64,000 nucleotides of DNA, taken from contig CAVRAG010000008.1 in NCBI GenBank assembly GCA_963718895.1, positions 256,001 through 320,000 on the forward strand, given 5' to 3'. The position numbers and the translations under genes are program-made. The stretch is from an uncultured Nitrososphaerota archaeon (lineage in GTDB: Archaea; Thermoproteota; Nitrososphaeria; Nitrososphaerales; Gagatemarchaeaceae). The notes beneath the pieces are model-generated. The model was not told the DNA's origin and did not search any database. It saw nothing but the letters and a program-made list of their open reading frames with translations. Positions 1 to 64,000 of the stretch are shown one piece after another; positions within the stretch are counted from its first letter, which is position 1, and every line of letters starts with the position of its first letter.

Positions 1-610
1 GCTGTAGCCCGAGCTGAACGAAGAGAGGAAGGAGGCCAGCGAGGACTCCCTTGCCGTGAAGAGAGGCGAGGACGCGAACGAGGCCGCGGTCGCGTTGGCG
101 ACCATCGAGGACGCGACGTCCCAGGTCGGAGGCGAAGCAGGCGAAGACCCTGCCGACGGAGGCGGCCAGGGTCGCGTTGAGCTGGGCGACCTGCGGGAGG
201 AGGGAGGGGACGACGGAGTCAAGGAAGGAGTACTCCGTCGAGTACAGGCTGTCCATCCCGGTGAAGCTCGACGAGAGTGCGGGGTCGGAGGCGAGCGACC
301 GGTTCAGCCCCAGCAGAGCGGACTGCGTCGCCGATGAGTACATCTGTTTGTTCTGGAGCACCACTATTATGCCGTTGCCGCCCGTGTTGTTCGCAGAGGG
401 GAACTGCGCGGCGATGATGTTCTGGGCCAGCTGCGACTCTGCGTTCGTCGGCCCCCCGAAGTTGGAGCCCGCGACGTTGTAGGAGACCGCCCCGAAGAAC
501 GTCGGAATCTGGGTGCCGAAGACCACCAGCGCGACTATCCATGCGACGAGGACGAGCTTGTACCTCCTCTTGAGGAAGGAGCTCAGGAAGTCGAACCGCG
601 ATTCCGGCAA
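1..610 (-). CDS. MMPL/RND-family membrane protein, N-terminal part (runs off window edge; not in ORF track)
   Basis: Manual translation from TTG at 610: MPESRFDFLSSFLKRRYKLVLVAWIVALVVFGTQIP...SQLAQNIIAAQFP...IIVVL, a typical MMPL N-terminus (TM helix then extracytoplasmic loop). Probable frameshift near 130-150. Confidence 0.6.
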   Translation of the reverse strand, partial: MPESRFDFLSSFLKRRYKLVLVAWIVALVVFGTQIPTFFGAVSYNVAGSNFGGPTNAESQLAQNIIAAQFPSANNTGGNGIIVVLQNKQMYSSATQSALLGLNRSLASDPALSSSFTGMDSLYSTEYSFLDSVVPSLLPQVAQLNATLAASVGRVFACFASDLGRRVLDGRQRDRGLVRVLASLHGKGVLAGLLPLFVQLGLQ

Positions 611-683
611 GAAGCTGAGGCGGTCCGACGACCCGATTTAAGTTTTGACGGGGATGGCGGTGTGAGGATGGTGGTCGCGTCGA

Positions 684-1644
684 TCAGAGCGAGGGCTTCC
701 TCGCGACCATCACGGCCTCCTCTATCTTCTCGGCCGTAAGGCCGTACTTCTCGAAGAGCTCTTGCGCCTCGCCGCTCTCCCCGAACCTGTCCTTGACGCC
801 GACCCTGATGACCTTGACGGGGTGGTCTTCGGTGACGACCTCGCAGATCGCCGACCCTAGCCCTCCCAGGACGTTGTGCTCCTCCGCGGTCACTATCGAG
901 CCGCACTGCCTGGCGTACTTCCTGACGAGCTCCTCGTCGATCGGTTTGACGGTGTGAGAGTCGATTACGGCCGCCTCGATGCCCTTCGCCTTTAGGGACT
1001 CCGCCGCACGAAGCGCCACGGCGACCAGCATCCCGCAGGCGAATATCGCGCAGTCGCTCCCGTCCCTCAGGACGTTCGCCTTGCCGAGCTTGTAATCGAA
1101 GCCCTCTTCGTAGATCACCGGGACGGACGAGCCCTTCACCATCCCTCTCGTGATCCGGACGTAGAACGGTCCCGGGATGTCGGCGATCGCCTTCACTATC
1201 CCCTTGGCGGAGACCGAGTCCGAGGGCACGACGACCCTCATCCTGGGGATTGCCCTGATGATGGCGCAGGTCCTCCAGCTGCTGGTGGGAGGCGCCGTCG
1301 GGCCCGACCGAGATGCCTCCGTGGGAGCAGATCAGCTTGACGTCGAGATTGGCGTAGGCGATGATGTTCCGTATCTGATCGACGCACTTTCCGGGGACGA
1401 AGATCGCGTAGGTCCCTGCGTAGGCGGTCTTCCCTGCGAGCGCCAGCCCTGCGGCGACCCCGAGGAGGTTCTGCTCGGCGATCCCCACGTTGAAGAACCG
1501 CTCGGGGAACTTCGCGCCGAACATACCGGACTTTATCGACTCGGTCGTGTCCGCCCCCAGGACCACGACGTTGGGGTGCGTCTCCCCCAGCTCCACCAGG
1601 GCCTCGCCATAGGCGCTCCGCATCGAAGCCAGCTTCTCTAGCAT
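684..1644 (-). CDS. tkt: Transketolase C-terminal subunit (one frameshift near 1270)
   Basis: FFNVGIAEQN and GPDGASHQ motifs in ORF 583..1644 continue in ORF 684..1241 (VKPID, TAEEHNVLGGLGS, DRFGESG). Confidence 0.92.
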
Positions 1645-2336
1645 CAGCGGTCACCCCTCGCGTCGAGGGCCTTCGCCCTAAGCTCTCCGATCGCCTTCAC
1701 CGGGTCGGGTCTGCCGTAGACCCCGGCTCCGGCGACGAAGACGTTCCCGCCGAGCCTGGCGACTTCGCCTATGTTGCTCTCGTCAATCCCCCCGTCGACC
1801 TCGATGTCCAACTTGAGTCCCCTCTCGGCCGCCAGCGCGCTCAACTTCTCGATCTTCGGGAAGACCCGTCTGTCCATCGTCTGGCCGCTGAATCCGGGAT
1901 TGACCGTGAGCAGGAGCAGCGCGCTGAGCCGGTCGAGCCTCTCCTCGGCCCAGGCCGGGAGCTGCGTCTCGGGTTTCAGGGCGAGCCCCATCTCCTTCCC
2001 TTTCGAGCGGACCGCCGCGTGGACCAGGTCGAAGGCGGCGGCGTCGAGGGCCTCGGCCTGGAAGGTCAGGAGGTCCGACCCTGCCTCGATGAACCTCTCC
2101 GCGTACATACGGGGGTCGGTGATCATTAGATGCGTGTCGAACTTCATCCTTGACCGCGGGCGGAGCGCCTTGACCGTCCCCGGACCGAAGGTGATGTTCG
2201 GGGCGAACCTTCCGTCGATGACGTCGAGGTGTATCTGGTCGGCTCCGCCCCTGGAGGCGATGTCCAGGCCCTCTCCCAGGTCGCTGAGGTCGTAGGCGAG
2301 GATCGAAGGGGCGATCCTGATTGGTCTCGTGGTCAT
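1644..2336 (-). CDS. rpe: Ribulose-phosphate 3-epimerase
   Basis: IAPSIL, HLDVIDGRFAPNITFG, DTHLMI, TVNPGFSGQ, EVDGGI. ATG at 2336 overlaps the upstream TGA (ATGA). Confidence 0.93.
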   Translation of the reverse strand: MTTRPIRIAPSILAYDLSDLGEGLDIASRGGADQIHLDVIDGRFAPNITFGPGTVKALRPRSRMKFDTHLMITDPRMYAERFIEAGSDLLTFQAEALDAAAFDLVHAAVRSKGKEMGLALKPETQLPAWAEERLDRLSALLLLTVNPGFSGQTMDRRVFPKIEKLSALAAERGLKLDIEVDGGIDESNIGEVARLGGNVFVAGAGVYGRPDPVKAIGELRAKALDARGDR

Positions 2337-3152
2337 TTCAGCTCGTTGTAGATGTCGGTCATCTCGGTCCTTGGAGGGAGGTGTCCCGTGGTAAGTCGGC
2401 GACCACTCCATGAAAGAGATCCCCTTCCCCTTGACCGTGTGGGCGATGATTATGGTCGGCCTGTGCTTCGTCATCTCGGCGTTGTCGAACGCGTCGATGA
2501 GCTGCAGGTAGTCGTAGCCGTCCACCTCGATGACGTTCCAGTTGAACGCCCGCCACTTGGAGGCGAGCGGCTCCAGAGGCATTATCTGCTCCGTCAGGCC
2601 GTCCTGCTGGATCCCGTTCCTGTCGATTATGGCGGTAAGGTTGTCGAGCTTGAACTTCGTCGCGGACATCGCCGCCTCCCAGACCTCGCCCTCCTGCTGC
2701 TCCCCGTCCCCCATGAGCACGTAGGTGCGGTAGCCCTTGCCGTCGATCTTGGCGGCGAGCGCCTCCCCGACGCCGACCGAGAGGCCTATGCCCTCCGACC
2801 CCGCGGGCATCTCCACCCCGGGGATCCTGAGGTCAGGGTGCCCCTGGAGAAGGGCTCCGAGCTTGCGGAGCGACTGCAGCTCCTGGGCGGGGAAGTATCC
2901 GGCCTCGGCGAGGATCGAGTAGAGCAGGGGCGCGGCGTGGCCCTTGCTGAGGATGAAACGGTCCCGGTCCGGCCAGTGCGGGTTCTTCGGGTCGTGCTTC
3001 ATCTTGTAGAAGTAGAGGGTGACCAGCAGCTCGACGGCCGAGAGCGATCCGCCTGGGTGACCCGAGCCGGCCTCCGCGAGCGTCCCGAGAATGAGCTTCC
3101 TGGTGTTCCTCGATATCTCCTGGAGTCTGGCGGCCTCCCGGGCTATCTCCAT
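2333..3152 (-). CDS. tkt: Transketolase N-terminal subunit (frameshift near 2367 makes a false fusion with Rpe)
   Basis: SGHPGGSLS, DRFILSKGH, LQGHP, TPP motif GDGEQQEG...N. Corrected end KDEMTDIYNELK* stops at TGA 2335-2333. Confidence 0.92.
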
Positions 3153-3156
3153 CTCG

Positions 3157-4191
3157 CTATCTCCTCACTGGCGCCTGCGAGATCCGCTGTAAAAAGTCCC
3201 CCACCGCGTCGAACCCCGACTGGAAGTCCGCCACCGTCAGCGCGACGTTTCTGGCCTTGTCGGACCTGAGGGGACCTGCGATGTTGCTGAGGCAGGCGGC
3301 CTCGGTGATCGAGCCTCCGGCGGCGACCCCGAGAGCGAAGACTCCCGTCATCGCGTCCCTCACCCCGACCTTGCTGAAGAAGTTCCGCCTCCCGTAGATC
3401 GGCGGGAAGTTCGTGATCTGGTCCTTCTCGAAGACGGTCATCCCCTGCTCGCCCCGCGTGATTAGCATCCCCTTGCAATCGAGCCTCTGCATGATGTTGA
3501 CGCACATGTTGCGGAGGCTGGTCTCGTTCACGATGTTCATCCCGGTGGCGTGGGTGGCCTCCTCGATGTTCGACTTGACGTAGGTCACACCCGAGAAGTC
3601 CAGGTAGTGGCGCATCTTGGGCTGAGCTACGACGATCTTCTTGGACTCCTTGGCAGCGGAGACGACCCCGTCTATCAGGATCGGGCTGATCACGCCCCTG
3701 TCGTAGTCAGAGAGCACCACGGCGTTCACCTGCGGGATCTCGACCTTCGAGGCCTCGACGAAGGCCCTCATCGTGACCGGCGGGACGTCCTTGCGCGTCT
3801 CCTGGTCGATCCTGAGGTAGTGAAGCCTGTTGACCATTATCCACGTGCGAAGCGAGGTGGGCCTGTTCTTGTCGATCGCGATCCCGGTGGTTCCGATCCC
3901 GTTCCTCTGGAGGTCCTCCGTGAGCCACTGGCCCTGGGCGTCGTCGCCGACCACCCCGAGCACGCTCACGTTCGCGCCGAGCGAGGTGAGCTCCCTTGCG
4001 AGGTTCGCGGCGCCTCCGGGAAGCCGGAGCTCGCTGACGTAGTCGCCAGCGGGCACCGGGGCCTCTCTGGCCAGCTTGCGAGCCGAGACCTCCACGAACC
4101 TGCTCACTATGAGGTCGCCGATCACGAGCATGTGTTTGCCCTGGAACTTTGCCACGAGAGAAGTGAGACCCTCGACCGACATGTTATCCAT
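3157..4191 (-). CDS. PfkB-family carbohydrate kinase, RfaE/HldE kinase-domain-like
   Basis: VIGDLIV, REAPVP, PGGAANLA, LSDYDRG, ITRGEQGM. The anion-hole motif is atypical (GVRD). Confidence 0.8.
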   Translation of the reverse strand: MDNMSVEGLTSLVAKFQGKHMLVIGDLIVSRFVEVSARKLAREAPVPAGDYVSELRLPGGAANLARELTSLGANVSVLGVVGDDAQGQWLTEDLQRNGIGTTGIAIDKNRPTSLRTWIMVNRLHYLRIDQETRKDVPPVTMRAFVEASKVEIPQVNAVVLSDYDRGVISPILIDGVVSAAKESKKIVVAQPKMRHYLDFSGVTYVKSNIEEATHATGMNIVNETSLRNMCVNIMQRLDCKGMLITRGEQGMTVFEKDQITNFPPIYGRRNFFSKVGVRDAMTGVFALGVAAGGSITEAACLSNIAGPLRSDKARNVALTVADFQSGFDAVGDFLQRISQAPVRR

Positions 4192-4303
4192 GATGACCGC
4201 AGACCCTCTCGTTTCTTGCTCCCGCGCGACCTCATTTTAAGACTTTGGTGAGGGACCGAATCCGGGCTAGACCCCGCGAGCCTCCCGCCTCGCTGCTCCC
4301 TCG

Positions 4304-4841
4304 CTAGTGGTCGGTGGCGCGCCCTGTCTTCTCCTTTCCTTCCTTCTCTTCCTTCCACTTTTCTTCGAGGAGGGCGCCCAGCACGACCACGGCCTTGCTG
4401 ATCTCCCTCTGCATCGCGAGGGGGTCGTAGTTCTTCGGAGTCTTGTACTCGAGGAAGCGCGAACTCGGGTCGAGTTCAAGGAACCCCTTGTTGGCCTCGA
4501 AGAGCGAGAGGAGGGTCGGGCCGTCGAGCTTCCTCAGGTCCGACCGCCAGGAGTGGTGGAACCCTTTCTCGCTCACGAAGGTCACCTTGACGTTACCTTC
4601 CGCCTCCTCGCGGATGCTGTTCCAGAAGTCCGTCGAGACCGCCTCCTCCTGGACCTCCCCGCCTTTGAGGCGCCTCTCGAAGCGCTTCGCCCTCCTGGTC
4701 ACCTGGCTCTCGCTGATCTCGAAGCGGGTCGCGACCTCCGCGGGCGGTCATGCCCAGCTTCGTCAGGTAGAAGCAGCCCTCGTCGAGGATTGACTGGTCT
4801 ATAGCCTCCCGGCGACCGGTCGGGGTCTTGCGCGTAGCCAA
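4304..4841 (-). CDS. Hypothetical protein with N-terminal helix-turn-helix (frameshift near 4742)
   Basis: Joined frames give ...FYLTKLGMT(x)AEVATRFEISESQVTRRAKRFE, an HTH-like pattern, continuing into ORF 4304..4702. Confidence 0.6.
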
Positions 4842-4979
4842 CTTCTCACCGCCGCTCTTGCCCGGAGGGATATACGTTGTTCTCGGACGAGCGGTAGCAC
4901 CCGTGCGGGCGGACGCGGGCACCCGCCACCGGACGGTCCCGTCCTTCCGTGAACCTCTCCCGGATGCCCCGGTGGTGGA

Positions 4980-5975
4980 TCACTTGATGAACGAGGCCGC
5001 GAACGCATAGCGGTTCGCACGAAGTATGTCGTCGTCGTTCAGGATTCCGTTCCGCAACAGGAAGTCGATCTCTCCCCTGAGGTTGGTCATGAGCATCTCG
5101 GGTCCGTCGGTGTTGATCGTGTACTTGATGTGGTGGGACTCGAGCGACCTGAAGATCTGCTTCATGTGCCCAACCCCCTTTACGACGCGGGTGTTGAGGT
5201 TCGAGGACGGGCAGACCTCCAACGTGATCCCCCTCTCCCGCACCATCTGGAGCGTCCTGTCGTTCTCTATGGACCGGATCCCGTGCCCGATCCTGTCGGG
5301 CTCGAGGTAGCGTATCACTTCCCTCACGGAGTTGTGCCCCTCGTCCTCGCCGGCGTGGACCGTCAGGCCCAGCCCCTCGCTCCGGGCGCGCTTGAACAGG
5401 TCCTTGCACTCGGAGTAGTGGAACTTGTCGCTGTGGGGGCCCGCGATGTCTATCCCAACCACCCCCCTGCTCTGGTAGCGGAGGGCCTTCTCGAGGAGAA
5501 TCTCGTTCTGCGAGCGGCTGAACGTCCTGTCGAGGCAGACTATGAGTCCGGTGCGGACCGGGTACTCCAGGGACGACCTGTCGATCCCGCGGATCGCGGC
5601 CATCATGATCTGATCCAGGTCCTGTTCCCCTCCCCTGTTCCTCTTCATGGGGTTGAAGCGGAGCTCGAGTAGCGTGATGTTGTTCTTCCTGTACGCCCCG
5701 GCTATGGTGTGGTAGACCGACTGTTCTATGGCGAGCGGGCTCGACTGGATCAGCTCCGTCCACTTGAACATCTGGAGGTAGTCCTCGAAGGACTTGACCT
5801 TGCGGGGGTTGACCGTGATCATGTCGACGAACCGCCAGTAGTCCTTGGTCGGGAGCTTGATTCCCTGGGCGTGGGCGATCTCCCACATCACCGCCGGGTC
5901 CACCGAGCTGCCGAGGTGGACGTGGAGCTCCGCGAGCTTCGTCTGGGGACCGAGGAAAGCTGGCATCTTGGTCAC
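4980..5975 (-). CDS. add: Adenosine/adenine deaminase
   Basis: ELHVHLGS, TVHAGE, RIGHG, EVCPSSN, INTDGP. Overlaps the guaA stop (ATGA). Confidence 0.9.
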   Translation of the reverse strand: MTKMPAFLGPQTKLAELHVHLGSSVDPAVMWEIAHAQGIKLPTKDYWRFVDMITVNPRKVKSFEDYLQMFKWTELIQSSPLAIEQSVYHTIAGAYRKNNITLLELRFNPMKRNRGGEQDLDQIMMAAIRGIDRSSLEYPVRTGLIVCLDRTFSRSQNEILLEKALRYQSRGVVGIDIAGPHSDKFHYSECKDLFKRARSEGLGLTVHAGEDEGHNSVREVIRYLEPDRIGHGIRSIENDRTLQMVRERGITLEVCPSSNLNTRVVKGVGHMKQIFRSLESHHIKYTINTDGPEMLMTNLRGEIDFLLRNGILNDDDILRANRYAFAASFIK

Positions 5976-7523
5976 TGGGGCTCTATCGTAGCCGGCGGCT
6001 TGGAGGAGATGGCGTAGACGACGCTGACCACACCTTCGACCTCGTTGGTGATCTTCGCCGAGATCGTCTCAAGGAGCTCCGGGGGCGCCCTGTACCAGTC
6101 GGCCGTCATCGCGTCGATCGACTCGACTATCTTGACCGTGACCTGAAACCCCACCTTCCTCTCGTCACCGAGGACTCCCGTCACCCTGTCGTCTCCGACG
6201 TAGGCGAAACCCTGCCAGACCTTGTTGTACACCCCTCCCTCGACGAGGGCGTCCTCTACAACCTTGTTCGAGTGCCGGCAGACCCTCAGCTTCTCGGGGG
6301 TGACCTCACCTATTATCCTGACCGCCAGTCCGGGCCCGGGGAAGGGGTGCCTCTGTAGGACCTTCGCAGGCAGCCCCAGGAGCGCTCCCAGCGATCGGAC
6401 CTCGTCCTTGTACAGAGCCCTGAGCGGCTCGACGACCTCCATCGAGAGGTCCTTCGGGAGGCCCCCCACGTTGTGGTGGGTCTTGATGATCGAGGCCGGA
6501 GCAGAAGAGTGGCCGCTCTCAATCACGTCTGGGTAGAGGGTCCCCTGGGCGAGGTAGCGGAAGGGCCCGTGCTCCCGGGCGTACTCTCTCGAAGACCTCG
6601 GCGAACACCCTCCCGATGATCCTCCGCTTCTGCTCCGGCTCGGCGACGCCGCCCAGGGCGGAGATGAATGCCTGCGAAGAATCGACGATCTCGACGGGCA
6701 CCCCGAGGTCCTCCTTCAGGAATTTCGAGACCTCTGACCCCTCGCCCTCTCTCAGGAGCCCGGTGTCGATGAAGACGCACTGAAGCCTGTCGCCGACCGC
6801 CCTGTTCAGCAAGACGGACGCGACCGAGGAGTCGACCCCCCCTGAGACGGCGCAGAGAACCCTTCCGTCGATCCTGGCCGAGAGCTCGGCGACTGTCTCC
6901 TCGAGGAAGTTGCTCATGCTCCAACCCCTCTTGGCGCCGCAGACGTTGAAGACGAAATTGGAGAGCATCGCGCTCCCCTTCTCCGTGTGGGCGACCTCCG
7001 GATGGAACTGGACCCCGAACTGCCTCCCGTCGGCGGACTGCACCGCGGCGTAGGGGGAGTTCTCGCTGACCCCGAGCACCGACATGCCCTCCGGTAGCCT
7101 GGTTGCGGAGTCGCTGTGGGACATCCAGCAGGAGATCTTGTCCTGGGAGAAACCGCTGAAGAGACCGGACCTGTCGAGGATGGTCAGACTGGACTTGCCG
7201 TACTCGCGCCTCGAAGCCCGTTCCACCTCCCCTCCGTGCGCCTGTACAATCAGCTGGTAGCCGTAGCAGATACCGAGAACAGGGAATTCGCCGTTGAGGA
7301 CCTCCTGGTCGGGATGGGGCGAGGAGGGAGAGTAGACGCTGGCCGGGCCCCCCGAGAGCACCACGCCGGCGACCTTCATCCTCCGCAGATCCTCCACGGG
7401 AGTGTCGTGCCTCAAAAGCGCCGCATATACGCCCAGCGCCCTTATCCTCCTGCAGATCAGGTGCGAGTACTGCCCGCCGAAGTCGAGAACCGCTATGCCT
7501 CCGTCCAGGAGGTCTTGCTTCAG
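5972..7523 (-). CDS. guaA: GMP synthase, glutamine-hydrolysing, single chain (frameshift near 6585)
   Basis: IAVLDFGGQYSHLI, LGICYG, QFHPEV, SGGVDSS, IKTHHNVGGLP, RHPFPGPGLAVR, KPPATIE. The probable start is CTG at 7523. Confidence 0.93.
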
Positions 7524-7524
7524 C

Positions 7525-8635
7525 CTAGGCTCCCCCCTTCAGGGTGAGGGAGTGGACCCCTAACTCGGTGTAACCGACGGCGGAGACCACTCCGAAGGTC
7601 GCGACCCCCCAAAGGTCACGGATGCTCTTTGCGCCGGCATACCCGAACGAGGCCCGAAGACCGTTCGCCATCCCTTCGAGGACGTCCTCGGCAGACCCAG
7701 CGTAGTCGACATAGGCCTCGACGCCCTCGTCGAGTCCCTTGGCCGGGACGCTGTAGCGGTCGAGCGCGAATCTCGCCTTGCCGCGCCGCGGCGCTGGCCA
7801 TGCCTCTGTGGACCTTCATCTTCTTGCCGTTCTTCGTGATGACCCTGCTGGGCGACTCATCCGTTCCCGCCAGGACAGATCCGAGCATGACCGTCGAGGC
7901 TCCCGCGGCGAACGCCAGCGAAGCGTCTCCGGAACCCCGGATGCCACCGTCAGCGATGATCGGGACGTCTATGTTGAGCTCGCTCGCCGCGGTCGCGACC
8001 TCCGCGACAGCGAACAGCGTCGGCGCCCCAACCCTCGTAACCTCGGAGGTTATGCACACCGACCCCGAGCCGATCCCTACCCGGAAGCCGTCGACCCTCG
8101 GGAGCTCGGCGGCGATGTCGTGGACCGCCCTCCTCGTCCCAATGTTCCCCGCGATGAAGTCCTTGCTCAGGTTGGGGATTACCTTCGCCGCTGCCCTCAG
8201 GACGTTCGAATTGTGGAAGTGAGCCACGTCCGCCACCAGGAAGTCGGCTACCTTGTCCAGGGCCTCACAGCGCACTGCGTCCATCGGCGAGATCGATGCC
8301 CCGACCAGCGGCCTTCCCTGGGGGTCCACGCTCTTGACCTGGACCTTGGAGGCCTTCACCTTCCGGACCTGCTCGACCTGGTCCTCGACGCTAAGGTTCC
8401 TGTGGATGACCCCTACGCCCCCAAGGCGCGCCATCTCGAGGGCCAAACGCCACTCGGTCACCGTGTCCATCGGCGAGGATATGAACGGGAGCTCGAGAGA
8501 AATCTTCTTGGTGAGGTTGGTTGAGAGTGCGATGTCACGGGGCTCGACCTCGCTCCTCCCCGGCAGCAGGATGAAGTCCCTGAAGGTGAAGACGTTGGGT
8601 GCGTTCTTCAGTTTTGAGACAAAACTAAGTGGCAA
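7525..8635 (-). CDS. guaB: IMP dehydrogenase lacking the CBS subdomain (frameshift near 7775)
   Basis: SSPMDTVTE, GVIHRN, VGIGSGSVCITSEV, IIADGGIR, HRGMAS. Corrected end ...GVHSLTLKGGA* at 7525. Confidence 0.9.
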
Positions 8636-8685
8636 GGTCTTGTTGTCCTTGCCGAAACAAGCACTCAAGGGTGCTATAATAAGGA

Positions 8686-9282
8686 TTATGGGTCTTTTTG
8701 GGAAGAAATCCCCATAAGGTTCGCCCCCGCGCCTATGACCCATATCAGGGCCGGATAGGCGACCATCCGCTCCATCCCTCCCGGACCGAGACCCAGGTAG
8801 ATGCCGCTTCCGTAAAGGACGAGAGCCGCGAGGGTGACGAGGCCAAGGAGCGCCGAGAAGTAGGAGATGGGAGGCCGCACGAGCCGGTACGAGGATATGG
8901 CCGCGAGCCCTGTGAAGAAGAACGCGACGAACGAGACCAGGACGTGCAGGTCCCCCGTCGTCTCCGGGAAGACCCCCACCCCCATGGCCCCGAGGCTCCC
9001 CGCGAGGGTGAGGATTCCGACCGCACGGTATCGGCTGGCGAAGATCATGTAGCCGGCCAGGAGACCGGCCAGGCCCAGGAGGAAGACGCTGGCATCGAAT
9101 ATCGTGGCGGATGGCTGGACTGTCACACAGGATGGGCTGCAGTCGGCGCCCAGGTCGCTGATGTGGTTCGCAGAGACGCTGTAGCCCCTGAAGAGCGACT
9201 CCGCGATCGTCATCGCGACGATGAACTGCGACCCCCCGACGAAGAGGAGCGCGCCCGCAGTCTTCAGGAGACTCCGGGCCAA
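8686..9282 (-). CDS. DUF998-like membrane protein
   Basis: Five TM helices; YSVSANHISDLG, GVGVFPE, GGMERM. Confidence 0.75.
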   Translation of the reverse strand: MARSLLKTAGALLFVGGSQFIVAMTIAESLFRGYSVSANHISDLGADCSPSCVTVQPSATIFDASVFLLGLAGLLAGYMIFASRYRAVGILTLAGSLGAMGVGVFPETTGDLHVLVSFVAFFFTGLAAISSYRLVRPPISYFSALLGLVTLAALVLYGSGIYLGLGPGGMERMVAYPALIWVIGAGANLMGISSQKDP

Positions 9283-9289
9283 GGTGGTG

Positions 9290-10006
9290 CTACCCCTGGC
9301 TTTGGGTCTGGAGCGCCTTCATCTCGACCTCGACCTCGTGGAGGTCCTTGATCGAATCGATAAGGCTCCAGAACCCGTAGAACGGATACGAGACTATCTC
9401 GGCGTACTGGACCAGCTTCGGGAAGGTCTCCCTCTCGATGTCACCATGGTCGGGCAGGTGCTTCATGACCTTCTGGGGGTTAATCACGTAGACGCCGCCG
9501 TTGATCCAGACGTCCGGGAACTCCGGCTTCTCCTCGAACTTCCTGACGACCTTCAGCTTGTCGATGTAGACTATGCCGAACCGTGACTTGTACGGGACGA
9601 GCGCCATCGTCACCGTCGGCTGCGTGCCCGGCGCTTCGTGAGAGGCGACCATGTTCTTGAGCGGCAGGGAGGTGATGATGTCTCCGTTCATGACGACGAC
9701 GTTCTCTCCGGGGTTCTCGACGGTCGAGAGCACCTTCCTGATTGCCCCTCCCGTGCCCAGCGGAGCCTCCTCGACGCTGTAGGATATGGCGACGCCTCCG
9801 TAGTTCGTTCCGAAGTGCTCCTTGAGCCGGTCCCACTTGTATCCGCACAGGAAGACCACCTCGTCGAGGGGTATCTCCCTCCTGAGCCAGTCGATCTGCC
9901 ACTCCGCTATGGGACGTTCGTTGACGAGGACCAGCGGCTTGGGTTTGTCCTCCGTAAGGGGCCTGAGACGCAACCCCTGCCCGCCTGCGAGGATTAGCGC
10001 TTTCAT
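9290..10006 (-). CDS. Sugar-phosphate nucleotidyltransferase (NDP-sugar synthase family)
   Basis: LAGGQGLRLRPLT, PKPL, PLGTGGA, NGDI, FEEKP, INGGVY. Confidence 0.9.
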   Translation of the reverse strand: MKALILAGGQGLRLRPLTEDKPKPLVLVNERPIAEWQIDWLRREIPLDEVVFLCGYKWDRLKEHFGTNYGGVAISYSVEEAPLGTGGAIRKVLSTVENPGENVVVMNGDIITSLPLKNMVASHEAPGTQPTVTMALVPYKSRFGIVYIDKLKVVRKFEEKPEFPDVWINGGVYVINPQKVMKHLPDHGDIERETFPKLVQYAEIVSYPFYGFWSLIDSIKDLHEVEVEMKALQTQSQG

Positions 10007-10216
10007 GTCGGTCCCACCGAGTCTGGCGCCGATTTGTTGAAGGATAACCGAAGAGGAAGTGTGATGCGCATGGAGTCTCTTCGTTTGCCGCGCCGCGATT
10101 GATGATATTTAGGTTTTCGGCGAATTGCCTGGCTCTCCACGGAACGGGGTCTGGAGTCGGCCGAGACGACTCACCGCTCCTCTCTGGGGCAGGGAATCGC
10201 AGGGACGGGGGGGTGC

Positions 10217-11090
10217 CTAGTCCAGGATGTAGCGGGCCAGTTCCGGCTTGCCCCTGGTTGAGACGTAGACCCCCGGCAGACCCCGCGCCCGGAGGGCGTC
10301 GGTGACGCCTCGCGCCTCCTTCAGGAGGCTCCGTTCCCCCTCGGCCGCTATCTTGTCGAGCTCTGGCGGGAGGTCCCACCCGAACCTCTCCCTGCAGGCC
10401 TGGACGTCCTCCCTCGACCGGAAGGGGAAGATGTTGTGGAGAACCTTCCTCTCAAGGCCGTTCTTCTTCAGCACCTCGACGTGCCTGTCCAGGGTGCGAG
10501 AGACGTCCGAGGTCGGGGGCTGCGCGAGAAGGACGTCGCTCCCGGCCTCGAGCCTCGCTTCCGCGATCCTCAGGCCCCTCTGGCCGTGGAGGGCCGAGAT
10601 GTCGACGGGAGAGAAGAGCGTGGCGTTCACGTCTGCCCTCTCGGCGAGGGCCCGCGCCTCGGCTACAGCCTCGGCGAGGGTCCTGAAGTCGTAGACGTTC
10701 TTTGATCCGTCGCCCTCTCCGTACGGGTCGCCCCAGACAAGGGAGACGGACTCGAGACCGAGCGAGAGGCAGGAGAGGAACATGGACCGGATCGCCTTGC
10801 GGTTCATGTCTCGGGTCGGGATGACCGGTATCACTTCGACTCCGAGCTCGTCCTTCAGGATGGCCGAGGTGTAGATGCTGGCCAGCTGAAGCCGGGCCGG
10901 AGTCCTTCATGTCGGCGACGAGGATCGCATCGGCGAGGTCGGCGATCTTCCTGACCCGGGTGACGGTGTCTCGCAGCTTCTGCCTAATCCCGATGAGCGG
11001 CTCCCGCGCAGCCTCCGCGCTGAAGTTCGGAGGGAAGATCTCGATCAGGGTCGTGAAGACGCCCCGGTCCATCCGCTCGTTGAGCCTCAA
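10217..11090 (-). CDS. Methylenetetrahydrofolate reductase-like protein (frameshift near 10895)
   Basis: IEIFPP at the N-terminus, then IPVIPTRDMNR, LVWGDP, EAGSDVLLAQP, matching the MetF pattern. Last gene of the Met-synthase cluster. Confidence 0.7.
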
Positions 11091-12339
11091 TCACTCGATC
11101 ACTTTCTGGCGGTAGACCTGGGCGCCAGACTGGAGGGAGGCCTCCGCCCTGCCCAGCTCGAGGGTCAGATAGGCCAGGTGCCTTCTGCTGATTCCGAGCT
11201 CGTCAGCCTCGTCGTTCAGCGACTGGAATATCCGCTCTGCCGACCTCGACTTGAAGCGCTTCTTAGGTACGTGCTGGTAGGAGTAGTAGGTAACCAGAAT
11301 CTCCTTCGACTCCCGGAGCATGGAGACAAGGAAGTAGCCCTGCGGGTCGTACTCCTTCGCGGTTAGCCGAGAGGGGACCGCCTCCTCGGGCCGGCCGAAG
11401 TAGACGTCGTCCCTTGCGAGCGTGAGCACGACGTTCTTCGCGTAGGCGACCTCTCTGTTGAGGTTCCTCTGGCCGCAGTGGGGATGGACGAACTGGATCC
11501 TGTCCTCGCCCAGTCGTGCGCGGGCGAAGTCGATCATCTTTCCCGTCTCCTGGGCGCTCTCAACCCTCAGGCTCTGGCTGTCTGTGCAGCCGAGCCCTAT
11601 GAGCTGGTCGTAGTTGCGTCTGCTCGCCTCGTCGAAGAGGCGCGGGTAGTGGTAGAAGTCGAGGGAGAGGGTGTGGACCTTGGTCCGGATGAGCTCCGGG
11701 AAGACCCTGGACGCGTCGCCGCACGCATGTAGGACGACGGGTAGCTTTGCCGCGGCGGCGACCTCCTCGTAGAGCCCGACGAAGTAGTCGGGAGTGAACG
11801 AGTCGGACGCGACCGCCGGCGAGTCGAGCTGGATCCATGACACGGCCCCGGAGTCCTGGAGTTGCTGTATCTCGGGGATCACTATCTTCCTGTTTATCTC
11901 GACCGCGAGCTCCCGCGTGTCCGCGTAAGACCCCGTCCTTATCTTGGCGAACCTCGCGAGTGTGTAGGCGTCGGTGATCGGTTCCTTGATCTCATAGTGC
12001 GAAGGAAGGGCGCTCCGCGGCGTGGAGGACGTCGGCCAGCCTGTTCGAGCCGACCCTCGAGATCTTCTCGTCGACGAACGCCTCCGTCCCGTTCCACCGT
12101 ATCCCCTTCACGAACCTGGGGTCGAGGAAGAGGGAGTAGAGGTCTCCTCTCGACTGCCCCGTCGACGGGACCTCGATCCCTGCCGATGTGAAGTCCTCCA
12201 GAGCCTCGTCTATCGACCAGAGGTACGGGTCGATCACGTCGTCCCCGAGTCCGTGGCTGGAGATGGCGAGGTAGTACTCGACGTCCTCGGGTCTCGGGAA
12301 GGTGGGGTAGCTGCCTATGGTGGTGGTCTTTGGCATCAA
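11091..12339 (-). CDS. Core methionine synthase-like (MetE fold) fused to a C-terminal DUF4346-like domain (frameshift near 12020)
   Basis: TTTIGSYP, GQSRGD, KEPITDAYTL, IQLDSP, LHACG, HPHCG. The tail YDPQGYFLV...HLAYLTLELGRAEASL...YRQ fits DUF4346. Confidence 0.72.
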
Positions 12340-13535
12340 GGAGCGGAGAGCTCACCTCTCGCCTTCTCCGCGCCCGCCACCACCAGGTCGAGCATGCTCT
12401 GCGCGACCTCCGGCCTCCTCGTCCTGAGCCCGCAGTCGGGGTTCACGAACAGGACCCGGGGATCGAGCTCGGTGACCTTGGCCGAGTACAGGATCCTGTC
12501 CCTCACCACGTCGACGCTCGGGAGCCTGTCGGTGTGGACGTGGAGAATCCCGACCCCCAGTCCCTTGGTGTAGCCGTACTCCTTGAAGAGCCTGAGGTCT
12601 GCGAATCCTGGTCTCGCCTCTGCTGACACGCCGCGGCGGTACCCGTCCCTGTTGCCGTACTCGAATGAGAAACGTTCGCACTTCTTCATCTCGAGCAGCT
12701 CGGGGAACAGAATCCCGTAGCCGAGGCTGGGCGGGAAGCATGAGTGGACGCTGAACGTGGCGCTCAGGCCCTTCGTCGTCTCGTTGAACGCCTCGGAGAC
12801 TAGCTTGATGTCCTCCCGGGATTGGTACTGGGTCGCCGCGGGGATGTCGATCTGCACTTCCTCGACACCCTTGGCTATGAGCTCCCTGACGACCTTCCTG
12901 ATTATCTTGGCGAGGTCGAGCGTGAACTCACGGCGTGCGTTGAAGGACCTCCGGAGGGGAGAGGCCTTCTCCTTCGCCCACTTTGAGGTGTAGTGGTGGT
13001 TGTCCGACCAGGCCATGATGGTGATGGCGTCTGTAACGGGCACCTTGACCTTGCGCTTCGCGTGCTTCTGGGTGAAGACGAGCTCCTCGACGTGGTAATT
13101 GTTCTTGTACGAAGGAGGGGACCTTATCGAGGCCATCCTCCAGTACTTGTTGTCGAAGCTCCTCACCCTACCGATGAACTCGAACCCCTCGATGTTTGAG
13201 ACCGGCGTCTCGTACATCTCTGTCCTTGCCTGCTCACCGGACCAGACCAGGTCCAGCCCCTGGCGTTCGACCGAGGCGCCGCCGGCCGTCTCGTTCATCC
13301 TGATCGCGTAGAGGAGCGAGAAGTCGACTATGGCCATCTTCTCTTCCTCGGAGAAGCCTGCCTTCTTCGAGAGTATGCCGAGGAGCTTCTTCGTCCCCGG
13401 GACGCGAAGCCTCTCTCCCCACACCTCGGCCGAGACGACGTCGGAGTCGGCCAGCTCCATCTGCCTGAAGGGTTTCGTCCGCCATGAGAACTTGGGCAGG
13501 CTGCCTATCTCCTGGGTCGGGAAGGCCTTGGTCAA
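12336..13535 (-). CDS. metE: Cobalamin-independent methionine synthase, catalytic half (split MetE)
   Basis: FPTQEIGSLP, GEQAR, RSFDNKYWR, VQIDIPA, Zn ligands VHSC and VNPDCGLRTR. Confidence 0.85.
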   Translation of the reverse strand: MTKAFPTQEIGSLPKFSWRTKPFRQMELADSDVVSAEVWGERLRVPGTKKLLGILSKKAGFSEEEKMAIVDFSLLYAIRMNETAGGASVERQGLDLVWSGEQARTEMYETPVSNIEGFEFIGRVRSFDNKYWRMASIRSPPSYKNNYHVEELVFTQKHAKRKVKVPVTDAITIMAWSDNHHYTSKWAKEKASPLRRSFNARREFTLDLAKIIRKVVRELIAKGVEEVQIDIPAATQYQSREDIKLVSEAFNETTKGLSATFSVHSCFPPSLGYGILFPELLEMKKCERFSFEYGNRDGYRRGVSAEARPGFADLRLFKEYGYTKGLGVGILHVHTDRLPSVDVVRDRILYSAKVTELDPRVLFVNPDCGLRTRRPEVAQSMLDLVVAGAEKARGELSAP

Positions 13536-13538
13536 GAT

Positions 13539-14514
13539 TCATCTGCCCCCGAGCTTCCTCTTCAGCAGGCCGAGCCGTTCCAGCTTCGCGTCGGCGGAGA
13601 CGCGCGGTATGTACCTGAGGTCGCAGGAGGGCGCGAGCGTGATGGACCTCGACCCTGTCTTGTCACCTACGCGTTCGACCTTGTCGACCAGCTCCTCGAC
13701 GCTCTCGAGGTAGCTCGTTCTCGAGTCCGCGACTCCGGCGATGATCCCCTTCCTCGTCGACGTCAGGTCCTCGGGGTCCGTCTGTGTGAAATCGAATCCG
13801 AGGTCGCCCGTCGGTATCGAGTCGAAGATCTCGGGGATGTAGGGCGAAGCGTCGCCGAAGAACGTGTGGAAGCCCGTCCCCAGAGACGTCCCCCTCGTGC
13901 TCGTCCTTATCGCCTCGCCTGCCTGCTTCAGCCGGTCCTTGTCGAGAGGCTTCCCCCTGAAACGGGCGACGAGGGCCGGGGAGGAGAACTGGACGTACTC
14001 AACGCCGTTGTTCTCGAGGGTCCTGAGTTCCGCGTTCAGGGCCTGGGCGTAGGCGAACATGACCTTCTCGGGGTCATGGTAGTAGTTGTCTTCCGCGAGC
14101 TCGGAGAAGGTGAGCGGGTCGGGCAGAGCGATCCTGAACCCTCCGTCCGGGACGAACCTGTGCTCGACATTCCTCCAGATGGCGCGCCCGCTGCTCGAGA
14201 TTGGCCCGTCCACGACCGGGGCCTGGTAGAAGGTGTTGGTGTTGTACCACCTTATCATGGCGCCTCTCTTCACGCCGGAGAATCCGCTGGTAATCGGCCT
14301 GAGCGGAGTCCTGCCAGGCGGTGGTCATCTGACCGTCGGAGATGAAGTCAGCGCCCACCTCCTTCTGGAGGCGGACGAGCGAGGCCACGTCGTCCCTGAA
14401 CGCGGCGGCGAGCAGCACGGAGTCGATCCTGCCTCTCTCCCAGTCCTGCGTCGCCTGGATGGTCGATTCATTGCGGGCGTGAAGCCCTGTCAGTGAAAGC
14501 TTGAACTCGGTCAT
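13539..14514 (-). CDS. metE: Split MetE N-terminal (folate-binding, non-catalytic) half (frameshift near 14305)
   Basis: RWYNTNTFYQAP, LPDPLTF, VQFSSP, FHTFFG (no Zn Cys), GVADSRTSYLE, APSCDL. Confidence 0.75.
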
Positions 14515-14631
14515 CTACGCAATTCTTGCCTGCTGGCGCGGCGAGTATTCATGTCAATAAAAAGCGTTCTGAAATCAACATTCCTGCCATTCATATCACG
14601 GTCGCGTTCAGGTCAAGAAGAACCTCAAGAG

Positions 14632-14889
14632 CTAGGCGCTTCCCTCACGTGCCAGCCGCCTCATGTAGGCCGTGACAGTTGCCGTGAGGCCATAGACGAA
14701 GAGAATCACAATGTATAACGCATAAGGAAGAGCTGCATTCATCACTTCGGTACACTGAGCGCATGGACTACCACGACCATTGACCATTAGCAGAGCTAAG
14801 AAGAGGACGTTAACTAACAGGCATACGATACCTGACAAGCGCAGGAATCGCCACGCCTTCCCTTCTCCTTTCCATCCGGACCCTAGCAC
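14632..14889 (-). CDS. Small two-TM hypothetical protein
   Basis: Two hydrophobic helices with a CAQC loop; locally more AT-rich. Confidence 0.4.
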   Translation of the reverse strand: MLGSGWKGEGKAWRFLRLSGIVCLLVNVLFLALLMVNGRGSPCAQCTEVMNAALPYALYIVILFVYGLTATVTAYMRRLAREGSA

Positions 14890-14945
14890 ATCTTCGTGTC
14901 CAAAAAGTCGCCTAAGAAAATCCTTCGCAGGGAGGGCACCCTAGG

Positions 14946-15824
14946 TCAGTTCAGCCCTGCGAGCTGCTCGAAGATCTTTATCAGTGCCTGGGTCCCTTCT
15001 TCTCCGCTCCCCGCCGTCTCAAGCGCGTTGTAGAGCTGGTGCGCGACGCTGGTGTTAGGGAGCGCCACGCCCAGTTCGTCCCCGCTGCTTAGCACGAGCT
15101 TGAGGTCCTTCTGAAGTAGCTTGACCTTGAACCCAGGAGCGAAGTCCCCGTCCACAGCCTTAGGGCCGAGATTGACGAGGCTCCACGAGGATGCTGCTCC
15201 GGCGGAGAGAGAGTCGATCACCATCTTCTGGTCGAGCCCGGCCTTCTTCGCGAAGACCATGCACTCGCAGACCCCCATCATGTTACCGACGACGAGTATC
15301 TGGTTCGCGAGCTTCGTCAGCTGGCCGGAGCCGCTCTCTCCCATTCGGACGATCTTCTTGCCCATCGCCTGGAGGACGGGCAGGCAGTCGTCGAACACAG
15401 CCTCGGGCCCTCCCACCATGATCGTCAGGGTCCCCTCGCGAGCTCCCTTGTCCCCGCCGCTCACGGGCGCGTCGAGCATCTGGGCGCCAGCATCGGAGAG
15501 CCTGGCGGAGATGGTCCTCGTGACCTTCGGCGAGATCGTGCTCATGTCAATCACGACGAGTCCCTTTCTGGCTGCCTCAAGGACGCCCTGTCTCCCCAGT
15601 ATCACCTGCTCGACGTCGGGAGTATCGGTGACCATGGTTATGACGACGTCAGATTCGGCCGCGACCTGCTTGGGCGAGTCGGCCACCCGCGCACCCATGG
15701 ACGAGAGCGCCTCCGAGGGGCCGCTGCTCCTGTTGTAGACGGTTAGCGGGTATCCGGCTTTCAGGAGGTTCTGTGACATCGGCCTCCCCATAATCCCTAG
15801 TCCGATGAAACCGATTCTCTTCAT
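14946..15824 (-). CDS. Beta-hydroxyacid dehydrogenase (tartronate semialdehyde reductase / 3-hydroxyisobutyrate dehydrogenase family)
   Basis: RIGFIGLGIMGRPM, DAPVSGG, GQLTKLANQ, KDL. True ATG at 15824. Confidence 0.9.
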   Translation of the reverse strand: MKRIGFIGLGIMGRPMSQNLLKAGYPLTVYNRSSGPSEALSSMGARVADSPKQVAAESDVVITMVTDTPDVEQVILGRQGVLEAARKGLVVIDMSTISPKVTRTISARLSDAGAQMLDAPVSGGDKGAREGTLTIMVGGPEAVFDDCLPVLQAMGKKIVRMGESGSGQLTKLANQILVVGNMMGVCECMVFAKKAGLDQKMVIDSLSAGAASSWSLVNLGPKAVDGDFAPGFKVKLLQKDLKLVLSSGDELGVALPNTSVAHQLYNALETAGSGEEGTQALIKIFEQLAGLN

Positions 15825-15850
15825 CTCGCCGGACAGCCACGGGATACGAT

Positions 15851-17059
15851 TTATCTGTTGGGACCCGGGGTCGCGTTCCTCATCGCTACCGCGTACGGTA
15901 CAAGGACGAGAAGGAAGGTCGCTCCGAGGGAGAGGTAGGCCGCGGTCAGGCCGAACTGGACCCAGACGGCGCTCCCCAGGAGCGGCCCTATGATCACTCC
16001 GACATCCTCTGCGGCGCCGTATATGCCCATCGCCCTGCCGGCGTACCTCTTCGGGATTCCGACCATCAGCAGGGAGAGCGACAGCGGGCTTATCGCCGAG
16101 AAGCACGCGCCCTCCATCAGACCGGCCGCCGCTATCTCCCAGACGTCGCTGAGCTGGGTCAGGAGGACGAAGACGCCGAAACTGGCGGCGAGAGCCGTCG
16201 CGATCACGAGCCTAGCCCGGCTGCCTCCGCGCCGAGACAGGAGAGGCTGGAAGATCACGTTGGCCACCCAAAAGGATGAGAGGACGACGCTGGCCTGGAG
16301 GTAGGTGGCAGAGATGGACGGGGTCTGGGTCACGACGAGCTGCATTATGTTAACGAAGAAGGAGTAGCCGATGAAGGTGGGGACGGCGACCAGCGAGATG
16401 AGGGGCAACCCGCGCCAGTCCAGAGGTGGTCGGGTCTCGTTCTTGGCCGGGTCCGTCCCGATTTCTCCGAATCCGTCCCTCGGACCTCCCCTCCTCGCCG
16501 ACCGAAGATAGACCAGGTAGACGACTACGGTCGCGACCGCTGCTAGGTAGAACAGGTTCCCAAAGTGGATCGAGGACTCGGTCAGTCCCGCAACGAGGAT
16601 CCCGACGAGCTGGGCCAGGGCGTATATCGACCCGAGCAGCCCGAAGCCCCCGGCCCACCTGCCCGACTCGTTCTGCCTTATGACCAGGGAGCGCGAGACG
16701 ACGGCGAGGATCGGGCCCGACATTCCGAGAAGGAGCTCGGCGAGGATGGCGCCCTCTGTGTTCCTTACGAAGGGCAGGAACAGGTAGGTGGCCGCGGTGG
16801 CGGCCGTGCTCGCGAGTATGAGGCGCTCCGGGCCGACCCTGTCGAAGAAGACGCCCCAGAGGATCTCGGAGATTAGGAGGCTGGCGCCGAAGAAGCCGAT
16901 GGAGATTCCGACCTGGAGATCGGGAATCCCGATTGAGAAGAAGTAGAGCGGGAGGAGGAACCCCGTGACGCCCCTCAGTATCGTGAAGATCGAGTAGAGG
17001 GAGATGAATGGAAGCCGGCTCCGACCGCTCAAATCGGGAGAGCGGCTGGCGTTTTTCAT
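15851..17059 (-). CDS. MFS transporter
   Basis: About 12 TM helices; WGVFFDRVG motif A; GRAMGIY. Confidence 0.85.
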   Translation of the reverse strand: MKNASRSPDLSGRSRLPFISLYSIFTILRGVTGFLLPLYFFSIGIPDLQVGISIGFFGASLLISEILWGVFFDRVGPERLILASTAATAATYLFLPFVRNTEGAILAELLLGMSGPILAVVSRSLVIRQNESGRWAGGFGLLGSIYALAQLVGILVAGLTESSIHFGNLFYLAAVATVVVYLVYLRSARRGGPRDGFGEIGTDPAKNETRPPLDWRGLPLISLVAVPTFIGYSFFVNIMQLVVTQTPSISATYLQASVVLSSFWVANVIFQPLLSRRGGSRARLVIATALAASFGVFVLLTQLSDVWEIAAAGLMEGACFSAISPLSLSLLMVGIPKRYAGRAMGIYGAAEDVGVIIGPLLGSAVWVQFGLTAAYLSLGATFLLVLVPYAVAMRNATPGPNR

Positions 17060-17113
17060 TTAAGCGTTGAGTGCTGAAATTGTTTTTATGCGCCCACACG
17101 TCCAAAGAACCCC

Positions 17114-18636
17114 TTGCCTGGAAAGGTCTTTCTGGGGAGGAGCGGCGTCGCCGCGACCGAACATCCCCTTGCGTCCATGGCGGCCTGCCGGGCATTGCAG
17201 GCGGGAGGCAACGCCTTCGACGCGGCCGCGGCCGCGAGCTTCGTCCTGGGAGTGACCCAGCCCCAGCTCAGCGGACTCGGTGGGGACTTCTTCGGGCTCT
17301 TCTATCTTGCAAGGGAGAAGAAGGTGTACTGCCTGAACTCGAGCGGGTGGGCCTTCTCGTCGATGACGGTCGAGTCGCTCACGCGGGGGGGTCACAGGAG
17401 CGTCCCGCGCTTCGGCGAGATGAGCGTCACCGTCCCGGGCCACGTCGCGGGGGTCCACGCCATGCAGGAGCGGTTCGGTATCCTTGACTTCGCGCGGTCT
17501 CTGGACGATGCGACGCACCTCGCGGAGGAGGGGTTCCCCGTCGGGGGCGGCCTCGTCAGGTCGCTGGCGACCGCGATGCAGGACCTGTCGGAGGAGGCGA
17601 GGGAGACCTTCGGGGGCGGTGGGATTGCCCCAAGGGTAGGGAGCGTCCTGCGGCAACCACGGCTCGCCAGCACTCTCCGGGAGATAGCGCGGGAGGGGCC
17701 CCCCGGGCTCTATGGCGGCAGGGCCGCCAGATCGATAAGGGAAGCGGTCTCCCGCGCTGGTCCAGAGGCCACCGAGGAGGACCTGGCTTCGTTCGAGCCG
17801 GAGTGGTGCGAGCCGCTCGTCTTGTCCTACAGGGGCGCAGAGGTCTTCGAGGTTCCACCCAACAGCATGGGTGCCACCACGCTACTGATCCTCGAGCTGC
17901 TCAAGACGGTCGACCTCCGCTCCCTAGGCCCCAGCTCGGCCGAGAGGGTGCGCACCATGGTGGACGCCTCCGAGGCGGCGTACGCGGCGAGGGACTCGAG
18001 GCTGGGCGACCCGAGGTTCGTAGGGTTCGAGTCTACGGCGAGTTCCTGAAATCGGAGCGGGGCCGGGGCGTGCAGAGAAGAATCGACCAGGCAGACACCA
18101 CCTACTTCGCCGTGTCCGACCGCGAGGGCAACCTGCTCTCCTGCATACAGAGCCTCTTTCACCACTTCGGCTCCAAGATCTTCGTCGGCGACTGCGGGTT
18201 CTTCCTGAACAACAGGGGCTCAGCCTTCTCGATGGAGGGTCCCAACAGGCTCGCGCCGAGGAAGAGACCGCTGCACACCCTCTCCTCGCTCATCGTGCTC
18301 AGGGACGGAAGGCCGGCGTTCGCCGCCGGGTGCAGCGGGGGCGAGTACAGGCCCCAGCAGCACACGCTCCTCGTCACGAACGTGGTGGACTACTCGATGA
18401 ACCTCGAGCAGGCCATCGACTTCCCGCGGTTCCTCTGGGACGGCCGTGATGAGGTGAGGATAGAGGAAGGGTACGCCGGCCTGGACGGTCGGGCCCCGCG
18501 GCCCAAGGTCATCGGATACCCCGGACCCACGGGGGTCGCCCAGGGAATCGAGGTCATGGAGGAGTGCGTCAAGGGTGTCTGTGACGTAAGGGGTGAAGGG
18601 CTCCCCCTCGGTTCTGAACAAGATTTAAGCTCCTGA
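17114..18636 (+). CDS. ggt: Gamma-glutamyltransferase (frameshift near 18030)
   Basis: GGNAFDAA, SGLGGD, PPNSMG, catalytic DTTYFAVSD, NNRG, PRKRPLHTL. Confidence 0.9.
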
Positions 18637-18652
18637 CTCGCACCGAGGCGGC

Positions 18653-19792
18653 ATGTCGCTCGACAAACTGAAGGACTCGCCATCTCTCGAGATGATCAAC
18701 CTGGTCTTCGAGATGAAGGCCAAGGGTAAGGAGGTAATCTCGCTCGCGCCCGGGGACCCGTCGTTCGACACGCCGAAAGAGATAGTCGAAGTGGCGCACA
18801 GGTCCATGCTGGAAGGGGGCACACACTACGTCCACTCGTATGGGACGCTCGACGTCAGAGAGGCGATCGTTGAGAAGGTGAAGAGGAAGAACGGGATAAG
18901 GGCAGCCTTGGAGAACTCAATCTTCATCACCGCCAAGATGGCGGTCTTCGCCTCGCTAGCCTCGGTCTCGGGGAGGTCCTACGAGGCCCTGGTCCCTGAC
19001 CCCGGGTACTTCTACTCAGAACCTGTCATCCTGACCGGAGGCCGCCCCGTCCGCTACAAGCTCTCTCCGACATTCGACCTGGACCTCGACGAGATCAAGA
19101 AGAAGACGGGACCCAGGACGAAGGCCATAGTCCTCAACACCCCGTCAAACCCCACCGGCAAGGTCTTCGGGAGGAACCGGCTTCGCGAGCTCTATGACTT
19201 CTGCTATGACAGGGGGATCTACGTACTCAGCGACGAGGCCTACGAGGACCTCGTCTACTCGAAGGAGCACGTCTCCATCGGCTCCCTCGAGAAGAAACCC
19301 GAGAGGGTGCTCTCTCTGTACACGCTCTCCAAGAGCTACTCGATGCCCGGGTGGAGAGCCGGCTACATAGTCGGACCCGAGGACCGCGTGGCACTCGTGA
19401 ACAAGCTCCTGGAGCACACGGTCACGTGCTTCCCACCGTTCATCATGCACGCCTCGGCCTACGCCCTCAACAACGGGGAGAAGTTCGTCCAGAACTTCAA
19501 GAAGGAGTACGTCAAGCGGAGGAACCTCCTCAACGATCGGATGGCAGAGATACCCGCGATGAAGGCCGGCGAGATCGAGGGCTCGTTCTACGCGTTCCCT
19601 GGCTACACACTCGACATGAAGTCCCGCGACCTCTCGAGGAAGCTGCTCCTGTCCCAGAACGTGGCGGTCCTCCCCGGCACGGCCTTCGGCCCCTCTGGAG
19701 AGAAGCACCTGAGGCTCTGCTTCGCTGCCCAGGAGGAGACGATATCCAGGGCCATGGACGGGATGAAGGCATTCTTCGCCGAGAACGGCTGA
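18653..19792 (+). CDS. PLP-dependent aminotransferase class I/II
   Basis: PSNPTG, SDEAY, SKSYSMPGWRAG, PGTAFG. Confidence 0.92.
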   Translation: MSLDKLKDSPSLEMINLVFEMKAKGKEVISLAPGDPSFDTPKEIVEVAHRSMLEGGTHYVHSYGTLDVREAIVEKVKRKNGIRAALENSIFITAKMAVFASLASVSGRSYEALVPDPGYFYSEPVILTGGRPVRYKLSPTFDLDLDEIKKKTGPRTKAIVLNTPSNPTGKVFGRNRLRELYDFCYDRGIYVLSDEAYEDLVYSKEHVSIGSLEKKPERVLSLYTLSKSYSMPGWRAGYIVGPEDRVALVNKLLEHTVTCFPPFIMHASAYALNNGEKFVQNFKKEYVKRRNLLNDRMAEIPAMKAGEIEGSFYAFPGYTLDMKSRDLSRKLLLSQNVAVLPGTAFGPSGEKHLRLCFAAQEETISRAMDGMKAFFAENG

Positions 19793-19810
19793 CACCCGAA
19801 CCCGTGAAGA

Positions 19811-20752
19811 TCAGGCCGAAAATGCCCTGATGGAACGCGAGGCGACGACCAGGGCGACGCCGTCCCGGGACCATGCTATGCATGAGACGCCGAAACCCTC
19901 CAGCCTTAAGAGCAGGGACACCGACCTTCCGTCGAACTTGTAGAGGGCCGTCTCACCCTCGTCCGCCGTCATCGCGCTCGTGCCTATCAGGGCGTAGTCC
20001 CCCGAAGGGTGCCAGGCGCAGGCGGTGGGGAAGATGTTCTCGTTCCCCCAGGCGATCTCTCTCAGGGCCTCGCCATCGTAGATGGCGAGGGATGGAGTGT
20101 GCCAGGTCTGGTCGTACCCGGCGAGGATGCACGACGAACCGTCATTCTTCCAACTCGCGGCGACTAGGTCCGCCCTGCTCTCAGCCAGGGTTGAGACGTC
20201 CTTGAGCGAGCTCTCCTCGAACCGGAACAGGTTCGGAGAGGGTGACAGGCCGCCGACCGAATCGCGGAAGCAGTTCCCGGCGACGAGTGCATAGCCGTCA
20301 CTCGGATGCCATGCGATCGAACGGAGGTGGGTGTCCGCCCCGTGCACCGTCTCGAAAGAGGAGCCTGCCAGGACGTGGGCCTCCCCGTTGTTGCCCACGA
20401 AGAGGACCCTCCCACCCGCGGGGTCCCAGGCGACCCGCCTCAGGTTCTCCCGAACATCCTGCTTGACAACCGAAGCCGTCCCGCCGGTTATGCGGAGCGT
20501 CAGCCCGCTATTCCCGCAGGCCCAGGCGGTCCCCCCGAGCGGGGAGAACTGCGCGCACCTGATGTTCTCTCTCGTCGTTGACTCCAACCGCTCGAACCTA
20601 TCGTCGCGGTAGGCGAGGAGAGTCCCTCGATCCCCGACGACGAAGGCAGAGCCGTCAACGGGGTCCCAGCACGCCCACCGCAGACGACCGGGAGCTTCGA
20701 CCGTCCTCGCTCCGAGCGAGCGCCCGTCGAACGTGAGCACCCTCTGCTTCAT
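19811..20752 (-). CDS. WD40-like beta-propeller protein
   Basis: Repeated blades: WACWDP, AQFSP, VAWDP, IAWHP, ASWKND, CAWHP, IAWS. Confidence 0.75.
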   Translation of the reverse strand: MKQRVLTFDGRSLGARTVEAPGRLRWACWDPVDGSAFVVGDRGTLLAYRDDRFERLESTTRENIRCAQFSPLGGTAWACGNSGLTLRITGGTASVVKQDVRENLRRVAWDPAGGRVLFVGNNGEAHVLAGSSFETVHGADTHLRSIAWHPSDGYALVAGNCFRDSVGGLSPSPNLFRFEESSLKDVSTLAESRADLVAASWKNDGSSCILAGYDQTWHTPSLAIYDGEALREIAWGNENIFPTACAWHPSGDYALIGTSAMTADEGETALYKFDGRSVSLLLRLEGFGVSCIAWSRDGVALVVASRSIRAFSA

Positions 20753-20812
20753 CTTGGTTCAACGAGCCGGGCTCGCGACTCGGAGCGACGCCCCGTCATG
20801 GGCGAGCTGAGC

Positions 20813-21211
20813 CTACCCCCAGGTCCTGACACGGGTGGGCTCGACGACGAGTAGCACCCGCTTCTCCGTAGGCTTCCGGCCTTGGTATTCCTTGTTTCCT
20901 GTGTACTTGAACGACAGGAAGTCGATGTGGTCGTCTGCCTTCTTGCCCGTGAACTTCTCCACGACCTTGCCGTCGAAGGAGAGGAAGGAGTACGGATTGT
21001 TGGCGTCGCTGACTGCGACGGCGACCCGCGAGTCCCTTGATACGTTCTTCTCCTTCACCCTCCCGATCGCGGTGTTGATCAGTATCTTGGCCCCGTCGGT
21101 ATCCACCCACACCGGGGTCACCTGAGGGGAGCCGTCACGGTTGATCGTTGCGATGAAGGCGAAGTTCTTTCCCTTGAGGAGATCCAACGCCTTCTTGTCC
21201 AGTTTCACCAT
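20813..21211 (-). CDS. PPOX-class putative F420-dependent oxidoreductase
   Basis: ATINRDGSPQVTPVW, RVKEKNVSRDSRV, HIDFLSFKY. Confidence 0.85.
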   Translation of the reverse strand: MVKLDKKALDLLKGKNFAFIATINRDGSPQVTPVWVDTDGAKILINTAIGRVKEKNVSRDSRVAVAVSDANNPYSFLSFDGKVVEKFTGKKADDHIDFLSFKYTGNKEYQGRKPTEKRVLLVVEPTRVRTWG

Positions 21212-21304
21212 ATCAAGGAGCGGGGGCGCGGACCCCGTGATTAACCTTTTTCTTCGTCCCGGAGGGTCAAAGTCTTATCAGAGAGCGGTCTGGACGGGGC
21301 CCTC

Positions 21305-21655
21305 TTGGTCAGGCCTAGGACGGTCGCGCTGAGCGACACCCACGTCACTGTCGAATGGAGCGACGGTCACAGAAGCGTCTTCGCCAACAGGGGCCTGAGA
21401 GAGGCCTGTCCCTGCGCACTCTGCCAGGGAGAGCTCAGCCCTCTCAGCGGATCGAGGTCGTTTCCCATGGTGCCTGACGTGGCGGCGGGTGTGAGGGCGA
21501 CGGAGTATCGGATGGTCGGCCTCTACGCCATCGCCTTCGCCTGGAGCGACGGCCACTCCACGGGCATCTATCCCTACGATTACCTCCTTGAGAGGTGCGA
21601 GTGCGACGCCTGCGCTGTGAAGAGGCGTGAGAGCTTAATACAACCTCGGGAATGA
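21305..21655 (+). CDS. DUF971 / GBBH-like N-terminal domain protein
   Basis: WSDGH, LREACPCALC, VGLYAI, WSDGHSTGIYPYDYL. Confidence 0.85.
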   Translation: MVRPRTVALSDTHVTVEWSDGHRSVFANRGLREACPCALCQGELSPLSGSRSFPMVPDVAAGVRATEYRMVGLYAIAFAWSDGHSTGIYPYDYLLERCECDACAVKRRESLIQPRE

Positions 21656-21665
21656 AAAGACGAGT

Positions 21666-24509
21666 TTGTCCGGCACAACAGGTTTTGAGTTTCTCGCCGA
21701 GCCCGTGAGGTCCATCCTGGACGAGATGGGGATTCGCGAGCCGACGCCCCCGCAGGCGGAGGCCTCTCCGCTTGTCGCGAGAGGCGAGAACGTGCTCGTG
21801 ATAGCGCCGACTGGGTCGGGGAAGACCGAGGCTGCGATGCTCCCGCTTCTGAGCCGCCTGGTCAAGGAAGGACATGGAGACGGAATCTCGATAATCTACA
21901 TCACACCGCTCAGGGCCCTGAACAGGGACATGCTGAGGCGGCTCGAGACGTGGTGTTCTCGACTCTCGCTCACGGTCGAGGTGAGGCACGGCGACACGCC
22001 ACTCTCGCAGAGACAGAGGCAGTCCAGGTCGCCTCCGGACCTGCTGGTCACCACACCGGAGACGCTCCAGGCGATACTCCCGGGCGCCAGGATGCGGCGG
22101 AACCTCGCGACCGTCAAGGCGGTCGTGGTCGACGAGCTGCACAACCTGGTCGAGAGCAAGAGGGGCGTCCAGCTCACGGTCGGGCTGGAGAGGTTGAGGA
22201 AGGTCGCCGGAGACTTCCAGCTCGTCGCACTCTCCGCGACGGTCGGCAGCCCCGAGGAGACAGCAGGGTTCATCTTCGGCGAGGCCAGACACAGCATAGT
22301 CAGGGCGTTGGTCCCGAAGGAGTTCAGGTACAGGGTGGAGTACCCGACGCCTGACTCAAACGACAGCGAAATCTCGAGGGAGACCTTCAGCACCATAGAC
22401 CTCGCGGCGCGCCTCTCGCTCATAGACGAGCAGATCGAGTCGCACAAGTCTACCCTCATCTTCGTGAACAGCAGGACGCTGGCGGAGATGCTCGGCGAGA
22501 AGCTCAACAGGCTCAGGGGCGACGTCGGGGTCCACCACGGCTCCCTCCCTCGCGAAGAAAGAGAGAGGGTCGAGAACGCGTTCAAGCAGGGGCAGCTCAG
22601 GGCCCTGGTCTGCACGAGCACGCTCGAGCTCGGGATAGACATCGGCTCGGTCGACCTCGTCCTCCAGTACATGTCGCCGAGGCAGGTGACCTCGCTAATC
22701 CAGCGAGTGGGGAGGTCCGGACACGACCTGCGGCGGACCTCCGAAGGAGTCGTGATCACCGTCTCGGCCGACGACATACTCGAGTCGGCGGCCGCCATAG
22801 AGGAGGCCCGAAGCGGGAGGCTCGAGGAGATGCGGCCGTACCGCAACTCGCTCGACGTCCTGGCACACCAGATCGCCGGGTACCTCATGGACTACGACTC
22901 GATGGAGAGGTCGGACATCCTTGCCGAGGTGAGGAAGGCGCGGCCGTTCAGGGAACTCACCGAGGAGGCGTTCCTGCGGGTCGTCGAGTATCTGGGCCAG
23001 CTCCGAAAGCTCAGGGCTGACGGGACGAAGCTCTCCAGGACGAGGGGGACGCGGGAGTACTACTTCCAGAACCTCTCGACCATCCCGGATGAGACGCGGT
23101 ACTTCGTCGTCGACGTGGCGAACAACCAGACCGTCGGCATTCTCGGGATGGAGTTCGTGCTCCTGCAGGCGAAGGTGGGGCTCCACTTCATCCTGAAGGG
23201 CAGGATCTGGCAGATCGAGAAGATAGCGAACGACAGGAAGATCTACGTCACTTCCGTGGAGGACCCCCTCGCGGCCGTCCCGGGCTGGGACGGGGAGATG
23301 CTCCCCATACCCTGCGGGTTGGCCCAGAAGACAGGCCGCCTGAGGAAGAAGGTCGCGTCAGTGCTCGCGGACAATACTCCCGAGGTCGCTGCGGGACTCC
23401 TGGCATCACAAATCCCCGTGTCGCTGGACGGGACCCGGATGGTGGTCGATGAGATCCACGAGCACCTCCGTCTCGGCTCCCCGCTGCCCAGCGACGACCT
23501 GATCCTCCTGGAGGGGTGGCAGAAGTACCTGATAATCCACTCTTGCTTCGGGGAGAACGTCAACAGGACCCTCGCCTACACCTTCGAGGAGGTGCTTTCC
23601 CGCAAGGGACTGATCCGCCTCTGGTACCTCGACGGATACCGGATAATGATAGAGCTCACGGTCGACTCGTCGGAGGTGGACCTCAGAGGCCTCGGGGAGC
23701 AGCTCTTCGGGATGACCCCTGAGGAGTTCGAGAGGACCTACGCCGTCGCGGCCCAGCGGAACTTCCCATTCCCTGGAAGGGTGAAGGCGATCGCGGAGAG
23801 GTTCGGGGCCCTCAGGAGAGGGCAGTTCATCGCGCATCCGAACCTTTGCTCGCTCCCCACGAGGTTCGAGAACACGCCGGTCTTCGAGGAGGCGCTGCAG
23901 GAGACGGGGAGGGACCTCCTAGACATGAGGAGAGCCAAGGAACTCCTGGTCCAGGTCGCGGGCGGCGGGGTCAGGGTGGAGACCTTCCTCTCGGACGAGA
24001 AGCCCACGCCGATCGCATACCACATCCTTTACCGGTATCTGGACGTGCCCGAGCTGGTCGCGCCCGACTCGCTCGCCAAGACGACGATAGAGAAGATGAA
24101 GCTCAGCATCTACGGCACCTCGATCGATCTGGTCTGCATGAAGTGCGGCCTCGGCCAGGGATTCACAACGATAGGAGAGATGTCCGAGGAGCCACGATGC
24201 GCCTCATGCGGCTCGGGGTTGCTCTCGCCCGCCTTCTGGACGGCCAGTCAGGTGACCAAGTTGATGGTGAGGAAGCTCGCCCGCGACGCTCTGAGCGAAG
24301 ATGAGCGGTCGGAGCTGGCCAAGGCGAGGCGCGCTGCCGACCTGGTCCTCTCCTACGGCAGGAGGGCGATAGTCGCCCAGGCGGTCTACGGCATCGGTCC
24401 GCAGACGGCAGCCAGGATCCTCGCGAAGATGGACGAGGACGAGGAGACCTTCTACCGCGAGTTGCTCGAGGCCAAGCTGAAGTTCATAGAGACCAGGCCG
24501 TTCTGGTGA
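21666..24509 (+). CDS. lhr: Lhr-like DEAD/DEAH-box helicase
   Basis: APTGSGKT, VDELH, SATV, HHGSL, LELGIDIG, QRVGRSGH, C-terminal CxxC...CxxC zinc ribbon. Confidence 0.9.
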   Translation: MSGTTGFEFLAEPVRSILDEMGIREPTPPQAEASPLVARGENVLVIAPTGSGKTEAAMLPLLSRLVKEGHGDGISIIYITPLRALNRDMLRRLETWCSRLSLTVEVRHGDTPLSQRQRQSRSPPDLLVTTPETLQAILPGARMRRNLATVKAVVVDELHNLVESKRGVQLTVGLERLRKVAGDFQLVALSATVGSPEETAGFIFGEARHSIVRALVPKEFRYRVEYPTPDSNDSEISRETFSTIDLAARLSLIDEQIESHKSTLIFVNSRTLAEMLGEKLNRLRGDVGVHHGSLPREERERVENAFKQGQLRALVCTSTLELGIDIGSVDLVLQYMSPRQVTSLIQRVGRSGHDLRRTSEGVVITVSADDILESAAAIEEARSGRLEEMRPYRNSLDVLAHQIAGYLMDYDSMERSDILAEVRKARPFRELTEEAFLRVVEYLGQLRKLRADGTKLSRTRGTREYYFQNLSTIPDETRYFVVDVANNQTVGILGMEFVLLQAKVGLHFILKGRIWQIEKIANDRKIYVTSVEDPLAAVPGWDGEMLPIPCGLAQKTGRLRKKVASVLADNTPEVAAGLLASQIPVSLDGTRMVVDEIHEHLRLGSPLPSDDLILLEGWQKYLIIHSCFGENVNRTLAYTFEEVLSRKGLIRLWYLDGYRIMIELTVDSSEVDLRGLGEQLFGMTPEEFERTYAVAAQRNFPFPGRVKAIAERFGALRRGQFIAHPNLCSLPTRFENTPVFEEALQETGRDLLDMRRAKELLVQVAGGGVRVETFLSDEKPTPIAYHILYRYLDVPELVAPDSLAKTTIEKMKLSIYGTSIDLVCMKCGLGQGFTTIGEMSEEPRCASCGSGLLSPAFWTASQVTKLMVRKLARDALSEDERSELAKARRAADLVLSYGRRAIVAQAVYGIGPQTAARILAKMDEDEETFYRELLEAKLKFIETRPFW

Positions 24510-24514
24510 GCCGG

Positions 24515-25108
24515 TCACCCGGCCGTTCTGGAGCCCAGTGCCCGCAGGAAGAACTGTGTTATGAAGCGCTTGGACTTCTCGAGGTCCCTCGACTTTGCGA
24601 AGTGAAACTTCTGGAAGACGACGTTGTTGAGCATGCCGAGGAGGCAGTCCGCCGCGCTCTTCGCGTCGGTCTTGGCGAATTCGCCAGAGGCGACTCCCCG
24701 CCGCACGATCGACTCGGCTACGTCGTGGACCTCGTCGAGCTGCTCGCTTATCCGGGCGGCGACTGCGTGGTCGAGCTTCGCAGTCTCGATCAGGTAGAGA
24801 CCTGGCTCGAAAGCCTCCGTCGGGAAGGAAGAGAGGTAGACGTCGATGAAGGCCGCGGTGCTCCTCGTCGCACCCTTGGCGCTTGACTTGGTGCGCAGCC
24901 GAGCGATGAACTCGCGCATGCTCACCTTCTGGTTCACTGCCGCCTCGAAGAGGCGCTTCTTGTCCTTGAAGTAGTAGTAGATCATCGGGGGCGTCGTGCC
25001 GGCCTCCCTGCAGACGTCCCTTATCGAGACGTTCGCGTACCCCCTCTCGGCGAAGAGTCTCGTCGCGGCCTTCAGTATCACCGCGGAACCGTCCTTGGGC
25101 CTTTGCAC
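24515..25108 (-). CDS. TetR/AcrR-family regulator
   Basis: ILKAATRLFAERGYANVSIRDVCREAGTTPPMIYYYFKDK. Confidence 0.92.
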   Translation of the reverse strand: MQRPKDGSAVILKAATRLFAERGYANVSIRDVCREAGTTPPMIYYYFKDKKRLFEAAVNQKVSMREFIARLRTKSSAKGATRSTAAFIDVYLSSFPTEAFEPGLYLIETAKLDHAVAARISEQLDEVHDVAESIVRRGVASGEFAKTDAKSAADCLLGMLNNVVFQKFHFAKSRDLEKSKRFITQFFLRALGSRTAG

Positions 25109-25130
25109 ACCACCCCTTCGATATGTCTAG

Positions 25131-25140
25131 ACTAATTAGT
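25131..25140. promoter_or_regulatory. Candidate TetR operator
   Basis: Perfect palindrome ACTAATTAGT in the divergent gap upstream of the TetR gene. Confidence 0.35.
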
Positions 25141-25211
25141 TGCCGTTTTCCAGGATTATCTAACACTCGTTAAACTTTATCTACTGTCGAGGAGGCTCCG
25201 CGGGAACACAG

Positions 25212-25721
25212 ATGGTCTCGGACGCCAGAAGGATCGCCCTCGGGAGTATCTTCGGGGCGGCCATCGTCGCCTTCATCGGCTTCGTCCCCGCTCCGACATC
25301 CGATTTCCTCATAGGCTTCCAGGCGTTCCTCCTTGCAATCAGCTTCCTGGTCGTGGGCAGGGGCGGTGCGACCTACGTCGGCATCGTGAGCGGCCTTCTC
25401 ATCACCCTCGCCAAGGTCTCATTCTTCCCCCTCGACCTCATCTTCGCCGTGTCCTTCGGCGTGATGATCGACGCCCTCTCCCTGGTCTTCAAGGTCAAGT
25501 CGGGATCCGAGGCGAGGACCTGGAGGCTCGTCGCCGTCATGACGATAAGCACGACCCTCGTCGGGTATTTCGCCTACTACGTGACCGCGATCGTGACCGA
25601 CCTTGTCCCAAACGAGCTCATCTTCGATGTCACCGTGCTCGTCTTTGGCGTGGTCAGCGGCGCCGTGGCCGGCTACGCGGCCGCTCTGGTCTGGAACAAA
25701 TATCTGAAGTCCAGGTTCTAG
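25212..25721 (+). CDS. Membrane protein, ECF S-component-like
   Basis: 169 aa, 5-6 TM helices, GGATYVGIVSGL. Confidence 0.55.
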   Translation: MVSDARRIALGSIFGAAIVAFIGFVPAPTSDFLIGFQAFLLAISFLVVGRGGATYVGIVSGLLITLAKVSFFPLDLIFAVSFGVMIDALSLVFKVKSGSEARTWRLVAVMTISTTLVGYFAYYVTAIVTDLVPNELIFDVTVLVFGVVSGAVAGYAAALVWNKYLKSRF

Positions 25722-25780
25722 CCGTCGGTTCAGCCCGTCCATGCTCTTAAAAGGCCGCGTTCCCGCTCAGGCGCGAACTG

Positions 25781-26881
25781 ATGAAGATCAGGGAGCTGTT
25801 CCGACACTTCGAAGAATACGGATGGGAGACGCCCAGCCGGGAAATCGCGGCGAGGGTCGGCCTAGGGGTGGAGCAGATTGTGAGGCTCGACACGAACACC
25901 TCCCCCTTCAGACCCGAATCCGCGCTCGGCGACCTCGGCCGCGCCCTGGCCAGGATGGACGTCAACGAGTACCCTGACACGTCATACCTCGACCTACGTG
26001 AGGGTCTCTCTAGGTACACGGGGAAGGGTGTGGAGAGGTTTGTGGTAACGAACGGAGCGGATGAGGGGCTCGACATAATCACGAAGGTCTTCCTGGACCC
26101 CGGAGACGAGGTGATCGTTCCGACGCCGACATACGCCATGTACCGGATCGCGTCGAGCATCATGGGGGCGACGGTCGCGAGCGTCCCTCGAAGGAAGGAC
26201 TTTGGCCTGGACGTCGGGGCGATCCTCGAAGCCGTCAGCCCTAAGACCAAGGTCATCTTCCTCTGCAATCCGAACAACCCAACCGGCGACTCGGCTCCGA
26301 TCGAGGAGGTGGAGAGGCTCGTCAGGGAGTCGGGGGTCGCGGTCGCGATAGACGAAGCGTACTTCGAGTATTGCGGCGAGAGCGCCATCGATCTAACCGA
26401 CCGGTTCGAGAACGTGATAGTCTGCAGGACGCTCTCAAAGGCCTTCTCGATGGCTGGCGTCAGGATAGGCTATCTCGCGGCAAAGGCCGAGACCATCTCG
26501 AAGCTCAACGCCGTGAGACCTCCGAACAGCCTTTCAGTGATCTCGCTGTTCCTGGGGCAGTCGGCCCTGGCGCATCAGGACGAGATGCGGAGGAACGTCG
26601 AGTCGACGATACAGGAGAGGGGCAGGCTCATGGAGATGCTACGGAAGGTCCGCGGGATCGAGGCCTACCCCAGTCAGACAAACTTCGTCCTCTTCCGAAT
26701 CCAGGACGGCGATGCGAACGCCGTACACGGGAGACTCATGGGAAAGGGCCTCGTACTCAGGAACCTCAGCAGGACCAAGGGCGTCGAGAACTGCCTCAGG
26801 ACGACCGTCGGCACGCCTGACGTCAACGATAGACTCGTCGCGGAGCTCGAAGCCGCACTCGGGCAGAGACGGGAGCGCTAG
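25781..26881 (+). CDS. hisC: Histidinol-phosphate aminotransferase
   Basis: RLDTNTSP, NGADE, PNNPTG, IDEAY, RTLSKAFSMAGVRIG, SQTNF. Confidence 0.88.
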   Translation: MKIRELFRHFEEYGWETPSREIAARVGLGVEQIVRLDTNTSPFRPESALGDLGRALARMDVNEYPDTSYLDLREGLSRYTGKGVERFVVTNGADEGLDIITKVFLDPGDEVIVPTPTYAMYRIASSIMGATVASVPRRKDFGLDVGAILEAVSPKTKVIFLCNPNNPTGDSAPIEEVERLVRESGVAVAIDEAYFEYCGESAIDLTDRFENVIVCRTLSKAFSMAGVRIGYLAAKAETISKLNAVRPPNSLSVISLFLGQSALAHQDEMRRNVESTIQERGRLMEMLRKVRGIEAYPSQTNFVLFRIQDGDANAVHGRLMGKGLVLRNLSRTKGVENCLRTTVGTPDVNDRLVAELEAALGQRRER

Positions 26882-26926
26882 ACTTATCAGCAGTCGGCGG
26901 CAGCGGGCGAAACCAGGGTTCGGGTA

Positions 26927-27385
26927 TTGGAGAGAGGAGAGGTAGCGATTGTCGCGGGCCAGTTCGCAGCACTCGCGCTCGTGGTCATCCTCCTGGGGAA
27001 TTACGCGGGGGTGGGCGGACTCAGCGCCTCGTCGACCGGTATTGCCAGCGTCTACTGGGGTCCGGCCTCGGCCAACGCACCCCTCCAGAAGAACCTGCTC
27101 AACATCGAGCCGGCGAACGTCAGCATCATCTCGGTCTACTACACCCTCGCTCAGGGGACCAAGGTCGAGAGCGTGGGCGCCTCGAGACTCTGCGTGCTCG
27201 CAAACGGCACCGGACTGGAGCACGTCTACGCGAACCTCACGCTGAGCACGGATGCCGCGAAGAAGGCGTACTTCACCTTCGGATCCACCGCTCAGCCCTC
27301 GGGGTGGACCTGCGGTTACACCATCACTCTGACGGACAACCTTCAGCAGGTGACCATGTGGGTCACGTCCGTGAAGACCAAGTGA
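26927..27385 (+). CDS. Secreted, possibly pilin-like hypothetical protein
   Basis: MERG|EVAIVAG then a hydrophobic helix (class III signal-like), beta-rich body, N-glycosylation sequons. Confidence 0.45.
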   Translation: MERGEVAIVAGQFAALALVVILLGNYAGVGGLSASSTGIASVYWGPASANAPLQKNLLNIEPANVSIISVYYTLAQGTKVESVGASRLCVLANGTGLEHVYANLTLSTDAAKKAYFTFGSTAQPSGWTCGYTITLTDNLQQVTMWVTSVKTK

Positions 27386-27427
27386 GCGGTCGCACCGAGC
27401 CGAAGTCATAAATAACTGCGGGAGGCT

Positions 27428-27904
27428 TTGTGGAACATGGCAGACGCGAGCCTCCAGGACAGGTATGCGCCCAGGAGCGTCTGCTTTGGGTGCGGACCGG
27501 CCAACGAGGAAGGCCTCAGGATCAAGAGCAGGGTGGAGGGAGAGGAGGTCGTCTGCGACTGGAGGCCGGAACCTTGGCACCACGCCTTCGAGGGCATCCT
27601 CAACGGCGGGATAACGGGCACGGTTCTCGACTGCCACAGCAACTGGGCGGCGGTCCACGCGATGATGAAAAGGGACGGGACAGAGACACCGCCTCCGACC
27701 GTCACGGCTGAGTTCACGGTCAAGATGCTCCGGCCGACCCCGATGAATACGACTCTGCACCTGAGGGCGAAGGTCAAGGAGCTCAGGGGCAGGAGGGCGG
27801 TCGTCGAGGCCAGCCTCGAGGCCGAGGGCACCCTGAGGGCGACGTTCACGGGGACCTTCGTTGCCGTGAATGAGGGACACCCAGCATACTCCCGGTGGCG
27901 CTAG
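27428..27904 (+). CDS. PaaI-family hot-dog thioesterase
   Basis: CFGCGPANEEGL, LNGGITGTVLD, VTAEFTVKMLRPTP. Confidence 0.85.
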   Translation: MWNMADASLQDRYAPRSVCFGCGPANEEGLRIKSRVEGEEVVCDWRPEPWHHAFEGILNGGITGTVLDCHSNWAAVHAMMKRDGTETPPPTVTAEFTVKMLRPTPMNTTLHLRAKVKELRGRRAVVEASLEAEGTLRATFTGTFVAVNEGHPAYSRWR

Positions 27905-27990
27905 GCCGTCGCAATTGTCCGTCCTCGGACAAGGGAGGTTGCCGCCAGGAAGGAAACGTTTAGAACTCGGTCCCGCCGACTCGGCCGAGG

Positions 27991-28449
27991 ATGAAGGTAG
28001 GGCAGAAGCGGATATTCAACTCCGCGAGCGTAGATGAGGACAATTGTGCGTTCTGCAAGATCGCCAGAGGAGAGCTGCCATCCCACAAGGTCTACGAGGA
28101 CAACAAGTACATCGCGTTCCTAGACATCAATCCCTTCTCCCTAGGGCACACCCTGGTATGCCCCAAGGAGCACGGCGAGACCATCTGGGACATGAAGGAG
28201 TCCGAGATCGGAGGCCTCTTCCTGGTCGCGTCGAAGGTCTCGAGGGCGGTCGTCGAGGCGACCGGAGCCGAGGGATTCAGGATACTCCAGAACAACGGGG
28301 AGGCGGCCAACCAGGCAGTCGCCCACGTCCATGTGCACGTGATTCCCGTGATGATGGTGAACAAGGGGAAGCCGATGGACAGGATAAGGCTGGATGACCG
28401 CGAGATGCTAAAGACCGCCAACGCCATCAGGGCGGCGCTCTCGCTCTAG
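27991..28449 (+). CDS. HIT-family nucleotide hydrolase
   Basis: CAFCKI, GHTLVCPKEH, HVHVHVIP. Confidence 0.92.
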   Translation: MKVGQKRIFNSASVDEDNCAFCKIARGELPSHKVYEDNKYIAFLDINPFSLGHTLVCPKEHGETIWDMKESEIGGLFLVASKVSRAVVEATGAEGFRILQNNGEAANQAVAHVHVHVIPVMMVNKGKPMDRIRLDDREMLKTANAIRAALSL

Positions 28450-28486
28450 CGCATCCGCCAATCCTGGCGCCCGGGGCCGACCGCGC

Positions 28487-28789
28487 CTATACTTTCGAGG
28501 CCTTTTCCTGGATCTTGTCGATCTGCGCCTGCCTGACTTCCGTGAAGAGGTTGCACCAATCGCGACCGGAGACGACGAGCTCGAATTCCTCCAGCTTGGA
28601 GTGGACGCACATGCCTCTCTCGAAGAGATCTGCGTTGAGCGGGTCGTTCGGCTTGAACCAGACGCAGGCGAGGCAGTTCTCGTATTGCCAGGTGATCCGC
28701 TTGAGACTCCTTTGCGGTTCGGGTTCTTCGTTCGAGACCATGGATGAAGGGTGGGAGCCCTTCTTACTTAAGGGCCACTCTCCGGTCAT
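28487..28789 (-). CDS. Small four-Cys protein with HiPIP-like spacing
   Basis: NCLACVWF...GMC...RDWC. The start overlaps the MFS stop (ATGA). Confidence 0.5.
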   Translation of the reverse strand: MTGEWPLSKKGSHPSSMVSNEEPEPQRSLKRITWQYENCLACVWFKPNDPLNADLFERGMCVHSKLEEFELVVSGRDWCNLFTEVRQAQIDKIQEKASKV

Positions 28790-30228
28790 GCCTCCTCGAC
28801 CACGATCACTTCAGGAGGGCTCCGCCTGCCCCGCATGAGGGATGGTATGATCGCCACGAGAAGGAAGCCCGTCGAGAGCAGAAAGACCAGGTGGATCGAA
28901 TTCATGAAGCTGGCTATCGAAGAGGGGGTCCCCGATCCGCTCACCCCCAGGAATATCTTCACGAGGCTGTTCACCGGGGTGACCGTGGCCATGGCGAGAA
29001 AGGCGACCGCCAGACTGAGCGTAGAGCCAAGGTTCACGAAGGTGGTGCTGATCCCCGAGGCTATGCCCCTGGCCTCGGGGGGAACCGAGTTCATTATCGA
29101 CGCCCTGTTGGGCGAGGCGAATATGCCCATCCCGCTCCCGACGAATATCAGCGGGAACGCCAGCCCGAGGAAGGACGTCCGGGGGCCAATCTGGGTCAGC
29201 ATCACGAACCCCACCGACGAGACGAGCAGGCCTACCGACGAGAGGAGCCGGGCCCCGTACCGGTCTGAGAACCAGCCGCTGATGGGGCCGAAGAAGGCCA
29301 GCGAGGCCGAGGTTGGGATCAAGAACAGGCCTGCCGTGAAAGGGCTGAGCTGCATCGAGGGGCCCTGCAGGTAGAAGACGAGGACCAGCGTGACAGCTCC
29401 CCTTGCAAGCGAGTTCAGGACGATCGCCAGGTTTCCCGCGGCGAACGCCCTGATTCTAAACAGGGAAAAGGCGAGCATCGGCATCTGGACCTTCGTCTCC
29501 GTGATGAAGAACGCCACGAGTAGCACCACGCCGAGACCGAGCAGCAGGTATGTGGTGAGCGCGTCCAGCCCGGCTATGATGTTGAGCGTCATTCCAACGA
29601 GGATCGAAGAGAGTCCGCCGGCGAGGGTCAGGTTCCCGATGATGTCGATCTTTTGCCCACGGCGCGGCTGGCTGAGTTCGTGCAGCTTGTAGTGCGACCA
29701 TGCGGTCGCGAAGATCCCGATCGGGACGTTCACCCAGAAGATTGACCGCCAGCCGATTGTCTGGGTGAGGACCCCACCCAGGACGAGTCCGGTCACCGCC
29801 CCAGCGACGATGGACGTCTGGTTGATCCCCAGGGCCTTCCCGCGCTCGTTGGCCGGGAAGGCGTCCGTGAGGATGGCGGCGCTGTTGGAGAAGAGGAACG
29901 CAGAGCCTGTGGCCTGGACCATCCTGAAGAGGACGAGCTCGAGGCCGGACTGGGAGAGGCTGCATAGCGCGGATCCGATAGTGAAGATCGCAAACCCCAG
30001 GTTGTACAGCCTCACTCTCCCGAACATGTCCGAGAGCCTTCCGAAGTTGACGAGGACCGAAGCCGTGATGAGCTGGTATCCTAGGAGTGTCCAGACCAGA
30101 TCGAAGAGCGTTGTCTGCGGGAGGTCCTTGCCGATGGTGGGCAGCGCTATCAGGACTATGTTGGTGTCCAGAGACGCCATCAGGGTGCCGATGGTGGTGT
30201 TGGACAGCGCAACCCACTTGTATTGCAT
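28786..30228 (-). CDS. MFS DHA2-type efflux transporter
   Basis: GRLSDMFGR, ERGKALG, WRSIFWVNVPIG; about 14 TM helices. Confidence 0.9.
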   Translation of the reverse strand: MQYKWVALSNTTIGTLMASLDTNIVLIALPTIGKDLPQTTLFDLVWTLLGYQLITASVLVNFGRLSDMFGRVRLYNLGFAIFTIGSALCSLSQSGLELVLFRMVQATGSAFLFSNSAAILTDAFPANERGKALGINQTSIVAGAVTGLVLGGVLTQTIGWRSIFWVNVPIGIFATAWSHYKLHELSQPRRGQKIDIIGNLTLAGGLSSILVGMTLNIIAGLDALTTYLLLGLGVVLLVAFFITETKVQMPMLAFSLFRIRAFAAGNLAIVLNSLARGAVTLVLVFYLQGPSMQLSPFTAGLFLIPTSASLAFFGPISGWFSDRYGARLLSSVGLLVSSVGFVMLTQIGPRTSFLGLAFPLIFVGSGMGIFASPNRASIMNSVPPEARGIASGISTTFVNLGSTLSLAVAFLAMATVTPVNSLVKIFLGVSGSGTPSSIASFMNSIHLVFLLSTGFLLVAIIPSLMRGRRSPPEVIVVEEA

Positions 30229-30306
30229 CCAAGAGTGCGCATCAGGTCAGGATTTCTCCCTTTCGCACCATCGAGGGCCGGGAGGACTGGGCGGCTTCGT
30301 CCCGCG

Positions 30307-32002
30307 TCACATGGGCGTGACGGTTGGCGTCTCCTCGACCTTCTTCTGCGAGGCTTCGGCCGCCATCTTGCGAGCGAGCAGCTGCTGCTTCATCGAACCC
30401 TGGAACATCAGGCCGGCGAGCACGGCCGCGACTCCGATTATCACCCCGGCCGAGAAGAGCGGCGTTATCGAGGCCACGAAGGCCACCCTGAGCTGCGGGA
30501 CCAGGGGTGAGAGCGCAGGGTATGTGGTCAGGAGGCTCTGCAGCGCCTGTGGGGACGCGAGGAGCTGTCCGGCCAGGTTGGCGTTGCCGAGGTACTGGGT
30601 CGCCAGCTGCTGGTACTGGGCAGGGACCTGGGCGAGCACGCCAGATACCTTCGAGGCGAACGTGTTGACCTGGATGGTCCCCAGTATCGCCAGCCCTATG
30701 GTACCTCCGAGGTTCCCCATGAACTGGGGAAGCGAGGAGGCTATGCCTATCTGCTTCCTCGGCGCCGAGTTCTGGATGGCGAGGAAGGTGGGGGAGAAGG
30801 TCGTCCCCACCCCGAACCCTGTGAGAGCGACCGATTCCATGATCTGGACCGTCCCAACCGTCGCATCGAAGAACGTCAGCGTGTAAGCGCCGATGGTGGC
30901 GAGGACGAGTCCGACGACGGTTATGGTCCGGTAGGGCAGCCGAGTGACGAGCGTCCCGCCTACGACAGACCCGACTATCATCGGAAGGAGGAAGGCGTCC
31001 AGAATCTCGCTGGAGGTGTTGATCGAGAGCCCGAGTCCGGCCTGGACGAAGAGAGGGATGTAGGAGACGACGGCCAAGTAGCATGAGGCCTCTCATGAAC
31101 GAGACCCCCGAAGATGAGGCGATGTTCCTGACCTTGAAGAGGCTGAGCGGAAGGACCGGTTCAGGCGACCGCCTCTCTATCTCTATGAAGGCCACGAAGA
31201 GAGCGGCAGAGCCCCCGAAGAAGAGGGCCTCCTCCCAGGAGTACCATGGATAGGTCGAGCCGCCGTTGAGGAACCCGAGGTCGAGCAGCGCGATCCACCC
31301 GGCGAGCGCCGGGATGCCGAGCCAGTCAAGTTTGGGCTTGACCAGGCTCTTCGACTCCGAAAGGCCCGCCAGCAGGAGCACGATCGAAGCAATCCCCAGG
31401 GGGAGGTTGATGTAGAAGACCCAGCGCCAGCTTGTGATGTCGACGATGTAGGTGCCGACCGAGGGTCCGAGCACGGACGCGATGCCGAAGACGCTCGAGA
31501 AGATCCCGGTAATCCGCCCCCTCTGCTCAGGGGCGAAGGTGACTCCCGCGATGCTCAGGGCAATGGGGAAGAACGCCCCGCCGCCCAGCCCCTGTACCGC
31601 CCTCGAGAGTATCAGCTCGTCTATGTTCTGCGCGGCTCCGGAGGCGATGGAGCCGGCCATGAACACTATGAGGCCGAGTATGAAGAACCGTCTCCTCCCG
31701 TAGAGGTCGGAGAGCTTGCCGAAGATTGGCATGGCGACCGTCTGCGCCAGGATGTAGGCGCTGAAGACCCAAGCGTACAGGTTGAGGCCCCCGAGGTCCG
31801 AGATTATCGTCGGGCCCGCGGTCGCCACGATGGTCTGGTCGAGGGCGCCCAGAAGCAGCCCCGTCATGAGGCCCGCGATGATCAGGATGAAGTTTCTTCG
31901 TGGAATGGTCTGGGTCGGCGAGAGCGCCGAACCCGATGCCGACTGGCCCGGTGGCGCGCTACTGCCGCTTCCCTCGCTCATGGGTGACTGTGACTCGGTC
32001 AA
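30307..32002 (-). CDS. MDR/DHA2-type MFS transporter (frameshift near 31075)
   Basis: ALDQTIVATA, GKLSDLYGRR, WRWVFYINLP; continues in ORF 30307..31077. Confidence 0.88.
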
Positions 32003-32135
32003 TTGAATTCGCCGTAAGGTATTGGGCGCCCACTAATCCTTAATTATATAACCATAGTGATAACAATCCGTCCATTCAGCCTAGAAGCGGCGCGGCCCTT
32101 ACCGAGCGGCCCGCGCTCGTTCCGAAATTCAATGC

Positions 32136-32504
32136 TCAGCTCAGCTTCACGAATTGCTGTGATTCTGTCAGGGGTGTGACCACGACGGCCGTCCCGAAGG
32201 CTATTATCTCGTCCATGGTGTTACCGATCTCCGTCGAGTCGAACATCACACTGATGACGGCGTTCGCCCCTATCTTGCTCGCCTGGTCTGCGAGCCGGTC
32301 GAGAGCCTGCTGCCGCGCCTGCATGGCCATCTCCGTGTACTCGTTGATCTCGCCTCCTTTGAGCGTGCGAAGACCCGCCATGATGTTCCCGCCGATCCCC
32401 CGCGACCTGACGGTTATTCCGTACACCAGGCCCAGGACTCTGTCGACCTTGTATCCGGTCACGTAGTTGGCGGTCAAGAGAATTGGTTTGCTCGGTGCAG
32501 ACAT
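32136..32504 (-). CDS. ybjQ: YbjQ/UPF0145 family protein
   Basis: GLVYGITVRSR, GGEINEYT, GANAVI, AFGTAV. Confidence 0.88.
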   Translation of the reverse strand: MSAPSKPILLTANYVTGYKVDRVLGLVYGITVRSRGIGGNIMAGLRTLKGGEINEYTEMAMQARQQALDRLADQASKIGANAVISVMFDSTEIGNTMDEIIAFGTAVVVTPLTESQQFVKLS

Positions 32505-32571
32505 GGGAGAGGCTCGGGCCTGGCTGGGTAGAAAAGGCTTTGGAAAGTCCTCGGAGCTCCGCTAGGTTTGA

Positions 32572-32610
32572 GCAAAGAAAAACGAGAGGAAGGTGCCCCG
32601 GGAGGGCACC
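32572..32610 (-). terminator. Hairpin plus pyrimidine tract after GMC operon 1
   Basis: GGTGCCC-N5-GGGCACC (32592-32610) followed on the minus strand by TTCCTCTCGTTTTTCTTT. Confidence 0.55.
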
Positions 32611-32625
32611 CTTGTCATGCGCCGG

Positions 32626-34494
32626 TCAGGTCGGACCGGTCTTTCCGTCGAGCGTTGCGGTGAGGAGTCCGGGGGACGCCAGGTACTTCTGCATGCCCTC
32701 GGATGCGATCTGGACCTGGGGACCTGCGATGTGGGTTCCGGATGGGACGGTGTCTCCGGTCGTGTTGTTGACCTCGCCGGCCGCGAAGAGGTTCGGCGCC
32801 ATCCAGGCCTGCTGCCACCCGTTGAATACCGAGGAAGACGCGCTGGAACCCACCCTGTTCCCTCCTCTCCAGTGGTGCCCCCACCAGTCGGTGTGGGCCG
32901 AGAAGGGCGGGACCACGGTCCCTCCGTTGCTGATGCCGGTCGCCCCCATCTTGTTCAGGAACGCGATGAACGGTGCGTTGCCGGGGCTCGAGGCGAAGTA
33001 TGACGCGCCGAGGTAGCCGTTGGGCGTCCAGTCGTGGGTGATCCTCGCGCACGGGTCTCCCCATGCGTCGACGTAGTGAGGGTCGAGGTCCCAGTAGCTC
33101 GTGGTGTTGGGAAGGTCCGGCGCCACGCCTCCGAAGCCGACGCGCCCGGCCGAGCCGCCTGTGTTGTACTTGTTCTTCTGGGCCGCCTTGAACGTGCTCC
33201 CCTGGCTGCCCGCGCTGACACCGCCGGCTGTGTTCAGGTTTCCGGGTCCACCCCCTCCGTAGCCGCCCGCGCTCTGCTGAGCTCCGCCGATGAAGTTCAG
33301 CCCCGTGTGGTCGAAGTTGTCGTCCATGAAGTCGTAGATGAAGGTGTCCCCGCCCGCCGCGTTGCCGGCCGGGAACGAGTTGAGGCCCATCCCGGCGACC
33401 GAGCCGGACGGACCGCCCGTCGAACTGTATGTCCCGTAACCATAGGTGAGGCCTCTGCCGACCGATCCGGTAACAGCGGTGGGGTCGTAGGGAGCGCCGA
33501 CGCCCGAGATGAGCATCGACCTCGTCTGGTTGTAGCCCCACATGCCGTTGAAGAAGACGGTCCCCGGTTGGACGTGGATGTTGCCCTGGGCGTCATAGTA
33601 CCTGATATCCGCGATGGTACCGTCGGATTTGGTGTCCATCCTGAAGACCTCGCTGTTCAGGACCATCGTGAACTTCCCGGTCTTGATGGCAGCGGGGATG
33701 GACCTGAACGCCGAGTTGGCCTTGGCGCCGGTCTCGCACGGGTAGTTGCAGCTCGAGCCGCACCATCCGTCGTAGACGCACCCGTTAATCTGCACCCCGT
33801 AGGTGTTCATGTACGGCACGGAGGCGAGCGAGCTCACGTGCGGGCACGCGTAGTATCCTAGCGACTCGGCGGTGTCATGGAAGAGCTGACCGAGCGGCGT
33901 GAGCGGGTGGCCGGGCATCGGATAGTTCTTGCTCATTGGCATGGGCGAGCCGTTGACGTTGCCGTTGCCGTCTCCGCAGACGCCAAAAGCCTGCTCCCAG
34001 GCTACGTAGTAGGGCTCGTACTGCGCGTAGGTGAAGGGCCAGTCCTGGGTATCGTCGTTGGGGTTGATGGAAGCGAGGTGACCCGCGCCGTACCTGCTCG
34101 CCGTCGAGGAAGCCATGGTGAAGCCCCATGGGCCTGCCCTACCCATGTTCCCGCCGTAGTGCTGGGCCACTCCACCGACTCCCAAGCCGAGCGAGTGATA
34201 CTGGATCGGGAAGGTGGGCCTCCTTGCTGGGAGCGCGAACTGGTTGACATTGTTCCTGATCGTTGTTGTCTGGAGCGAAGCCGGGAAGTCGAACTTCCTC
34301 TCGAAGCCTATGCCCCACTCGTCGTACTTGTTGGACGCGAAGTCCACTGCGTAGTTCCAGTATGGGCCTCTGGTTACTCCTACCACGTTGTAGCCGGCCA
34401 GGGAGAGCTCGGCCGCGATGGTGCCGCTCATCACTCCGAGTCCCATTAGGACTACGTCTGCGGGCTTTTCCTGAATTACGGTTGACATCTCCAT
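32626..34494 (-). CDS. GMC oxidoreductase large subunit, gluconate 2-dehydrogenase flavoprotein-like (copy 1)
   Basis: DVVLMGLG, GVGGVAQHYGG, QDWPFTY, Cys cluster CVYDGWCGSSCNYPC, DLDPHYVDAWG, NLFAAG. No signal peptide. Confidence 0.85.
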   Translation of the reverse strand: MEMSTVIQEKPADVVLMGLGVMSGTIAAELSLAGYNVVGVTRGPYWNYAVDFASNKYDEWGIGFERKFDFPASLQTTTIRNNVNQFALPARRPTFPIQYHSLGLGVGGVAQHYGGNMGRAGPWGFTMASSTASRYGAGHLASINPNDDTQDWPFTYAQYEPYYVAWEQAFGVCGDGNGNVNGSPMPMSKNYPMPGHPLTPLGQLFHDTAESLGYYACPHVSSLASVPYMNTYGVQINGCVYDGWCGSSCNYPCETGAKANSAFRSIPAAIKTGKFTMVLNSEVFRMDTKSDGTIADIRYYDAQGNIHVQPGTVFFNGMWGYNQTRSMLISGVGAPYDPTAVTGSVGRGLTYGYGTYSSTGGPSGSVAGMGLNSFPAGNAAGGDTFIYDFMDDNFDHTGLNFIGGAQQSAGGYGGGGPGNLNTAGGVSAGSQGSTFKAAQKNKYNTGGSAGRVGFGGVAPDLPNTTSYWDLDPHYVDAWGDPCARITHDWTPNGYLGASYFASSPGNAPFIAFLNKMGATGISNGGTVVPPFSAHTDWWGHHWRGGNRVGSSASSSVFNGWQQAWMAPNLFAAGEVNNTTGDTVPSGTHIAGPQVQIASEGMQKYLASPGLLTATLDGKTGPT

Positions 34495-34500
34495 CAGCTC

Positions 34501-35757
34501 CTAGGGGGACCCCTTCTGGTACATCCCGAGGCTTACCGGTTTCAGGGTGATCGGCTTGGTCGAGACCATTATCTGCTTCGTGGTCATCCCCTCGCCGTAG
34601 AAGTTGCCCTGGTTCGCGCCGTTGAAGCCGGTGTAAGTCCAGCCGACCATGTTCCTGTTTCCGCCGTAGACCGGGTCCATGGCAAAGCCTGCCCACGTCA
34701 TGAAGAAGAGCTCGTATGCGAAGTCTGAGGGGAGGATGTTGCTGAACTGTGCGGCGGTCGGCTTGTTGCTCCACAGGTCGGTGAGGCACGCAGTTTGGTT
34801 CGCGGCCGAGAGTTTCTCGAAGTTTCCACCGTAGGCTGCGTTGGCGTAGGTCTGGATTCCTGCCAAGCTTAACCTCCAGAACTCCCTCTTGTTCCAAGTG
34901 TACTGGTACCGCGTTCCTGCTCCGACCCTAACGTTAGCGGTAGGTTGGTACTTGACCGTGTAGGTTGTGGTGCCTACGTTGTAGTTGACGGTTGCGCCGT
35001 TGTAGGTGACACCGTCGACTGTTATCGGTGTCGCGACGTTCGCGGCGATGTAGGGAGCGCCCACGTAGTTGTTACCGTCGTTCCCGTACATCCCCTTCAG
35101 CTGATGGTCTATGAAGTAGGCACATCCGGCCTCGGCCGCCCCGGGTCCACTGCTGTCCGTCGGGATGATCGCTGAGACAATCGCCTGAAGCTCGACCTGC
35201 TCGTTGGTGTTCAAGACGAGGAATACAGAGTCAGAGTCGACGCTGGTCTGGAGCGTCCCAACCTGAGATGTCAGTGCCGACACCTGCGAGTTCGCGCTTG
35301 TCACCGCCGAGTTCAACGATGTCACTTGGCCGTTGAGGGAGGTAATCTGGCCGTTGGCACTCGTGAGCGCCTGCTGGGTCGCAGTGAGCTGCGAGTTGGC
35401 GCTGCTTAGCTGCGAGGTCACTCCGGTCAGCTGCGAGTTGGCGCTGCTCAGCTGGGCCTGGGTCGACGTCAGCTGGTTGTTCAGCGAGGAGACCTGCCCC
35501 TGCGCTGAGCTGAGCTGAGATGCCGTGGAGTTGAGCTGGTTCTGCGTCGAACTGAGCGCCTCCTGGGTGGAGGAGAGCTGGTTCTGCAGAGATGCTACGG
35601 TGCTGCTCGAGTTGCTATTATTCGAACCTACCAGGCCGTTGTAGTATGCGACACTTGCAACGCCTGCCACTGCTGCGCCAGCGACAACGCCGGCGCCGAT
35701 CTTAAGGAAGGTCCTGCGGTCGCCCTCCTTACTGATTGGCTTCCCACTGTCAGCCAT
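34501..35757 (-). CDS. Gluconate 2-dehydrogenase subunit-3-like protein with Tat signal and coiled-coil stalk (copy 1)
   Basis: DRRTFLK plus hydrophobic helix, 17 heptads, then IIPTD..GPGA, YFIDHQL, DPVYGGNRNMVGW...GF. ATG 35757 matches the paralog; TATA box TTTATAAA at 35783-35790. Confidence 0.85.
   Translation of the reverse strand: MADSGKPISKEGDRRTFLKIGAGVVAGAAVAGVASVAYYNGLVGSNNSNSSSTVASLQNQLSSTQEALSSTQNQLNSTASQLSSAQGQVSSLNNQLTSTQAQLSSANSQLTGVTSQLSSANSQLTATQQALTSANGQITSLNGQVTSLNSAVTSANSQVSALTSQVGTLQTSVDSDSVFLVLNTNEQVELQAIVSAIIPTDSSGPGAAEAGCAYFIDHQLKGMYGNDGNNYVGAPYIAANVATPITVDGVTYNGATVNYNVGTTTYTVKYQPTANVRVGAGTRYQYTWNKREFWRLSLAGIQTYANAAYGGNFEKLSAANQTACLTDLWSNKPTAAQFSNILPSDFAYELFFMTWAGFAMDPVYGGNRNMVGWTYTGFNGANQGNFYGEGMTTKQIMVSTKPITLKPVSLGMYQKGSP
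35242..35598 (-). repeat. Heptad (21-nt) coding repeat, 17 units
   Basis: VASLQNQ LSSTQEA ... VGTLQTS. Confidence 0.85.
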
Positions 35758-35794
35758 CCGGCCTCGTGGTTCAGTTGTCATCTTTATAAATTAT

Positions 35795-35809
35795 GTGATA
35801 ATAAATCAC
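35795..35809. promoter_or_regulatory. Palindromic operator candidate next to the TATA box
   Basis: GTGAT-AATAA-ATCAC directly upstream of TTTATAAA. Confidence 0.45.
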
Positions 35810-36014
35810 TGCTTCTTGGAGAATTCCCCGTTTTTGGTCTGGATTTTCATGCTCTAATCCCACCCGCGATAGATTGTACCCGAGATCAGGACCAGATTCC
35901 TCCGTCTCCGAGCGGTCGGTGCCACGGGAACCCTGCAGGTCCATCTAAGGGAGGGATGACCAAGAGCTCGCATGAGCACAACTATAACTACAACTCGTCT
36001 GAGCCGAGGATTGT

Positions 36015-36362
36015 ATGCCGGACCTCTGGATGGGACCGAACTTATTCAGGTTCGAGCAGGTCGTGATAGAGCGCTTGATCAGCCCGGGGGAACCTGGGAA
36101 CTATGTTCTTGGATTCAAGGACGAGTCAGGCGAGTTCCTCCCCAGATTCATCGGGAGGTCTGACTCTGACCTAAGGGCGGAGATGACCGCCAGGCTCTCG
36201 ACCATGAACTACCCCTACTTCAAGTTCAGTTTGGCCAACCCGAAGTTAGCCTTCGAGACAGAGTGCGCCCAGTTTCACAACTTCCGCGGGCAGCTGGACA
36301 ACAAGACCCATCCGTCGAGGCCTGTCGGATCAGAACTCAAATGCTTCCTCTGCGGCCTCTGA
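36015..36362 (+). CDS. Small GIY-YIG-like hypothetical protein
   Basis: PGNYVLG...FIGRS pattern; C-terminal H...CFLC. Confidence 0.5.
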   Translation: MPDLWMGPNLFRFEQVVIERLISPGEPGNYVLGFKDESGEFLPRFIGRSDSDLRAEMTARLSTMNYPYFKFSLANPKLAFETECAQFHNFRGQLDNKTHPSRPVGSELKCFLCGL

Positions 36363-36374
36363 GCGCCGATCGGC

Positions 36375-36977
36375 TCAGTGGTCGTGGTGCTTCTGCAGGA
36401 CAGCGTCTGATACGAGTTTGACTCGGTCGAGCCAGCCCAAGCCTAGGTATAACTCGCTCTTCAGCGACAGAGGAACGAGCGGGAGCTTCCCGCCAGGGAT
36501 GTAGGTGTAGTCGGCGGTGTAGTCCAAGGGGTCACCCCACTCCCACTCGCCAACCTTGATCTGCTCGTCACCGTGTATCTCCACCTTGTACCCGTCGATG
36601 GTGAGTTCGGCGTAGTAGCTCTTTGTGTAGACCGGGAGCATCTTTCCATCTATGTCAGCCTCTTTCGTGAGCTTCCACTCGACCACCGCCGGCGCAAGCG
36701 TCAGATACTGGGCCAGCACCTTGCAGATCTCCTCGCAACCCTCTTTTGTTGTTAGTATCTCCAAGAAGTCGGGATTGACGTTCACGCCCATCATTACCTC
36801 GCCCGAATCACCGCCCACTGCCCACTTGGCCTTGACGTTGTTCCTAAGCCTCTCGAGAACCTTGGTCGCTGTCTTTAGGAGCGGTGCGGGCACTATCACT
36901 ACCTCATCCGGTTTGGGGACCCTGCTGTTGATTACGTCGATCTCTGGGGCCGGATTCTTTCTGGGCGCGTTGAGCAA
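36375..36977 (-). CDS. Degenerate nucleotidyltransferase-fold protein
   Basis: WAVGGDSG...GVNVNPDFLEILT resembles GGS...P-x-D-I-D-I of the Pol-beta NTase family. Confidence 0.5.
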   Translation of the reverse strand: MLNAPRKNPAPEIDVINSRVPKPDEVVIVPAPLLKTATKVLERLRNNVKAKWAVGGDSGEVMMGVNVNPDFLEILTTKEGCEEICKVLAQYLTLAPAVVEWKLTKEADIDGKMLPVYTKSYYAELTIDGYKVEIHGDEQIKVGEWEWGDPLDYTADYTYIPGGKLPLVPLSLKSELYLGLGWLDRVKLVSDAVLQKHHDH

Positions 36978-37115
36978 TTCTATCTATCGCTGGGTCCTTC
37001 GTCGGGGGGAGATATTAGCTCTTCTGGGGGACCATCGTGGAGCATCGTCCCTCTCTCCGGTCGGAGGAAAGGGTAGACTGTCGCCGTCGGCTTGTCACAG
37101 AACCGCCCTCGTGCT

Positions 37116-37286
37116 TCACTCGTTCTGATAACAATCGTGCGCCCACGTGCCGATATGAACCACGCAGAAGTCCTTCAGACACACAGTGCACTGGAAGACT
37201 TGTTTTGCGGGTTTCTCGGGGCCACAGAGATCGCAGATGAAAGATGGCTGCGTCTCCCCTGTTACTTCCGCCTCTTTCCCGGTCAT
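37116..37286 (-). CDS. Stand-alone AN1-type zinc finger (copy 1)
   Basis: C-x2-C-x11-C-x2-C-x4-C-x2-H-x5-H-x-C. Confidence 0.7.
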   Translation of the reverse strand: MTGKEAEVTGETQPSFICDLCGPEKPAKQVFQCTVCLKDFCVVHIGTWAHDCYQNE

Positions 37287-37534
37287 AGTATTGGGCAGAC
37301 TCGGTCTCTTAGAAAAAATTATCGGTCTTTCGACCAATCGCCGCGATGGGGCTTCAAGTCGACAGATGGGTTACCGCGCGGTCGGATATCCGGTGAAAGC
37401 ATCCTAGTTTAGGCAGGACGCCCGGCAAACAGATTTCCCACATTGCTGGAGGCGCTAGTCGAGACGCGAACACTCTTGCGTCGCCCGATGATCGAGTAGA
37501 ACTGGTTTGAAGCCGGGTTAACACGACCAGAATT

Positions 37535-37792
37535 TCATCCGGATACGCCAATTGACTGGGGCTTACCCAGGGCGCCGAAGCAGTAGTGCGCCATTGGGGC
37601 AAGATGTCTGACGCAGTAATTCAGCGTGCAAAGGGTGCACTGGAATACTTCCTCAACTGGCTTCTCTGGCCCACAGCACTCGCAGACGAAGGTTTGACGC
37701 CCCTTCGCAGGAGCGTTAGCGGGACCCGAGGTTTCGGAGGCGTCACGGTCTCCGGCCTTGGCTCCAACCGGGTCTGCTTGTTTCTCAGACAT
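37535..37792 (-). CDS. Stand-alone AN1-type zinc finger (copy 2)
   Basis: FVCECCGPEKPVEEVFQCTLCTLNYCVRHLAPMAHYC, paralog of 37116..37286. Confidence 0.7.
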   Translation of the reverse strand: MSEKQADPVGAKAGDRDASETSGPANAPAKGRQTFVCECCGPEKPVEEVFQCTLCTLNYCVRHLAPMAHYCFGALGKPQSIGVSG

Positions 37793-38154
37793 GACCAAAC
37801 GTCGAGTCACCGCACTAAATAAATCATGAGCCGTGGTTTCGAATTCGGGCCAGTGGCTCCGCGATCCTCACTCCGTCATCTAGGCTCCGGCGATTCTGAT
37901 GGCGGGGTCGCGGCGGACGGCGGCGGTACTCCGTTATTTCCAAGAGACCCGTTTAGGCTGTTGCAATTCATGCCTGCAGGGGTGGGATAACGGCGGAACC
38001 GTGAGCGCTCTCGGACTGCAGATCCTCGCCCAGGCGATGCGAGCTGAGAGTTGAGGTTCACCATTCAGAAACTGGCTCAGCAGCCAACTGCGAAGGCTTC
38101 ATCGAGACTCAGAGAACAACCAAGCGGACGGATCACTGGAGCTAAGAATCTTAG

Positions 38155-38190
38155 AAAATGAGGAAGAAAAGGTGCCTCGTTCAGGCACCT
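38155..38190 (-). terminator. Hairpin plus pyrimidine tract after GMC operon 2
   Basis: AGGTGCCT-N5-AGGCACCT (38170-38190) followed on the minus strand by TTTCTTCCTCATTTT. Confidence 0.55.
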
Positions 38191-38213
38191 CTCCTTTGTC
38201 GTCGCCTACTCGA

Positions 38214-40076
38214 CTATGCGAGTAGGCCGGGACTCTTCAAGTACATCTGTATGCCTTCGGACGCCACTTCGGACTGCATCCCTGCCTGGTGCGTCCCAGA
38301 TGGGACTGTGTCGCCCGTTGTGTTGTTGCATTCGCCCGCGGCGAACAGGTTCGGCGCCGTCCAAGACTGCTGCCATTTGTTGAATGTGGACGAGCTTGCA
38401 GACGAGCCCACCCTGTTACCTCCTCTGATGTGGTGTCCCCACCAGTCGTTGTGCGCTGAGTAGGGCGCTACGGCTGTGGTTCCTCCTGTGGAGATGCTCT
38501 GTGCGCCTAGCTTGTTCAGGATGGCAAGGAACGCAACGTTCCCGGCTGAGGATGCGAAGTAGGTGGCCGCCTGATAGGGGTTCGGAGTCCATTCGTGCGT
38601 TATTCTTGGTAGTGGGTCTCCCCAGAGGTCGCTGTAGTGCGGGTCGAGGTCCCACATGTTCATCGTGTTGGGAAGGTCTGGAGCCATTCCTCCGAAGCCC
38701 ACGCGGGCCGCGGTGCCGCCCGAAGTGTACCTGTTCTGAAGGGTCTTCTTGTATGCGCTGCCTTGGCTGCCAGAGCTCGCACCGCCGGCGGTGGACACGT
38801 TTGTCGGACCGCTCCCTGAGTAGCCTCCTGCTGACTGCTCGGAGCCTCCGATGAAGCTCAGCCCGGTGTGGTCGAAGCCGTCGTCCATGAACTCGTAGAG
38901 GGTGTAACCTCCGCCCCCGTTTCCTGCGATGGAGTTGAGGCCTAGCCCTGGGATTGAGCCGCTCGGGCCCGCGGTACCGGTGAACGGAAGGTAGCCGTTG
39001 GTGTAACCCCTTCCTACTGTCCCCGTGACCGTGGTGGAGTTATACGGGACGCCTACTCCTGAGTTCAGCATTGCTCTGACTTGGTTCCCGCCGTGAAGGC
39101 CGTTGAAGAAGGCGGTGCCTGGTTGGATGTGGACGTTTCCTGACGCGTCGTAGTAGCGGATCTGTGTGATCTTCCCTGTGCTGTCCGTGTCCATCCTGAA
39201 GACCTGGCTGTTCAGGGACAGGGTGAATTTACCGGTCTTGACCGCCGCTGGGACGCTTCTGAAGGCCGAGTTGCCCTTGGCACCGGTCTCGCAGACGAAG
39301 TTGCATCCTCCGCCTGTGCACCATCCTTCGTAGACGCAGCCGTTGATCTGGACGCCGTACGGGTTTACGTAGGGTTCAGACGCTAGCGAGCTCGTCGACG
39401 GGAATGGGTTGTAGCCCATCGCCTCAGTGGTGTCATGGAACAGCTTTCCGAGGGGCGTGTCTGGGTGGCCGGGAAGAGGATAGTTCTTGCTCATTGCGAT
39501 CGGGGTGCCGCCGGCGGCGCTCCCGATTGAACCTCCGCTCCCCGTGCTTCCGGCTCCATTGCCGCTCAGCCCGAAGTTCTGCTCCCACGCCGTGTAGTAT
39601 GGCTCGTACTCGGCGTAGGTCATCGGCCAGTCCTGGGTATCGTCGAACGGGTTGATTGACGCGAGGAAACCGGCTCCATATCTGTTCGCCGTGGATGAGG
39701 CCATTGAGAAGCCCCACGGACTGTTTCGGCCCATTGCGCCGCCGTAGTGATGCGCCGCTCCGCCTACCCCCAATCCGAAGTTGTGATATTGGATCGGGAA
39801 CGTCGCACGCCTGACCGGGAGAGCGAACTGGGTGTTGTTGTTGCGAATCGTCTGGGCTCCCCAGGAGTATGGGACGTCGAACTTCCTTTCCCACTGGATG
39901 CCCCATTCGTCGTACTTGGTGGTCGCGAAGTCCGTGGTGTAGTTCCAGTATGGACCCCTCGTGACCCCCGCGACCTTGTACCCTGCAAGGGTAAGCTCGG
40001 CCGCGATTGTCCCGCTCACTACCCCGACGCCCATCAGGACGACGTCGGCCGTTGGTTCCGTTATTACAGTGGACAT
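38214..40076 (-). CDS. GMC oxidoreductase large subunit (copy 2)
   Basis: Full-length paralog of 32626..34494; CVYEGWCTGGGCNFVC, WWGHHIRGG. Confidence 0.85.
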   Translation of the reverse strand: MSTVITEPTADVVLMGVGVVSGTIAAELTLAGYKVAGVTRGPYWNYTTDFATTKYDEWGIQWERKFDVPYSWGAQTIRNNNTQFALPVRRATFPIQYHNFGLGVGGAAHHYGGAMGRNSPWGFSMASSTANRYGAGFLASINPFDDTQDWPMTYAEYEPYYTAWEQNFGLSGNGAGSTGSGGSIGSAAGGTPIAMSKNYPLPGHPDTPLGKLFHDTTEAMGYNPFPSTSSLASEPYVNPYGVQINGCVYEGWCTGGGCNFVCETGAKGNSAFRSVPAAVKTGKFTLSLNSQVFRMDTDSTGKITQIRYYDASGNVHIQPGTAFFNGLHGGNQVRAMLNSGVGVPYNSTTVTGTVGRGYTNGYLPFTGTAGPSGSIPGLGLNSIAGNGGGGYTLYEFMDDGFDHTGLSFIGGSEQSAGGYSGSGPTNVSTAGGASSGSQGSAYKKTLQNRYTSGGTAARVGFGGMAPDLPNTMNMWDLDPHYSDLWGDPLPRITHEWTPNPYQAATYFASSAGNVAFLAILNKLGAQSISTGGTTAVAPYSAHNDWWGHHIRGGNRVGSSASSSTFNKWQQSWTAPNLFAAGECNNTTGDTVPSGTHQAGMQSEVASEGIQMYLKSPGLLA

Positions 40077-40088
40077 CTCAATCAGCTC

Positions 40089-41441
40089 CTACGGGGACCC
40101 CTTCTGGTACTGACCGAGGCTCGCTGGCTTGAGTGTGATTGGAGTAGTCGCGACCATGAGCTGCTTCGATGTGTATCCTTCGTTGTAGAAGTTGCCCAGG
40201 TTCACGCCGTGGAACCCGACGTAGGACCAGCCGACCATGCCCTTGTTGCCACCGTAGACTGGGTCGACCCAGAAGCCGTTCCACACCATGAAGAACAGCT
40301 CGTATGCGAAGTCGGATGGAAGTACGGCTCCGAACTGCGTTCCTCCCGGAACCCCTGCTGCCGGAGAGTTGACGCCGTTGATTACTTCTTGGTAGCCGCC
40401 CGCAGCTCCACCTGTTATGGCACCACCGGCACCGTCGTAGGTCGGCTTGTTGTTCCATAGGTCGGTGAGACAGGCTGTCTGATTGGCAGCGGAGAGGGTC
40501 TCGAAGTTTCCGCCGTAGGCGGCGTTGGCGTACGCCTGGACTCCTGCTAAGCCTATCGTCCAGAACTGCTTCATGTCAAACGGGTACTGATAGCGGCTGC
40601 CTGCGCCGACCCTGACGTTGGCGGTCGGGGGGTACTTCACCGTGTATGTGTTGGTTCCGTTCTTGTAAGTGACGGATCCTCCAGGGTAAGTGATTCCATC
40701 CACGGTTATTGAGGTCGCCACGTTCGAGGGGATGAATGGTGCACTTCTGTAGACGAGCCCGCTCGTCCCATATGTGTTCTTGAGCTGGCGGTCGATGAAG
40801 TAGATTGCGCCCGCCTCCTTGGCGCCGGGTCCGGTGCTGTCAGACGGGATTATCGCTTCACAGATTGCCTCCAGTTCCACCTGCTCCGTTGAACTTAACG
40901 AGAGAAACGCGCTGTTCTCGTCGAGACCGGCTTGGAGGGCCGAAACTTGGCTGGTCGCGCTTGTCACAGCCGAGTTCAGCGATGTGACTTGGGTGTTTAG
41001 GGAGGTGATCTGCCCGTTCGCGCTCGAAAGCGCCTGCTGGGTCGCCGTTAGCTGAGAGTTCGCGCTCGTTAGCTGAGAGTTCGCGCTGCTTAGCTGTGAG
41101 GTCACTCCGGTCAGCTGCGAGTTGGCGCTGCTGAGCTGGGCCTGGGTCGAGGTCAGCTGGTTGTTCAGCGAGGAGACCTGCCCCTGCGCTGCGCTGAGCT
41201 GAGATGCGGTCGAGTTGAGCTGGTTCTGCGTAGAACTGAGCTGCTCCTGCGTGGAGGAGAGCTGGTTCTGCAGAGAGGCCACCGCGCTGCTCGAACTACT
41301 ACTGTTCGAGCCTATCGCGCCGTTGTAGTATGCCACTGCTGCAACACCCGCTACGGCGGCACCTGCGACAACGCCGGCGCCGATTTTGAGGAAGGTTCTT
41401 CGATCGCCTTCCTTGGTCATTGGCTTGCCACTGTCAGCCAT
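40089..41441 (-). CDS. Gluconate 2-dehydrogenase subunit-3-like protein with Tat signal and coiled-coil stalk (copy 2)
   Basis: DRRTFLK, 17 heptads, IIPSD..GPGAKEAG, FIDRQL, DPVYGGNKGMVGW. Confidence 0.85.
   Translation of the reverse strand: MADSGKPMTKEGDRRTFLKIGAGVVAGAAVAGVAAVAYYNGAIGSNSSSSSSAVASLQNQLSSTQEQLSSTQNQLNSTASQLSAAQGQVSSLNNQLTSTQAQLSSANSQLTGVTSQLSSANSQLTSANSQLTATQQALSSANGQITSLNTQVTSLNSAVTSATSQVSALQAGLDENSAFLSLSSTEQVELEAICEAIIPSDSTGPGAKEAGAIYFIDRQLKNTYGTSGLVYRSAPFIPSNVATSITVDGITYPGGSVTYKNGTNTYTVKYPPTANVRVGAGSRYQYPFDMKQFWTIGLAGVQAYANAAYGGNFETLSAANQTACLTDLWNNKPTYDGAGGAITGGAAGGYQEVINGVNSPAAGVPGGTQFGAVLPSDFAYELFFMVWNGFWVDPVYGGNKGMVGWSYVGFHGVNLGNFYNEGYTSKQLMVATTPITLKPASLGQYQKGSP
40926..41282 (-). 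repeat. Heptad (21-nt) coding repeat, 17 units
   Basis: VASLQNQ ... VSALQAG, including a tandem duplicated (L)xSANSQ unit. Confidence 0.85.
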
Positions 41442-41451
41442 TGCGTAAACG

Positions 41452-41495
41452 TATGTTATATTCCCATATTTAGGCCTTTACATATGTTATATTCC
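41452..41495. promoter_or_regulatory. 13-bp direct repeat flanking the TATA box
   Basis: TATGTTATATTCC at 41452-41464 and 41483-41495 (31-bp period). Confidence 0.5.
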
Positions 41496-41852
41496 TGCAA
41501 GTGGTCACAAATCTACTCGAAATCCGCAGGGCTTTCCCAAGCCGGCGCTCTTCCTGCTGGACGATCCTACCGGGAGAAGAACACTTTGGGACCAATTGCA
41601 GCGAAGTGCAATCAATCCAGACAGAACGTCCACAACTGATTGCATTCTATTGTGCACGGCTCATGGACCGAGGGTTCTGGATTCACGATCAAGTCTCAAA
41701 GCCGTCGCAACTCCCGCGAGTGAAGTGCCTTCACTGGGTTCGTCTGTCAGAGCAGACTGAATCTCCTGACTTGATCGCTGAACGACGCCATCGAGAGACT
41801 AATCGCGGGCGCGGGTGGCGCGGGCTCGACGCGAGAGGAAGAGGTTCTGGGT

Positions 41853-42065
41853 CTATGGCTCGATTCCTTCGAGGCGCGTGTTTCGACGCCAAATCATCGC
41901 GATGGCGACCAAGACAATCACGGCTATGACGAGAGCCAACTCTATCCTGAACGATGTGGGAGAAGGTGAGATGATTATCGCATCTAGTAGGAGCAACAGC
42001 AGCCCGGAAACGGCCATGTTGCGCCTCCAGCCCTTAGGAGGTCGTCGAACCTTTGCAGCTGTCAA
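41853..42065 (-). CDS. Small two-TM hypothetical protein
   Basis: Two hydrophobic helices with basic flanks. Confidence 0.45.
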   Translation of the reverse strand: MTAAKVRRPPKGWRRNMAVSGLLLLLLDAIIISPSPTSFRIELALVIAVIVLVAIAMIWRRNTRLEGIEP

Positions 42066-42156
42066 CGTCCTCTACCCGTTCGGTCCTCGTCTATAGGCAA
42101 TCCGATTGGTTCAGGGCGACCCCTCGAGGACATGGGGGGATCTCCCTCAGCCGGGC

Positions 42157-42405
42157 TCACGCCACGACTTTTCTGAACAGGCAGAGGGTCGCCCCCATCG
42201 TCAGGATGGCGATGAGAGCAATCACTCCGAGGGCCGAGATCTCAGCCCTCAGCGAGAAGTATCCGGGAATTGAAAGGTCTCTTACCCCGATTACGGCGCA
42301 GCTGATTGGGTTGACATTCGAGAACGTCTGCATCCAAGACGGCATGAAGCTCACGGGGACGAGCGCGGTGCTCATGAAGAGCAGCGGGAAGGTTACGAAG
42401 GCCCT
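42157..42405 (-). pseudogene. ABC-2 permease C-terminal fragment
   Basis: FVTFPLLFMSTALVPVSFMPSWMQTFSNVNPIS...R; no N-terminal part and no ATPase partner. Confidence 0.65.
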
Positions 42406-42437
42406 GATTTCTCGGATGAAATCTCCGCCCTCGAGAC

Positions 42438-43580
42438 TTACCTTTCGTGGGGTTGCGGACCCTCGGAGTTAAGCCTTGAGCTCGGCTTCCTGTGGGTGTC
42501 CTTCCTCTGGGAGACGAGTCTCTTGGCCCATGTGTTGACCTGGTCGAAGGCGTCGGCTACCTCGTAGGAGAAGACGCTGTACGAGTACCGCTCCTTCGGC
42601 GAGATAACAAGCACGTCCACCTGGCACTTCCTCTTGGTGGACTTGGTCTCTCCGGTCTTTATTATCGCTCGCGCCTCGGAGATCTCCGGGAAGGACTTCC
42701 TGAGGAGCTGAACGGCGTCCTTGAATTTCCGGCTGACCGCCGCGGCCCTGAACGGGTCGTCGGGAAGCCCCACGATGAACATCGGGAGCTGCGGTCCACT
42801 GTTCCTCCTCTCGAGGATCTTCATGAAGTCCCGATATGTGATGATCCCCTGGACTTCCCCCGTGTTCATGACGAGGGAGTAGTTGACTCTGTCCTTCTTC
42901 ATCTTCAGGTAGACCTCCAGCAGCGAGTCCGTGATCTCGTTTGTCACAAGACTGCCCTCCCCATAGTTTCTCAGTGGTTCATCGAACCTGCCGGACTGCC
43001 TTCCCCCCTTGACCTCCCTATCCGCCTTCGGGGCCAGGTTGAAGACTATCGAATCCGAGGTGGCTATGCCGGCCAGTCTTCCACCGTCCAGGATGGGGAC
43101 CTGGTCGACCTTCTTCCTCCTCATCAACTCTCTGGCCGAAGCGAGGGTCGCGCTGGCCTCGATCGTCACCGGCTCCTTGGTCATTATCGACGAGAGCCTC
43201 ACAGCGGCGTCGGACTCGACCAGCTTCCCGACTATCGCCGGCGATGTGACCTGACCGACGAGCTTACCCCCCTGGTAGATGGGCATCGACCTCGTCCTGT
43301 ACTCGAGCATCAGGGAGGCGGCGTCGCTTACGGTGTTCTGCCTGCCGAGACGAGGCACTTGGTGCATCAGCTTCGATAGGCGCGTGTCGAGGCTTGAGAG
43401 GTCCAGCAGGTCTCGAACCGTGACGATGAACGTTCGTTCACCCTCCTCCACGACGGCCTCGTACGACCGCGTCTCGCGCATGAAGCCTATCACCTCCGAG
43501 ACGCGGTCGTTAGGCGAGAATGCCTTGACCGGTGTCTCGAATTCAGATATAGGTTGAGTCATCAAGTCTGAGAGTTTCAT
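42438..43580 (-). CDS. Four-CBS-domain protein with a C-terminal HPF/RaiA-like domain
   Basis: CBS repeats (IMTKEPVTI, QVPILDGGRLAGIAT, GIITYRD), then a ~100-aa beta-alpha-beta-beta-beta-alpha pattern ending VADAFDQVNTWAKRLV. Confidence 0.7.
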   Translation of the reverse strand: MKLSDLMTQPISEFETPVKAFSPNDRVSEVIGFMRETRSYEAVVEEGERTFIVTVRDLLDLSSLDTRLSKLMHQVPRLGRQNTVSDAASLMLEYRTRSMPIYQGGKLVGQVTSPAIVGKLVESDAAVRLSSIMTKEPVTIEASATLASARELMRRKKVDQVPILDGGRLAGIATSDSIVFNLAPKADREVKGGRQSGRFDEPLRNYGEGSLVTNEITDSLLEVYLKMKKDRVNYSLVMNTGEVQGIITYRDFMKILERRNSGPQLPMFIVGLPDDPFRAAAVSRKFKDAVQLLRKSFPEISEARAIIKTGETKSTKRKCQVDVLVISPKERYSYSVFSYEVADAFDQVNTWAKRLVSQRKDTHRKPSSRLNSEGPQPHER

Positions 43581-43661
43581 GCTGTTGGCTCCGGCCCCCC
43601 AGTTGGGGCTTATGAATGTGCTAGGTAGATTTCTAGAATCCCCCGAGTTGCTCGGCGGCGA

Positions 43662-44060
43662 CTAGGGGCCTTGCCAGAGCATGAGGAGGTTCCCCTCTGA
43701 GTCTTTGAAGAACGCAGCGGCGCCGCCCATGTCATAGGCGATCGGGCCTTCGACCTTCGTGGTGGTCTCGCTCTTCTCTGCCCGCTGGAATCTGACACGT
43801 CTGGACCTGAGGTCGGCGACCGCCGCTTTGATGTCCTTGACGGCGAAGACAGAGTAGGCGAGGGTCCGCTTCTCCCTCTCGGAAGGTGATACCAGCCAGA
43901 ACTCCGATTTGCTGACCTTGACCGAGGCCCAAAAGTCCTTCATCTTTCCTTCGCCCCGAAAGAGCAGCTTCCCGCCGAGAGTCTCAGTGTAGAACTTCAC
44001 GGCGCGATCCATGTTGCGGACCGAGACGAGCGTCGCATGGGTGCTTGTATCTGACAGCAT
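43662..44060 (-). CDS. VOC/glyoxalase family protein
   Basis: VRNMDRAVKFYTETLG, FAVKDI, FFKDSEGN. Confidence 0.88.
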   Translation of the reverse strand: MLSDTSTHATLVSVRNMDRAVKFYTETLGGKLLFRGEGKMKDFWASVKVSKSEFWLVSPSEREKRTLAYSVFAVKDIKAAVADLRSRRVRFQRAEKSETTTKVEGPIAYDMGGAAAFFKDSEGNLLMLWQGP

Positions 44061-44196
44061 GACACCGAAATGGAGCAGGCTGCGTATTTAAGATTCGACA
44101 TAGGACGGAAGCAGGCCCGCGCAGATGGGGATCCTCTTCTTTACGAATCTCGGCTCAATAAGGATAATAGAGGCGAATTCGCGCTCACGCATCGTA

Positions 44197-44619
44197 ATGG
44201 AAAACAAGATCGTCCAGATAGTCCCTGCGGACGTCTCAGAATTTGCCAGGGAGGTCGACTCATCGCTCAGCCGGTCGGTGACCGGAGATAGCGTCAATCT
44301 AGGCCAGTTTGGAGGCGCAACAATCGCGGCAGGCCAGGAGATGGCGAGGAAGAGGATGCAGACAGTCTCGATACAGTCGTGCGACGTGATATTCAGGGCC
44401 GGGGGAATCGAGTACGATGAATGGGCGACAGCCCTCCTGTTCATGGCGCGCAGCGCCGAGTTCTTGAGACGGAAGGCCCGCGACGGCCAGTGTTACAATC
44501 ATGAACAGCCGTGCATGACCGCACGCGAAGAGGAAGTAGGAGTATACAGGGCGTGCCTCGATTCGTTCCAGACCCTCCTGAACGAGCTGAAGTCGAAGGA
44601 CATCAATGACCCAGACTAA
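44197..44619 (+). CDS. Hypothetical protein
   Basis: Clean ORF overlapping the next gene's start; no family recognised. Confidence 0.55.
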   Translation: MENKIVQIVPADVSEFAREVDSSLSRSVTGDSVNLGQFGGATIAAGQEMARKRMQTVSIQSCDVIFRAGGIEYDEWATALLFMARSAEFLRRKARDGQCYNHEQPCMTAREEEVGVYRACLDSFQTLLNELKSKDINDPD

Positions 44620-45265
44620 GGATACATCAGAAGCAGCGCCGAAGACCGGGACGACGGCCCAGCTACGGTGCTACTATCATCCAGCTCACAGAGCGGTCGG
44701 GGTCTGTTCGGTCTGCAAACGAGGTGTTTGCAATTCCTGCCAGGTGATATTCAGGGGCAGACGCTTCTGTAAGGACGATGCAGCCCTGCTGCGAGGGAAG
44801 GAGCAACGTACATCCAAGACGCAGCTCAGAAGGAATGAGATCACCCTGGGAGCGATCTTCGCCTTCTTGGATGGTGTTGCGGGAGCGGTCGTGGGGTTCC
44901 TCCTGGTCATCATAGGTCTTATCGGGCCTCAGGCCCAGACTTCCTACTCGTTCACGTCCACCCTCCAGCCCTTCTTCACGTACTTCGCGAACGTGTTGGA
45001 TTTTCCGGCAACCCAAGCCCTGGAAGTCGGATTGTTCATCTTCTGCCTGGGATTGCTGGACATATTCGCGGGGGTCGGCATGCTGAGGCGATCGCGCGTG
45101 GCAGGCATACTGGCTATCGGAATCAGCATCCTCGGAGGAGTGGCTGTCGGTTCTTACCTCGTCATTCTAGCACTCGCGGGATTCTTCACGTACGTCTATC
45201 TCGTCTCCGCAGTGGCCAAGATAGTCCTGATCGGGCTGGGAAGGAAGTACCTCGACGAGAGGTAG
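44606..45265 (+). CDS. B-box-like zinc finger membrane protein
   Basis: CYYHP...CSVCKRGVCNSC...C followed by four TM helices. Confidence 0.7.
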   Translation: MTQTKDTSEAAPKTGTTAQLRCYYHPAHRAVGVCSVCKRGVCNSCQVIFRGRRFCKDDAALLRGKEQRTSKTQLRRNEITLGAIFAFLDGVAGAVVGFLLVIIGLIGPQAQTSYSFTSTLQPFFTYFANVLDFPATQALEVGLFIFCLGLLDIFAGVGMLRRSRVAGILAIGISILGGVAVGSYLVILALAGFFTYVYLVSAVAKIVLIGLGRKYLDER

Positions 45266-45370
45266 CGGGAGGAACTTCATGGGATCAGCGAGGCCCTGAC
45301 TGTCGCCGCCCGAAGGAGCCGCGGCTCTCCCAATCGCGCCTCCGGGGTTGGGGGGTTGCTCGGCCTGGTG

Positions 45371-46187
45371 CTAGTCCCGAATTCCGAGCTCATTCATCAT
45401 TCGTGAGGTCTGAGTGTATGCTTCGGTCACCCATTCGCGGATCTTTCGGGGGTCATCGGGCCACTGCAGCTCGATGCTCACCGGGCACACCACACCGGTC
45501 TCTTTGAGAGAGACCAGGTAGTCCTTCAGGGGGACGACACCCCTGCCCGGCGGAAGGTCCCCATGGACCTTGCCATCGCAGTCAGAAAAGTGTACGTTGA
45601 TCACTTTCCCGCGGAGTCGCTCCAGGGACCGCGGGGCGTCGCCCATCAGATAGAGGTGGGAGATGTCGGCGTTCGCCTTGACCGAGGGGTGGTCGACCTC
45701 GCCGATGAACCTGCACATCTCGGCCACCGAGTTCAGGAGGTATAGCCTGTAGGGGACGTACTCGAGAGCAATCTCTATCCCGAGCGACCTGCAGTAGTCG
45801 GCGATCTCTCTGACCCCGGCCAGAGCCCAGTTCCACTGGAGTTCGGGCTTGAACTCGCGCTGCTCGTACGAGTAGCTGCCAAGGACGAGCACCATGGTGG
45901 GCGGAATCCAGACCATGGCCGAGGTCCGCCTGCTCCTTTACGTATTGGACGCTGAACCTACGCATCTCGGGGACGAAGTCTGTGAGACCATTCGCGGCTA
46001 CGATGAACGAGGAGCACGGTAGCCCGCAGTCCCGAAGAGCCTTCCGCTCGGCCTCCCTTGTCGTTGCGAGAGTGTCGAGAAGGAAGACGTCGTAGGAATC
46101 GAAACCGATCTCCTTCGCCATCCTGATGCCGGCGACAGGGTCGACGGGAGAGTTCCACCAGCAGTTCTCGACCAGCCCGAGTTTCAA
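45371..46187 (-). CDS. Sugar-phosphate isomerase/epimerase, xylose isomerase-like TIM barrel (frameshift near 45905)
   Basis: IALEYV, ADISHL, NVHFSD, PGRGVV, SIEL. Confidence 0.82.
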
Positions 46188-46355
46188 GGGAGGATCACCT
46201 GCTCTTCTACCGACCGGGAGATTTCACTGGACGCCATAAGTAGCTTGCGGGGTGGGTCCCGTCCAGAATTTCAGGTCTCTTTCAGGCGGCATCCGGCTGA
46301 CCTCTTAGTCGGCGAGAGAAGCGGCCTTATTACACAGCCCGCGCAAACCGCGGCG

Positions 46356-47129
46356 ATGAGATGTCCTAGGTGCGGACAGGACATACTTGACCCCGACCCC
46401 AGCTTCTGCCCGAAGTGTGGATATGAGATAGCCGCACGAAGCACAATGCAGCAAGCGCCGATCGCAGCGGCACATACCCCTCCATCACCGACCGGGGAAC
46501 CTCCTGTCTCTTCCCCCCACCCCCCGACCGGCGCGGGCACAATCGGTGCGAAGTACTATCTCCTACCACTCCTGGCGATAGTCGGGGGTTTCATAGGGTA
46601 CCGCGCAGTCAAGAGGCGCAATCCGCGCGTCGGGGCGACCATCTTCACGATAGGCCTGCTCGTTTCGCTGGTGTACGTTGGTGCAGGGTTCGAGCTTTAC
46701 TCCCACTTCTCCGCTCCCACAGGAGTCTACGGCATGGCGATTACCGGTGTCAACTTTCCCAACTCGTCCACGGTCGTCGTTACGGTCGCCAACCAGGGGA
46801 CGCTTGGGGATGGCCTGGAATCGGTGGCCATCAACAACGGCACGCTCTGGCTGGTGTACGGCTTGCTAAACGCTAGCAGCCCACAGGCATCGACCGAACT
46901 TCAGACAGGCAGCTTGGTATTCGGTCTCTACGGCTACATCTTCGCAAACGGCACCGACCAGGCCGCCGGGACCGGGGGATCTGGCACGGTTGGCACCGAG
47001 AGTTTCCCGCCCGGGCACGCAGACACCATCACGATACCGTACGCCTGGATCCCTCTCACTTCCTACAGGATCTTCATCGCCACAACCAGCACTCACTCAG
47101 ATGAGCTATCCGTAGTGAGCCCTGCATAG
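46356..47129 (+). CDS. Zinc-ribbon plus TM protein with an extracellular beta domain
   Basis: CPRCG...FCPKCG, Pro-rich linker, two TM helices, VTVANQGT. Confidence 0.7.
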   Translation: MRCPRCGQDILDPDPSFCPKCGYEIAARSTMQQAPIAAAHTPPSPTGEPPVSSPHPPTGAGTIGAKYYLLPLLAIVGGFIGYRAVKRRNPRVGATIFTIGLLVSLVYVGAGFELYSHFSAPTGVYGMAITGVNFPNSSTVVVTVANQGTLGDGLESVAINNGTLWLVYGLLNASSPQASTELQTGSLVFGLYGYIFANGTDQAAGTGGSGTVGTESFPPGHADTITIPYAWIPLTSYRIFIATTSTHSDELSVVSPA

Positions 47130-47257
47130 ACCACGGACGCTCTGGCTGAGGCACCCGGACCAGGCTGGAGGCCTCAACCTATGACCATGGCCTGAAGGCG
47201 AGTCTTGGCTTCAGAGGCAGGGCCGACGGAGAGCCCGCCCCAAACGCGAGGTACAGC

Positions 47258-47401
47258 CTAGACTTTCTTCCTGAGCTTCTTAGCGTCGGCCTTCAGTGCA
47301 CTTCCACCTCTCTTGATCTCCTTTCCGGCCTCTATGCCGACCTTGGAGAGATCCGCCTCGGTCTTCTTTACTGCCTTTGTTACCTTGCTCTTGGCTGACA
47401 T
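47258..47401 (-). CDS. Small Lys-rich protein, 47 aa
   Basis: MSAKSKVTKAVKKTEADLSKVGIEAGKEIKRGGSALKADAKKLRKKV. Confidence 0.5.
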   Translation of the reverse strand: MSAKSKVTKAVKKTEADLSKVGIEAGKEIKRGGSALKADAKKLRKKV

Positions 47402-47526
47402 CTTATCGCCCCAAGACATGAAGTCCGAGATAGAAAAACTAGCCCATTCGGCCATCGGAAGGAGGAGCATGGTTGCTCCTGCGGGGCATTCGGAGGGGAA
47501 GGGGTCTGAAGTAAGAGGAGGCGGTC

Positions 47527-47700
47527 CTAGAAGAGATCGAACCCGCGGGGTTCGAGCTTGCTCTTGCAGATCGGACATCGGTAGCCCAGCTCCTTCGCAC
47601 AGATGTCGCAGAAGTGGAGCCTGCAAGTCCTGCATTGGAGATTGAGAATCTCGACGTCGTGGCATTCCGCGCACGTAGCGGGGACAGCTACAAATCCCAT
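47527..47700 (-). CDS. 57-aa RING-like (C4C4) zinc finger, missed by the ORF track
   Basis: Manual translation MGFVAVPATCAECHDVEILNLQCRTCRLHFCDICAKELGYRCPICKSKLEPRGFDLF*. Confidence 0.7.
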   Translation of the reverse strand: MGFVAVPATCAECHDVEILNLQCRTCRLHFCDICAKELGYRCPICKSKLEPRGFDLF

Positions 47701-47860
47701 TCACAGGTCGCCTCGATTGAACGCCAGATGGAAAGAGTGCATGGACTCGCTGCCTCACGGACGTGCGCTCCGGGGGGGCTATCAAGCTTGCGGGCAGGCA
47801 CGATCATCGAAGATAAGCATCAGGTGGTCCGATCGAAAAGACAGGACTACTGGATCTCGC

Positions 47861-48319
47861 TCAGCCTAGCTTGGAACAGGCCGACCGGGGGGTCGCATCT
47901 TCTTCTTTGTCCGAGTAGCTCCCGTTCATCCACAAGAGGTGAAACTTCTCCGCGACGTCGGGGTTTAGTCTGGCGTTGGCGGACATGACTTCAAGGTTTG
48001 AGGATATCTGCACGCACTTGAATGAGCTCCTGTAGACGGCGAATCTCTTCCCTTCACCAGTGACAACTATCCGCTCTACCATGAGAAGGCCGTTGCGAGA
48101 AAGTTCGCTGGTTCTCCTGTAGCACGTGCTCAGGGGGACGGCCTGTTCAAGGCTTATCTCTTGCACGGTCTTGCCTTCCTTCACGGTCGAGGAGACGATC
48201 CTTCTCGAGAACTCGTCGGCCAGAGCCGTCAGGATGCTTCTTGCCAGCGCTCCGTTCAGGACTATCATTTCTCCGACGTTGTCGTTTTCCTTGTGCTCGA
48301 GCCTTATTGTCGTCGCCAT
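47861..48319 (-). CDS. ArsR-like winged-helix regulator
   Basis: ILTALADEFSRRIV, TVQEIS...VPLSTCYRR..EL...GLL. Confidence 0.78.
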   Translation of the reverse strand: MATTIRLEHKENDNVGEMIVLNGALARSILTALADEFSRRIVSSTVKEGKTVQEISLEQAVPLSTCYRRTSELSRNGLLMVERIVVTGEGKRFAVYRSSFKCVQISSNLEVMSANARLNPDVAEKFHLLWMNGSYSDKEEDATPRSACSKLG

Positions 48320-48517
48320 CTGCCGTCGCACGGGAGAGGTTGAGCACGATATTTGACCGGGCCGTATTGGTTGCAACGACCTCGACGCAAATGCGGCGAA
48401 TTGCAATTCCGGCGACCACATATTGCAGGATTCGCGGGAGAAGGCATCTACGTTGGCCGATGGGTGAAAGGAATATATCGCATTACTTTCTCGACTTTAT
48501 GCCGAGGTCCTGCGAGT

Positions 48518-49039
48518 CTGAAAGAGAGAACGGTGACGATTTCCTTCCGGATCAGCGAGACCGCCTTCAAAGCGCTCCAGGAGGACTCAAAGAGGCACAA
48601 CGTCAGCATCAACACGCTCGCAAACCAGCTCTTCGTCACCTACGCCGAGTACGACAGGTATCTTTCGAAGTTCCACATGATCAAGCTCTCTGCCTCGACA
48701 TTCAAGCGGATACTCAACGCGGCGAGCGAGGAAGAGATCGCAGAGGCGGGCTCGACCGCAGGGACCAGCGTCCCCGTGTCCTTCATCCTGGCCCAGAAGG
48801 GTGACTTCACCTTCGAGAACGCCGTGGAGTATCTCAGGACGATGGGAACCCACGCCAACCTCTTCGACTTCACGGAGTCCATTGGGAACTCGAGCACCAT
48901 AAGCAACATCACTCTCACGCACGATCTTGGTCTGCGCGGCAGCGAATTCCTTGCAAATTATGTAGAATCGATGTTCAAGCCGCTTGGGAAGGAGTTCAAG
49001 ATAGTCAAGTATCCGGATGCCATCACGATAAAGTTCTAG
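48518..49039 (+). CDS. Ribbon-helix-helix plus V4R-like hypothetical protein
   Basis: TISFRIS...LQEDSKRHNVSINTLANQL (RHH); HDLGLRGSEFL. Start uncertain (CTG 48518 follows a TATA-like TTTAT). Confidence 0.6.
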   Translation: MKERTVTISFRISETAFKALQEDSKRHNVSINTLANQLFVTYAEYDRYLSKFHMIKLSASTFKRILNAASEEEIAEAGSTAGTSVPVSFILAQKGDFTFENAVEYLRTMGTHANLFDFTESIGNSSTISNITLTHDLGLRGSEFLANYVESMFKPLGKEFKIVKYPDAITIKF

Positions 49040-49128
49040 TCCTGAGATTTTGCGCCCGAACTATGCAATCAATCGCAATTAGTACATCCTGATGATATAC
49101 GGAAGGAATCCTGTTTGCCCGAAGGAGC

Positions 49129-49344
49129 TTGACGGAAGCCTCCCAGTCCACGCTAACGGTCACCCTGCGCACCATAGATGATTTCGAGAAGACCAGGAGG
49201 AGAATCCTGCGGATCAAGGGGGTGAGGACGGCAGACCTGAACTACATATCCCAGAAGCTACGCGTTCGATATGGCGGGGACGCTGAGAGCAGCGTGAAGG
49301 TCCTGGCGGCGATAAAAGAGGCAATCGCGCCCCACGTCGGCTGA
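49129..49344 (+). CDS. HMA-fold small protein without CxxC
   Basis: IKGVRTADLNYISQKLRVRY...VLAAI pattern. Confidence 0.55.
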   Translation: MTEASQSTLTVTLRTIDDFEKTRRRILRIKGVRTADLNYISQKLRVRYGGDAESSVKVLAAIKEAIAPHVG

Positions 49345-49658
49345 GCAGGTATCCGAGACCGGACCGAACCGGTTCCATGCCAGGCCATGAGACGATAACT
49401 TGGAGCCGAGAGTGTCTGAGCATGAGTGACCCGACTCCAGTTGACGTGGGGGGGGCCGCAGAGGACACGGAGTCGCGTCCTCCAACGGCGAGGTCCAGCT
49501 GGGCTCGTTGATTAGGCGGGCGCCGTCTCGGCGGGTGCCGATGGACTCGTTCACGGTACTCGAACAATCCCGACGCTCGTTGCGCCTCGAGGCGAATTGG
49601 CCAAGTTGGCGCCCGTTCGTCACAGTGGAGGGTCGGGGAGCTTCTTCAATCCTCGGGC

Positions 49659-51080
49659 CTAGATTGACGGCCTGATATTCTGATTGAAACGGAACATGTT
49701 GGCCGGGTCGTACCTGTTCTTCAGGGATGTCAACCTCTTGAACTTCTCTTCCCCGTACGCCGCCTTCACTCCCCCCTCACCCTCCTCGCCCATGAAATTC
49801 ACGTACCTTCCAATCGCGAACTTGTCCAACGCCGCAAAGCAAGCCCTCGTCCACTCCATGTGTCTCTGGTTCTCTCTTGAATCGGTCCAGGTGGAAACGA
49901 TGTTGACGATGAACGGGCGCGTCGCGATGGTTGTACGACGTGGAGAGGTCCACGGGCGTCTTCGAGGCGCCACCCAGCTGGTGGATGTGTATCGCGGACA
50001 ACGGCGAAGTGATCTTCTCAGCTTGCTCCAAGAGGGTATCAATCGCCGAGTCAGAGAGCCCACCAATGTAGCATGACTTCCAGTAGTTCATGACGCCCGC
50101 CGGAGCGGACTCGTCGAACAACGATTGAAGAGCCAGATAGGGCATGGGGTGCATGAGGTCGGCTACTGGCTTGCCGAACTTCCGGAGCGGACTCAGCACC
50201 ACCTCCCCTTCCTCGATCGCTCCCGCGTAGCAGACCGCGATCGCCACAACCTTCTTGCCATGTATCTCGCCTGGCAGGAAGGGCGCGGGCGGTGCAGTCA
50301 GGAAGACGGCCAAAGTGGTGAGCTCGTTAGGGACGTCCTTGACGAACTCTCTGTGGAACCTGAGAAGGGCCGGTGCGTCTTCGGCTCTATAAACGAGCAT
50401 GCCCCCGAGCACGATAGTGCCTACCTCGTGGAGTTGGTACTCGAACGAGGTCACGACTCCGAAGTTGCCGCCTCCCCCTCGTACCCCCCAGAAGAGGTCC
50501 GGATTCTCGCTGTTGCTCGTCATGAGGAGCTCGCCATCGGCGGTGACTATGTCGGCGGATACTAGACTGTCGAGGGCAAGCCCGTGCTTCCGCACGAGCC
50601 ATCCGATTCCTCCCCCCAGCGTGAACCCGGCGATCCCTGTGGTCGAGACAAGACCACCCGTCGTCGCAAGACCAAAGGTCTGCGTCTCGCGGTCGAATTC
50701 GCCCCAGGTCACCCCGGGCTCCGCCCTGACCCTGTTCCTGTTCGGGTAGACCCTTATCCCCCTCATCAGAGAAAGGTCGAGCATCAAGCCATCGTCGCAC
50801 ACAGCAGACCCCGCGATGCCATGGCCCCCTCCGCGTACGGAGACCGGTAAACCGTGCCCGCGGGCAAAGTTTACCGCGGTCATTACGTCGCGCGCGCGCC
50901 CAACGCCCTCACTATCAGGGCGGGACGTCTGTCTATCATCCCGTTCCAGACCTTCCTCACCCTGTCATAGGATTCGTCCCCCGGGGATATCACATTCCCC
51001 CTCACGTCGCTCCTCAACTCCCGAACTGCGGATTCCTGGATCAACACGGGGCGCTGCGCTCTTTCGGTCACATGACTCAC
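49659..51080 (-). CDS. FAD-binding oxidoreductase, VAO/BBE family (frameshifts near 50890 and 49920)
   Basis: [56 protein letters not shown]. Confidence 0.88.
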
Positions 51081-51221
51081 ACGGGTGCGACCCGCCTTGA
51101 TATTTAGGCGCTACTCCCGTCAAGGAGGCTCATCAAGACCAGTGGCGCGCGATTAGACGTCGACGGTCGCTTCTGAATCAGGAACTCGCAGTGGAGGCAT
51201 CAGGGAATCGGATTCTGAGAT

Positions 51222-51258
51222 AAGGAAGAGGGGGGAAACCTCCCCGAAGGGAGGTTTC
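51222..51258 (-). terminator. 10-bp hairpin with a C(UUCG)G loop after flavoprotein 1
   Basis: GAAACCTCCC-TTCG-GGGAGGTTTC on the minus strand (51235-51258), then a pyrimidine tract. Confidence 0.6.
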
Positions 51259-51273
51259 AGGTCTGGCCCGGGT

Positions 51274-53046
51274 CTAGGCCCAGGGGTTCTCGGATGAAGC
51301 GTTCGAGCCCGAGATGCGCCCGAAGGCTATCATCTGTGCGTTGTTCGCTCCGAGAGAGAGCATCCCGTCGGTCGAGCCGTTCTCGCCCGCCGCGTATAGA
51401 CGCGGGATTGGGTTATTGTCTGCGTCGCAGATCTGGCCCTTCTCGTTGCGGACCGGACCTCCGAAGGCGCTCGGACCGCCCGGCCAGAGCGGCATCGCGT
51501 AGAACGGAGGAGACACGATCGGGATTAGCGCGGACTTTGGCCTGCCGAACTGGGTATCGACGCCAGAAGAGCAGAAGCCGTTGTAGTTGTTGAGGGTCGC
51601 CTGAAGGGTGGCGGGGTTGATGTTGACCGCCGTGTTGGCCGCTGGACTGCTGTTGTTGGTGCCCGGGGTCATTCCGACGTAGGCAGTGCTGTTCATCGCC
51701 GCGACCAGTGTCGGTACGTCCTTGCCCGACTGTATCCAGCCTCTTGCGATCTCTGAGCTGTTGTCCGAACTCCACGCCGGGCGTGGGTCGAGATACACCG
51801 GAAGTTGGCCGTTTGAGCCGCTGGTGATCGCCCCCGCCTTCCTGCAGGTCTCATCAAATATGATGAAACTCGGGATGCGGGTGTACTGAGGCACAGTGAG
51901 GTCGAAGTCAGACAGCTTGATCCACCAGTTGTGCGAGTACGTCGAAATCTCAGTCTCGTCAGCGTAGCGGTTCCCGTACTTGTCGACGTAGATCCACCCG
52001 TGCTGTGACGGGGCGCAGGTGCTGAACGCAATTGGATACTGAGGGAACCAGGGGACCATGCGAGCCGACATGGCGCCCATGTGCCACATGGCCGCGCCGA
52101 CCTTGGACGCCATCGTGACGCTGTCGCCTGTGCAGAACTGCCACCCGTAGAAGTGGGCGGGATAGACCCTCATGTTGTCCGCCTTCAAGGTCTCGTTGTA
52201 TTCGATGCTTCCCGTTGTGAGGACCACTCCCCTCTTCGCCTGTATGTTGAGCACCTCGCTGTTGTTGGCCATCGCCTGGACTCCGAGAATCTCTCCTGTA
52301 GTCGGGTCTTGGAACAGGTCAGTGGCCGGCGTGTTGAAGAGGATGGGTATGTTTCTTTTCTGGACGAGCGCGTCGAGTTGCTGGAAGAAGACGTTGCCGC
52401 TTGCCAGGGACATCCCCCCGAAGCCCAGCGCTCCGCCGGGAAGGTTCGGGAACTCACCCGTGGTTGAGCTCGTGGTGTACTTGATTCCCATCTGAGTGAG
52501 CCAAGCGGGGTTCTCGACCTCCATCCAGGCGAGAGCCTCGCAGACCGCCATAGGGGTGTTTCCCCAGGACTGCTGGTAGATGTAATTCGCCCCGTTCAAC
52601 GGATCTTTGACGTAGGTGGCGTTGCCGGCGTTCATGGAGGTGTTGCCGCCGCCGCCCGTGATGGTGGGGTTGGCGACCCCGAGCGCGGCGTAACTGGGCG
52701 TCTTCTCGAGCACGAGGACGTTGGCTCCGGCGTCATAGGCGGTGATTGCGGTGACGGCTCCTGCCCCTCCGTAGCCTACCACGACCACGTCTGCAACCTG
52801 GGACCAATTCTCCGGCAGCGGGAGAGGAGCGGCTCTGCTGATGACCCTGCTGACCTTTCTAGTGCCCCTTACCTCGGCTATTCCCCTGGCGGACGCTGCG
52901 CCAAGCGCTGATGAAGCGAACTGTGGTTTGAGGGCGGAGGCAGCAATTGTGGTGCCTCCGATTGCCGCTGCTCCAATGGCAGCGGTACCCAAGAAGCTCC
53001 TTCTTGAGACCCTGACGTCCTTGAAGCTGCTCTTATCCTGAGTCAT
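51274..53046 (-). CDS. Tat-signal FAD_binding_2 flavoprotein, flavocytochrome c / ketosteroid dehydrogenase-like (copy 1)
   Basis: SRRSFLG, DVVVVGYGGAG, VLEK, GGNT, IPRLYAAGE, AFGRISG. No CxxCH motif. Confidence 0.88.
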   Translation of the reverse strand: MTQDKSSFKDVRVSRRSFLGTAAIGAAAIGGTTIAASALKPQFASSALGAASARGIAEVRGTRKVSRVISRAAPLPLPENWSQVADVVVVGYGGAGAVTAITAYDAGANVLVLEKTPSYAALGVANPTITGGGGNTSMNAGNATYVKDPLNGANYIYQQSWGNTPMAVCEALAWMEVENPAWLTQMGIKYTTSSTTGEFPNLPGGALGFGGMSLASGNVFFQQLDALVQKRNIPILFNTPATDLFQDPTTGEILGVQAMANNSEVLNIQAKRGVVLTTGSIEYNETLKADNMRVYPAHFYGWQFCTGDSVTMASKVGAAMWHMGAMSARMVPWFPQYPIAFSTCAPSQHGWIYVDKYGNRYADETEISTYSHNWWIKLSDFDLTVPQYTRIPSFIIFDETCRKAGAITSGSNGQLPVYLDPRPAWSSDNSSEIARGWIQSGKDVPTLVAAMNSTAYVGMTPGTNNSSPAANTAVNINPATLQATLNNYNGFCSSGVDTQFGRPKSALIPIVSPPFYAMPLWPGGPSAFGGPVRNEKGQICDADNNPIPRLYAAGENGSTDGMLSLGANNAQMIAFGRISGSNASSENPWA

Positions 53047-53085
53047 GTGTGGCGACCCACGAGAGGCGTTATTAAGACGAGAATA

Positions 53086-53107
53086 CGATTCTCACGTTTG
53101 AGAATCG
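53086..53107. promoter_or_regulatory. Operator TTCTCA-N4-TGAGAA, site 1
   Basis: CGATTCTCA-CGTT-TGAGAATCG, perfect 9-bp arms, just upstream of the TATA box. Confidence 0.75.
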
Positions 53108-53236
53108 CCGGCAAAGTCGGACCGTCATTGGAGGGGCTGCGACCGGCGAGCGGGACCGGCGAGGAAGCGGAAAGTAACAATGGTCGAGGACCTGGTCGGT
53201 GATCGGAGCGGACCGGATGCTGCCATCCGGTCCGTC

Positions 53237-54681
53237 TCACCAGTCGAGGTGAATGTCTTACGTCCGGGCTTCCCGTGCGAGAGTCCTGCCCGGGGCTGCC
53301 TCGCTGACGCTGCGGTAGCCCAGGCCCTGACACAGGCCTGGTAGAGGTCCTTCAGCGAGACCGGGTGAAGGGGTCGGGGCGAGGTCGAGCGCCCGGCCGT
53401 AGATGTGGGGGTTCTTGGGTAGGAGTCGCCGGCCGCCCTGTTCCTCTGCGGAGACCGGAAGCCGGAGACGACACGGAGCGCTCCGCGGGACTCCCCCGAA
53501 CTCCTGGCTGACCCTGTCGAAGGCGGCCTGCATGCCACCATCTACGACCAATTCGTAGTTCCCGATGTTGAAAGACCGGTCGACCGGATGGGCCAAGCAG
53601 TCGCTCCTCGGGGGGATGACGCTCTCGTTGTGGTCGATGTACTCCTGCCTCAGGAGGTCGACGTCGTCCTGGACAAGGATGAAGTGTTGTTCGATGCCCT
53701 CGAACGCCGCTGAGACGTCGTACTGAAGAGGGCGGTTGCGGAAGTGGTTGACCCGTCGTTTGGGCGCGCCCCGGGATCTGGCTGGAAGCGAAGGTCATGC
53801 TCTCGGGCGCCTGGTTGGGAACCCCGCTCCCACTGAACGGGCCCATCCCTTTGACATGCCACGCGATCAAGTTCGCCCATCCTGATTCGACGTACAGTCA
53901 CCCCCGGGATCACAATGCGAAGACTGATGGAGTCAGTGGAAACGAACAAGTGGCGGCCGTCGGACGCGGTCGTCCCGTTCGATGTTGAACGATGGGATTA
54001 GCGTGAACGTCCAAATCGTGGTTCGAATCCCCAATCCAGCCTCGTCTTGGAACGATCTGGGTGACTGTCTGCGGTTCGGGGTCCTTGAGATCGATGAAGA
54101 GGCGCTTGAACTCATTCAGACCAGTCTGGGGGAGGCTGTGGACCATGAGGAGATCGGCTTCGTTTCCTGCGGGAATGAGTGTCGCAGTGGGAGCCTTCAT
54201 CACATCGAGGATGGTCGGGGCGTCGTCGGTCCACGGCATCTCCCAGCCCCACGCAGACCGGGGAGCCTGCCAACCCCAGTTCAGCTTCGTCGAGAAGGGT
54301 CGTGGTACGGGCATCGCGCCTTGGGTGCCAACTCCTGGAGCGGTCTCCATCCCCTTTGCATCCACTCCCGAGCTACGTACAACGATGGTCATGGTCTCAG
54401 CCTAGGGGGTGATAAAGTCCCCCCACGGTCCACTGTGCGGTCCCATTCCCGGTTACCTGCAGTGTGGGGGTCGTGGCTTGGACGTCGAATACGCCTACCA
54501 TCCTTCCCGCGACAGAATTCTGCGGAATCACCGGAACTCCAGCCTTCTGAGTAGGGGCGCGCGAGAGGAAGACGTTGAACACAAGGCTGCCCTTGAAATT
54601 GAAGGAGACCGAGGTTTGGCCAGCGATCCCGCTCGTTGCCGTCACCATCGCGCTCCAAGTGCTGGAGATGTCCAAGGCCAT
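53237..54681 (-). pseudogene. M15-type zinc peptidase gene, multiply frameshifted (copy A)
   Basis: Pieces in several frames: VVSGFRSPQRN, PKNPHIYGRALDL, HIHLDW*; colinear with 57779..59193. Confidence 0.75.
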
Positions 54682-55262
54682 AGATCTCTTTTTCGCGAAA
54701 GACCTTTTTTGGCTATTTAAGAGTGGGGTTCCGGACAGAGAGGTGCGTGGGACGGCTGGAGGCCGTTTCGGTTCACCGACGATGACTGGTCCGGGTGCAC
54801 CTTAGACCGCGCGCTAGCAGATACCGCACCCCGTCCGACCTGCTGGGTGAACTGACCACTAGACTAAATGAAAAAGGAGAAGCCAAACCCGTCGTGGAGA
54901 TTAGGTCGTGCCCCCTTTGGCAGGGCGTCTGAATTCGCTTCACCTGTTGACCTCCCGAGCTCGGGCCCTTTCGTCGCTCCCGGTCCACAATGCGGCAAGC
55001 AGCCCTTGAGTGTCGTGATTTGCACCTCCGCGGTCGCCCGTCCCATGAAGATTTCCCAATGATGGCTTCCTATGAGGTCGTATTGCCTTTTCCGTCAAGG
55101 GTTGTCCGTAGAGGTCTCTCGACTGATTGTCAGAGAACACTCTTTTGAAAGACGGCGCCCACGGGCGTACTCAGGAACCGGACGGACTCGGGGTGCGTGG
55201 TCTCGCCACACGGAAAAAGAAAGGAAGGAAGCTCCCGAGAAGGAGGCAGCTGCAAAGCAAGT

Positions 55263-57231
55263 CTAGGACGTAGGCCAGTTGTAGGGCGCTTCGTTGGCGG
55301 CGTTGTTTCCGCTATGCGGCCGAAGGCGATGCTTTCGCCGTTGTTGCCACCGCCTTGGTACAGGAACCCCAACGGATCCGCACTCTCCGCCGCCGTACAG
55401 CCTGGGTATGGGGTTGTAGTCGGGGTCACGAATGTGACCGAACTGGTCACGAATCGGACCGCCGTTGGTGTTTGGCCCTGCTGGCGAAGAGCGAGTGCTC
55501 GTCCGCGGAATGCTCAAAGACCAGGGTCGCCGCACTAGTTCCGAAGACTGTATCGCCCTTGCCAGCCGCTACGTCGGCGTTGAACTTGCTCACGGCGGCG
55601 GTCAGGTTGGCAGCGCTGAAGTGTGGGCAGTTTGTGCCTCCGGGGAGGCTTACGTTGTCCATGCTCTCGTAGCTTTCCCAGCCTGCTGGGACTGCCATTC
55701 CCTGGTTCGAACCGTAGATTGTCGCTGCAGCGATGTTTGCCGGCTAGGGTTGGTAGGTCTGCGCCCTGAATGATCCATCCCGCAGCAATCTCTGCCTGGG
55801 TTGTTGTTGCTCATGGCGTTCCATACGCCGAACCAGAAAAGGCCGCAGAAGCCAGTGCTCCCGTGCCTCCGAGCTGCGTTGGAAGGGCGTTGATGCCGGT
55901 GCCATAGACCAGCTGGGTCGAGCTGGATGTAGTCGACGTGGTAGTCGTGGTCGTTGTGGTCTGTTCCGGCTTGGGGGACTCCTTGCCCCACCGATCCTAG
56001 AACGTGGAAGTTCGGCTCCGCCTTCTGGCTGCGTTGTTCCGGTGCTGTCGAAGATCAGCATGGTCGGAACACGGGAATGCTCCCATACTGGAAGTTCCAA
56101 TCGACCACGGCTTGCCAAGTGCTGTGGCTCGGAAGACCAGTCTCGTTAGCGAACCGGTTGCCGTACCTGTCGGTCCAGATATAGGCGTTAGTCGGGTGGT
56201 GCTGCGCCGAAGCCGTGTTGTAGGTCGGAATTCAGGGCGAAAGGCGTCCTAGGTCGAGTTCATGTGCCAGAGACCGGCCCCCGCCTTCATCGCCATTCGA
56301 CTGGATCACGAGCGCTGCATTGCCAGCCGCCGAAGTGGTAGGGAGCCATCTTGAGGTAGTTCAGCTTCATGGTTGCGTCGAATTCAATCCTCCCGTGGTG
56401 ATGATGACCGCCTTGTTGGCCTGGATATGTTCACCGTTTGGCTCAGTTCTGAAGCGCCCGGACGCCAATCGCCTCGCCTGTGTTGGGGTCCTGAATCACC
56501 TTGGTCCCCTGGTGTGAACAAGAGAGGAACGTTCCTTGCTTGGACCGCTTTGTCCAACCCATAGAAGAATCCCATGCCGCTGTTCGTAGTTGTGCAGGTG
56601 GCAAAGCCGGTGTTGGCGTATGGAAAGTTAGGGTACTAGGGGTAGTTGTTGAGTAGGAGTATGGGATGTTAAAGCTGTCCAACCATGCCCGGTTCTGGAC
56701 CGACATCTCTGCCCATGCTTGGGAGACCTCCATCGGGGTACTACCGTAGCACATGTAGTTGTGCCAGCCTGCGCCCCCAATCGTCGTGAGTGGGAAGAAG
56801 ACCAGACCGCCGCATATGTGTGTGTTTGCCGCCGCCGCCCCGGATTTCAGTTTCTGCGTGCCCAGTGTTGGCAATCCCTAGGCTAGCCAGAGTGGGGTCT
56901 TTTCATAATGAGCACTCCGCCTGCATCATCCGCGGTGATCGTGTCAACAGCGCCTGTCCTCCAGAAATCGACGATCACGACGTCTGCTGAAGACTGCCAC
57001 GATGATGGAATGGTAACGCGGCCGCCTTGTAGCCCGCCGCTGGTCCTCCGCCGACGGCCGAGACGACGCCGGAAGTGCCTCCAAGCGTTGCGGCCGATGC
57101 GAGTCTGGGAGTGAGCGCGGAACGCCGTCGATCACGGTCCCCCCGATCGCCGCCGCTCCGATGGCGTCAACGCTCCGAGGAAGCGCCTCCTCGAGAGCTC
57201 GATGTCTTGGCTTTTTTTCGTCGCTAGTCAT
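55263..57231 (-). pseudogene. Decayed Tat FAD_binding_2 flavoprotein (copy 2)
   Basis: Fragments IGAAAIGG, NTHICGG, ARNVPLLF, GPNTNGGP, NPIPRLYGGGE, IAFGRI in shifting frames with many indels. Confidence 0.8.
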
Positions 57232-57273
57232 AAGTGTAGCGCGGCCTGCAGGCTTAAGAGAAAACGGGCACGT

Positions 57274-57289
57274 TTCTCAACTTTGAGAA
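57274..57289. promoter_or_regulatory. Operator TTCTCA-N4-TGAGAA, site 2
   Basis: TTCTCA-ACTT-TGAGAA upstream of the 57231 start. Confidence 0.7.
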
Positions 57290-57334
57290 CAGGAATCCGT
57301 CCGAGGTAAAACCCCTACTTGCGCTAGCGCACAC

Positions 57335-57727
57335 CTAGACCTCAAACCGACAGCCTGATGTTCTGATTGAAGCGGAAAAAGCTTGGTCTGGTCGCCCTTG
57401 TCCCTCAGCGCTGTCAACCTGCTGAGGCTTCTGTTCCGCATGCCACTCCCTGTCCTCGCCCTCTTCGTCCATGAAATTCACGGAGGCTCCCCGTCGAGAA
57501 CATGCCCACGACGGCGAAAGAATTCCATCGACCAATCGATGTGCTTCTGGTTCTCTCTCGATGGTCCACGTGGAAGTTAGGTTGACGGTGAATGGTGCGT
57601 CGCGATAGCTGTATGATATGGAAAGGTCTACGGGCATAGCTGAGGCTCCTCCTAGCCGTGAGGTGTGGATGGCTGACAGAGGCGACGTGACCTTCGACCC
57701 GGACTCCAGGATGGTGCCAATCGCCGA
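57335..57727 (-). pseudogene. C-terminal fragment of a BBE-family FAD oxidoreductase
   Basis: [10 protein letters not shown]...PVDLSISYSYRDAPF...VNFMDEEGE matches the end of 49659..51080. Confidence 0.78.
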
Positions 57728-57778
57728 GCATTTGATGCATGAGGAGAGTGGGCCCGAGTCTGCCCATCTTGACCCGCC

Positions 57779-59193
57779 TCACCAGTCGATGTGCACGTGC
57801 TTCGCGTCCGGGCTTCCCGGTGGGACAGCTTTGCCCGGGGCTGCCTCGCAGACGCTGTGGTAGCCGGCCCTGACGCAGGCCTGGTAGAGTACCTCCAGCG
57901 CCGATGGGCTGGAAGGGTCAGGGGCAAGGTCGAGGGCCCGGCCGTAGACGTGTGGGTTCTTCGGATGGAAGTCACCGGTCGCCATGTTCCTCTGGGGAGA
58001 CCGGAAGCCGGAGACGACGCGGAGCGAACCGCGGGGTTCCCTCCCGTACTCCAGGCCAATCCTGTCGAAGGCGGCCTGCATCCCGCCGTCGACGACCAAT
58101 TCGTAATTCCCGATATTGAAGGACTTGTCGACCGCATGAGCGATGAAGTCGCTCCTCGGAGGCACGACGCTCTCGCCGTGGTCGATGTACTCCTGCCTCA
58201 GGAGGTCGACGTCGTCCTGGACGAGGATGAAGTGTTGTTCGATGCCCTCGAACGCCGCTGAGACATCATACTGGAGCGGCCTATTGCGGACGGTCGACCC
58301 GTCGGTCGGGCGCGTCCCGGGGTTGGGCTTGAACGCGAAGGTCATGCTGCAGACGTGTGGTCGGGGACCCCGCTCCCGCTGAACGGGCCCATCGCCTTCA
58401 CCTGCCACGAGGTCAACCTCGCCCAGCCCGACTCTGGCACCGTCACGCCCGGGATCGCAAGGCGAAGGCTGATAGAGTCGGTCGAGACGAACGAGTAGCG
58501 ACCGGCCGGTCCACGGTCATCCCGCTCGATGTTGAATTGCGGGATAAGCGCGAAGGTCCAGGTAGTGGTCCGGGTCCCCAGGCCGGCCTCGTCCTCGAAC
58601 GTCTGTGTTATGGTCTGGGGTTCGGGGTCCTTGAGGTCTATCGAGACGTGTTTGAACTCCTTTATGCCTGTCTGGGGCAGGCTGTGCACCACGACGAGGT
58701 CGACCTCGCGTTCGGATGGGATTACCGGCACCGCTGGAGGCGACATCACGTTGAGCACGGTCGAAGGGTCCTCAGGTCTCGGAGCAGGCCAACCCCAATT
58801 GAAAGCGGTTGAGAAGGGCTGGGCTACGGGTGTGGCGCCATGCGCTACATCCGCCAATAGAGTCTGCAGGCCCTTCGCCTCGGCTCCCGAGCTACGGATC
58901 GCGATGCTTATCGATTCGGTCACAGGGTCGAAGGTTCCCGCCAAGGTCCATCCCGCGGTCCCTTCCCCTCTCATCTGCATGGTCTCGGTAGTGACCTCGA
59001 GGTCGAAAGTCCCGACCATCCTTCCGGCGACGGAGTTCGCCGGGATGACGGACTCTTCCGGCTGAGGATCGGGGCCTAGTGCAACAAACACAGTGAACGC
59101 CAGACTTCCCTCAAAGCTGAAGGAGACCGAATTCTTGCCGCTTATAGAACTGGTCGCGATTGCTTTGGCAGCCCAAGGGCTTAGAATCTCCAA
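57779..59193 (-). CDS. Beta-rich protein with a C-terminal M15 (Hedgehog/DD-peptidase) zinc domain (copy B; one frameshift near 58352)
   Basis: SGFRSPQRN, HVYGRALD (H-x6-D), HVHIDW (H-x-H). About 470 aa when joined. Confidence 0.75.
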
Positions 59194-59400
59194 GATCGTG
59201 AGTCTCCATTCAGGGGAACGATTTTTCGATATTTAAGAGAGGAGCTTCGCAGATGGAGTGGCGCCTAGTGCATTTCAAGTTTCGGCCAAAGAAGAGTGCA
59301 ATCCCGTGACGGCTGCACGCCAAACGATGACGAAAATAGAGGTGTGAAGGTTTGGGCTCGTCTGCGAACGCGGAAGAATCGGAGTCGCCGGGAGACGCCG

Positions 59401-59440
59401 AAAGTAGAGAGGAGAGGAAGCTCCATTCTCAGGAGCTTCC
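59401..59440 (-). terminator. Hairpin plus pyrimidine tract after flavoprotein 3
   Basis: GGAAGCTCC-N7-GGAGCTTCC (59416-59440). Confidence 0.55.
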
Positions 59441-59451
59441 CACCACTGAGC

Positions 59452-61293
59452 CTACGATGTCCAGGGAGTTTCGGCTGCTGCGTTGGTCCCGGCGATGCGC
59501 CCGAAGGCGATCAGCTCGCAGATGTCGCCCCCGCCCGTTGGGTAAAGGAACCCATAGACGGAGCCGTTCTCGCCGTTGCCGTATAGCCTCGGAATCGGGT
59601 TGTCGTAGGGGTCGGTAATCTGCGATTTCGCGTTGCGCTGAAGTCCGCCCTGGGTGTTCGGTCCTCCTACCCAAAGTGGGAGCGCATAGTACGGAGGCGT
59701 CTGCAGCGGGGCCATCGTCAGGGCGGTCCGCTGGAAGAGCGTGTCGCCCTTGCCTGCGGCGCAGTCCACGTTGTACTGGTTCACAGCTGCTATCAGGTTG
59801 GCCGAGGAGAAGTTGGGCGCGTTGGTTCCATCGGGTATGGTGACCGTGTCCATGCTCTCGGCGGCGTTCCAGCTCGGTGGAACGGTCATCCCCTGGTTCG
59901 AGCCGATGATATTCCATTTTGCGATGTTCGCGGCCAGCGTGGGGAGATCTGGTCCGGACATGATCCATCCAGCAGCTATCTCAGTGGCGTTGTTCGAGCT
60001 CCAGGGAGTTCCAGGTGACGAGCCGGCACCGAGTACTCCTCCAAGCTGGACTGGAGTCGAAGTGGGGCCTCCGGATGCAACAGGGCCTTTCTGGCAATAG
60101 GTGTTGTCGAAGATTACGAAGGATGGAAGGTTGGTGTACTCGCCGACGACCAGGTTGAAGCCGTTCATTGCGCACCATCCGCTGTGGGATGGGTAGCCGC
60201 TTTCGTTCAGGAAGCGCTGGCCGTATCTGTTCACCCAGATGTAGTTGTTGGTGGGGTTGTTGTAGGACCATCCCTGGTTGAGCCTGGGTACCCAGGGCTC
60301 GGGGCGTCCGGACACCGCGTTCATGTGCCACAGGGCCGCTCCGACCTTCTGGCCCATCTTGATCCCGTCTCCGGTGTTGTACTGCCACCCGTAGAAGTGA
60401 TCGGGATAGGCCTTGAGGAATCTCACCTTCATGACGTCGTCGTACTCGAATCCTCCTGTGCAGATGATGACTCCCCGCTTGGCCTGGATGTTGAGAATCT
60501 GACTTCCACTCTGACTCGCCTGTACGCCTAGAATCTCACCGGTCGTCGGGTTCTGTATTAGGCCCGTGGCCCGGGTGTTGAAGAGCACAGGTATGTTCCT
60601 CTTCTGGACGAAGCCGTCCAGGAACTTGAAGAGCTGCTGGCCTTGCCCGTTCACGTTGTAGTTGCTGATCGAGGAATAGCCAGGGACGTTCGGGAACTCG
60701 CCGCTCATGCTGGCGAGAGTACAGGGGATGCCCATGGAGTCCAGCCACGCCTTGTTCTGGTTCGCCATCGTGCCCCAAGCTTCGCAGACGTCCATCGGAG
60801 TCGCGCCGAACGAGAGGCTGTACAGGTGCTGCGCTCCGGCCACCGGATCGGTGGGCCATACGCACAGCCCTCCAGAGATGTGGGTGTTCCCTCCCCCTCC
60901 GGAGATCTGGTCCGAGGCTTGCGTGCCGTTGGTGATCCCCAAACTTGCAAGGCTCGGCGTCTTCTCGAGTATCACCACGTTGGCTCCGGCATCATAGGCC
61001 GTGACGGCCGAAACCGCGCCCGCCCCTCCGTAACCTACCACGACCACGTCTGCGGACTGGGACCATGTCGTGGGAACTGGTATCGGGGCACCCTTGCTGA
61101 CCGACGACGCCCTATGAATCACTGAGACCTCACCCCTAGCGCCGGCGCTTGCTGCCGCCGACGCAAACCTAGGATTGAGAGAGGACGCGGCCACCGCCGT
61201 CCCTCCTACCGCAGCGGCTCCGACCACCGCAGTCCCCAAGAAGCTCCTTCTCGATAGCTTCAAGTTGCTGAGCTTTCCCTTATCATTAGTCAT
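59452..61293 (-). CDS. Tat-signal FAD_binding_2 flavoprotein (copy 3)
   Basis: SRRSFLG, DVVVVGYGGAG, GGNTHISGG, NTGDG, GGPNTQGGL, AFGRIAG. No CxxCH motif. Confidence 0.88.
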   Translation of the reverse strand: MTNDKGKLSNLKLSRRSFLGTAVVGAAAVGGTAVAASSLNPRFASAAASAGARGEVSVIHRASSVSKGAPIPVPTTWSQSADVVVVGYGGAGAVSAVTAYDAGANVVILEKTPSLASLGITNGTQASDQISGGGGNTHISGGLCVWPTDPVAGAQHLYSLSFGATPMDVCEAWGTMANQNKAWLDSMGIPCTLASMSGEFPNVPGYSSISNYNVNGQGQQLFKFLDGFVQKRNIPVLFNTRATGLIQNPTTGEILGVQASQSGSQILNIQAKRGVIICTGGFEYDDVMKVRFLKAYPDHFYGWQYNTGDGIKMGQKVGAALWHMNAVSGRPEPWVPRLNQGWSYNNPTNNYIWVNRYGQRFLNESGYPSHSGWCAMNGFNLVVGEYTNLPSFVIFDNTYCQKGPVASGGPTSTPVQLGGVLGAGSSPGTPWSSNNATEIAAGWIMSGPDLPTLAANIAKWNIIGSNQGMTVPPSWNAAESMDTVTIPDGTNAPNFSSANLIAAVNQYNVDCAAGKGDTLFQRTALTMAPLQTPPYYALPLWVGGPNTQGGLQRNAKSQITDPYDNPIPRLYGNGENGSVYGFLYPTGGGDICELIAFGRIAGTNAAAETPWTS

Positions 61294-61335
61294 AAACCAA
61301 AGTCCGCCTGTAGCGTTAATAAAGAACGTACACGA

Positions 61336-61351
61336 TTCTCAACTTTGAGAA
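61336..61351. promoter_or_regulatory. Operator TTCTCA-N4-TGAGAA, site 3
   Basis: TTCTCA-ACTT-TGAGAA upstream of TATA TTTATTAA. Confidence 0.75.
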
Positions 61352-61573
61352 CTCCTCGATTGATGGAATTCCCAGGCATCCTGAGCTGTGCAGACTTGGA
61401 ACTGGTCTAGACATGCCCGAATCAAGAATCAGGATGGCCGTGAGACTCCTCTCTTCCGAAATATTGAGAAAACAAGTGCGCCCCAAAGACCGTCCTTCAG
61501 ACACTTAGTCGTGTTAGCCGCCAGGAGGCTCCTAGCGGCCGACGCGATTGGTGTTCAACCCAGAGCGACTGCT

Positions 61574-63032
61574 CTAGGCTGCCGGTTTCTTCGACCTAGA
61601 GCCCGCTACGAGGTACCCGATGGCGAGCCCGACGATCAGGAGGACCACCATTGCACCATAGGCCCAAGCCGGGACTCCCGAGGACGAACTGCCAGTGCCT
61701 GTCGAAGTCACTGTAGCCGTTGTGGTGGAGACCGATGTGGCGACCGAGGTTATGGTTGTTGGCAGCGTCGTCGTGCTCGATCACCGTCGAAGTGACGGCC
61801 GACGCGGGCGTGTAGGAGAAGGTCGAATTTGCGTGGAAGGATCCGTATGTGGCCTTCACGGAGTACGTGCCGCTCACCCAGAGGCTGTTGACTCCGGGGT
61901 GGAACGTGTCATTGAACGCTCCGTTCGATGCCACCGTGGCGCTGTCAGCGAACACTACGGCGCCCGCAGGGTTCGTTATAGTCAGAGTGACTAGGTAGCC
62001 GTAGGTGGCACCAGTCAGAGTGCCGGATATGGTACCGGTCGGAGTCCCCACGTAGCTGCCGGAATTCGTGGAGACGGAGACCGCCGTGACGGGCGAAGTG
62101 AACGTCGACGTGGAGGACGAAGAGGTCGTCGTGCTTCCGGATGAGGAAGAGGTCGTGCTTGTGGATGCTGACGAACTGGTCGTGCTCGAGGACGAACTTG
62201 TGGTCGAGCTGGAGCTGGACTTTGTCGAGCTGGTGGTTGTCGAGCTTGTGGTGGTACTAGATGTCGAACTGGTGGTCGAGCTTGTGGTGGTCGAAGACGT
62301 AGTGCTGCTGGACGTGGTCGAGCTGGAGGTTGTTGTTACTCCGCAGGTAGTGCAGGCGCTGCCGCTGAAGGTCAACACGTATGAGGCCATGTCGGTCGCG
62401 CCGTGGTCTCCTGGATTGTTGAATTCGCCGACGGCGAAGCCGAGCTCAATCGTGGAGCCTACACCCAACTTTGGAAAGTCGTAGGGAGAGGCGCCAGAGA
62501 GCGTGAAGGGTCGATAGCACTCGGCCGTGTACACGCCGCTCGCTACCGTCAGACCGCACACAGATTGGGTCTTGTATCCCAGCGACTCTACTGTCGAAGG
62601 AGTCTGCTCGCCGGCGCTGACGAACTCGTCAACGTTTCCCTTGAACGAGGGGCTGGCGAGTATCATTATGGTGGGTGTGGAAGGCCCTCCCATCACCTGT
62701 GTGTTGTTGAGGTAACCGATCTCTATTCCACCGAAGCAGTTCGTGTCACTGCAGTAGAAGGGAGATGACTTCCAGGTCATGAGGAAGAGCCATCCCGATA
62801 CGTTCTGTTTTACCGCGAAGGTGATTCCCGAGGTCGGATCCGTGAGCACCGCGGTGTCCGTCCATTGGGAAGCTGAATAAGTTCCGTGAACGTTGACGGC
62901 AATCGTGGACTTGTAGCCGGTCACCGTCGTGGGCGCGCCCATGGCCGCACCTACCGACATGGCCGACACTAGTGCCATCAGGACCATGATAGCAGAAATC
63001 CTAGAAACGCTGAGTTTGGGTTTGTTAAGCAA
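61574..63032 (-). CDS. Secreted, C-terminally anchored protein: DOMON-like domain, Ser/Thr linker, Ig-like domain (frameshift near 61778)
   Basis: Sec signal; IEIGY...VMGG...AECYRPF...D...GFAVGE...DH; poly-S/T linker. Corrected end VPAWAYGAMVVLLIVGLAIGYLVAGSRSKKPAA*. Confidence 0.68.
62100..62340 (-). repeat. Low-complexity Ser/Thr linker
   Basis: TTTSSSTTSSSTTSSTTTSS... about 80 codons. Confidence 0.85.
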
Positions 63033-63081
63033 TTTTGCTCTAGCTTCCCGTGCTTGCTGCCGTAATTAAAGGCAGAGGACA

Positions 63082-63099
63082 ATTCTCAAAGATGAGAAT
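63082..63099. promoter_or_regulatory. Operator TTCTCA-N4-TGAGAA, site 4
   Basis: ATTCTCA-AAGA-TGAGAAT upstream of TATA TTTAATTA of the DOMON-like gene. Confidence 0.72.
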
Positions 63100-63776
63100 G
63101 GAATTTCGAGGCCTCGGAATCCAGGGAGGTAGCAACCCGGCACCCGTCCAGCTTCCTATTGACAGCTCCAAGCCAACGAGTGAGACGTCCGCGTGGACGA
63201 GCCGTTCTCTTGGAGGGGCCAATGCGCAAGCTCCTCACGTCCGAATGAAGAGAGCTCAAGGAGTGGAGAACTGGCGCTCGATCCGCAGCGGGAGGACCCG
63301 AATTCTCTTGCGAACGAAGAAGACGATATGATCTCTTTCCATCGAGCCCACGGCATCGATCTAAGGAACGGAGGCCGCGCACTGAGGTTCCGGCGCCATA
63401 GTCTCAGTTTTCTGTGAGGTCGCACCCGCGCGACCGAATTCGCACGCTATCCGGAGACACTGACGACTCGCGCTCTACGCGACCATGCAGAATCGCGTGC
63501 CGACGGGAGTGGAACCTGTTTCAGCCCCGCCTCTTCCGCGCCATAGCGTAGGCCAGGGTTGCGCGATTCTGAAGACGGTGTCCAACGTCGGTTGTTGTGG
63601 CTCAGTTAAGATGATCGTCGTGTGGTAGCGCCCGGGAGAGGTCGGCAGAAGAAGCTGCGACCCTTGAATCGGCAGAAATCCTCCTGCTGTTCACACGTAA
63701 CCCGCATCCGAGAATCGGGGACGCCTGATGCGGACTAGCATCCCCACGACGCCGGCCTCGCAAATCCGCTGGAGCT

Positions 63777-64000
63777 CTAGCTCGGGGCGGCCTTCGGTTT
63801 CGGAGCCCTGAGGTACGCTATCAGGGCGACTACGATGCCTACGACGACCAGAGCCGCGGTGATTTCGATGTCGACCGCCTGGACAGTGAACGTGCTCCAG
63901 CTGAAGGAGAGCGCCGAGTAGATCGGCTGGAATCCAGACTCCCCGAGCGTGATCTCAGCGCCCATCGACGCGGTCAGCGAGGTGAAGACGAATCCCAAGA
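63777..64000 (-). CDS. Membrane protein, C-terminal part (cut by window edge)
   Basis: Terminal TM helix ITAALVVVGIVVALIAYL plus a basic tail. Confidence 0.55.
   Translation of the reverse strand, partial: LGFVFTSLTASMGAEITLGESGFQPIYSALSFSWSTFTVQAVDIEITAALVVVGIVVALIAYLRAPKPKAAPS

Follow-up and report, generated by a model that had tools for sequence, protein, structure and literature searches.

The window, by which we mean the whole 64,000-nucleotide stretch of DNA that was analysed, holds two paralogous operons, in each of which a small-subunit gene (S1, S2) is followed after 6–12 nt by a large-subunit gene (L1, L2) (Table 1). All four genes named in an earlier sequence-only reading of this DNA were confirmed in position and on the minus strand. 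S1 and S2 share 70% identity, as do L1 and L2, and S lies directly 5′ of L at 59 of the 60 related L genes with enough flanking DNA. The unit is larger than the two genes per operon described earlier, since a third conserved gene, ORF200, belongs to it: of 77 related loci, 54 have an ORF200-type gene, as a rule 30–60 nt 3′ of L, and one follows 50 of the 74 L genes for which the downstream DNA reaches far enough. Six paralogous operons of this type are present in the genome, that of a Gagatemarchaeaceae-like thaumarchaeon; uncultured archaea of acid soils carry many copies of this flavin dehydrogenase with its stalk-like small partner. The sequence-only reading had mentioned neither the third gene nor the six paralogous operons nor the link to cupredoxins described below.

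Table 1 Features of the two operons and of their surroundings, in positions of the window
Feature	Position	Strand	Remarks
S1 small subunit	34501..35781	(-)	ORF; PF13618 at 80.2 bits; γ-like; 426 aa counted from the first ATG
S1 twin-arginine motif RRTFLK	35701..35718	(-)	Also present in S2
S1 hydrophobic segment FLKIGAGVVAGAAVAGVASVAYY	35641..35709	(-)	Tat h-region or proposed signal anchor
S1 stalk	35239..35595	(-)	17 heptads, 119 residues; continuous helix in AF2
S1 γ (Gluconate_2-dh3) domain	34504..35229	(-)	About 240 aa; Pfam
L1 large subunit	32626..34494	(-)	622 aa; FAD/Fe–S dehydrogenase type by homology; no signal
L1 Cys cluster CVYDGWCGSSCNYPC	33736..33780	(-)	C239, C245, C249, C253; putative Fe–S site and predicted ORF200 docking site
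L1 motif DWWGHHWRGG	32860..32889	(-)	Contains the catalytic His, H541, by alignment
S2 small subunit	40089..41441	(-)	Paralogue of S1; 450 aa; stalk at 40923-41279
L2 large subunit	38214..40076	(-)	Paralogue of L1; 620 aa; 70% identity to L1
ORF200	36375..36977	(-)	Third conserved gene; NTase fold; cytoplasmic-looking; predicted binder of the large subunit
Small Cys-rich protein	37535..37810	(-)	91 aa; between L2 and ORF200; weak zf-AN1
YbjQ-family gene	32136..32504	(-)	PF01906, E 3.2e-34; directly 3′ of L1; context, not part of the operon
Two MFS transporter genes	28786..32002	(-)	Pfam; 3′ of the YbjQ gene; context only

Both small subunits contain the full series of elements that had been read in them, namely an RRxFLK motif, a hydrophobic stretch, 119 residues of Ser/Thr/Asn/Gln-rich heptads and a Gluconate_2-dh3 domain. 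The database gene call for S1 (P0121) has 418 aa, and the true start is likely the second ATG, at 35757 (MADSGK, 418 aa); a TATA-like TTTATAAAG directly adjoins the first ATG, and we infer leaderless use of M9 as the start. Residues R14, R15, F17, L18 and K19 of the Tat motif are invariant in 45 relatives, the Pfam TAT_signal model reaches 20.4 bits, slightly under its cut-off of 22.7, and TatC is encoded in the genome.

Behind RRTFLK, S1 and S2 carry a 23-residue hydrophobic stretch that can be read in two ways. Its retention as an uncleaved anchor, as the sequence-only reading had it, is supported only indirectly, by the sequences of relatives: in some, poly-Thr spacers of similar length replace the coil, an arrangement that is sensible only between two fixed ends and therefore fits a retained anchor, and in some, long and conserved N-terminal extensions of 85–100 residues precede RR. 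In the other reading, which we consider unlikely, the Tat signal would be cleaved after SVA (S1) or AVA (S2), much as the bacterial γ subunit is described as losing a 47-residue signal, and would leave a soluble or S-layer-trapped complex in which the coil only oligomerises or docks onto an envelope protein. Here the anchor claim loses ground: these putative signal peptidase sites fit the −3/−1 rule and stand just before YY in S1, in S2 and in most close orthologues, and the segment, a Gly/Ala-rich h-region resembling ordinary Tat signals, is modelled by AF2 without a helix and with pLDDT below 50. Against cleavage, the small −1 and −3 residues are not kept family-wide, with V, T or I at −1 in many relatives; the Kyte–Doolittle means of the hydrophobic segments, 1.8–1.95 (1.81 for S1 in a 19-residue window), exceed the usual transmembrane threshold of 1.6; and a freely soluble enzyme would escape from an archaeon that has no outer membrane. 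In Rieske iron–sulfur proteins, which bear a redox cofactor, an uncleaved Tat signal remains as the N-terminal transmembrane helix; they differ in that they sit directly at the membrane within a complex, have no spacer and carry that cofactor themselves, whereas the small subunit here would carry a piggy-backed partner.

The stalk comprises 17 unbroken heptads in each small subunit (residues 63–181 of S1, 55–173 of S2), with L, V or I at heptad position 7 and A, T, L or V at position 3; in each, 76 of the 119 residues are S, T, N or Q and a single one is charged. The strict hydrophobic register spans 19 heptads, whereas 20,000 shuffles of these residues never gave more than 8. AF2 models residues 53–178 as a single helix with a mid-helix pLDDT of 80–90, and the best PDB matches of the stalk are trimeric coiled coils, among them those of SlaB (8qox_B, E 9e-6, about 100 residues) and P22 gp26, in agreement with the coiled coil proposed earlier. 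Among relatives, RR and the domain are 46–178 residues apart, separated by either a coiled coil of 2–19 heptads or a poly-Thr/Ser linker. The rod sequence is near-identical in five of the six paralogues.

Like the stalk, SlaB, which is the S-layer stalk of Sulfolobus (8qox chain B), has a long, near-uncharged helix rich in Ser, Thr, Asn, Gln and Leu beside a membrane anchor, and the helices are of similar length (126 residues here, 132 given in the description of SlaB). By analogy, the stalk probably forms a parallel, trimeric coiled coil, and the matching helix lengths suggest a place at the S-layer canopy or beneath it, not beyond it. The SlaB anchor is C-terminal, however, whereas that proposed for the small subunit is N-terminal with a Tat motif, and SlaB bears Ig-like domains that carry the S-layer canopy, whereas the cargo here is an enzyme. 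With the domain order reversed, a different cargo and only the coiled coil alike, we rejected membership of the SlaB family and treat the stalk as an analogue. Because the small partner resembles a membrane anchor joined to a long rigid rod, catalysis probably takes place well above the membrane.

The Gluconate_2-dh3 domain (PF13618) scores 80.2 bits in S1 and 73.8 bits in S2 against a cut-off of 23.4, and in S2 it contains a 32-residue Gly-rich insert. For the S1 domain, 307 relatives and 916 representatives at E ≤ 0.001 were found. Neither sequence comparison nor Foldseek on the whole model matched it to solved γ subunits.

The large subunit begins with DVVLMGLGVMSG, a direct GxGxxG Rossmann start without a signal, in which G18, G20 and G24 are invariant among 24 relatives. 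L1 alone matched the α subunit of Burkholderia FAD-GDH (8hdd_A, E 1.3e-10, covering only the N-terminal 350 residues; 6a2u_B, E 2.1e-10), with residue 10 of L1 aligned to the alignment start at residue 7 of 6a2u_B. A profile of the 24 relatives matched Gluconobacter fructose dehydrogenase (8xcn_A) at E 8.2e-30, positions 9–590 against 7–542, and 6a2u_B at E 1.4e-22. In Pfam, nothing came up for L1 or L2 at E ≤ 0.01, the sole weaker hit being ApbA at E 0.1, while GMC_oxred_C was matched by 14 and GMC_oxred_N by 7 of the 24 relatives (E ≤ 0.01). The earlier description of L1 and L2 as signal-less GMC flavoproteins with a Cys cluster thus stands for the missing signal and the Cys cluster, and its GMC part, missed by the Pfam GMC models, is carried by PDB and profile homology.

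Residues H112, C239, C245, C249, C253, H541 and H588 are invariant in the 24 relatives, and most of them have counterparts in the B. cepacia enzyme (BcGDH). H112 aligns with His105, described as the site of covalent FAD attachment, and C245, C249 and C253 align with Cys213, Cys218 and Cys222, in a loop described as the 3Fe–4S cluster site and as the electron exit in dehydrogenase complexes. C239 is an extra invariant Cys upstream, and the spacing is Cx5Cx3Cx3C in L1 and Cx5Cx4Cx3C in L2. The active site had been called unusual, which overstates the case: H541, the second His of WWGHH, aligns with the catalytic His476, and the WWGHH motif is kept family-wide. In the published description, His476 forms a His/Asn pair with Asn519, the position of which falls on P584 within an ungapped part of the alignment that scores low; four residues on stands a GTH (H588) that is invariant. 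Homology shows the large subunit as an FAD enzyme of GMC-like fold, with putative sites for covalent FAD attachment (His), Fe–S binding (a four-Cys loop) and catalysis (His).

The enzyme class is that of fructose, glucose and gluconate-2-dehydrogenases. In B. cepacia FAD-GDH γ–α–β (6a2u/8hdd), Gluconobacter fructose dehydrogenase (7w2j/8xcn) and gluconate 2-dehydrogenase, as here, a Tat-motif small-subunit gene lies directly 5′ of a signal-less FAD subunit, and homology to the large subunits of the bacterial FAD-dependent complexes extends over the full length. The archaeal loci differ in their host, in the extra NTase-fold gene, in having four rather than three Fe–S-type Cys, in large subunits (L1, L2) that do not reach the Pfam GMC models, and in lacking the membrane-bound multihaem cytochrome c (β) subunit of the bacterial complexes. 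The small subunits differ most in size: that of BcGDH is described as 168 aa long, its 47-residue signal being cleaved off, whereas the archaeal ones have 418–450 aa, with the 119-residue coiled coil added and a γ domain twice as large.

The sequence-only reading had found no cytochrome c partner, and wider searches bore this out. Stop-to-stop frames in positions 20000–54000 of the window gave no convincing CxxCH gene, the three single-CxxCH frames all overlapping S or L genes in other frames; in 77 related loci no ORF contained two or more CxxCH motifs, and no cytochrome c domain adjoined the loci; and PF00034 and PF13442 had no match in the genome, which is 80.5% complete. Two CxxCH motifs share a frame only once genome-wide (94 aa), and two exported CxxCH-bearing repeat proteins matched no cytochrome family. 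A different acceptor is therefore needed, and electrons probably pass to copper proteins, not to cytochrome c. The genome has 11 plastocyanin-like genes; two of these stand in divergent orientation beside two of its own six paralogous operons, and one or two such genes lie within 140 nt upstream of 10 of 54 related S genes. The L1/S1 and L2/S2 operons adjoin no cupredoxin gene, and their link to cupredoxins runs through sister clades: a FastTree phylogeny built from 58 large subunits pairs the 9 tips of the L1+L2 clade (support 1.0) with a sister clade of 8 tips that is cupredoxin-adjacent (joint support 1.0), and the same adjacency marks the outgroup that branches next (0.97). A CoxII–plastocyanin fusion gene adjoins COX1.

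These sister clades also argue against a reading of the enzymes as fungal AA3-type oxidases, which would hand electrons to O2, with no need of a protein acceptor, and give off H2O2 extracellularly, for instance to attack plant polymers. Many oxidases belong to the GMC superfamily and neither operon adjoins an acceptor gene; however, the four invariant Cys align with the Fe–S electron-exit loop of dehydrogenase complexes and the nearest solved relatives are dehydrogenases, and we judge an oxidase to be distinctly improbable. Slightly less probable still is that a cytochrome c or other carrier is encoded elsewhere, as a CcmF/CcsA-like haem-handling gene with a WGxxWxWD motif and the only 80.5% completeness of the genome would allow, or that quinone is reduced directly through a bent or flexible stalk, the cupredoxins adjoining only 10 of 54 loci being unrelated: the family, frame and locus searches above argue against the former, and a rigid 18-nm helix, which would hold the Fe–S cluster far from the membrane, against the latter.

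The third gene product, ORF200, was modelled by AF2 with a pLDDT of 89, and its best Foldseek match is TM1012 (2ewr; 25% identity, E 9.3e-14, TM 0.84 on the target). No Pfam family matched ORF200 directly, and PF10706 is present in some of its homologues. It thus has the fold of the TM1012/LnuA/ANT(2″) nucleotidyltransferases (PF10706), but differs from them in that the usual catalytic acidic pair is not invariant, no DxD/DxE pair being kept among 32 relatives (the invariant residues are W52, G56, A107, W145, W147, G148, P169, L180, G181, W182 and D184), and in that genes of its type always stand beside the dehydrogenase gene, the product being predicted to bind that enzyme. The predicted ORF200–L1 complex scored 0.82 in three runs, against 0.00 for the best of 3 controls; of 157 solved complexes, 116 reach this mark, as do 2 of 215 mismatched pairs. 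The runs share at least 86% of contacts, with a partner pLDDT of at least 88. On L1, the predicted interface takes in residues 226–245, 254–255 and 267–282, the region of the Fe–S loop, and overlaps the seat of the γ subunit in BcGDH. We know of no like complex in the PDB. ORF200 most likely serves assembly or export proofreading in the cytoplasm; given the overlap with the γ seat, it may be either a transient chaperone or a permanent third subunit.

With somewhat more confidence than doubt, we propose that the two operons encode paralogous archaeal versions of a bacterial flavoprotein dehydrogenase complex, in which an FAD/Fe–S enzyme, raised on a Tat-anchored stalk that resembles SlaB and is about 18 nm long, reduces tethered cupredoxins, and ORF200 binds the Fe–S loop. 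The large subunit, folded and loaded with its cofactors, would be exported through Tat on the small subunit; ORF200, of NTase fold, would bind its Fe–S loop, most likely in cytoplasmic assembly or export proofreading. The h-region would be kept uncleaved as an N-terminal membrane anchor, and the uncharged helix of 119–126 residues would form a parallel coiled coil, probably a SlaB-like trimer, holding the enzyme about 18 nm over the membrane in the space beneath the S-layer. Electrons from a substrate (sugar, polyol or alcohol) would then pass through FAD and the Fe–S cluster to plastocyanin-like copper proteins, tethered to the membrane on long Ser/Thr linkers, and from these to a haem–copper oxidase, the subunit II gene of which is fused to a plastocyanin domain.

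A bolder version, which we hold only tentatively and think rather unlikely in full, sees an elevated respiratory front end: trimeric, SlaB-like rods with uncleaved Tat anchors would display the FAD/Fe–S dehydrogenases about 18 nm up, just beneath the S-layer, rods of different paralogues might mix, given their near-identical sequences, copper proteins swinging on long Ser/Thr tethers would return the electrons to the oxidase, and the NTase-fold protein would act in Tat proofreading as a chaperone of a new kind, covering the Fe–S loop until export. If this were true, the dehydrogenases would be placed where incoming soil sugars or alcohols arrive first, and the whole would be a copper-based equivalent, extended in space, of the oxidation systems that acetic acid bacteria have in their periplasm.

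The surroundings of the operons are partly conserved as well. The slot of the small Cys-rich protein (zf-AN1 E 0.0047, under the Pfam cut-off) is also filled in the related loci L001, L002, L003 and L009. The YbjQ-family gene is syntenic in 7 related loci and the MFS genes in 6; the upstream MFS gene is split by a frameshift, and its two halves form one intact ORF in relatives.

Two gene pairs at 32626-41441 of the window, on the minus strand, each encode a small, gamma-like subunit (S1, S2) and a large flavoprotein subunit (L1, L2), with 70% identity both between S1 and S2 and between L1 and L2. The N-terminus of each small subunit is short and polar and leads into RRTFLK, a 23-residue Gly/Ala/Val-rich hydrophobic stretch and a Ser/Asn-rich link, followed by 17 unbroken heptads with L, V or I at position 7 and A, T, L or V at position 3. 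This run of 119 residues contains, in S1 and S2 alike, 76 S/T/N/Q and a single charged residue, and its hydrophobic register extends over 19 heptads, against a maximum of 8 in 20,000 shuffles. A domain of approximately 240 residues completes the protein and matches PF13618 (Gluconate_2-dh3) at 80 and 74 bits (cut-off 23.4). The layout, the heptad statistics and the PF13618 scores therefore show that the sequence-only reading, which had proposed a 'dehydrogenase on a stalk', described the small subunit accurately. In searches of the PDB, a profile of 45 small subunits matched solely coiled-coil proteins and no solved gamma subunit, and Foldseek with the whole S1 model, which is dominated by the long helix, gave no match at E ≤ 0.001.

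Coordinates of the features discussed (window positions, unless preceded by G000 and a contig of the window's genome)
Feature	Position	Strand	Remark
S2	40089-41441	minus	12 nt upstream of L2; long stalk
L2	38214-40076	minus	large subunit paired with S2
S1	34501-35781	minus	6 nt upstream of L1; long stalk
L1	32626-34494	minus	large subunit paired with S1
ORF200	36375-36977	minus	third conserved gene
115-aa ORF	36015-36362	plus	between ORF200 and S1
Split MFS gene	30242-32002	minus	N-terminal half, frame 30242-32002; C-terminal half, 30307-31077
FAD_binding_2 flavoprotein	51274-53046	minus	590 aa
FAD_binding_2 flavoprotein	59452-61293	minus	613 aa
Long-stalk small subunit	G000:C8:83560-84786
Long-stalk small subunit	G000:C8:87026-88246
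Long-stalk small subunit	G000:C7:656971-658323
Surface protein	G000:C8:681061-685146	minus	1362 aa
Plastocyanin-like gene	G000:C8:88478-89029	plus	L080:3479-4030; beside third paralogous operon
Plastocyanin-like gene	G000:C7:265068-265769		separate, anchored; near COX1
Plastocyanin-like gene	G000:C3:15013-15924
COX1	G000:C7:266806-268158
CoxII-plastocyanin fusion	G000:C7:268213-269328	minus	adjoins COX1
CcmF/CcsA-like gene	G000:C7:555247-557313	minus	haem handling
Sixth paralogous large gene	G000:C3:17206-18991	plus	L081

Because L1 and L2 matched no Pfam or NCBIfam model, the label 'GMC' needed testing. [quoted passage not shown] A profile of 24 relatives (A1) matched the large subunit of Gluconobacter fructose dehydrogenase from end to end (E = 8.2e-30; positions 9-590 versus 7-542) and GDH alpha (E = 1.4e-22), and GMC_oxred_C and GMC_oxred_N were found in 14 and 7 of the 24 relatives, respectively (E ≤ 0.01). 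The BcGDH structure paper assigns the covalent FAD link to His105, a 3Fe-4S loop to Cys213/Cys218/Cys222 and catalysis to His476. By these assignments, L1 residue H112 aligns with His105, C245/C249/C253 with the cluster-loop cysteines and H541, the second His of WWGHH, with His476; Asn519 of the BcGDH catalytic pair aligns with a Pro. Invariant across the 24 relatives are H112, C239 (a fourth Cys), C245, C249, C253, H541 and H588. The alignment of H541 with His476 and its invariance thus mark the WWGHH region, previously taken for an unusual active site, as a family-specific variant around a conserved His and not as foreign.

AF2 modelling of S1 with 45 relatives predicted a single continuous helix at residues 53-178 (418-aa numbering; mid pLDDT 80-90), followed by a globular domain. 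Coiled coils usually rise by 0.1485 nm per residue, at which 119-126 residues would span 17.7-18.7 nm. The top PDB matches of the segment were trimeric coiled coils, namely P22 tail needle gp26 (E = 1.8e-6), 8qox_B (E = 9e-6) and reovirus sigma-1. In 8QOX, a trimeric-pore model of the Sulfolobus S-layer, the C-terminal 132-residue helix of SlaB forms a trimeric stalk between canopy and membrane. A SlaB homologue is reportedly encoded by most Nitrososphaerota. As the SlaB stalk is about as long as the S1 rod, the enzyme might by analogy sit near the underside of the canopy, not beyond it.

An all-frame scan of the genome for at least eight such heptads returned five gamma-like subunits, one surface protein whose C-terminal coil is short, and no others. 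The long uncharged rod is thus specific to this family within the genome, and the idea that such stalks serve the genome as a general module was rejected. At its C-terminus the surface protein carries approximately seven uncharged heptads of Ser/Thr/Asn and a transmembrane helix. Across the five long-stalk paralogues, anchor and rod are 80-91% identical (77-86% at the DNA level) and the gamma domains 51-69%, a pattern possibly produced by concerted evolution or gene conversion, or by a constraint acting on all five, for instance the formation of mixed oligomers.

The evidence is divided on whether the hydrophobic segment is kept as a membrane anchor or cleaved. Cleavage is compatible with the sites SVA/YY in S1 and AVA/YY in S2, with the AF2 model, in which the segment has low confidence and forms no helix, and with the bacterial gamma-subunit signal, which is cleaved. 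Against it, and for retention, we count the hydrophobicity of the segment (Kyte-Doolittle 19-residue mean 1.8-1.95), the frequent use by relatives of V, T or I at position -1 before the polar region, and the N-terminal extensions of 85-100 residues that precede the RR motif in some members, including the genome's own paralogue on contig C3. Retention is also favoured by the range of spacer lengths: among 57 relatives of the small subunit that have an RR motif, the distance from RR to the domain is 46-178 residues (at least 110 in 17 of them). The spacer can be a coil of 2-19 heptads or a poly-Thr/Ser linker (P0364-P0366), and a spacer of tunable length would be sensible only with both ends fixed.

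The third conserved gene, ORF200, has homologues in 54 of 77 related loci, mostly 30-60 nt downstream of the large-subunit gene. Of the 74 large-subunit genes followed by 800 nt or more of sequence, 50 had a homologue within 1.5 kb on the same strand, and in the window, as in four relatives, the order is L2, a small Cys-rich gene and ORF200. ORF200 itself has no Pfam match, PF10706 being present in some of its homologues, and its N-terminus is not hydrophobic. Its AF2 model (pLDDT 89) best matched TM1012, a putative nucleotidyltransferase from Thermotoga (E = 9.3e-14), with LnuA and ANT(2'') next; the catalytic acidic pair usual for this nucleotidyltransferase (NTase) fold is not invariant among its relatives. 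Prediction of an L1-ORF200 complex scored 0.82 in three runs, with 0.00 for the best of three controls; among solved complexes 116 of 157 attain this mark, and among mismatched pairs 2 of 215 do so, counts that are rough because our own alignments were used. Contacts agreed by at least 86% between runs and partner pLDDT was at least 88. The predicted interface joins residues 226-245, 254-255 and 267-282 of L1, the putative Fe-S Cys loop, to the N-terminal tail of ORF200 (residues 9-31), and the modelling supports binding of ORF200 to L1. Since the BcGDH gamma subunit packs on the same loop, ORF200 may act in the cytoplasm, either holding the place of that subunit or helping assembly, or it may be exported as a third subunit. 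The neighbouring 115-aa ORF, which has no Pfam match, is conserved at 72-82% identity in three related loci (L001, L002 and L003) and partially in two more (L006 and L067).

Cytochrome c domains (PF00034, PF13442) were not found in the 80.5% complete genome, in which a single frame, of 94 aa, carries two CxxCH motifs, and no ORF in the 77 related loci had more than one. Two exported Cys-rich repeat proteins with a common CxxCH context were considered as hidden c-type cytochromes and rejected, as they belong to no Pfam family and look beta-repeat. The organism does have a CcmF/CcsA-like gene (PF01578, E = 1.6e-18; motif WGGYWSWDP), so it may yet make c-type cytochromes. The genome also encodes 11 plastocyanin-like proteins, most of those inspected consisting of a hydrophobic N-terminal segment, a long Ser/Thr-rich linker and a copper domain; two of the genes divergently adjoin two of the six paralogous operons. 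Small-subunit genes of other genomes show the same neighbourhood: of 54 with sufficient flanking sequence, 10 are preceded within 140 nt by one or two cupredoxin genes, all divergent. A FastTree phylogeny of 58 large subunits (54 near-full-length from the loci and four of the genome's own six, partial genes excluded) placed L1 and L2 in a nine-tip clade (support 1.0), whose sister is an eight-tip cupredoxin-adjacent clade (joint support 1.0), with the genome's own cupredoxin-adjacent third paralogue as the next outgroup (0.97); the tree was rooted at the midpoint, and the order of events is therefore tentative. Next to COX1, an ORF resembling haem-copper oxidase subunit II (CoxII) is fused to a C-terminal plastocyanin-like domain. 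With no cytochrome c domain, cupredoxin adjacency in relatives and this fusion, tethered blue copper proteins would be the best candidates for the acceptors of these dehydrogenases; for the S1-L1 and S2-L2 operons, the proposed link comes from relatedness, not adjacency. At the third paralogous operon, the adjacent plastocyanin-like gene begins with approximately 70 Thr/Ser and, unlike most of the other cupredoxins inspected, its open frame has no hydrophobic anchor; translation may actually start in a different frame.

The genome (3.13 Mb) holds six S-L pairs. One large-subunit gene, on contig C3, is split across two frames: it matches L1 in two pieces that share residues 335-343 and seem to be in separate frames, a possible frameshift. 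The small subunit paired with it combines a short coil with a long extension ahead of RR. The nearest locus, at 91% identity, is from Candidatus Gagatemarchaeum stordalenia. Metagenomes yielded more than 400 large-subunit and 307 small-subunit relatives, and a scan of all species genomes gave the 77 loci, every one from a MAG; by a count of record titles, 42 are Bathyarchaeota/Bathyarchaeia, 26 Nitrososphaer*/Thaumarchaeota/Gagatemarchaeum/Nitrosopumilales, 4 other archaeal and 5 bacterial. A search with L1 through 200 sampled genomes of the same class found the gene in the window's own genome alone and in none of those sampled. Among public sequencing runs, no RNA run was listed as carrying the sequence, and the best DNA run matched 0.22 of its sequence words.

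Acid soils and peat harbour abundant Gagatemarchaeaceae (Group I.1c Thaumarchaeota), which are uncultured, so their energy sources have been inferred from genomes alone. The S-L module represents a known enzyme system in a new archaeal form. It consists of three genes, has expanded six-fold and shares homology with the periplasmic sugar/polyol dehydrogenases of acetic acid bacteria, from which it differs in its probable link to blue copper proteins, with no cytochrome c found, in a rigid spacer that is tunable in length and in a novel accessory protein. The observation behind the sequence-only reading is confirmed and its interpretation partly supported: no cytochrome c partner was found (genome and 77 loci) and the long helix stood; the unusual active site was overstated. 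Literature searches (archaeal gluconate 2-dehydrogenase with coiled-coil/twin-arginine or plastocyanin; Thaumarchaeota glucose-methanol-choline) listed no paper that describes this architecture, with its rod-bearing, putatively signal-anchored small subunit, predicted NTase-fold partner and proposed cupredoxin link replacing cytochrome c; the supplements of PMC10640624 may name these genes. If true, the module would offer a testable route by which soil archaea could oxidise organic carbon incompletely outside the cell, a natural case of an enzyme held at a defined height over a membrane and a candidate for a new class of factors that assemble Tat substrates.

Downstream of L1 lie YbjQ and two MFS transporter genes, a synteny kept in 6-7 relatives that, as these are close kin, is a weak sign of function. 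A frameshift breaks the MFS gene that follows YbjQ, and both halves match one intact ORF in relatives (for example, L005), indicating either a pseudogene or an assembly error. Elsewhere, the window encodes a paralogous pair of FAD_binding_2 flavoproteins, in both of which the Pfam domain begins at residue 82-86 and leaves an N-terminal extension.

Follow-up and report, generated by a model that had tools for sequence, protein, structure and literature searches.

Do the exported flavoproteins and the anchored DOMON-like protein encoded at this locus form one electron-transfer system, and does that system operate independently of cytochrome c? The window, that is, the whole 64,000-nucleotide stretch analyzed, comes from the genome of an uncultured soil archaeon (SSU_rRNA_archaea match, 1447 bits) that is Gagatemarchaeaceae-like. 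The initial annotation noted a promoter element common to these genes and proposed that a single heme carrier serves several flavoenzymes; the observation is confirmed here in stronger form, and the interpretation is partly supported. The principal genes are as follows.

51274..53046, minus strand: flavoprotein A, 590 aa, FAD_binding_2 (PF00890, 108 bits, E 7.7e-31), with SRRSFLG
59452..61293, minus strand: flavoprotein B, 613 aa, FAD_binding_2 (PF00890, 105 bits), with SRRSFLG
61577..63032, minus strand: DOMON/EB_dh-like surface protein (ORF as called 61596..63032, 478 aa)
49777..50883, minus strand: gene for a FAD_binding_4 oxidoreductase (BagG/FevA2-like; PF01565, E 8.5e-27), lying downstream of flavoprotein A

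Both flavoproteins exceed the PF00890 cut-off of 20.4 bits. Their translations contain the twin-arginine motif SRRSFLG and lack CXXCH, in agreement with their initial description as Tat-motif flavoproteins without a heme-attachment motif. The nearest solved relatives of flavoprotein A are flavocytochrome c3 fumarate reductase, urocanate reductase and 3-ketosteroid dehydrogenases, with flavocytochrome c3 and UrdA structures (1d4c, 1qjd, 6t85) the closest to the flavoproteins (profile E 1e-48 to 2e-46). Within the GnRFxNE motif of flavoprotein B, R360 and E364 do not vary among 47 relatives, and they line up with the catalytic arginine motif of 1d4c. The flavoproteins resemble flavocytochrome c3 and UrdA in keeping this arginine and in being exported, with a separate electron-carrier module proposed here. 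In contrast, they have no tetraheme c or FMN_bind domain, fall short of the NCBIfam equivalog cut-offs and do not keep the fumarate-binding residues (His365 is replaced by Arg and His504 by Asn/Thr, and Arg545 is lost).

The order flavoprotein A–FAD_binding_4 is kept in two related loci (L019 and L034); the FAD_binding_4 ORF as called apparently lacks its N-terminus and scores 204 bits against NF041227 (cut-off 850). Neighboring proteins of 620 and 622 aa resemble the large subunit of fructose dehydrogenase (E 8e-10), and their partners carry a Gluconate_2-dh3 domain and a Tat signal. This arrangement is similar to that of the three-subunit, membrane-bound flavoprotein dehydrogenases known from acetic acid bacteria (fructose dehydrogenase, 7w2j; gluconate 2-dehydrogenase), also in the concept of periplasmic oxidation feeding a respiratory chain. 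The bacterial enzymes use a triheme cytochrome c subunit, whereas searches of this genome returned no class-I cytochrome c/Cytochrome_CBB3 domain, and none for ApbE, FMN_bind, CcmE or ResB either; at 80.5% completeness these absences are soft. The initial label "cytochrome-c-free" needs a caveat, as the genome has one WWD-family heme-handling gene. A survey of Thaumarchaeota reported no cytochromes c (PMC4429474).

As a correction to the initially annotated span, positions 53100-59400 within it hold three further features.

57779..59193, minus strand: gene X, about 480 aa if intact, with one frameshift near 58342-58408
55281..57231, minus strand: degraded third flavoprotein copy, starting MTSDEKK, whose ORFs reach 144 aa at most, with the frame changing near 55500
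53240..54681, minus strand: second gene X copy, degraded and broken up across three or more frames

The degraded flavoprotein aligns by tblastn at 29-34% identity across a long piece, and intact X proteins from L016 recover pieces of the second X in all three minus-strand frames (-1, -2, -3; 31-62% identity); the two form a degraded copy of a flavoprotein-X unit. Gene X encodes an N-terminal domain without a known family and a C-terminal LAS/Peptidase_M15_3-like domain; the intact ortholog (L016:14293-15732) has a PF08291 match that stays under the cut-off (E 5.8e-4). No signal peptide was seen in X.

The DOMON-like protein begins with a signal peptide and a beta-sandwich of ~190 aa; an S/T-rich stalk of ~100 aa then leads to another, small domain, and a transmembrane anchor forms the C-terminus. 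In the assembly, a single frameshift near 61780 puts the anchor (encoded at 61577-61780) in another frame, but it is intact in P0006, which is 92% identical, so the tether described initially stands. Searches of Pfam, NCBIfam and the PDB returned no sequence match for this protein, and a PF09459 search of the genome returned nothing. The DOMON-like fold is nevertheless borne out by an AlphaFold2 model (pLDDT 89, pTM 0.82), for which Foldseek against the PDB gave NxrC (7b04_C, E 1.7e-6, TMq 0.55), EbdC (2ivf_C, E 3e-6) and the cytochrome domains of cellobiose dehydrogenase (CDH; 4qi3 and 1pl3, E 5e-4 to 7e-4), all moderate matches (TMq 0.41-0.56). Its language-model neighbors, at 0.90-0.91, are steroid C25 dehydrogenase gamma subunits, which belong to the EB_dh family.

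M114, M123, H210 and M215 are invariant across 62 close relatives, and in a wider alignment reaching down to 23-32% identity M114 is kept in 12/13 sequences, H210 in 11/13 and M215 in all 13. Judged by this conservation, these Met and His residues are candidate heme ligands; the protein probably binds heme. Type II DMSO-reductase-family gamma subunits (EbdC, NxrC; EB_dh, PF09459) are the best matches by both predicted fold and language model; like the window protein, they are extracytoplasmic single-domain beta-sandwiches with a conserved Met and a basic/His residue at comparable relative positions, and in an exported redox enzyme they are the subunit of terminal electron transfer, a role proposed here for the window protein. 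Their heme ligands are Met/Lys, and those of CDH are Met/His. Unlike the gamma subunits, the window protein has no Pfam match, is tethered by its own stalk and anchor with a dedicated membrane protein encoded next, and has FAD_binding_2 flavoproteins rather than Mo-bisPGD and Fe-S subunits as partner genes. CDH (4qi7, 4qi3, 1pl3) likewise combines a flavin dehydrogenase with a mobile DOMON heme-b domain, carried there on a flexible linker. CDH, however, is a secreted fungal enzyme with a GMC flavin domain in one fused polypeptide, whereas here the proteins are separate, the flavoenzyme is of the FAD_binding_2 type and the heme domain would be membrane-anchored.

The fold search also bears on a very unlikely alternative, in which the head is a CBM9-type carbohydrate- or surface-binding module that fixes cells, or enzymes they make, to plant polymer and has no redox role. 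The top matches include two CBM9 structures (7nwo, 1i82) and 4jpq, a putative carbohydrate-binding protein, at E 1.4e-5 to 4e-5, the long S/T-rich stalk with an extra small domain is typical of surface glycoproteins, and one Atlas neighbor (0.87) has CBM9_1 in 11% of its members. Yet the best fold matches are heme-b subunits, and the Met and His persist down to 23% identity. Moreover, the distant members P0109 and P0111 are fused to a diheme cytochrome b (Ni_hydr_CYTB, PF01292; E 9e-12 and 7e-14), P0104, P0107 and P0109 have sub-threshold EB_dh matches, and at 13 of 19 related loci the gene after the DOMON gene encodes a membrane protein or a cytochrome b. At L029 and L032 this next gene is a homolog of the hydrogenase-linked P0271, which matches FdnI (1kqf_C, E 2.6e-4). 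Such fusions of a prokaryotic DOMON domain with PF01292, of which CYBDOM is the eukaryotic form, couple an extracytoplasmic DOMON heme domain to a membrane b-type cytochrome; the window protein, in contrast, has a single C-terminal anchor, and the membrane protein encoded next to it at most loci is not recognizable as a cytochrome b.

The promoter element noted initially is real: TTCTCA-N4-TGAGAA occurs four times in the window, against 0.02 expected by chance, and 0/100 shuffles gave four. A TATA-like box lies 9-13 nt past each palindrome on the minus strand.

53069..53104, minus strand: flavoprotein A promoter; palindrome 53089-53104, TATA-like TTAATAA 53069-53075, ATG 42 nt on, PWM 50.3 bits
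57232..57289, minus strand: promoter of the degraded flavoprotein copy; palindrome 57274-57289 still exact, then TATA-like TCTTAAG, ATG 42 nt on, PWM 40.7 bits
61316..61351, minus strand: flavoprotein B promoter; palindrome 61336-61351, TATA-like TTTATTAA 61316-61323, start about 42-43 nt on, PWM 50.0 bits
63063..63098, minus strand: DOMON-like gene promoter; palindrome 63083-63098, TATA-like TTTAATTA 63063-63070, TTG start 50 nt on, PWM 42.3 bits

The DOMON and flavoprotein genes of the window therefore have separate promoters. The L016 ortholog of the flavoprotein B promoter scores 52.3 bits at equal spacing (43 nt), and the DOMON promoter site and spacing are identical in L016, L017 and L018. 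As the genome is archaeal, what was initially called an operator is an element upstream of BRE/TATA and not a bacterial operator. Contigs from peat RNA libraries (four runs of a single study), representing 90-95%-identical relatives, span parts of flavoproteins A and B and the DOMON gene.

Across the 3.13-Mb genome there are ten exact palindromes (reversed-pattern control, 0), all ten with a TATA-like box and start codon at fixed spacing, and 33 sites with at most one mismatch (control, 1); about 19 strong promoters are marked in this way. A PWM applied to 285 kb of related loci kept out of matrix building gave 53 matches above 20 bits and none in the reversed control. Directly preceding flavoprotein or DOMON genes are 23 of these matches, mostly 42-44 nt from the start for flavoproteins and 46-51 nt for DOMON genes, with estimates spanning -7 to 78 nt where the tblastn match starts within the gene. 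The exact palindrome is present in 22 of 31 family genomes, and the element recurs at equal spacing ahead of orthologous genes. Its reach is wide: in this genome TatA, a CtaA-like gene (heme A synthase; PF02628) and, behind a weaker version, the lone WWD-family, CcmF/CcsA-like gene (PF01578), the last two being heme-related; in relatives, TatA, hydrogenase small subunit, Usp, Hsp20, CBS and CoxG genes. The element thus defines a broad regulon and not the system-specific operator first suggested, and co-regulation by it is poor evidence for any one partnership.

A functional link is best supported by conserved gene order. In 17 of the 19 related loci the DOMON gene has a FAD_binding_2 gene less than 10 kb away; in ten it is directly upstream, on the same strand and ending less than 200 nt away, and in two more one gene intervenes. 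In seven of those ten loci a membrane-protein gene comes next. The initial annotation had missed a conserved third component, the novel membrane protein mem211, which has five helices and a single invariant His and is encoded behind the DOMON gene at 11 of the 19 loci; G021 has the complete flavoprotein-DOMON-mem211 cassette. A fold search with mem211 gave no significant match (best E 0.32). On this gene order, flavoprotein and DOMON protein look like dedicated one-to-one partners rather than several flavoenzymes served by a single heme carrier. Of the four DOMON copies in this genome, two lie directly behind flavoprotein genes. Co-occurrence is incomplete: with a threshold of E<=1e-40, no flavoprotein was matched in G015 (three DOMON matches) or G010 (one), the DOMON gene of L029 has no flavoprotein gene inside 10 kb, and G029, a 66%-complete genome, has two flavoproteins and no DOMON match.

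An alternative is a general quinone-linked surface relay, in which the DOMON protein and its membrane partner serve the neighboring uptake hydrogenase or extracellular acceptors (Fe(III), humic substances), and adjacency to flavoproteins would result from a common genomic island and stress regulon. In this genome DOMON copy 2 and mem211 come directly after a Tat [NiFe]-hydrogenase operon; a hydrogenase small subunit is also encoded in L016, L020, L027 and L034, with a palindrome promoter on the L027 copy; the distant cytochrome b fusions involve no flavoprotein; and G015 and G010 have DOMON genes but no flavoprotein match at the above threshold. We nonetheless consider this explanation unlikely: the hydrogenase operon has its own FdnI-like cytochrome b, and at the ten adjacency loci a palindrome promoter ahead of the flavoprotein gene, together with the short same-strand gap, gives the appearance of one operon.

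Distinctly unlikely is the case in which the flavoproteins have no partner, acting as oxidases or directly reducing soluble quinones or humics, or pair with X or with a CYCH-type protein, the DOMON protein being unrelated in function. Several flavoprotein paralogs have no adjoining DOMON gene, and G029 gave no DOMON match; X comes after flavoprotein genes in L016, L018, L019 and L023; and two paralogs elsewhere in the genome precede small anchored "CYCH"-type genes (C8:992389-992869, C4:217824-218189), whose product is Reelin-domain-like at 0.85, a lead only. Against this, direct DOMON adjacency is kept across several genera-level lineages, the known exported enzymes of the flavoprotein family (flavocytochrome c3, UrdA) depend on a heme or flavin carrier domain, and the domain matches of X and its intact ortholog include no recognizable redox motif.

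We therefore favor, at roughly even odds (about 0.5), an archaeal cytochrome-c-independent module of exported flavoenzymes and a tethered DOMON heme carrier. Tat-exported FAD enzymes of the flavocytochrome-c3/urocanate-reductase/ketosteroid-dehydrogenase family would act on the outer membrane face, in contact with a Sec-exported DOMON protein tethered by a membrane anchor and an S/T-rich stalk that is probably glycosylated. The DOMON/EB_dh-type head would bind one heme b through Met114 and His210 (or Met215) and carry electrons to or from the flavin enzymes, exchanging them with a membrane partner: mem211 at most loci, and elsewhere an FdnI-like diheme cytochrome b that would link to the quinone pool. 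A putative factor acting on TTCTCA-N4-TGAGAA just upstream of BRE/TATA may switch the genes on, co-inducing TatA, heme A synthase, the uptake hydrogenase and stress proteins; we read the regulon as an energy-limitation or low-oxygen response. As to direction, where DOMON and EB_dh proteins are known to bind heme b through Met, its potential is fairly high, which fits an acceptor better than a donor to flavin reductases. We lean slightly towards flavoenzymes that are not respiratory reductases but substrate dehydrogenases, whose electrons would pass inward to the aerobic chain. A literature search found no description of a module of flavoprotein, anchored DOMON protein and mem211, which points to an undescribed wiring of extracellular redox enzymes to the membrane, akin to known DOMON heme-b electron-transfer modules.

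By description alone, an archaeal counterpart is CbsA/CbsB of Sulfolobales, a heavily glycosylated, membrane-anchored extracellular cytochrome b558/566 encoded beside a polytopic membrane protein. CbsAB shares with the proposed module the anchored surface heme-b protein and the polytopic membrane-protein gene, and differs in being linked to a bc1-analogous complex, not to flavoproteins. Separately, PF09459 gave a match in the Sulfolobus acidocaldarius control genome, a hint only as regards the CbsA/CbsB likeness.

The palindrome TTCTCA-N4-TGAGAA occurs four times in the window (53089, 57274, 61336 and 63083), where 0.02 copies are expected by chance and none of 100 shuffles reached four; genome-wide there are 10 exact copies against 0 in a reversed control, and 33 against 1 when up to one mismatch is allowed. 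Every exact copy is followed, in one orientation, by (A/T)TCG and, 9-13 nt on, by a TATA-like box; the start codon, ATG or TTG, is 42-55 nt from the palindrome. For flavoproteins A and B the TATA box is only ~22 nt from the ATG, from which we infer transcripts that are leaderless or have a very short leader. A position matrix built from 18 sites of our own choosing, whose own scores are circular, gave 32 matches above 14 bits in the genome versus 2 in the reversed sequence, and 19 above 30 bits. An independent test on 285 kb of related loci, none of which was used in building the matrix, returned 53 matches above 20 bits versus 0 in the reversed control, and 23 of these 53 lie directly before flavoprotein or DOMON genes. 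Spacing to well-placed starts in the related loci is 42-44 nt for flavoproteins and 46-51 nt for DOMON genes; for matches that tblastn picks up only within the gene, the estimates range from -7 to 78 nt. Of 31 family genomes sampled, 22 contain the exact palindrome, as do all six other genomes of the genus. The counts from the window, the genome and the related loci bear out the proposal of the initial annotation that one element is shared at one promoter position, and this element is real and conserved.

The rRNA of this genome (G000) is archaeal (SSU_rRNA_archaea, 1447 bits, with an archaeal LSU adjoining), so the element, which lies upstream of BRE/TATA, has to be understood in archaeal promoter terms; the common element stands, but the label "operator" does not. 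The assembly (3.13 Mb, 11 contigs, 80.5% complete, ~59% G+C, with the window at C8:256001-320000) derives from a non-ammonia-oxidizing soil or peat thaumarchaeon of the Gagatemarchaeaceae kind, and the related locus L016 encodes an ortholog of the DOMON-like protein at 91% identity. Thaumarchaeota of this group (Group I.1c) are abundant and uncultured in acidic soils and peat. According to the main text of the family paper, Gagatemarchaeaceae live as aerobic heterotrophs and possess ctaA, ctaB and an A1-type haem-copper oxidase (PMC10640624). Three genes in the window are central to what follows:

51274..53046, minus strand, flavoprotein A, an exported FAD_binding_2 protein
59452..61293, minus strand, flavoprotein B, likewise
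61596..63032, minus strand, ORF of the stalk-anchored DOMON-like protein

PF00890 matches flavoprotein A with 108.1 bits and flavoprotein B with 105.2 bits (cut-off 20.4), and the dinucleotide-binding motif VVVVGYGGAGA is visible at both N-termini. Both carry the twin-arginine motif SRRSFLGTA of a Tat substrate and both lack CXXCH, in agreement with their first description as haem-less Tat flavoproteins; the Pfam TAT_signal model stays below its cut-off for these proteins (17.6 versus 22.7 bits for the paralog in L003), and the genome encodes TatA (PF02416). A profile of 47 relatives is nearest to flavocytochrome c3 fumarate reductases (E 1e-48), followed by urocanate reductase (2e-46) and ketosteroid dehydrogenases (1e-42). 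The GnRFxNE motif, in which R360 and E364 are invariant, aligns with the catalytic arginine motif of 1d4c, and only this motif is retained; the positions of His365, His504 and Arg545, which we take to be the fumarate-binding residues of flavocytochrome c, are not conserved. Neither protein reaches any NCBIfam equivalog cut-off, whether that of TIGR01813 (soluble fumarate reductase/flavocytochrome c; 124.7 and 130.5 versus 285 bits) or those of the 3-ketosteroid dehydrogenases NF009478 and NF005882 (107-119 versus 788-789 bits). Judged by sequence, flavoproteins A and B are C=C or C-C oxidoreductases with an unassigned substrate, not fumarate reductases. Paralogous exported flavoenzymes number ~13.

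In the product of the DOMON-like ORF, an N-terminus resembling a signal peptide leads into a domain of ~190 aa, which is followed by a stretch of ~100 residues rich in S/T and then by a small second domain; the C-terminal transmembrane anchor lies in another frame (61577-61780). The anchor is intact in the 92% identical relative P0006, and an RNA-library contig of a relative has one base missing at 61778, which fits an indel particular to this assembly or strain. Searches of Pfam, NCBIfam and PDB sequences assigned the protein to no family; the DOMON and EB_dh (PF09459) models do not match it, and PF09459 has no match in the whole genome. Sequence and profile searches of the family against the PDB returned nothing usable for mapping haem ligands by alignment. 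Only 32 representatives of this narrow, lineage-restricted family occur among 1.84 billion proteins. Its DOMON-type fold, proposed in the initial annotation, is nevertheless recovered by structure prediction: an AlphaFold2 model from 62 homologs (pLDDT 89) gave as best Foldseek matches in the PDB the haem-b subunits NxrC (E 1.7e-6, TMq 0.55) and EbdC (3e-6), followed by CBM9 modules (1.4e-5), cellobiose dehydrogenase cytochrome domains (5e-4 to 7e-4) and dopamine beta-hydroxylase, all of these β-sandwich matches falling at E 1.7e-6 to 8e-4 and TMq 0.25-0.56.

A beta-sandwich of this type might bind sugar rather than haem. Language-model neighbours are EB_dh-type gamma subunits of steroid C25 dehydrogenases (0.90-0.91), a lead rather than proof, and the distant relatives P0104, P0107 and P0109 score 25.8, 18.8 and 17.3 bits against PF09459, all below its cut-off of 33.3. 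M114, M123, H210 and M215 are invariant in close relatives; among the 13 sequences of an alignment down to 23-32% identity, 12 retain M114, 11 retain H210 and all retain M215, while M123 and the four cysteines are not conserved, which leaves M114, H210 and M215 as candidate axial ligands (Met plus His or Lys). P0109 and P0111 combine the DOMON domain in one polypeptide with a dihaem cytochrome b of the prokaryotic type (PF01292; E 9e-12 and 7e-14). Fold matches, neighbours, conserved Met/His residues, sub-threshold EB_dh scores and cytochrome b fusions together favour a haem-b DOMON domain over a sugar-binding one, and haem binding is predicted. Co-folding of flavoprotein B (70-613), FAD and haem with the DOMON head (30-235) as partner scored 0.00 in both runs, a neutral result. 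Two metagenome proteins, P0051 (751 aa) and P0085 (697 aa), carry a DOMON-like head and stalk fused to a polytopic membrane domain of ~450 aa; P0051 has no Pfam match, and its membrane part has no BLASTP similarity to mem211, the five-helix membrane protein described below.

Two known DOMON systems differ from the locus. Cellobiose dehydrogenase fuses its GMC flavin domain to DOMON, whereas the window has separate genes and a flavoenzyme of the FAD_binding_2 rather than the GMC type. Complexes of the type II DMSO-reductase family have genes for Mo-bisPGD and Fe-S subunits beside gamma, but neither was found here: the 10 called ORFs scanned across 49777-63032 are FAD_binding_2, FAD_binding_4 or unassigned. 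For CYBDOM-like proteins, in which a dihaem cytochrome b is fused to DOMON or adjacent to it, the picture is mixed: the DOMON gene in the window is unfused, fusions occur in distant members, an FdnI-like gene comes after DOMON in L029 and L032, and mem211 cannot be recognized as a cytochrome b.

Gene order in relatives is the strongest evidence for a link between flavoprotein and DOMON. In 19 related loci, collected by DOMON profile and searched with our own query proteins, the synteny that the initial annotation looked to is found: 17 contain a FAD_binding_2 gene (the exceptions are L020 and L029), and in 10 fewer than 200 nt separate its end from the same-strand DOMON gene that follows (L021, L022, L024-L028, L030, L031 and L033). 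One gene intervenes in two further loci, either gene X (L023; see below) or a FAD_binding_4 gene (L034), four have the order of the window (L016-L019), and in L032 the genes are divergent. The proposal of one carrier for several enzymes holds in part: in the window a single DOMON gene does accompany two intact flavoprotein genes, each under its own promoter, but the 10 loci in which a flavoprotein directly precedes its own DOMON gene look like dedicated pairs. Further DOMON genes on the same contig are:

C8:320412-321335, just past the window end, second DOMON gene, with its own palindrome promoter and overlapping the start of a mem211 gene
C8:459577 and C8:852656, two further copies, directly after flavoprotein genes

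Directly upstream of the second DOMON gene lies an uptake [NiFe]-hydrogenase operon (L002:2582-6279, equivalent to C8:321582-325279). Its small subunit is a Tat protein anchored at the C-terminus, its large-subunit gene is frameshifted, and between the two subunit genes lies one for an FdnI-like cytochrome b of 206 aa. This neighbourhood recurs in L016, L020, L027 and L034.

In 11 of the 19 loci the DOMON gene is followed by mem211 (205-222 aa), and in L029 and L032 by a homolog of P0271, which matches the cytochrome b556 subunit FdnI (1kqf_C, E 2.6e-4). Pfam assigns mem211 to no family, even at E<=5. The model of mem211, a confident one (pLDDT 89), shows five long helices packed as a bundle; two residues close to the beginning of helix 1, H14 and E19, are invariant, and by the positive-inside rule H14 should lie near the outer face. 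The fold search returned no significant match, the best being STEAP2 (E 0.32) and cytochrome b561 (E 0.41); the name cytochrome b561, which one source gives to the homolog P0135, is unsupported. Among the 31 family genomes, which are non-independent and in many cases incomplete, the DOMON profile matches six (one weakly), mem211 four and the flavoprotein profile (E<=1e-40) four. The co-occurrence anticipated for the system is seen in G000, G021 and G030, which have all three, but not in G015 and G010, which have DOMON without flavoproteins at E<=1e-40, nor in G029, where the reverse is true.

An absence of cytochrome c maturation was a further expectation, and neither CcmE nor ResB was found in the 80.5% complete genome, which also gave no match to ApbE, FMN_bind, EB_dh or Cytochrome_CBB3. 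As far as the text of one published survey goes, cytochromes c were not found in Thaumarchaeota (PMC4429474). A single WWD-family (CcmF/CcsA-like) gene was found in G000, behind a weaker element of 22.7 bits. It encodes a lone WWD-domain protein of 651-667 aa (PF01578, motif WGGYWSWDPIE) at C7:555244-557199 (L035:9245-11248, minus strand), which may export or otherwise handle haem destined for extracytoplasmic haem-b proteins in a lineage presumed to be without cytochrome c.

The stalked GMC enzymes noted nearby are likewise real, with 620-aa and 622-aa proteins that match the fructose dehydrogenase large subunit, although without a Pfam match at E<=0.001. Their partners of 450 and 426 aa combine a coiled coil with Gluconate_2-dh3, and for the 426-aa protein the Pfam TAT_signal model also matches, below its cut-off. 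Six pairs of this kind are present in the genome, and no cytochrome c subunit was seen with them. Two are in the window:

32626-35781 and 38214-41441, minus strand, tandem pairs of a 426/450-aa stalk protein and a 620/622-aa GMC-like protein

The palindrome element extends well beyond these genes. In G000 it also precedes three further flavoprotein paralogs (C8:109380, C8:862461 and C8:1481761), TatA (PF02416), a half-size CtaA-like haem A synthase (PF02628), several small membrane proteins and two loci in which an ArsR-family regulator is followed by CYCH, a small anchored protein; in relatives it precedes three Usp genes, Hsp20, a CBS-pair protein, CoxG, TatA and a Tat [NiFe]-hydrogenase small subunit. 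A regulon of this breadth makes sharing of the element weak evidence for any specific partnership, but its membership, which appears to resemble that of bacterial dormancy or energy-limitation regulons, suggests when the system is used. It also places the CtaA and WWD haem-handling genes in one programme with a Sec-exported protein that would need haem outside the cell.

The stretch 53100-59400 contains no long ORF. An rRNA operon there is ruled out, since Rfam and tRNA scans of 44000-64000 found nothing and the stretch holds frameshifted and degraded protein genes:

57779..59193, minus strand, gene X, with one frameshift
55281..57231 and 53240..54681, minus strand, degraded flavoprotein and X copy, promoter palindrome still intact

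Frameshifts are frequent in G000 and in related long-contig assemblies (L018 and L034), and some apparent pseudogenes may therefore be assembly indels (53100-59400 and near 61780 in the window; also L004, L036 and L037). The dense breaks in the second flavoprotein and X unit argue for real decay of that unit. Frameshifted genes elsewhere in G000 are:

C8:862461, C8:460373-462221 and C8:853561-855214, flavoprotein genes
the hydrogenase large-subunit gene

Gene X (~480 aa; intact ortholog at L016:14293-15732) follows flavoprotein genes in several genomes, and its C-terminus has a LAS/Peptidase_M15_3-like zinc-peptidase motif (SGFRSPQRN...HVYGRALD...HVHIDW), which is odd in an archaeon without peptidoglycan. 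No signal peptide was seen, and the product might be exported as a Tat hitchhiker.

In four peat RNA libraries from one study, contigs cover parts of flavoproteins A and B and nearly the whole DOMON gene (e.g. 61916-63005). These contigs are 90-95% identical to the window and thus come from relatives, cannot rank expression and derive from libraries that may contain DNA, so that they weakly suggest transcription of the orthologs. The stretches 52867-55271 and 57196-59119 are uncovered by any contig of the four runs, and contigs cannot show absence. A search of sequencing runs gave small shares of words, at most 0.18.

An electron path is proposed in which the flavin enzyme would pass electrons to the tethered DOMON haem b, and this in turn to a membrane partner, either mem211 or an FdnI-like cytochrome b, and to the quinone pool. 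We lean somewhat toward the oxidative direction because the co-regulated enzymes are electron donors or components of an aerobic chain (uptake hydrogenase, CoxG and haem A synthase) and because Met-ligated DOMON haems have a fairly high potential; flow in the reductive direction is somewhat less likely, although the closest solved relatives of the flavoproteins are reductases. A more novel reading, which we regard as possible with a probability of roughly 0.3, is that in soil Thaumarchaeota free of cytochrome c the DOMON haem-b protein and mem211 would form a new class of quinone-linked entry port. Such a port would take the place of cytochrome c for the many exported flavin dehydrogenases, perhaps also for GMC-type enzymes and the uptake hydrogenase, and the whole set would be switched on, via the palindrome just upstream of BRE/TATA, by a regulon for persistence or low oxygen, an archaeal counterpart of bacterial dormancy regulons.

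How Gagatemarchaeaceae connect their extracytoplasmic redox enzymes to the membrane in the absence of cytochrome c is the question on which the locus bears, and it provides a testable parts list of ~13 flavoenzymes, a narrow DOMON family, a new membrane protein and a promoter element with an energy-limitation-like regulon. The principle of a DOMON electron carrier is known from fungal cellobiose dehydrogenase and bacterial molybdoenzymes; the FAD_binding_2 partner class, the membrane protein and the regulon are new. A haem-b relay, if true, would extend this principle to a new enzyme class and to archaea, would account for extracellular oxidation or reduction of soluble organics by these organisms and would come with one of few clear archaeal regulons inferred purely from sequence. 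No paper describing a module of flavoprotein, DOMON and membrane protein was found in full-text searches of the literature. The main text of the family paper mentions no DOMON, fumarate reductase, ketosteroid or twin-arginine terms, and its supplementary gene tables may list some of the genes (PMC10640624).

Two paralogous ArsR and CYCH loci stand behind palindrome promoters (L006:2521-3868 and L007:2067-3366, at C8:~1302500-1304140 and ~542800-544400). Their ArsR-family regulators carry an EMCVC motif; the next gene in each locus encodes a ~255-aa anchored protein in which GCYCHNNG is conserved and whose Atlas neighbours are Reelin-domain-like (0.85; a lead only). Further CYCH paralogs directly follow flavoprotein genes (C8:992389-992869 and C4:217824-218189). 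ArsR was considered as the palindrome-binding factor, the two genes lying ~230-255 nt downstream of palindrome promoters, but autoregulation is a mere guess because the intervening sequence differs between the two loci.

More than 10 N-terminally truncated TFB-like paralogs are present in G000, with two TFIIB cyclin repeats (PF00382; 217-242 aa) and no zinc ribbon. They may be cassette-specific transcription factors. Those listed here are located directly after flavoprotein-DOMON cassettes or from a few hundred to ~2,000 nt past flavoprotein or flavoprotein-CYCH genes:

C8:457995-458645, 851598-852317, 856053-856484, 869975-870613 and 989749-990255, truncated TFB-like genes in G000
C4:216299-216913 (L036:1993-2646, L037:2590-3318), truncated TFB-like gene in G000
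L026:9565-10140, further truncated TFB-like gene

At L008:2730-4632 (C8:~1405000-1407600) a single palindrome promoter, a strong one of 46.6 bits, is followed by several consecutive genes for membrane proteins, by eye GtrA-like and DedA-like; the run closes with a gene for a Tat-signal Rieske-type protein (CTHAPC...CPCHG).
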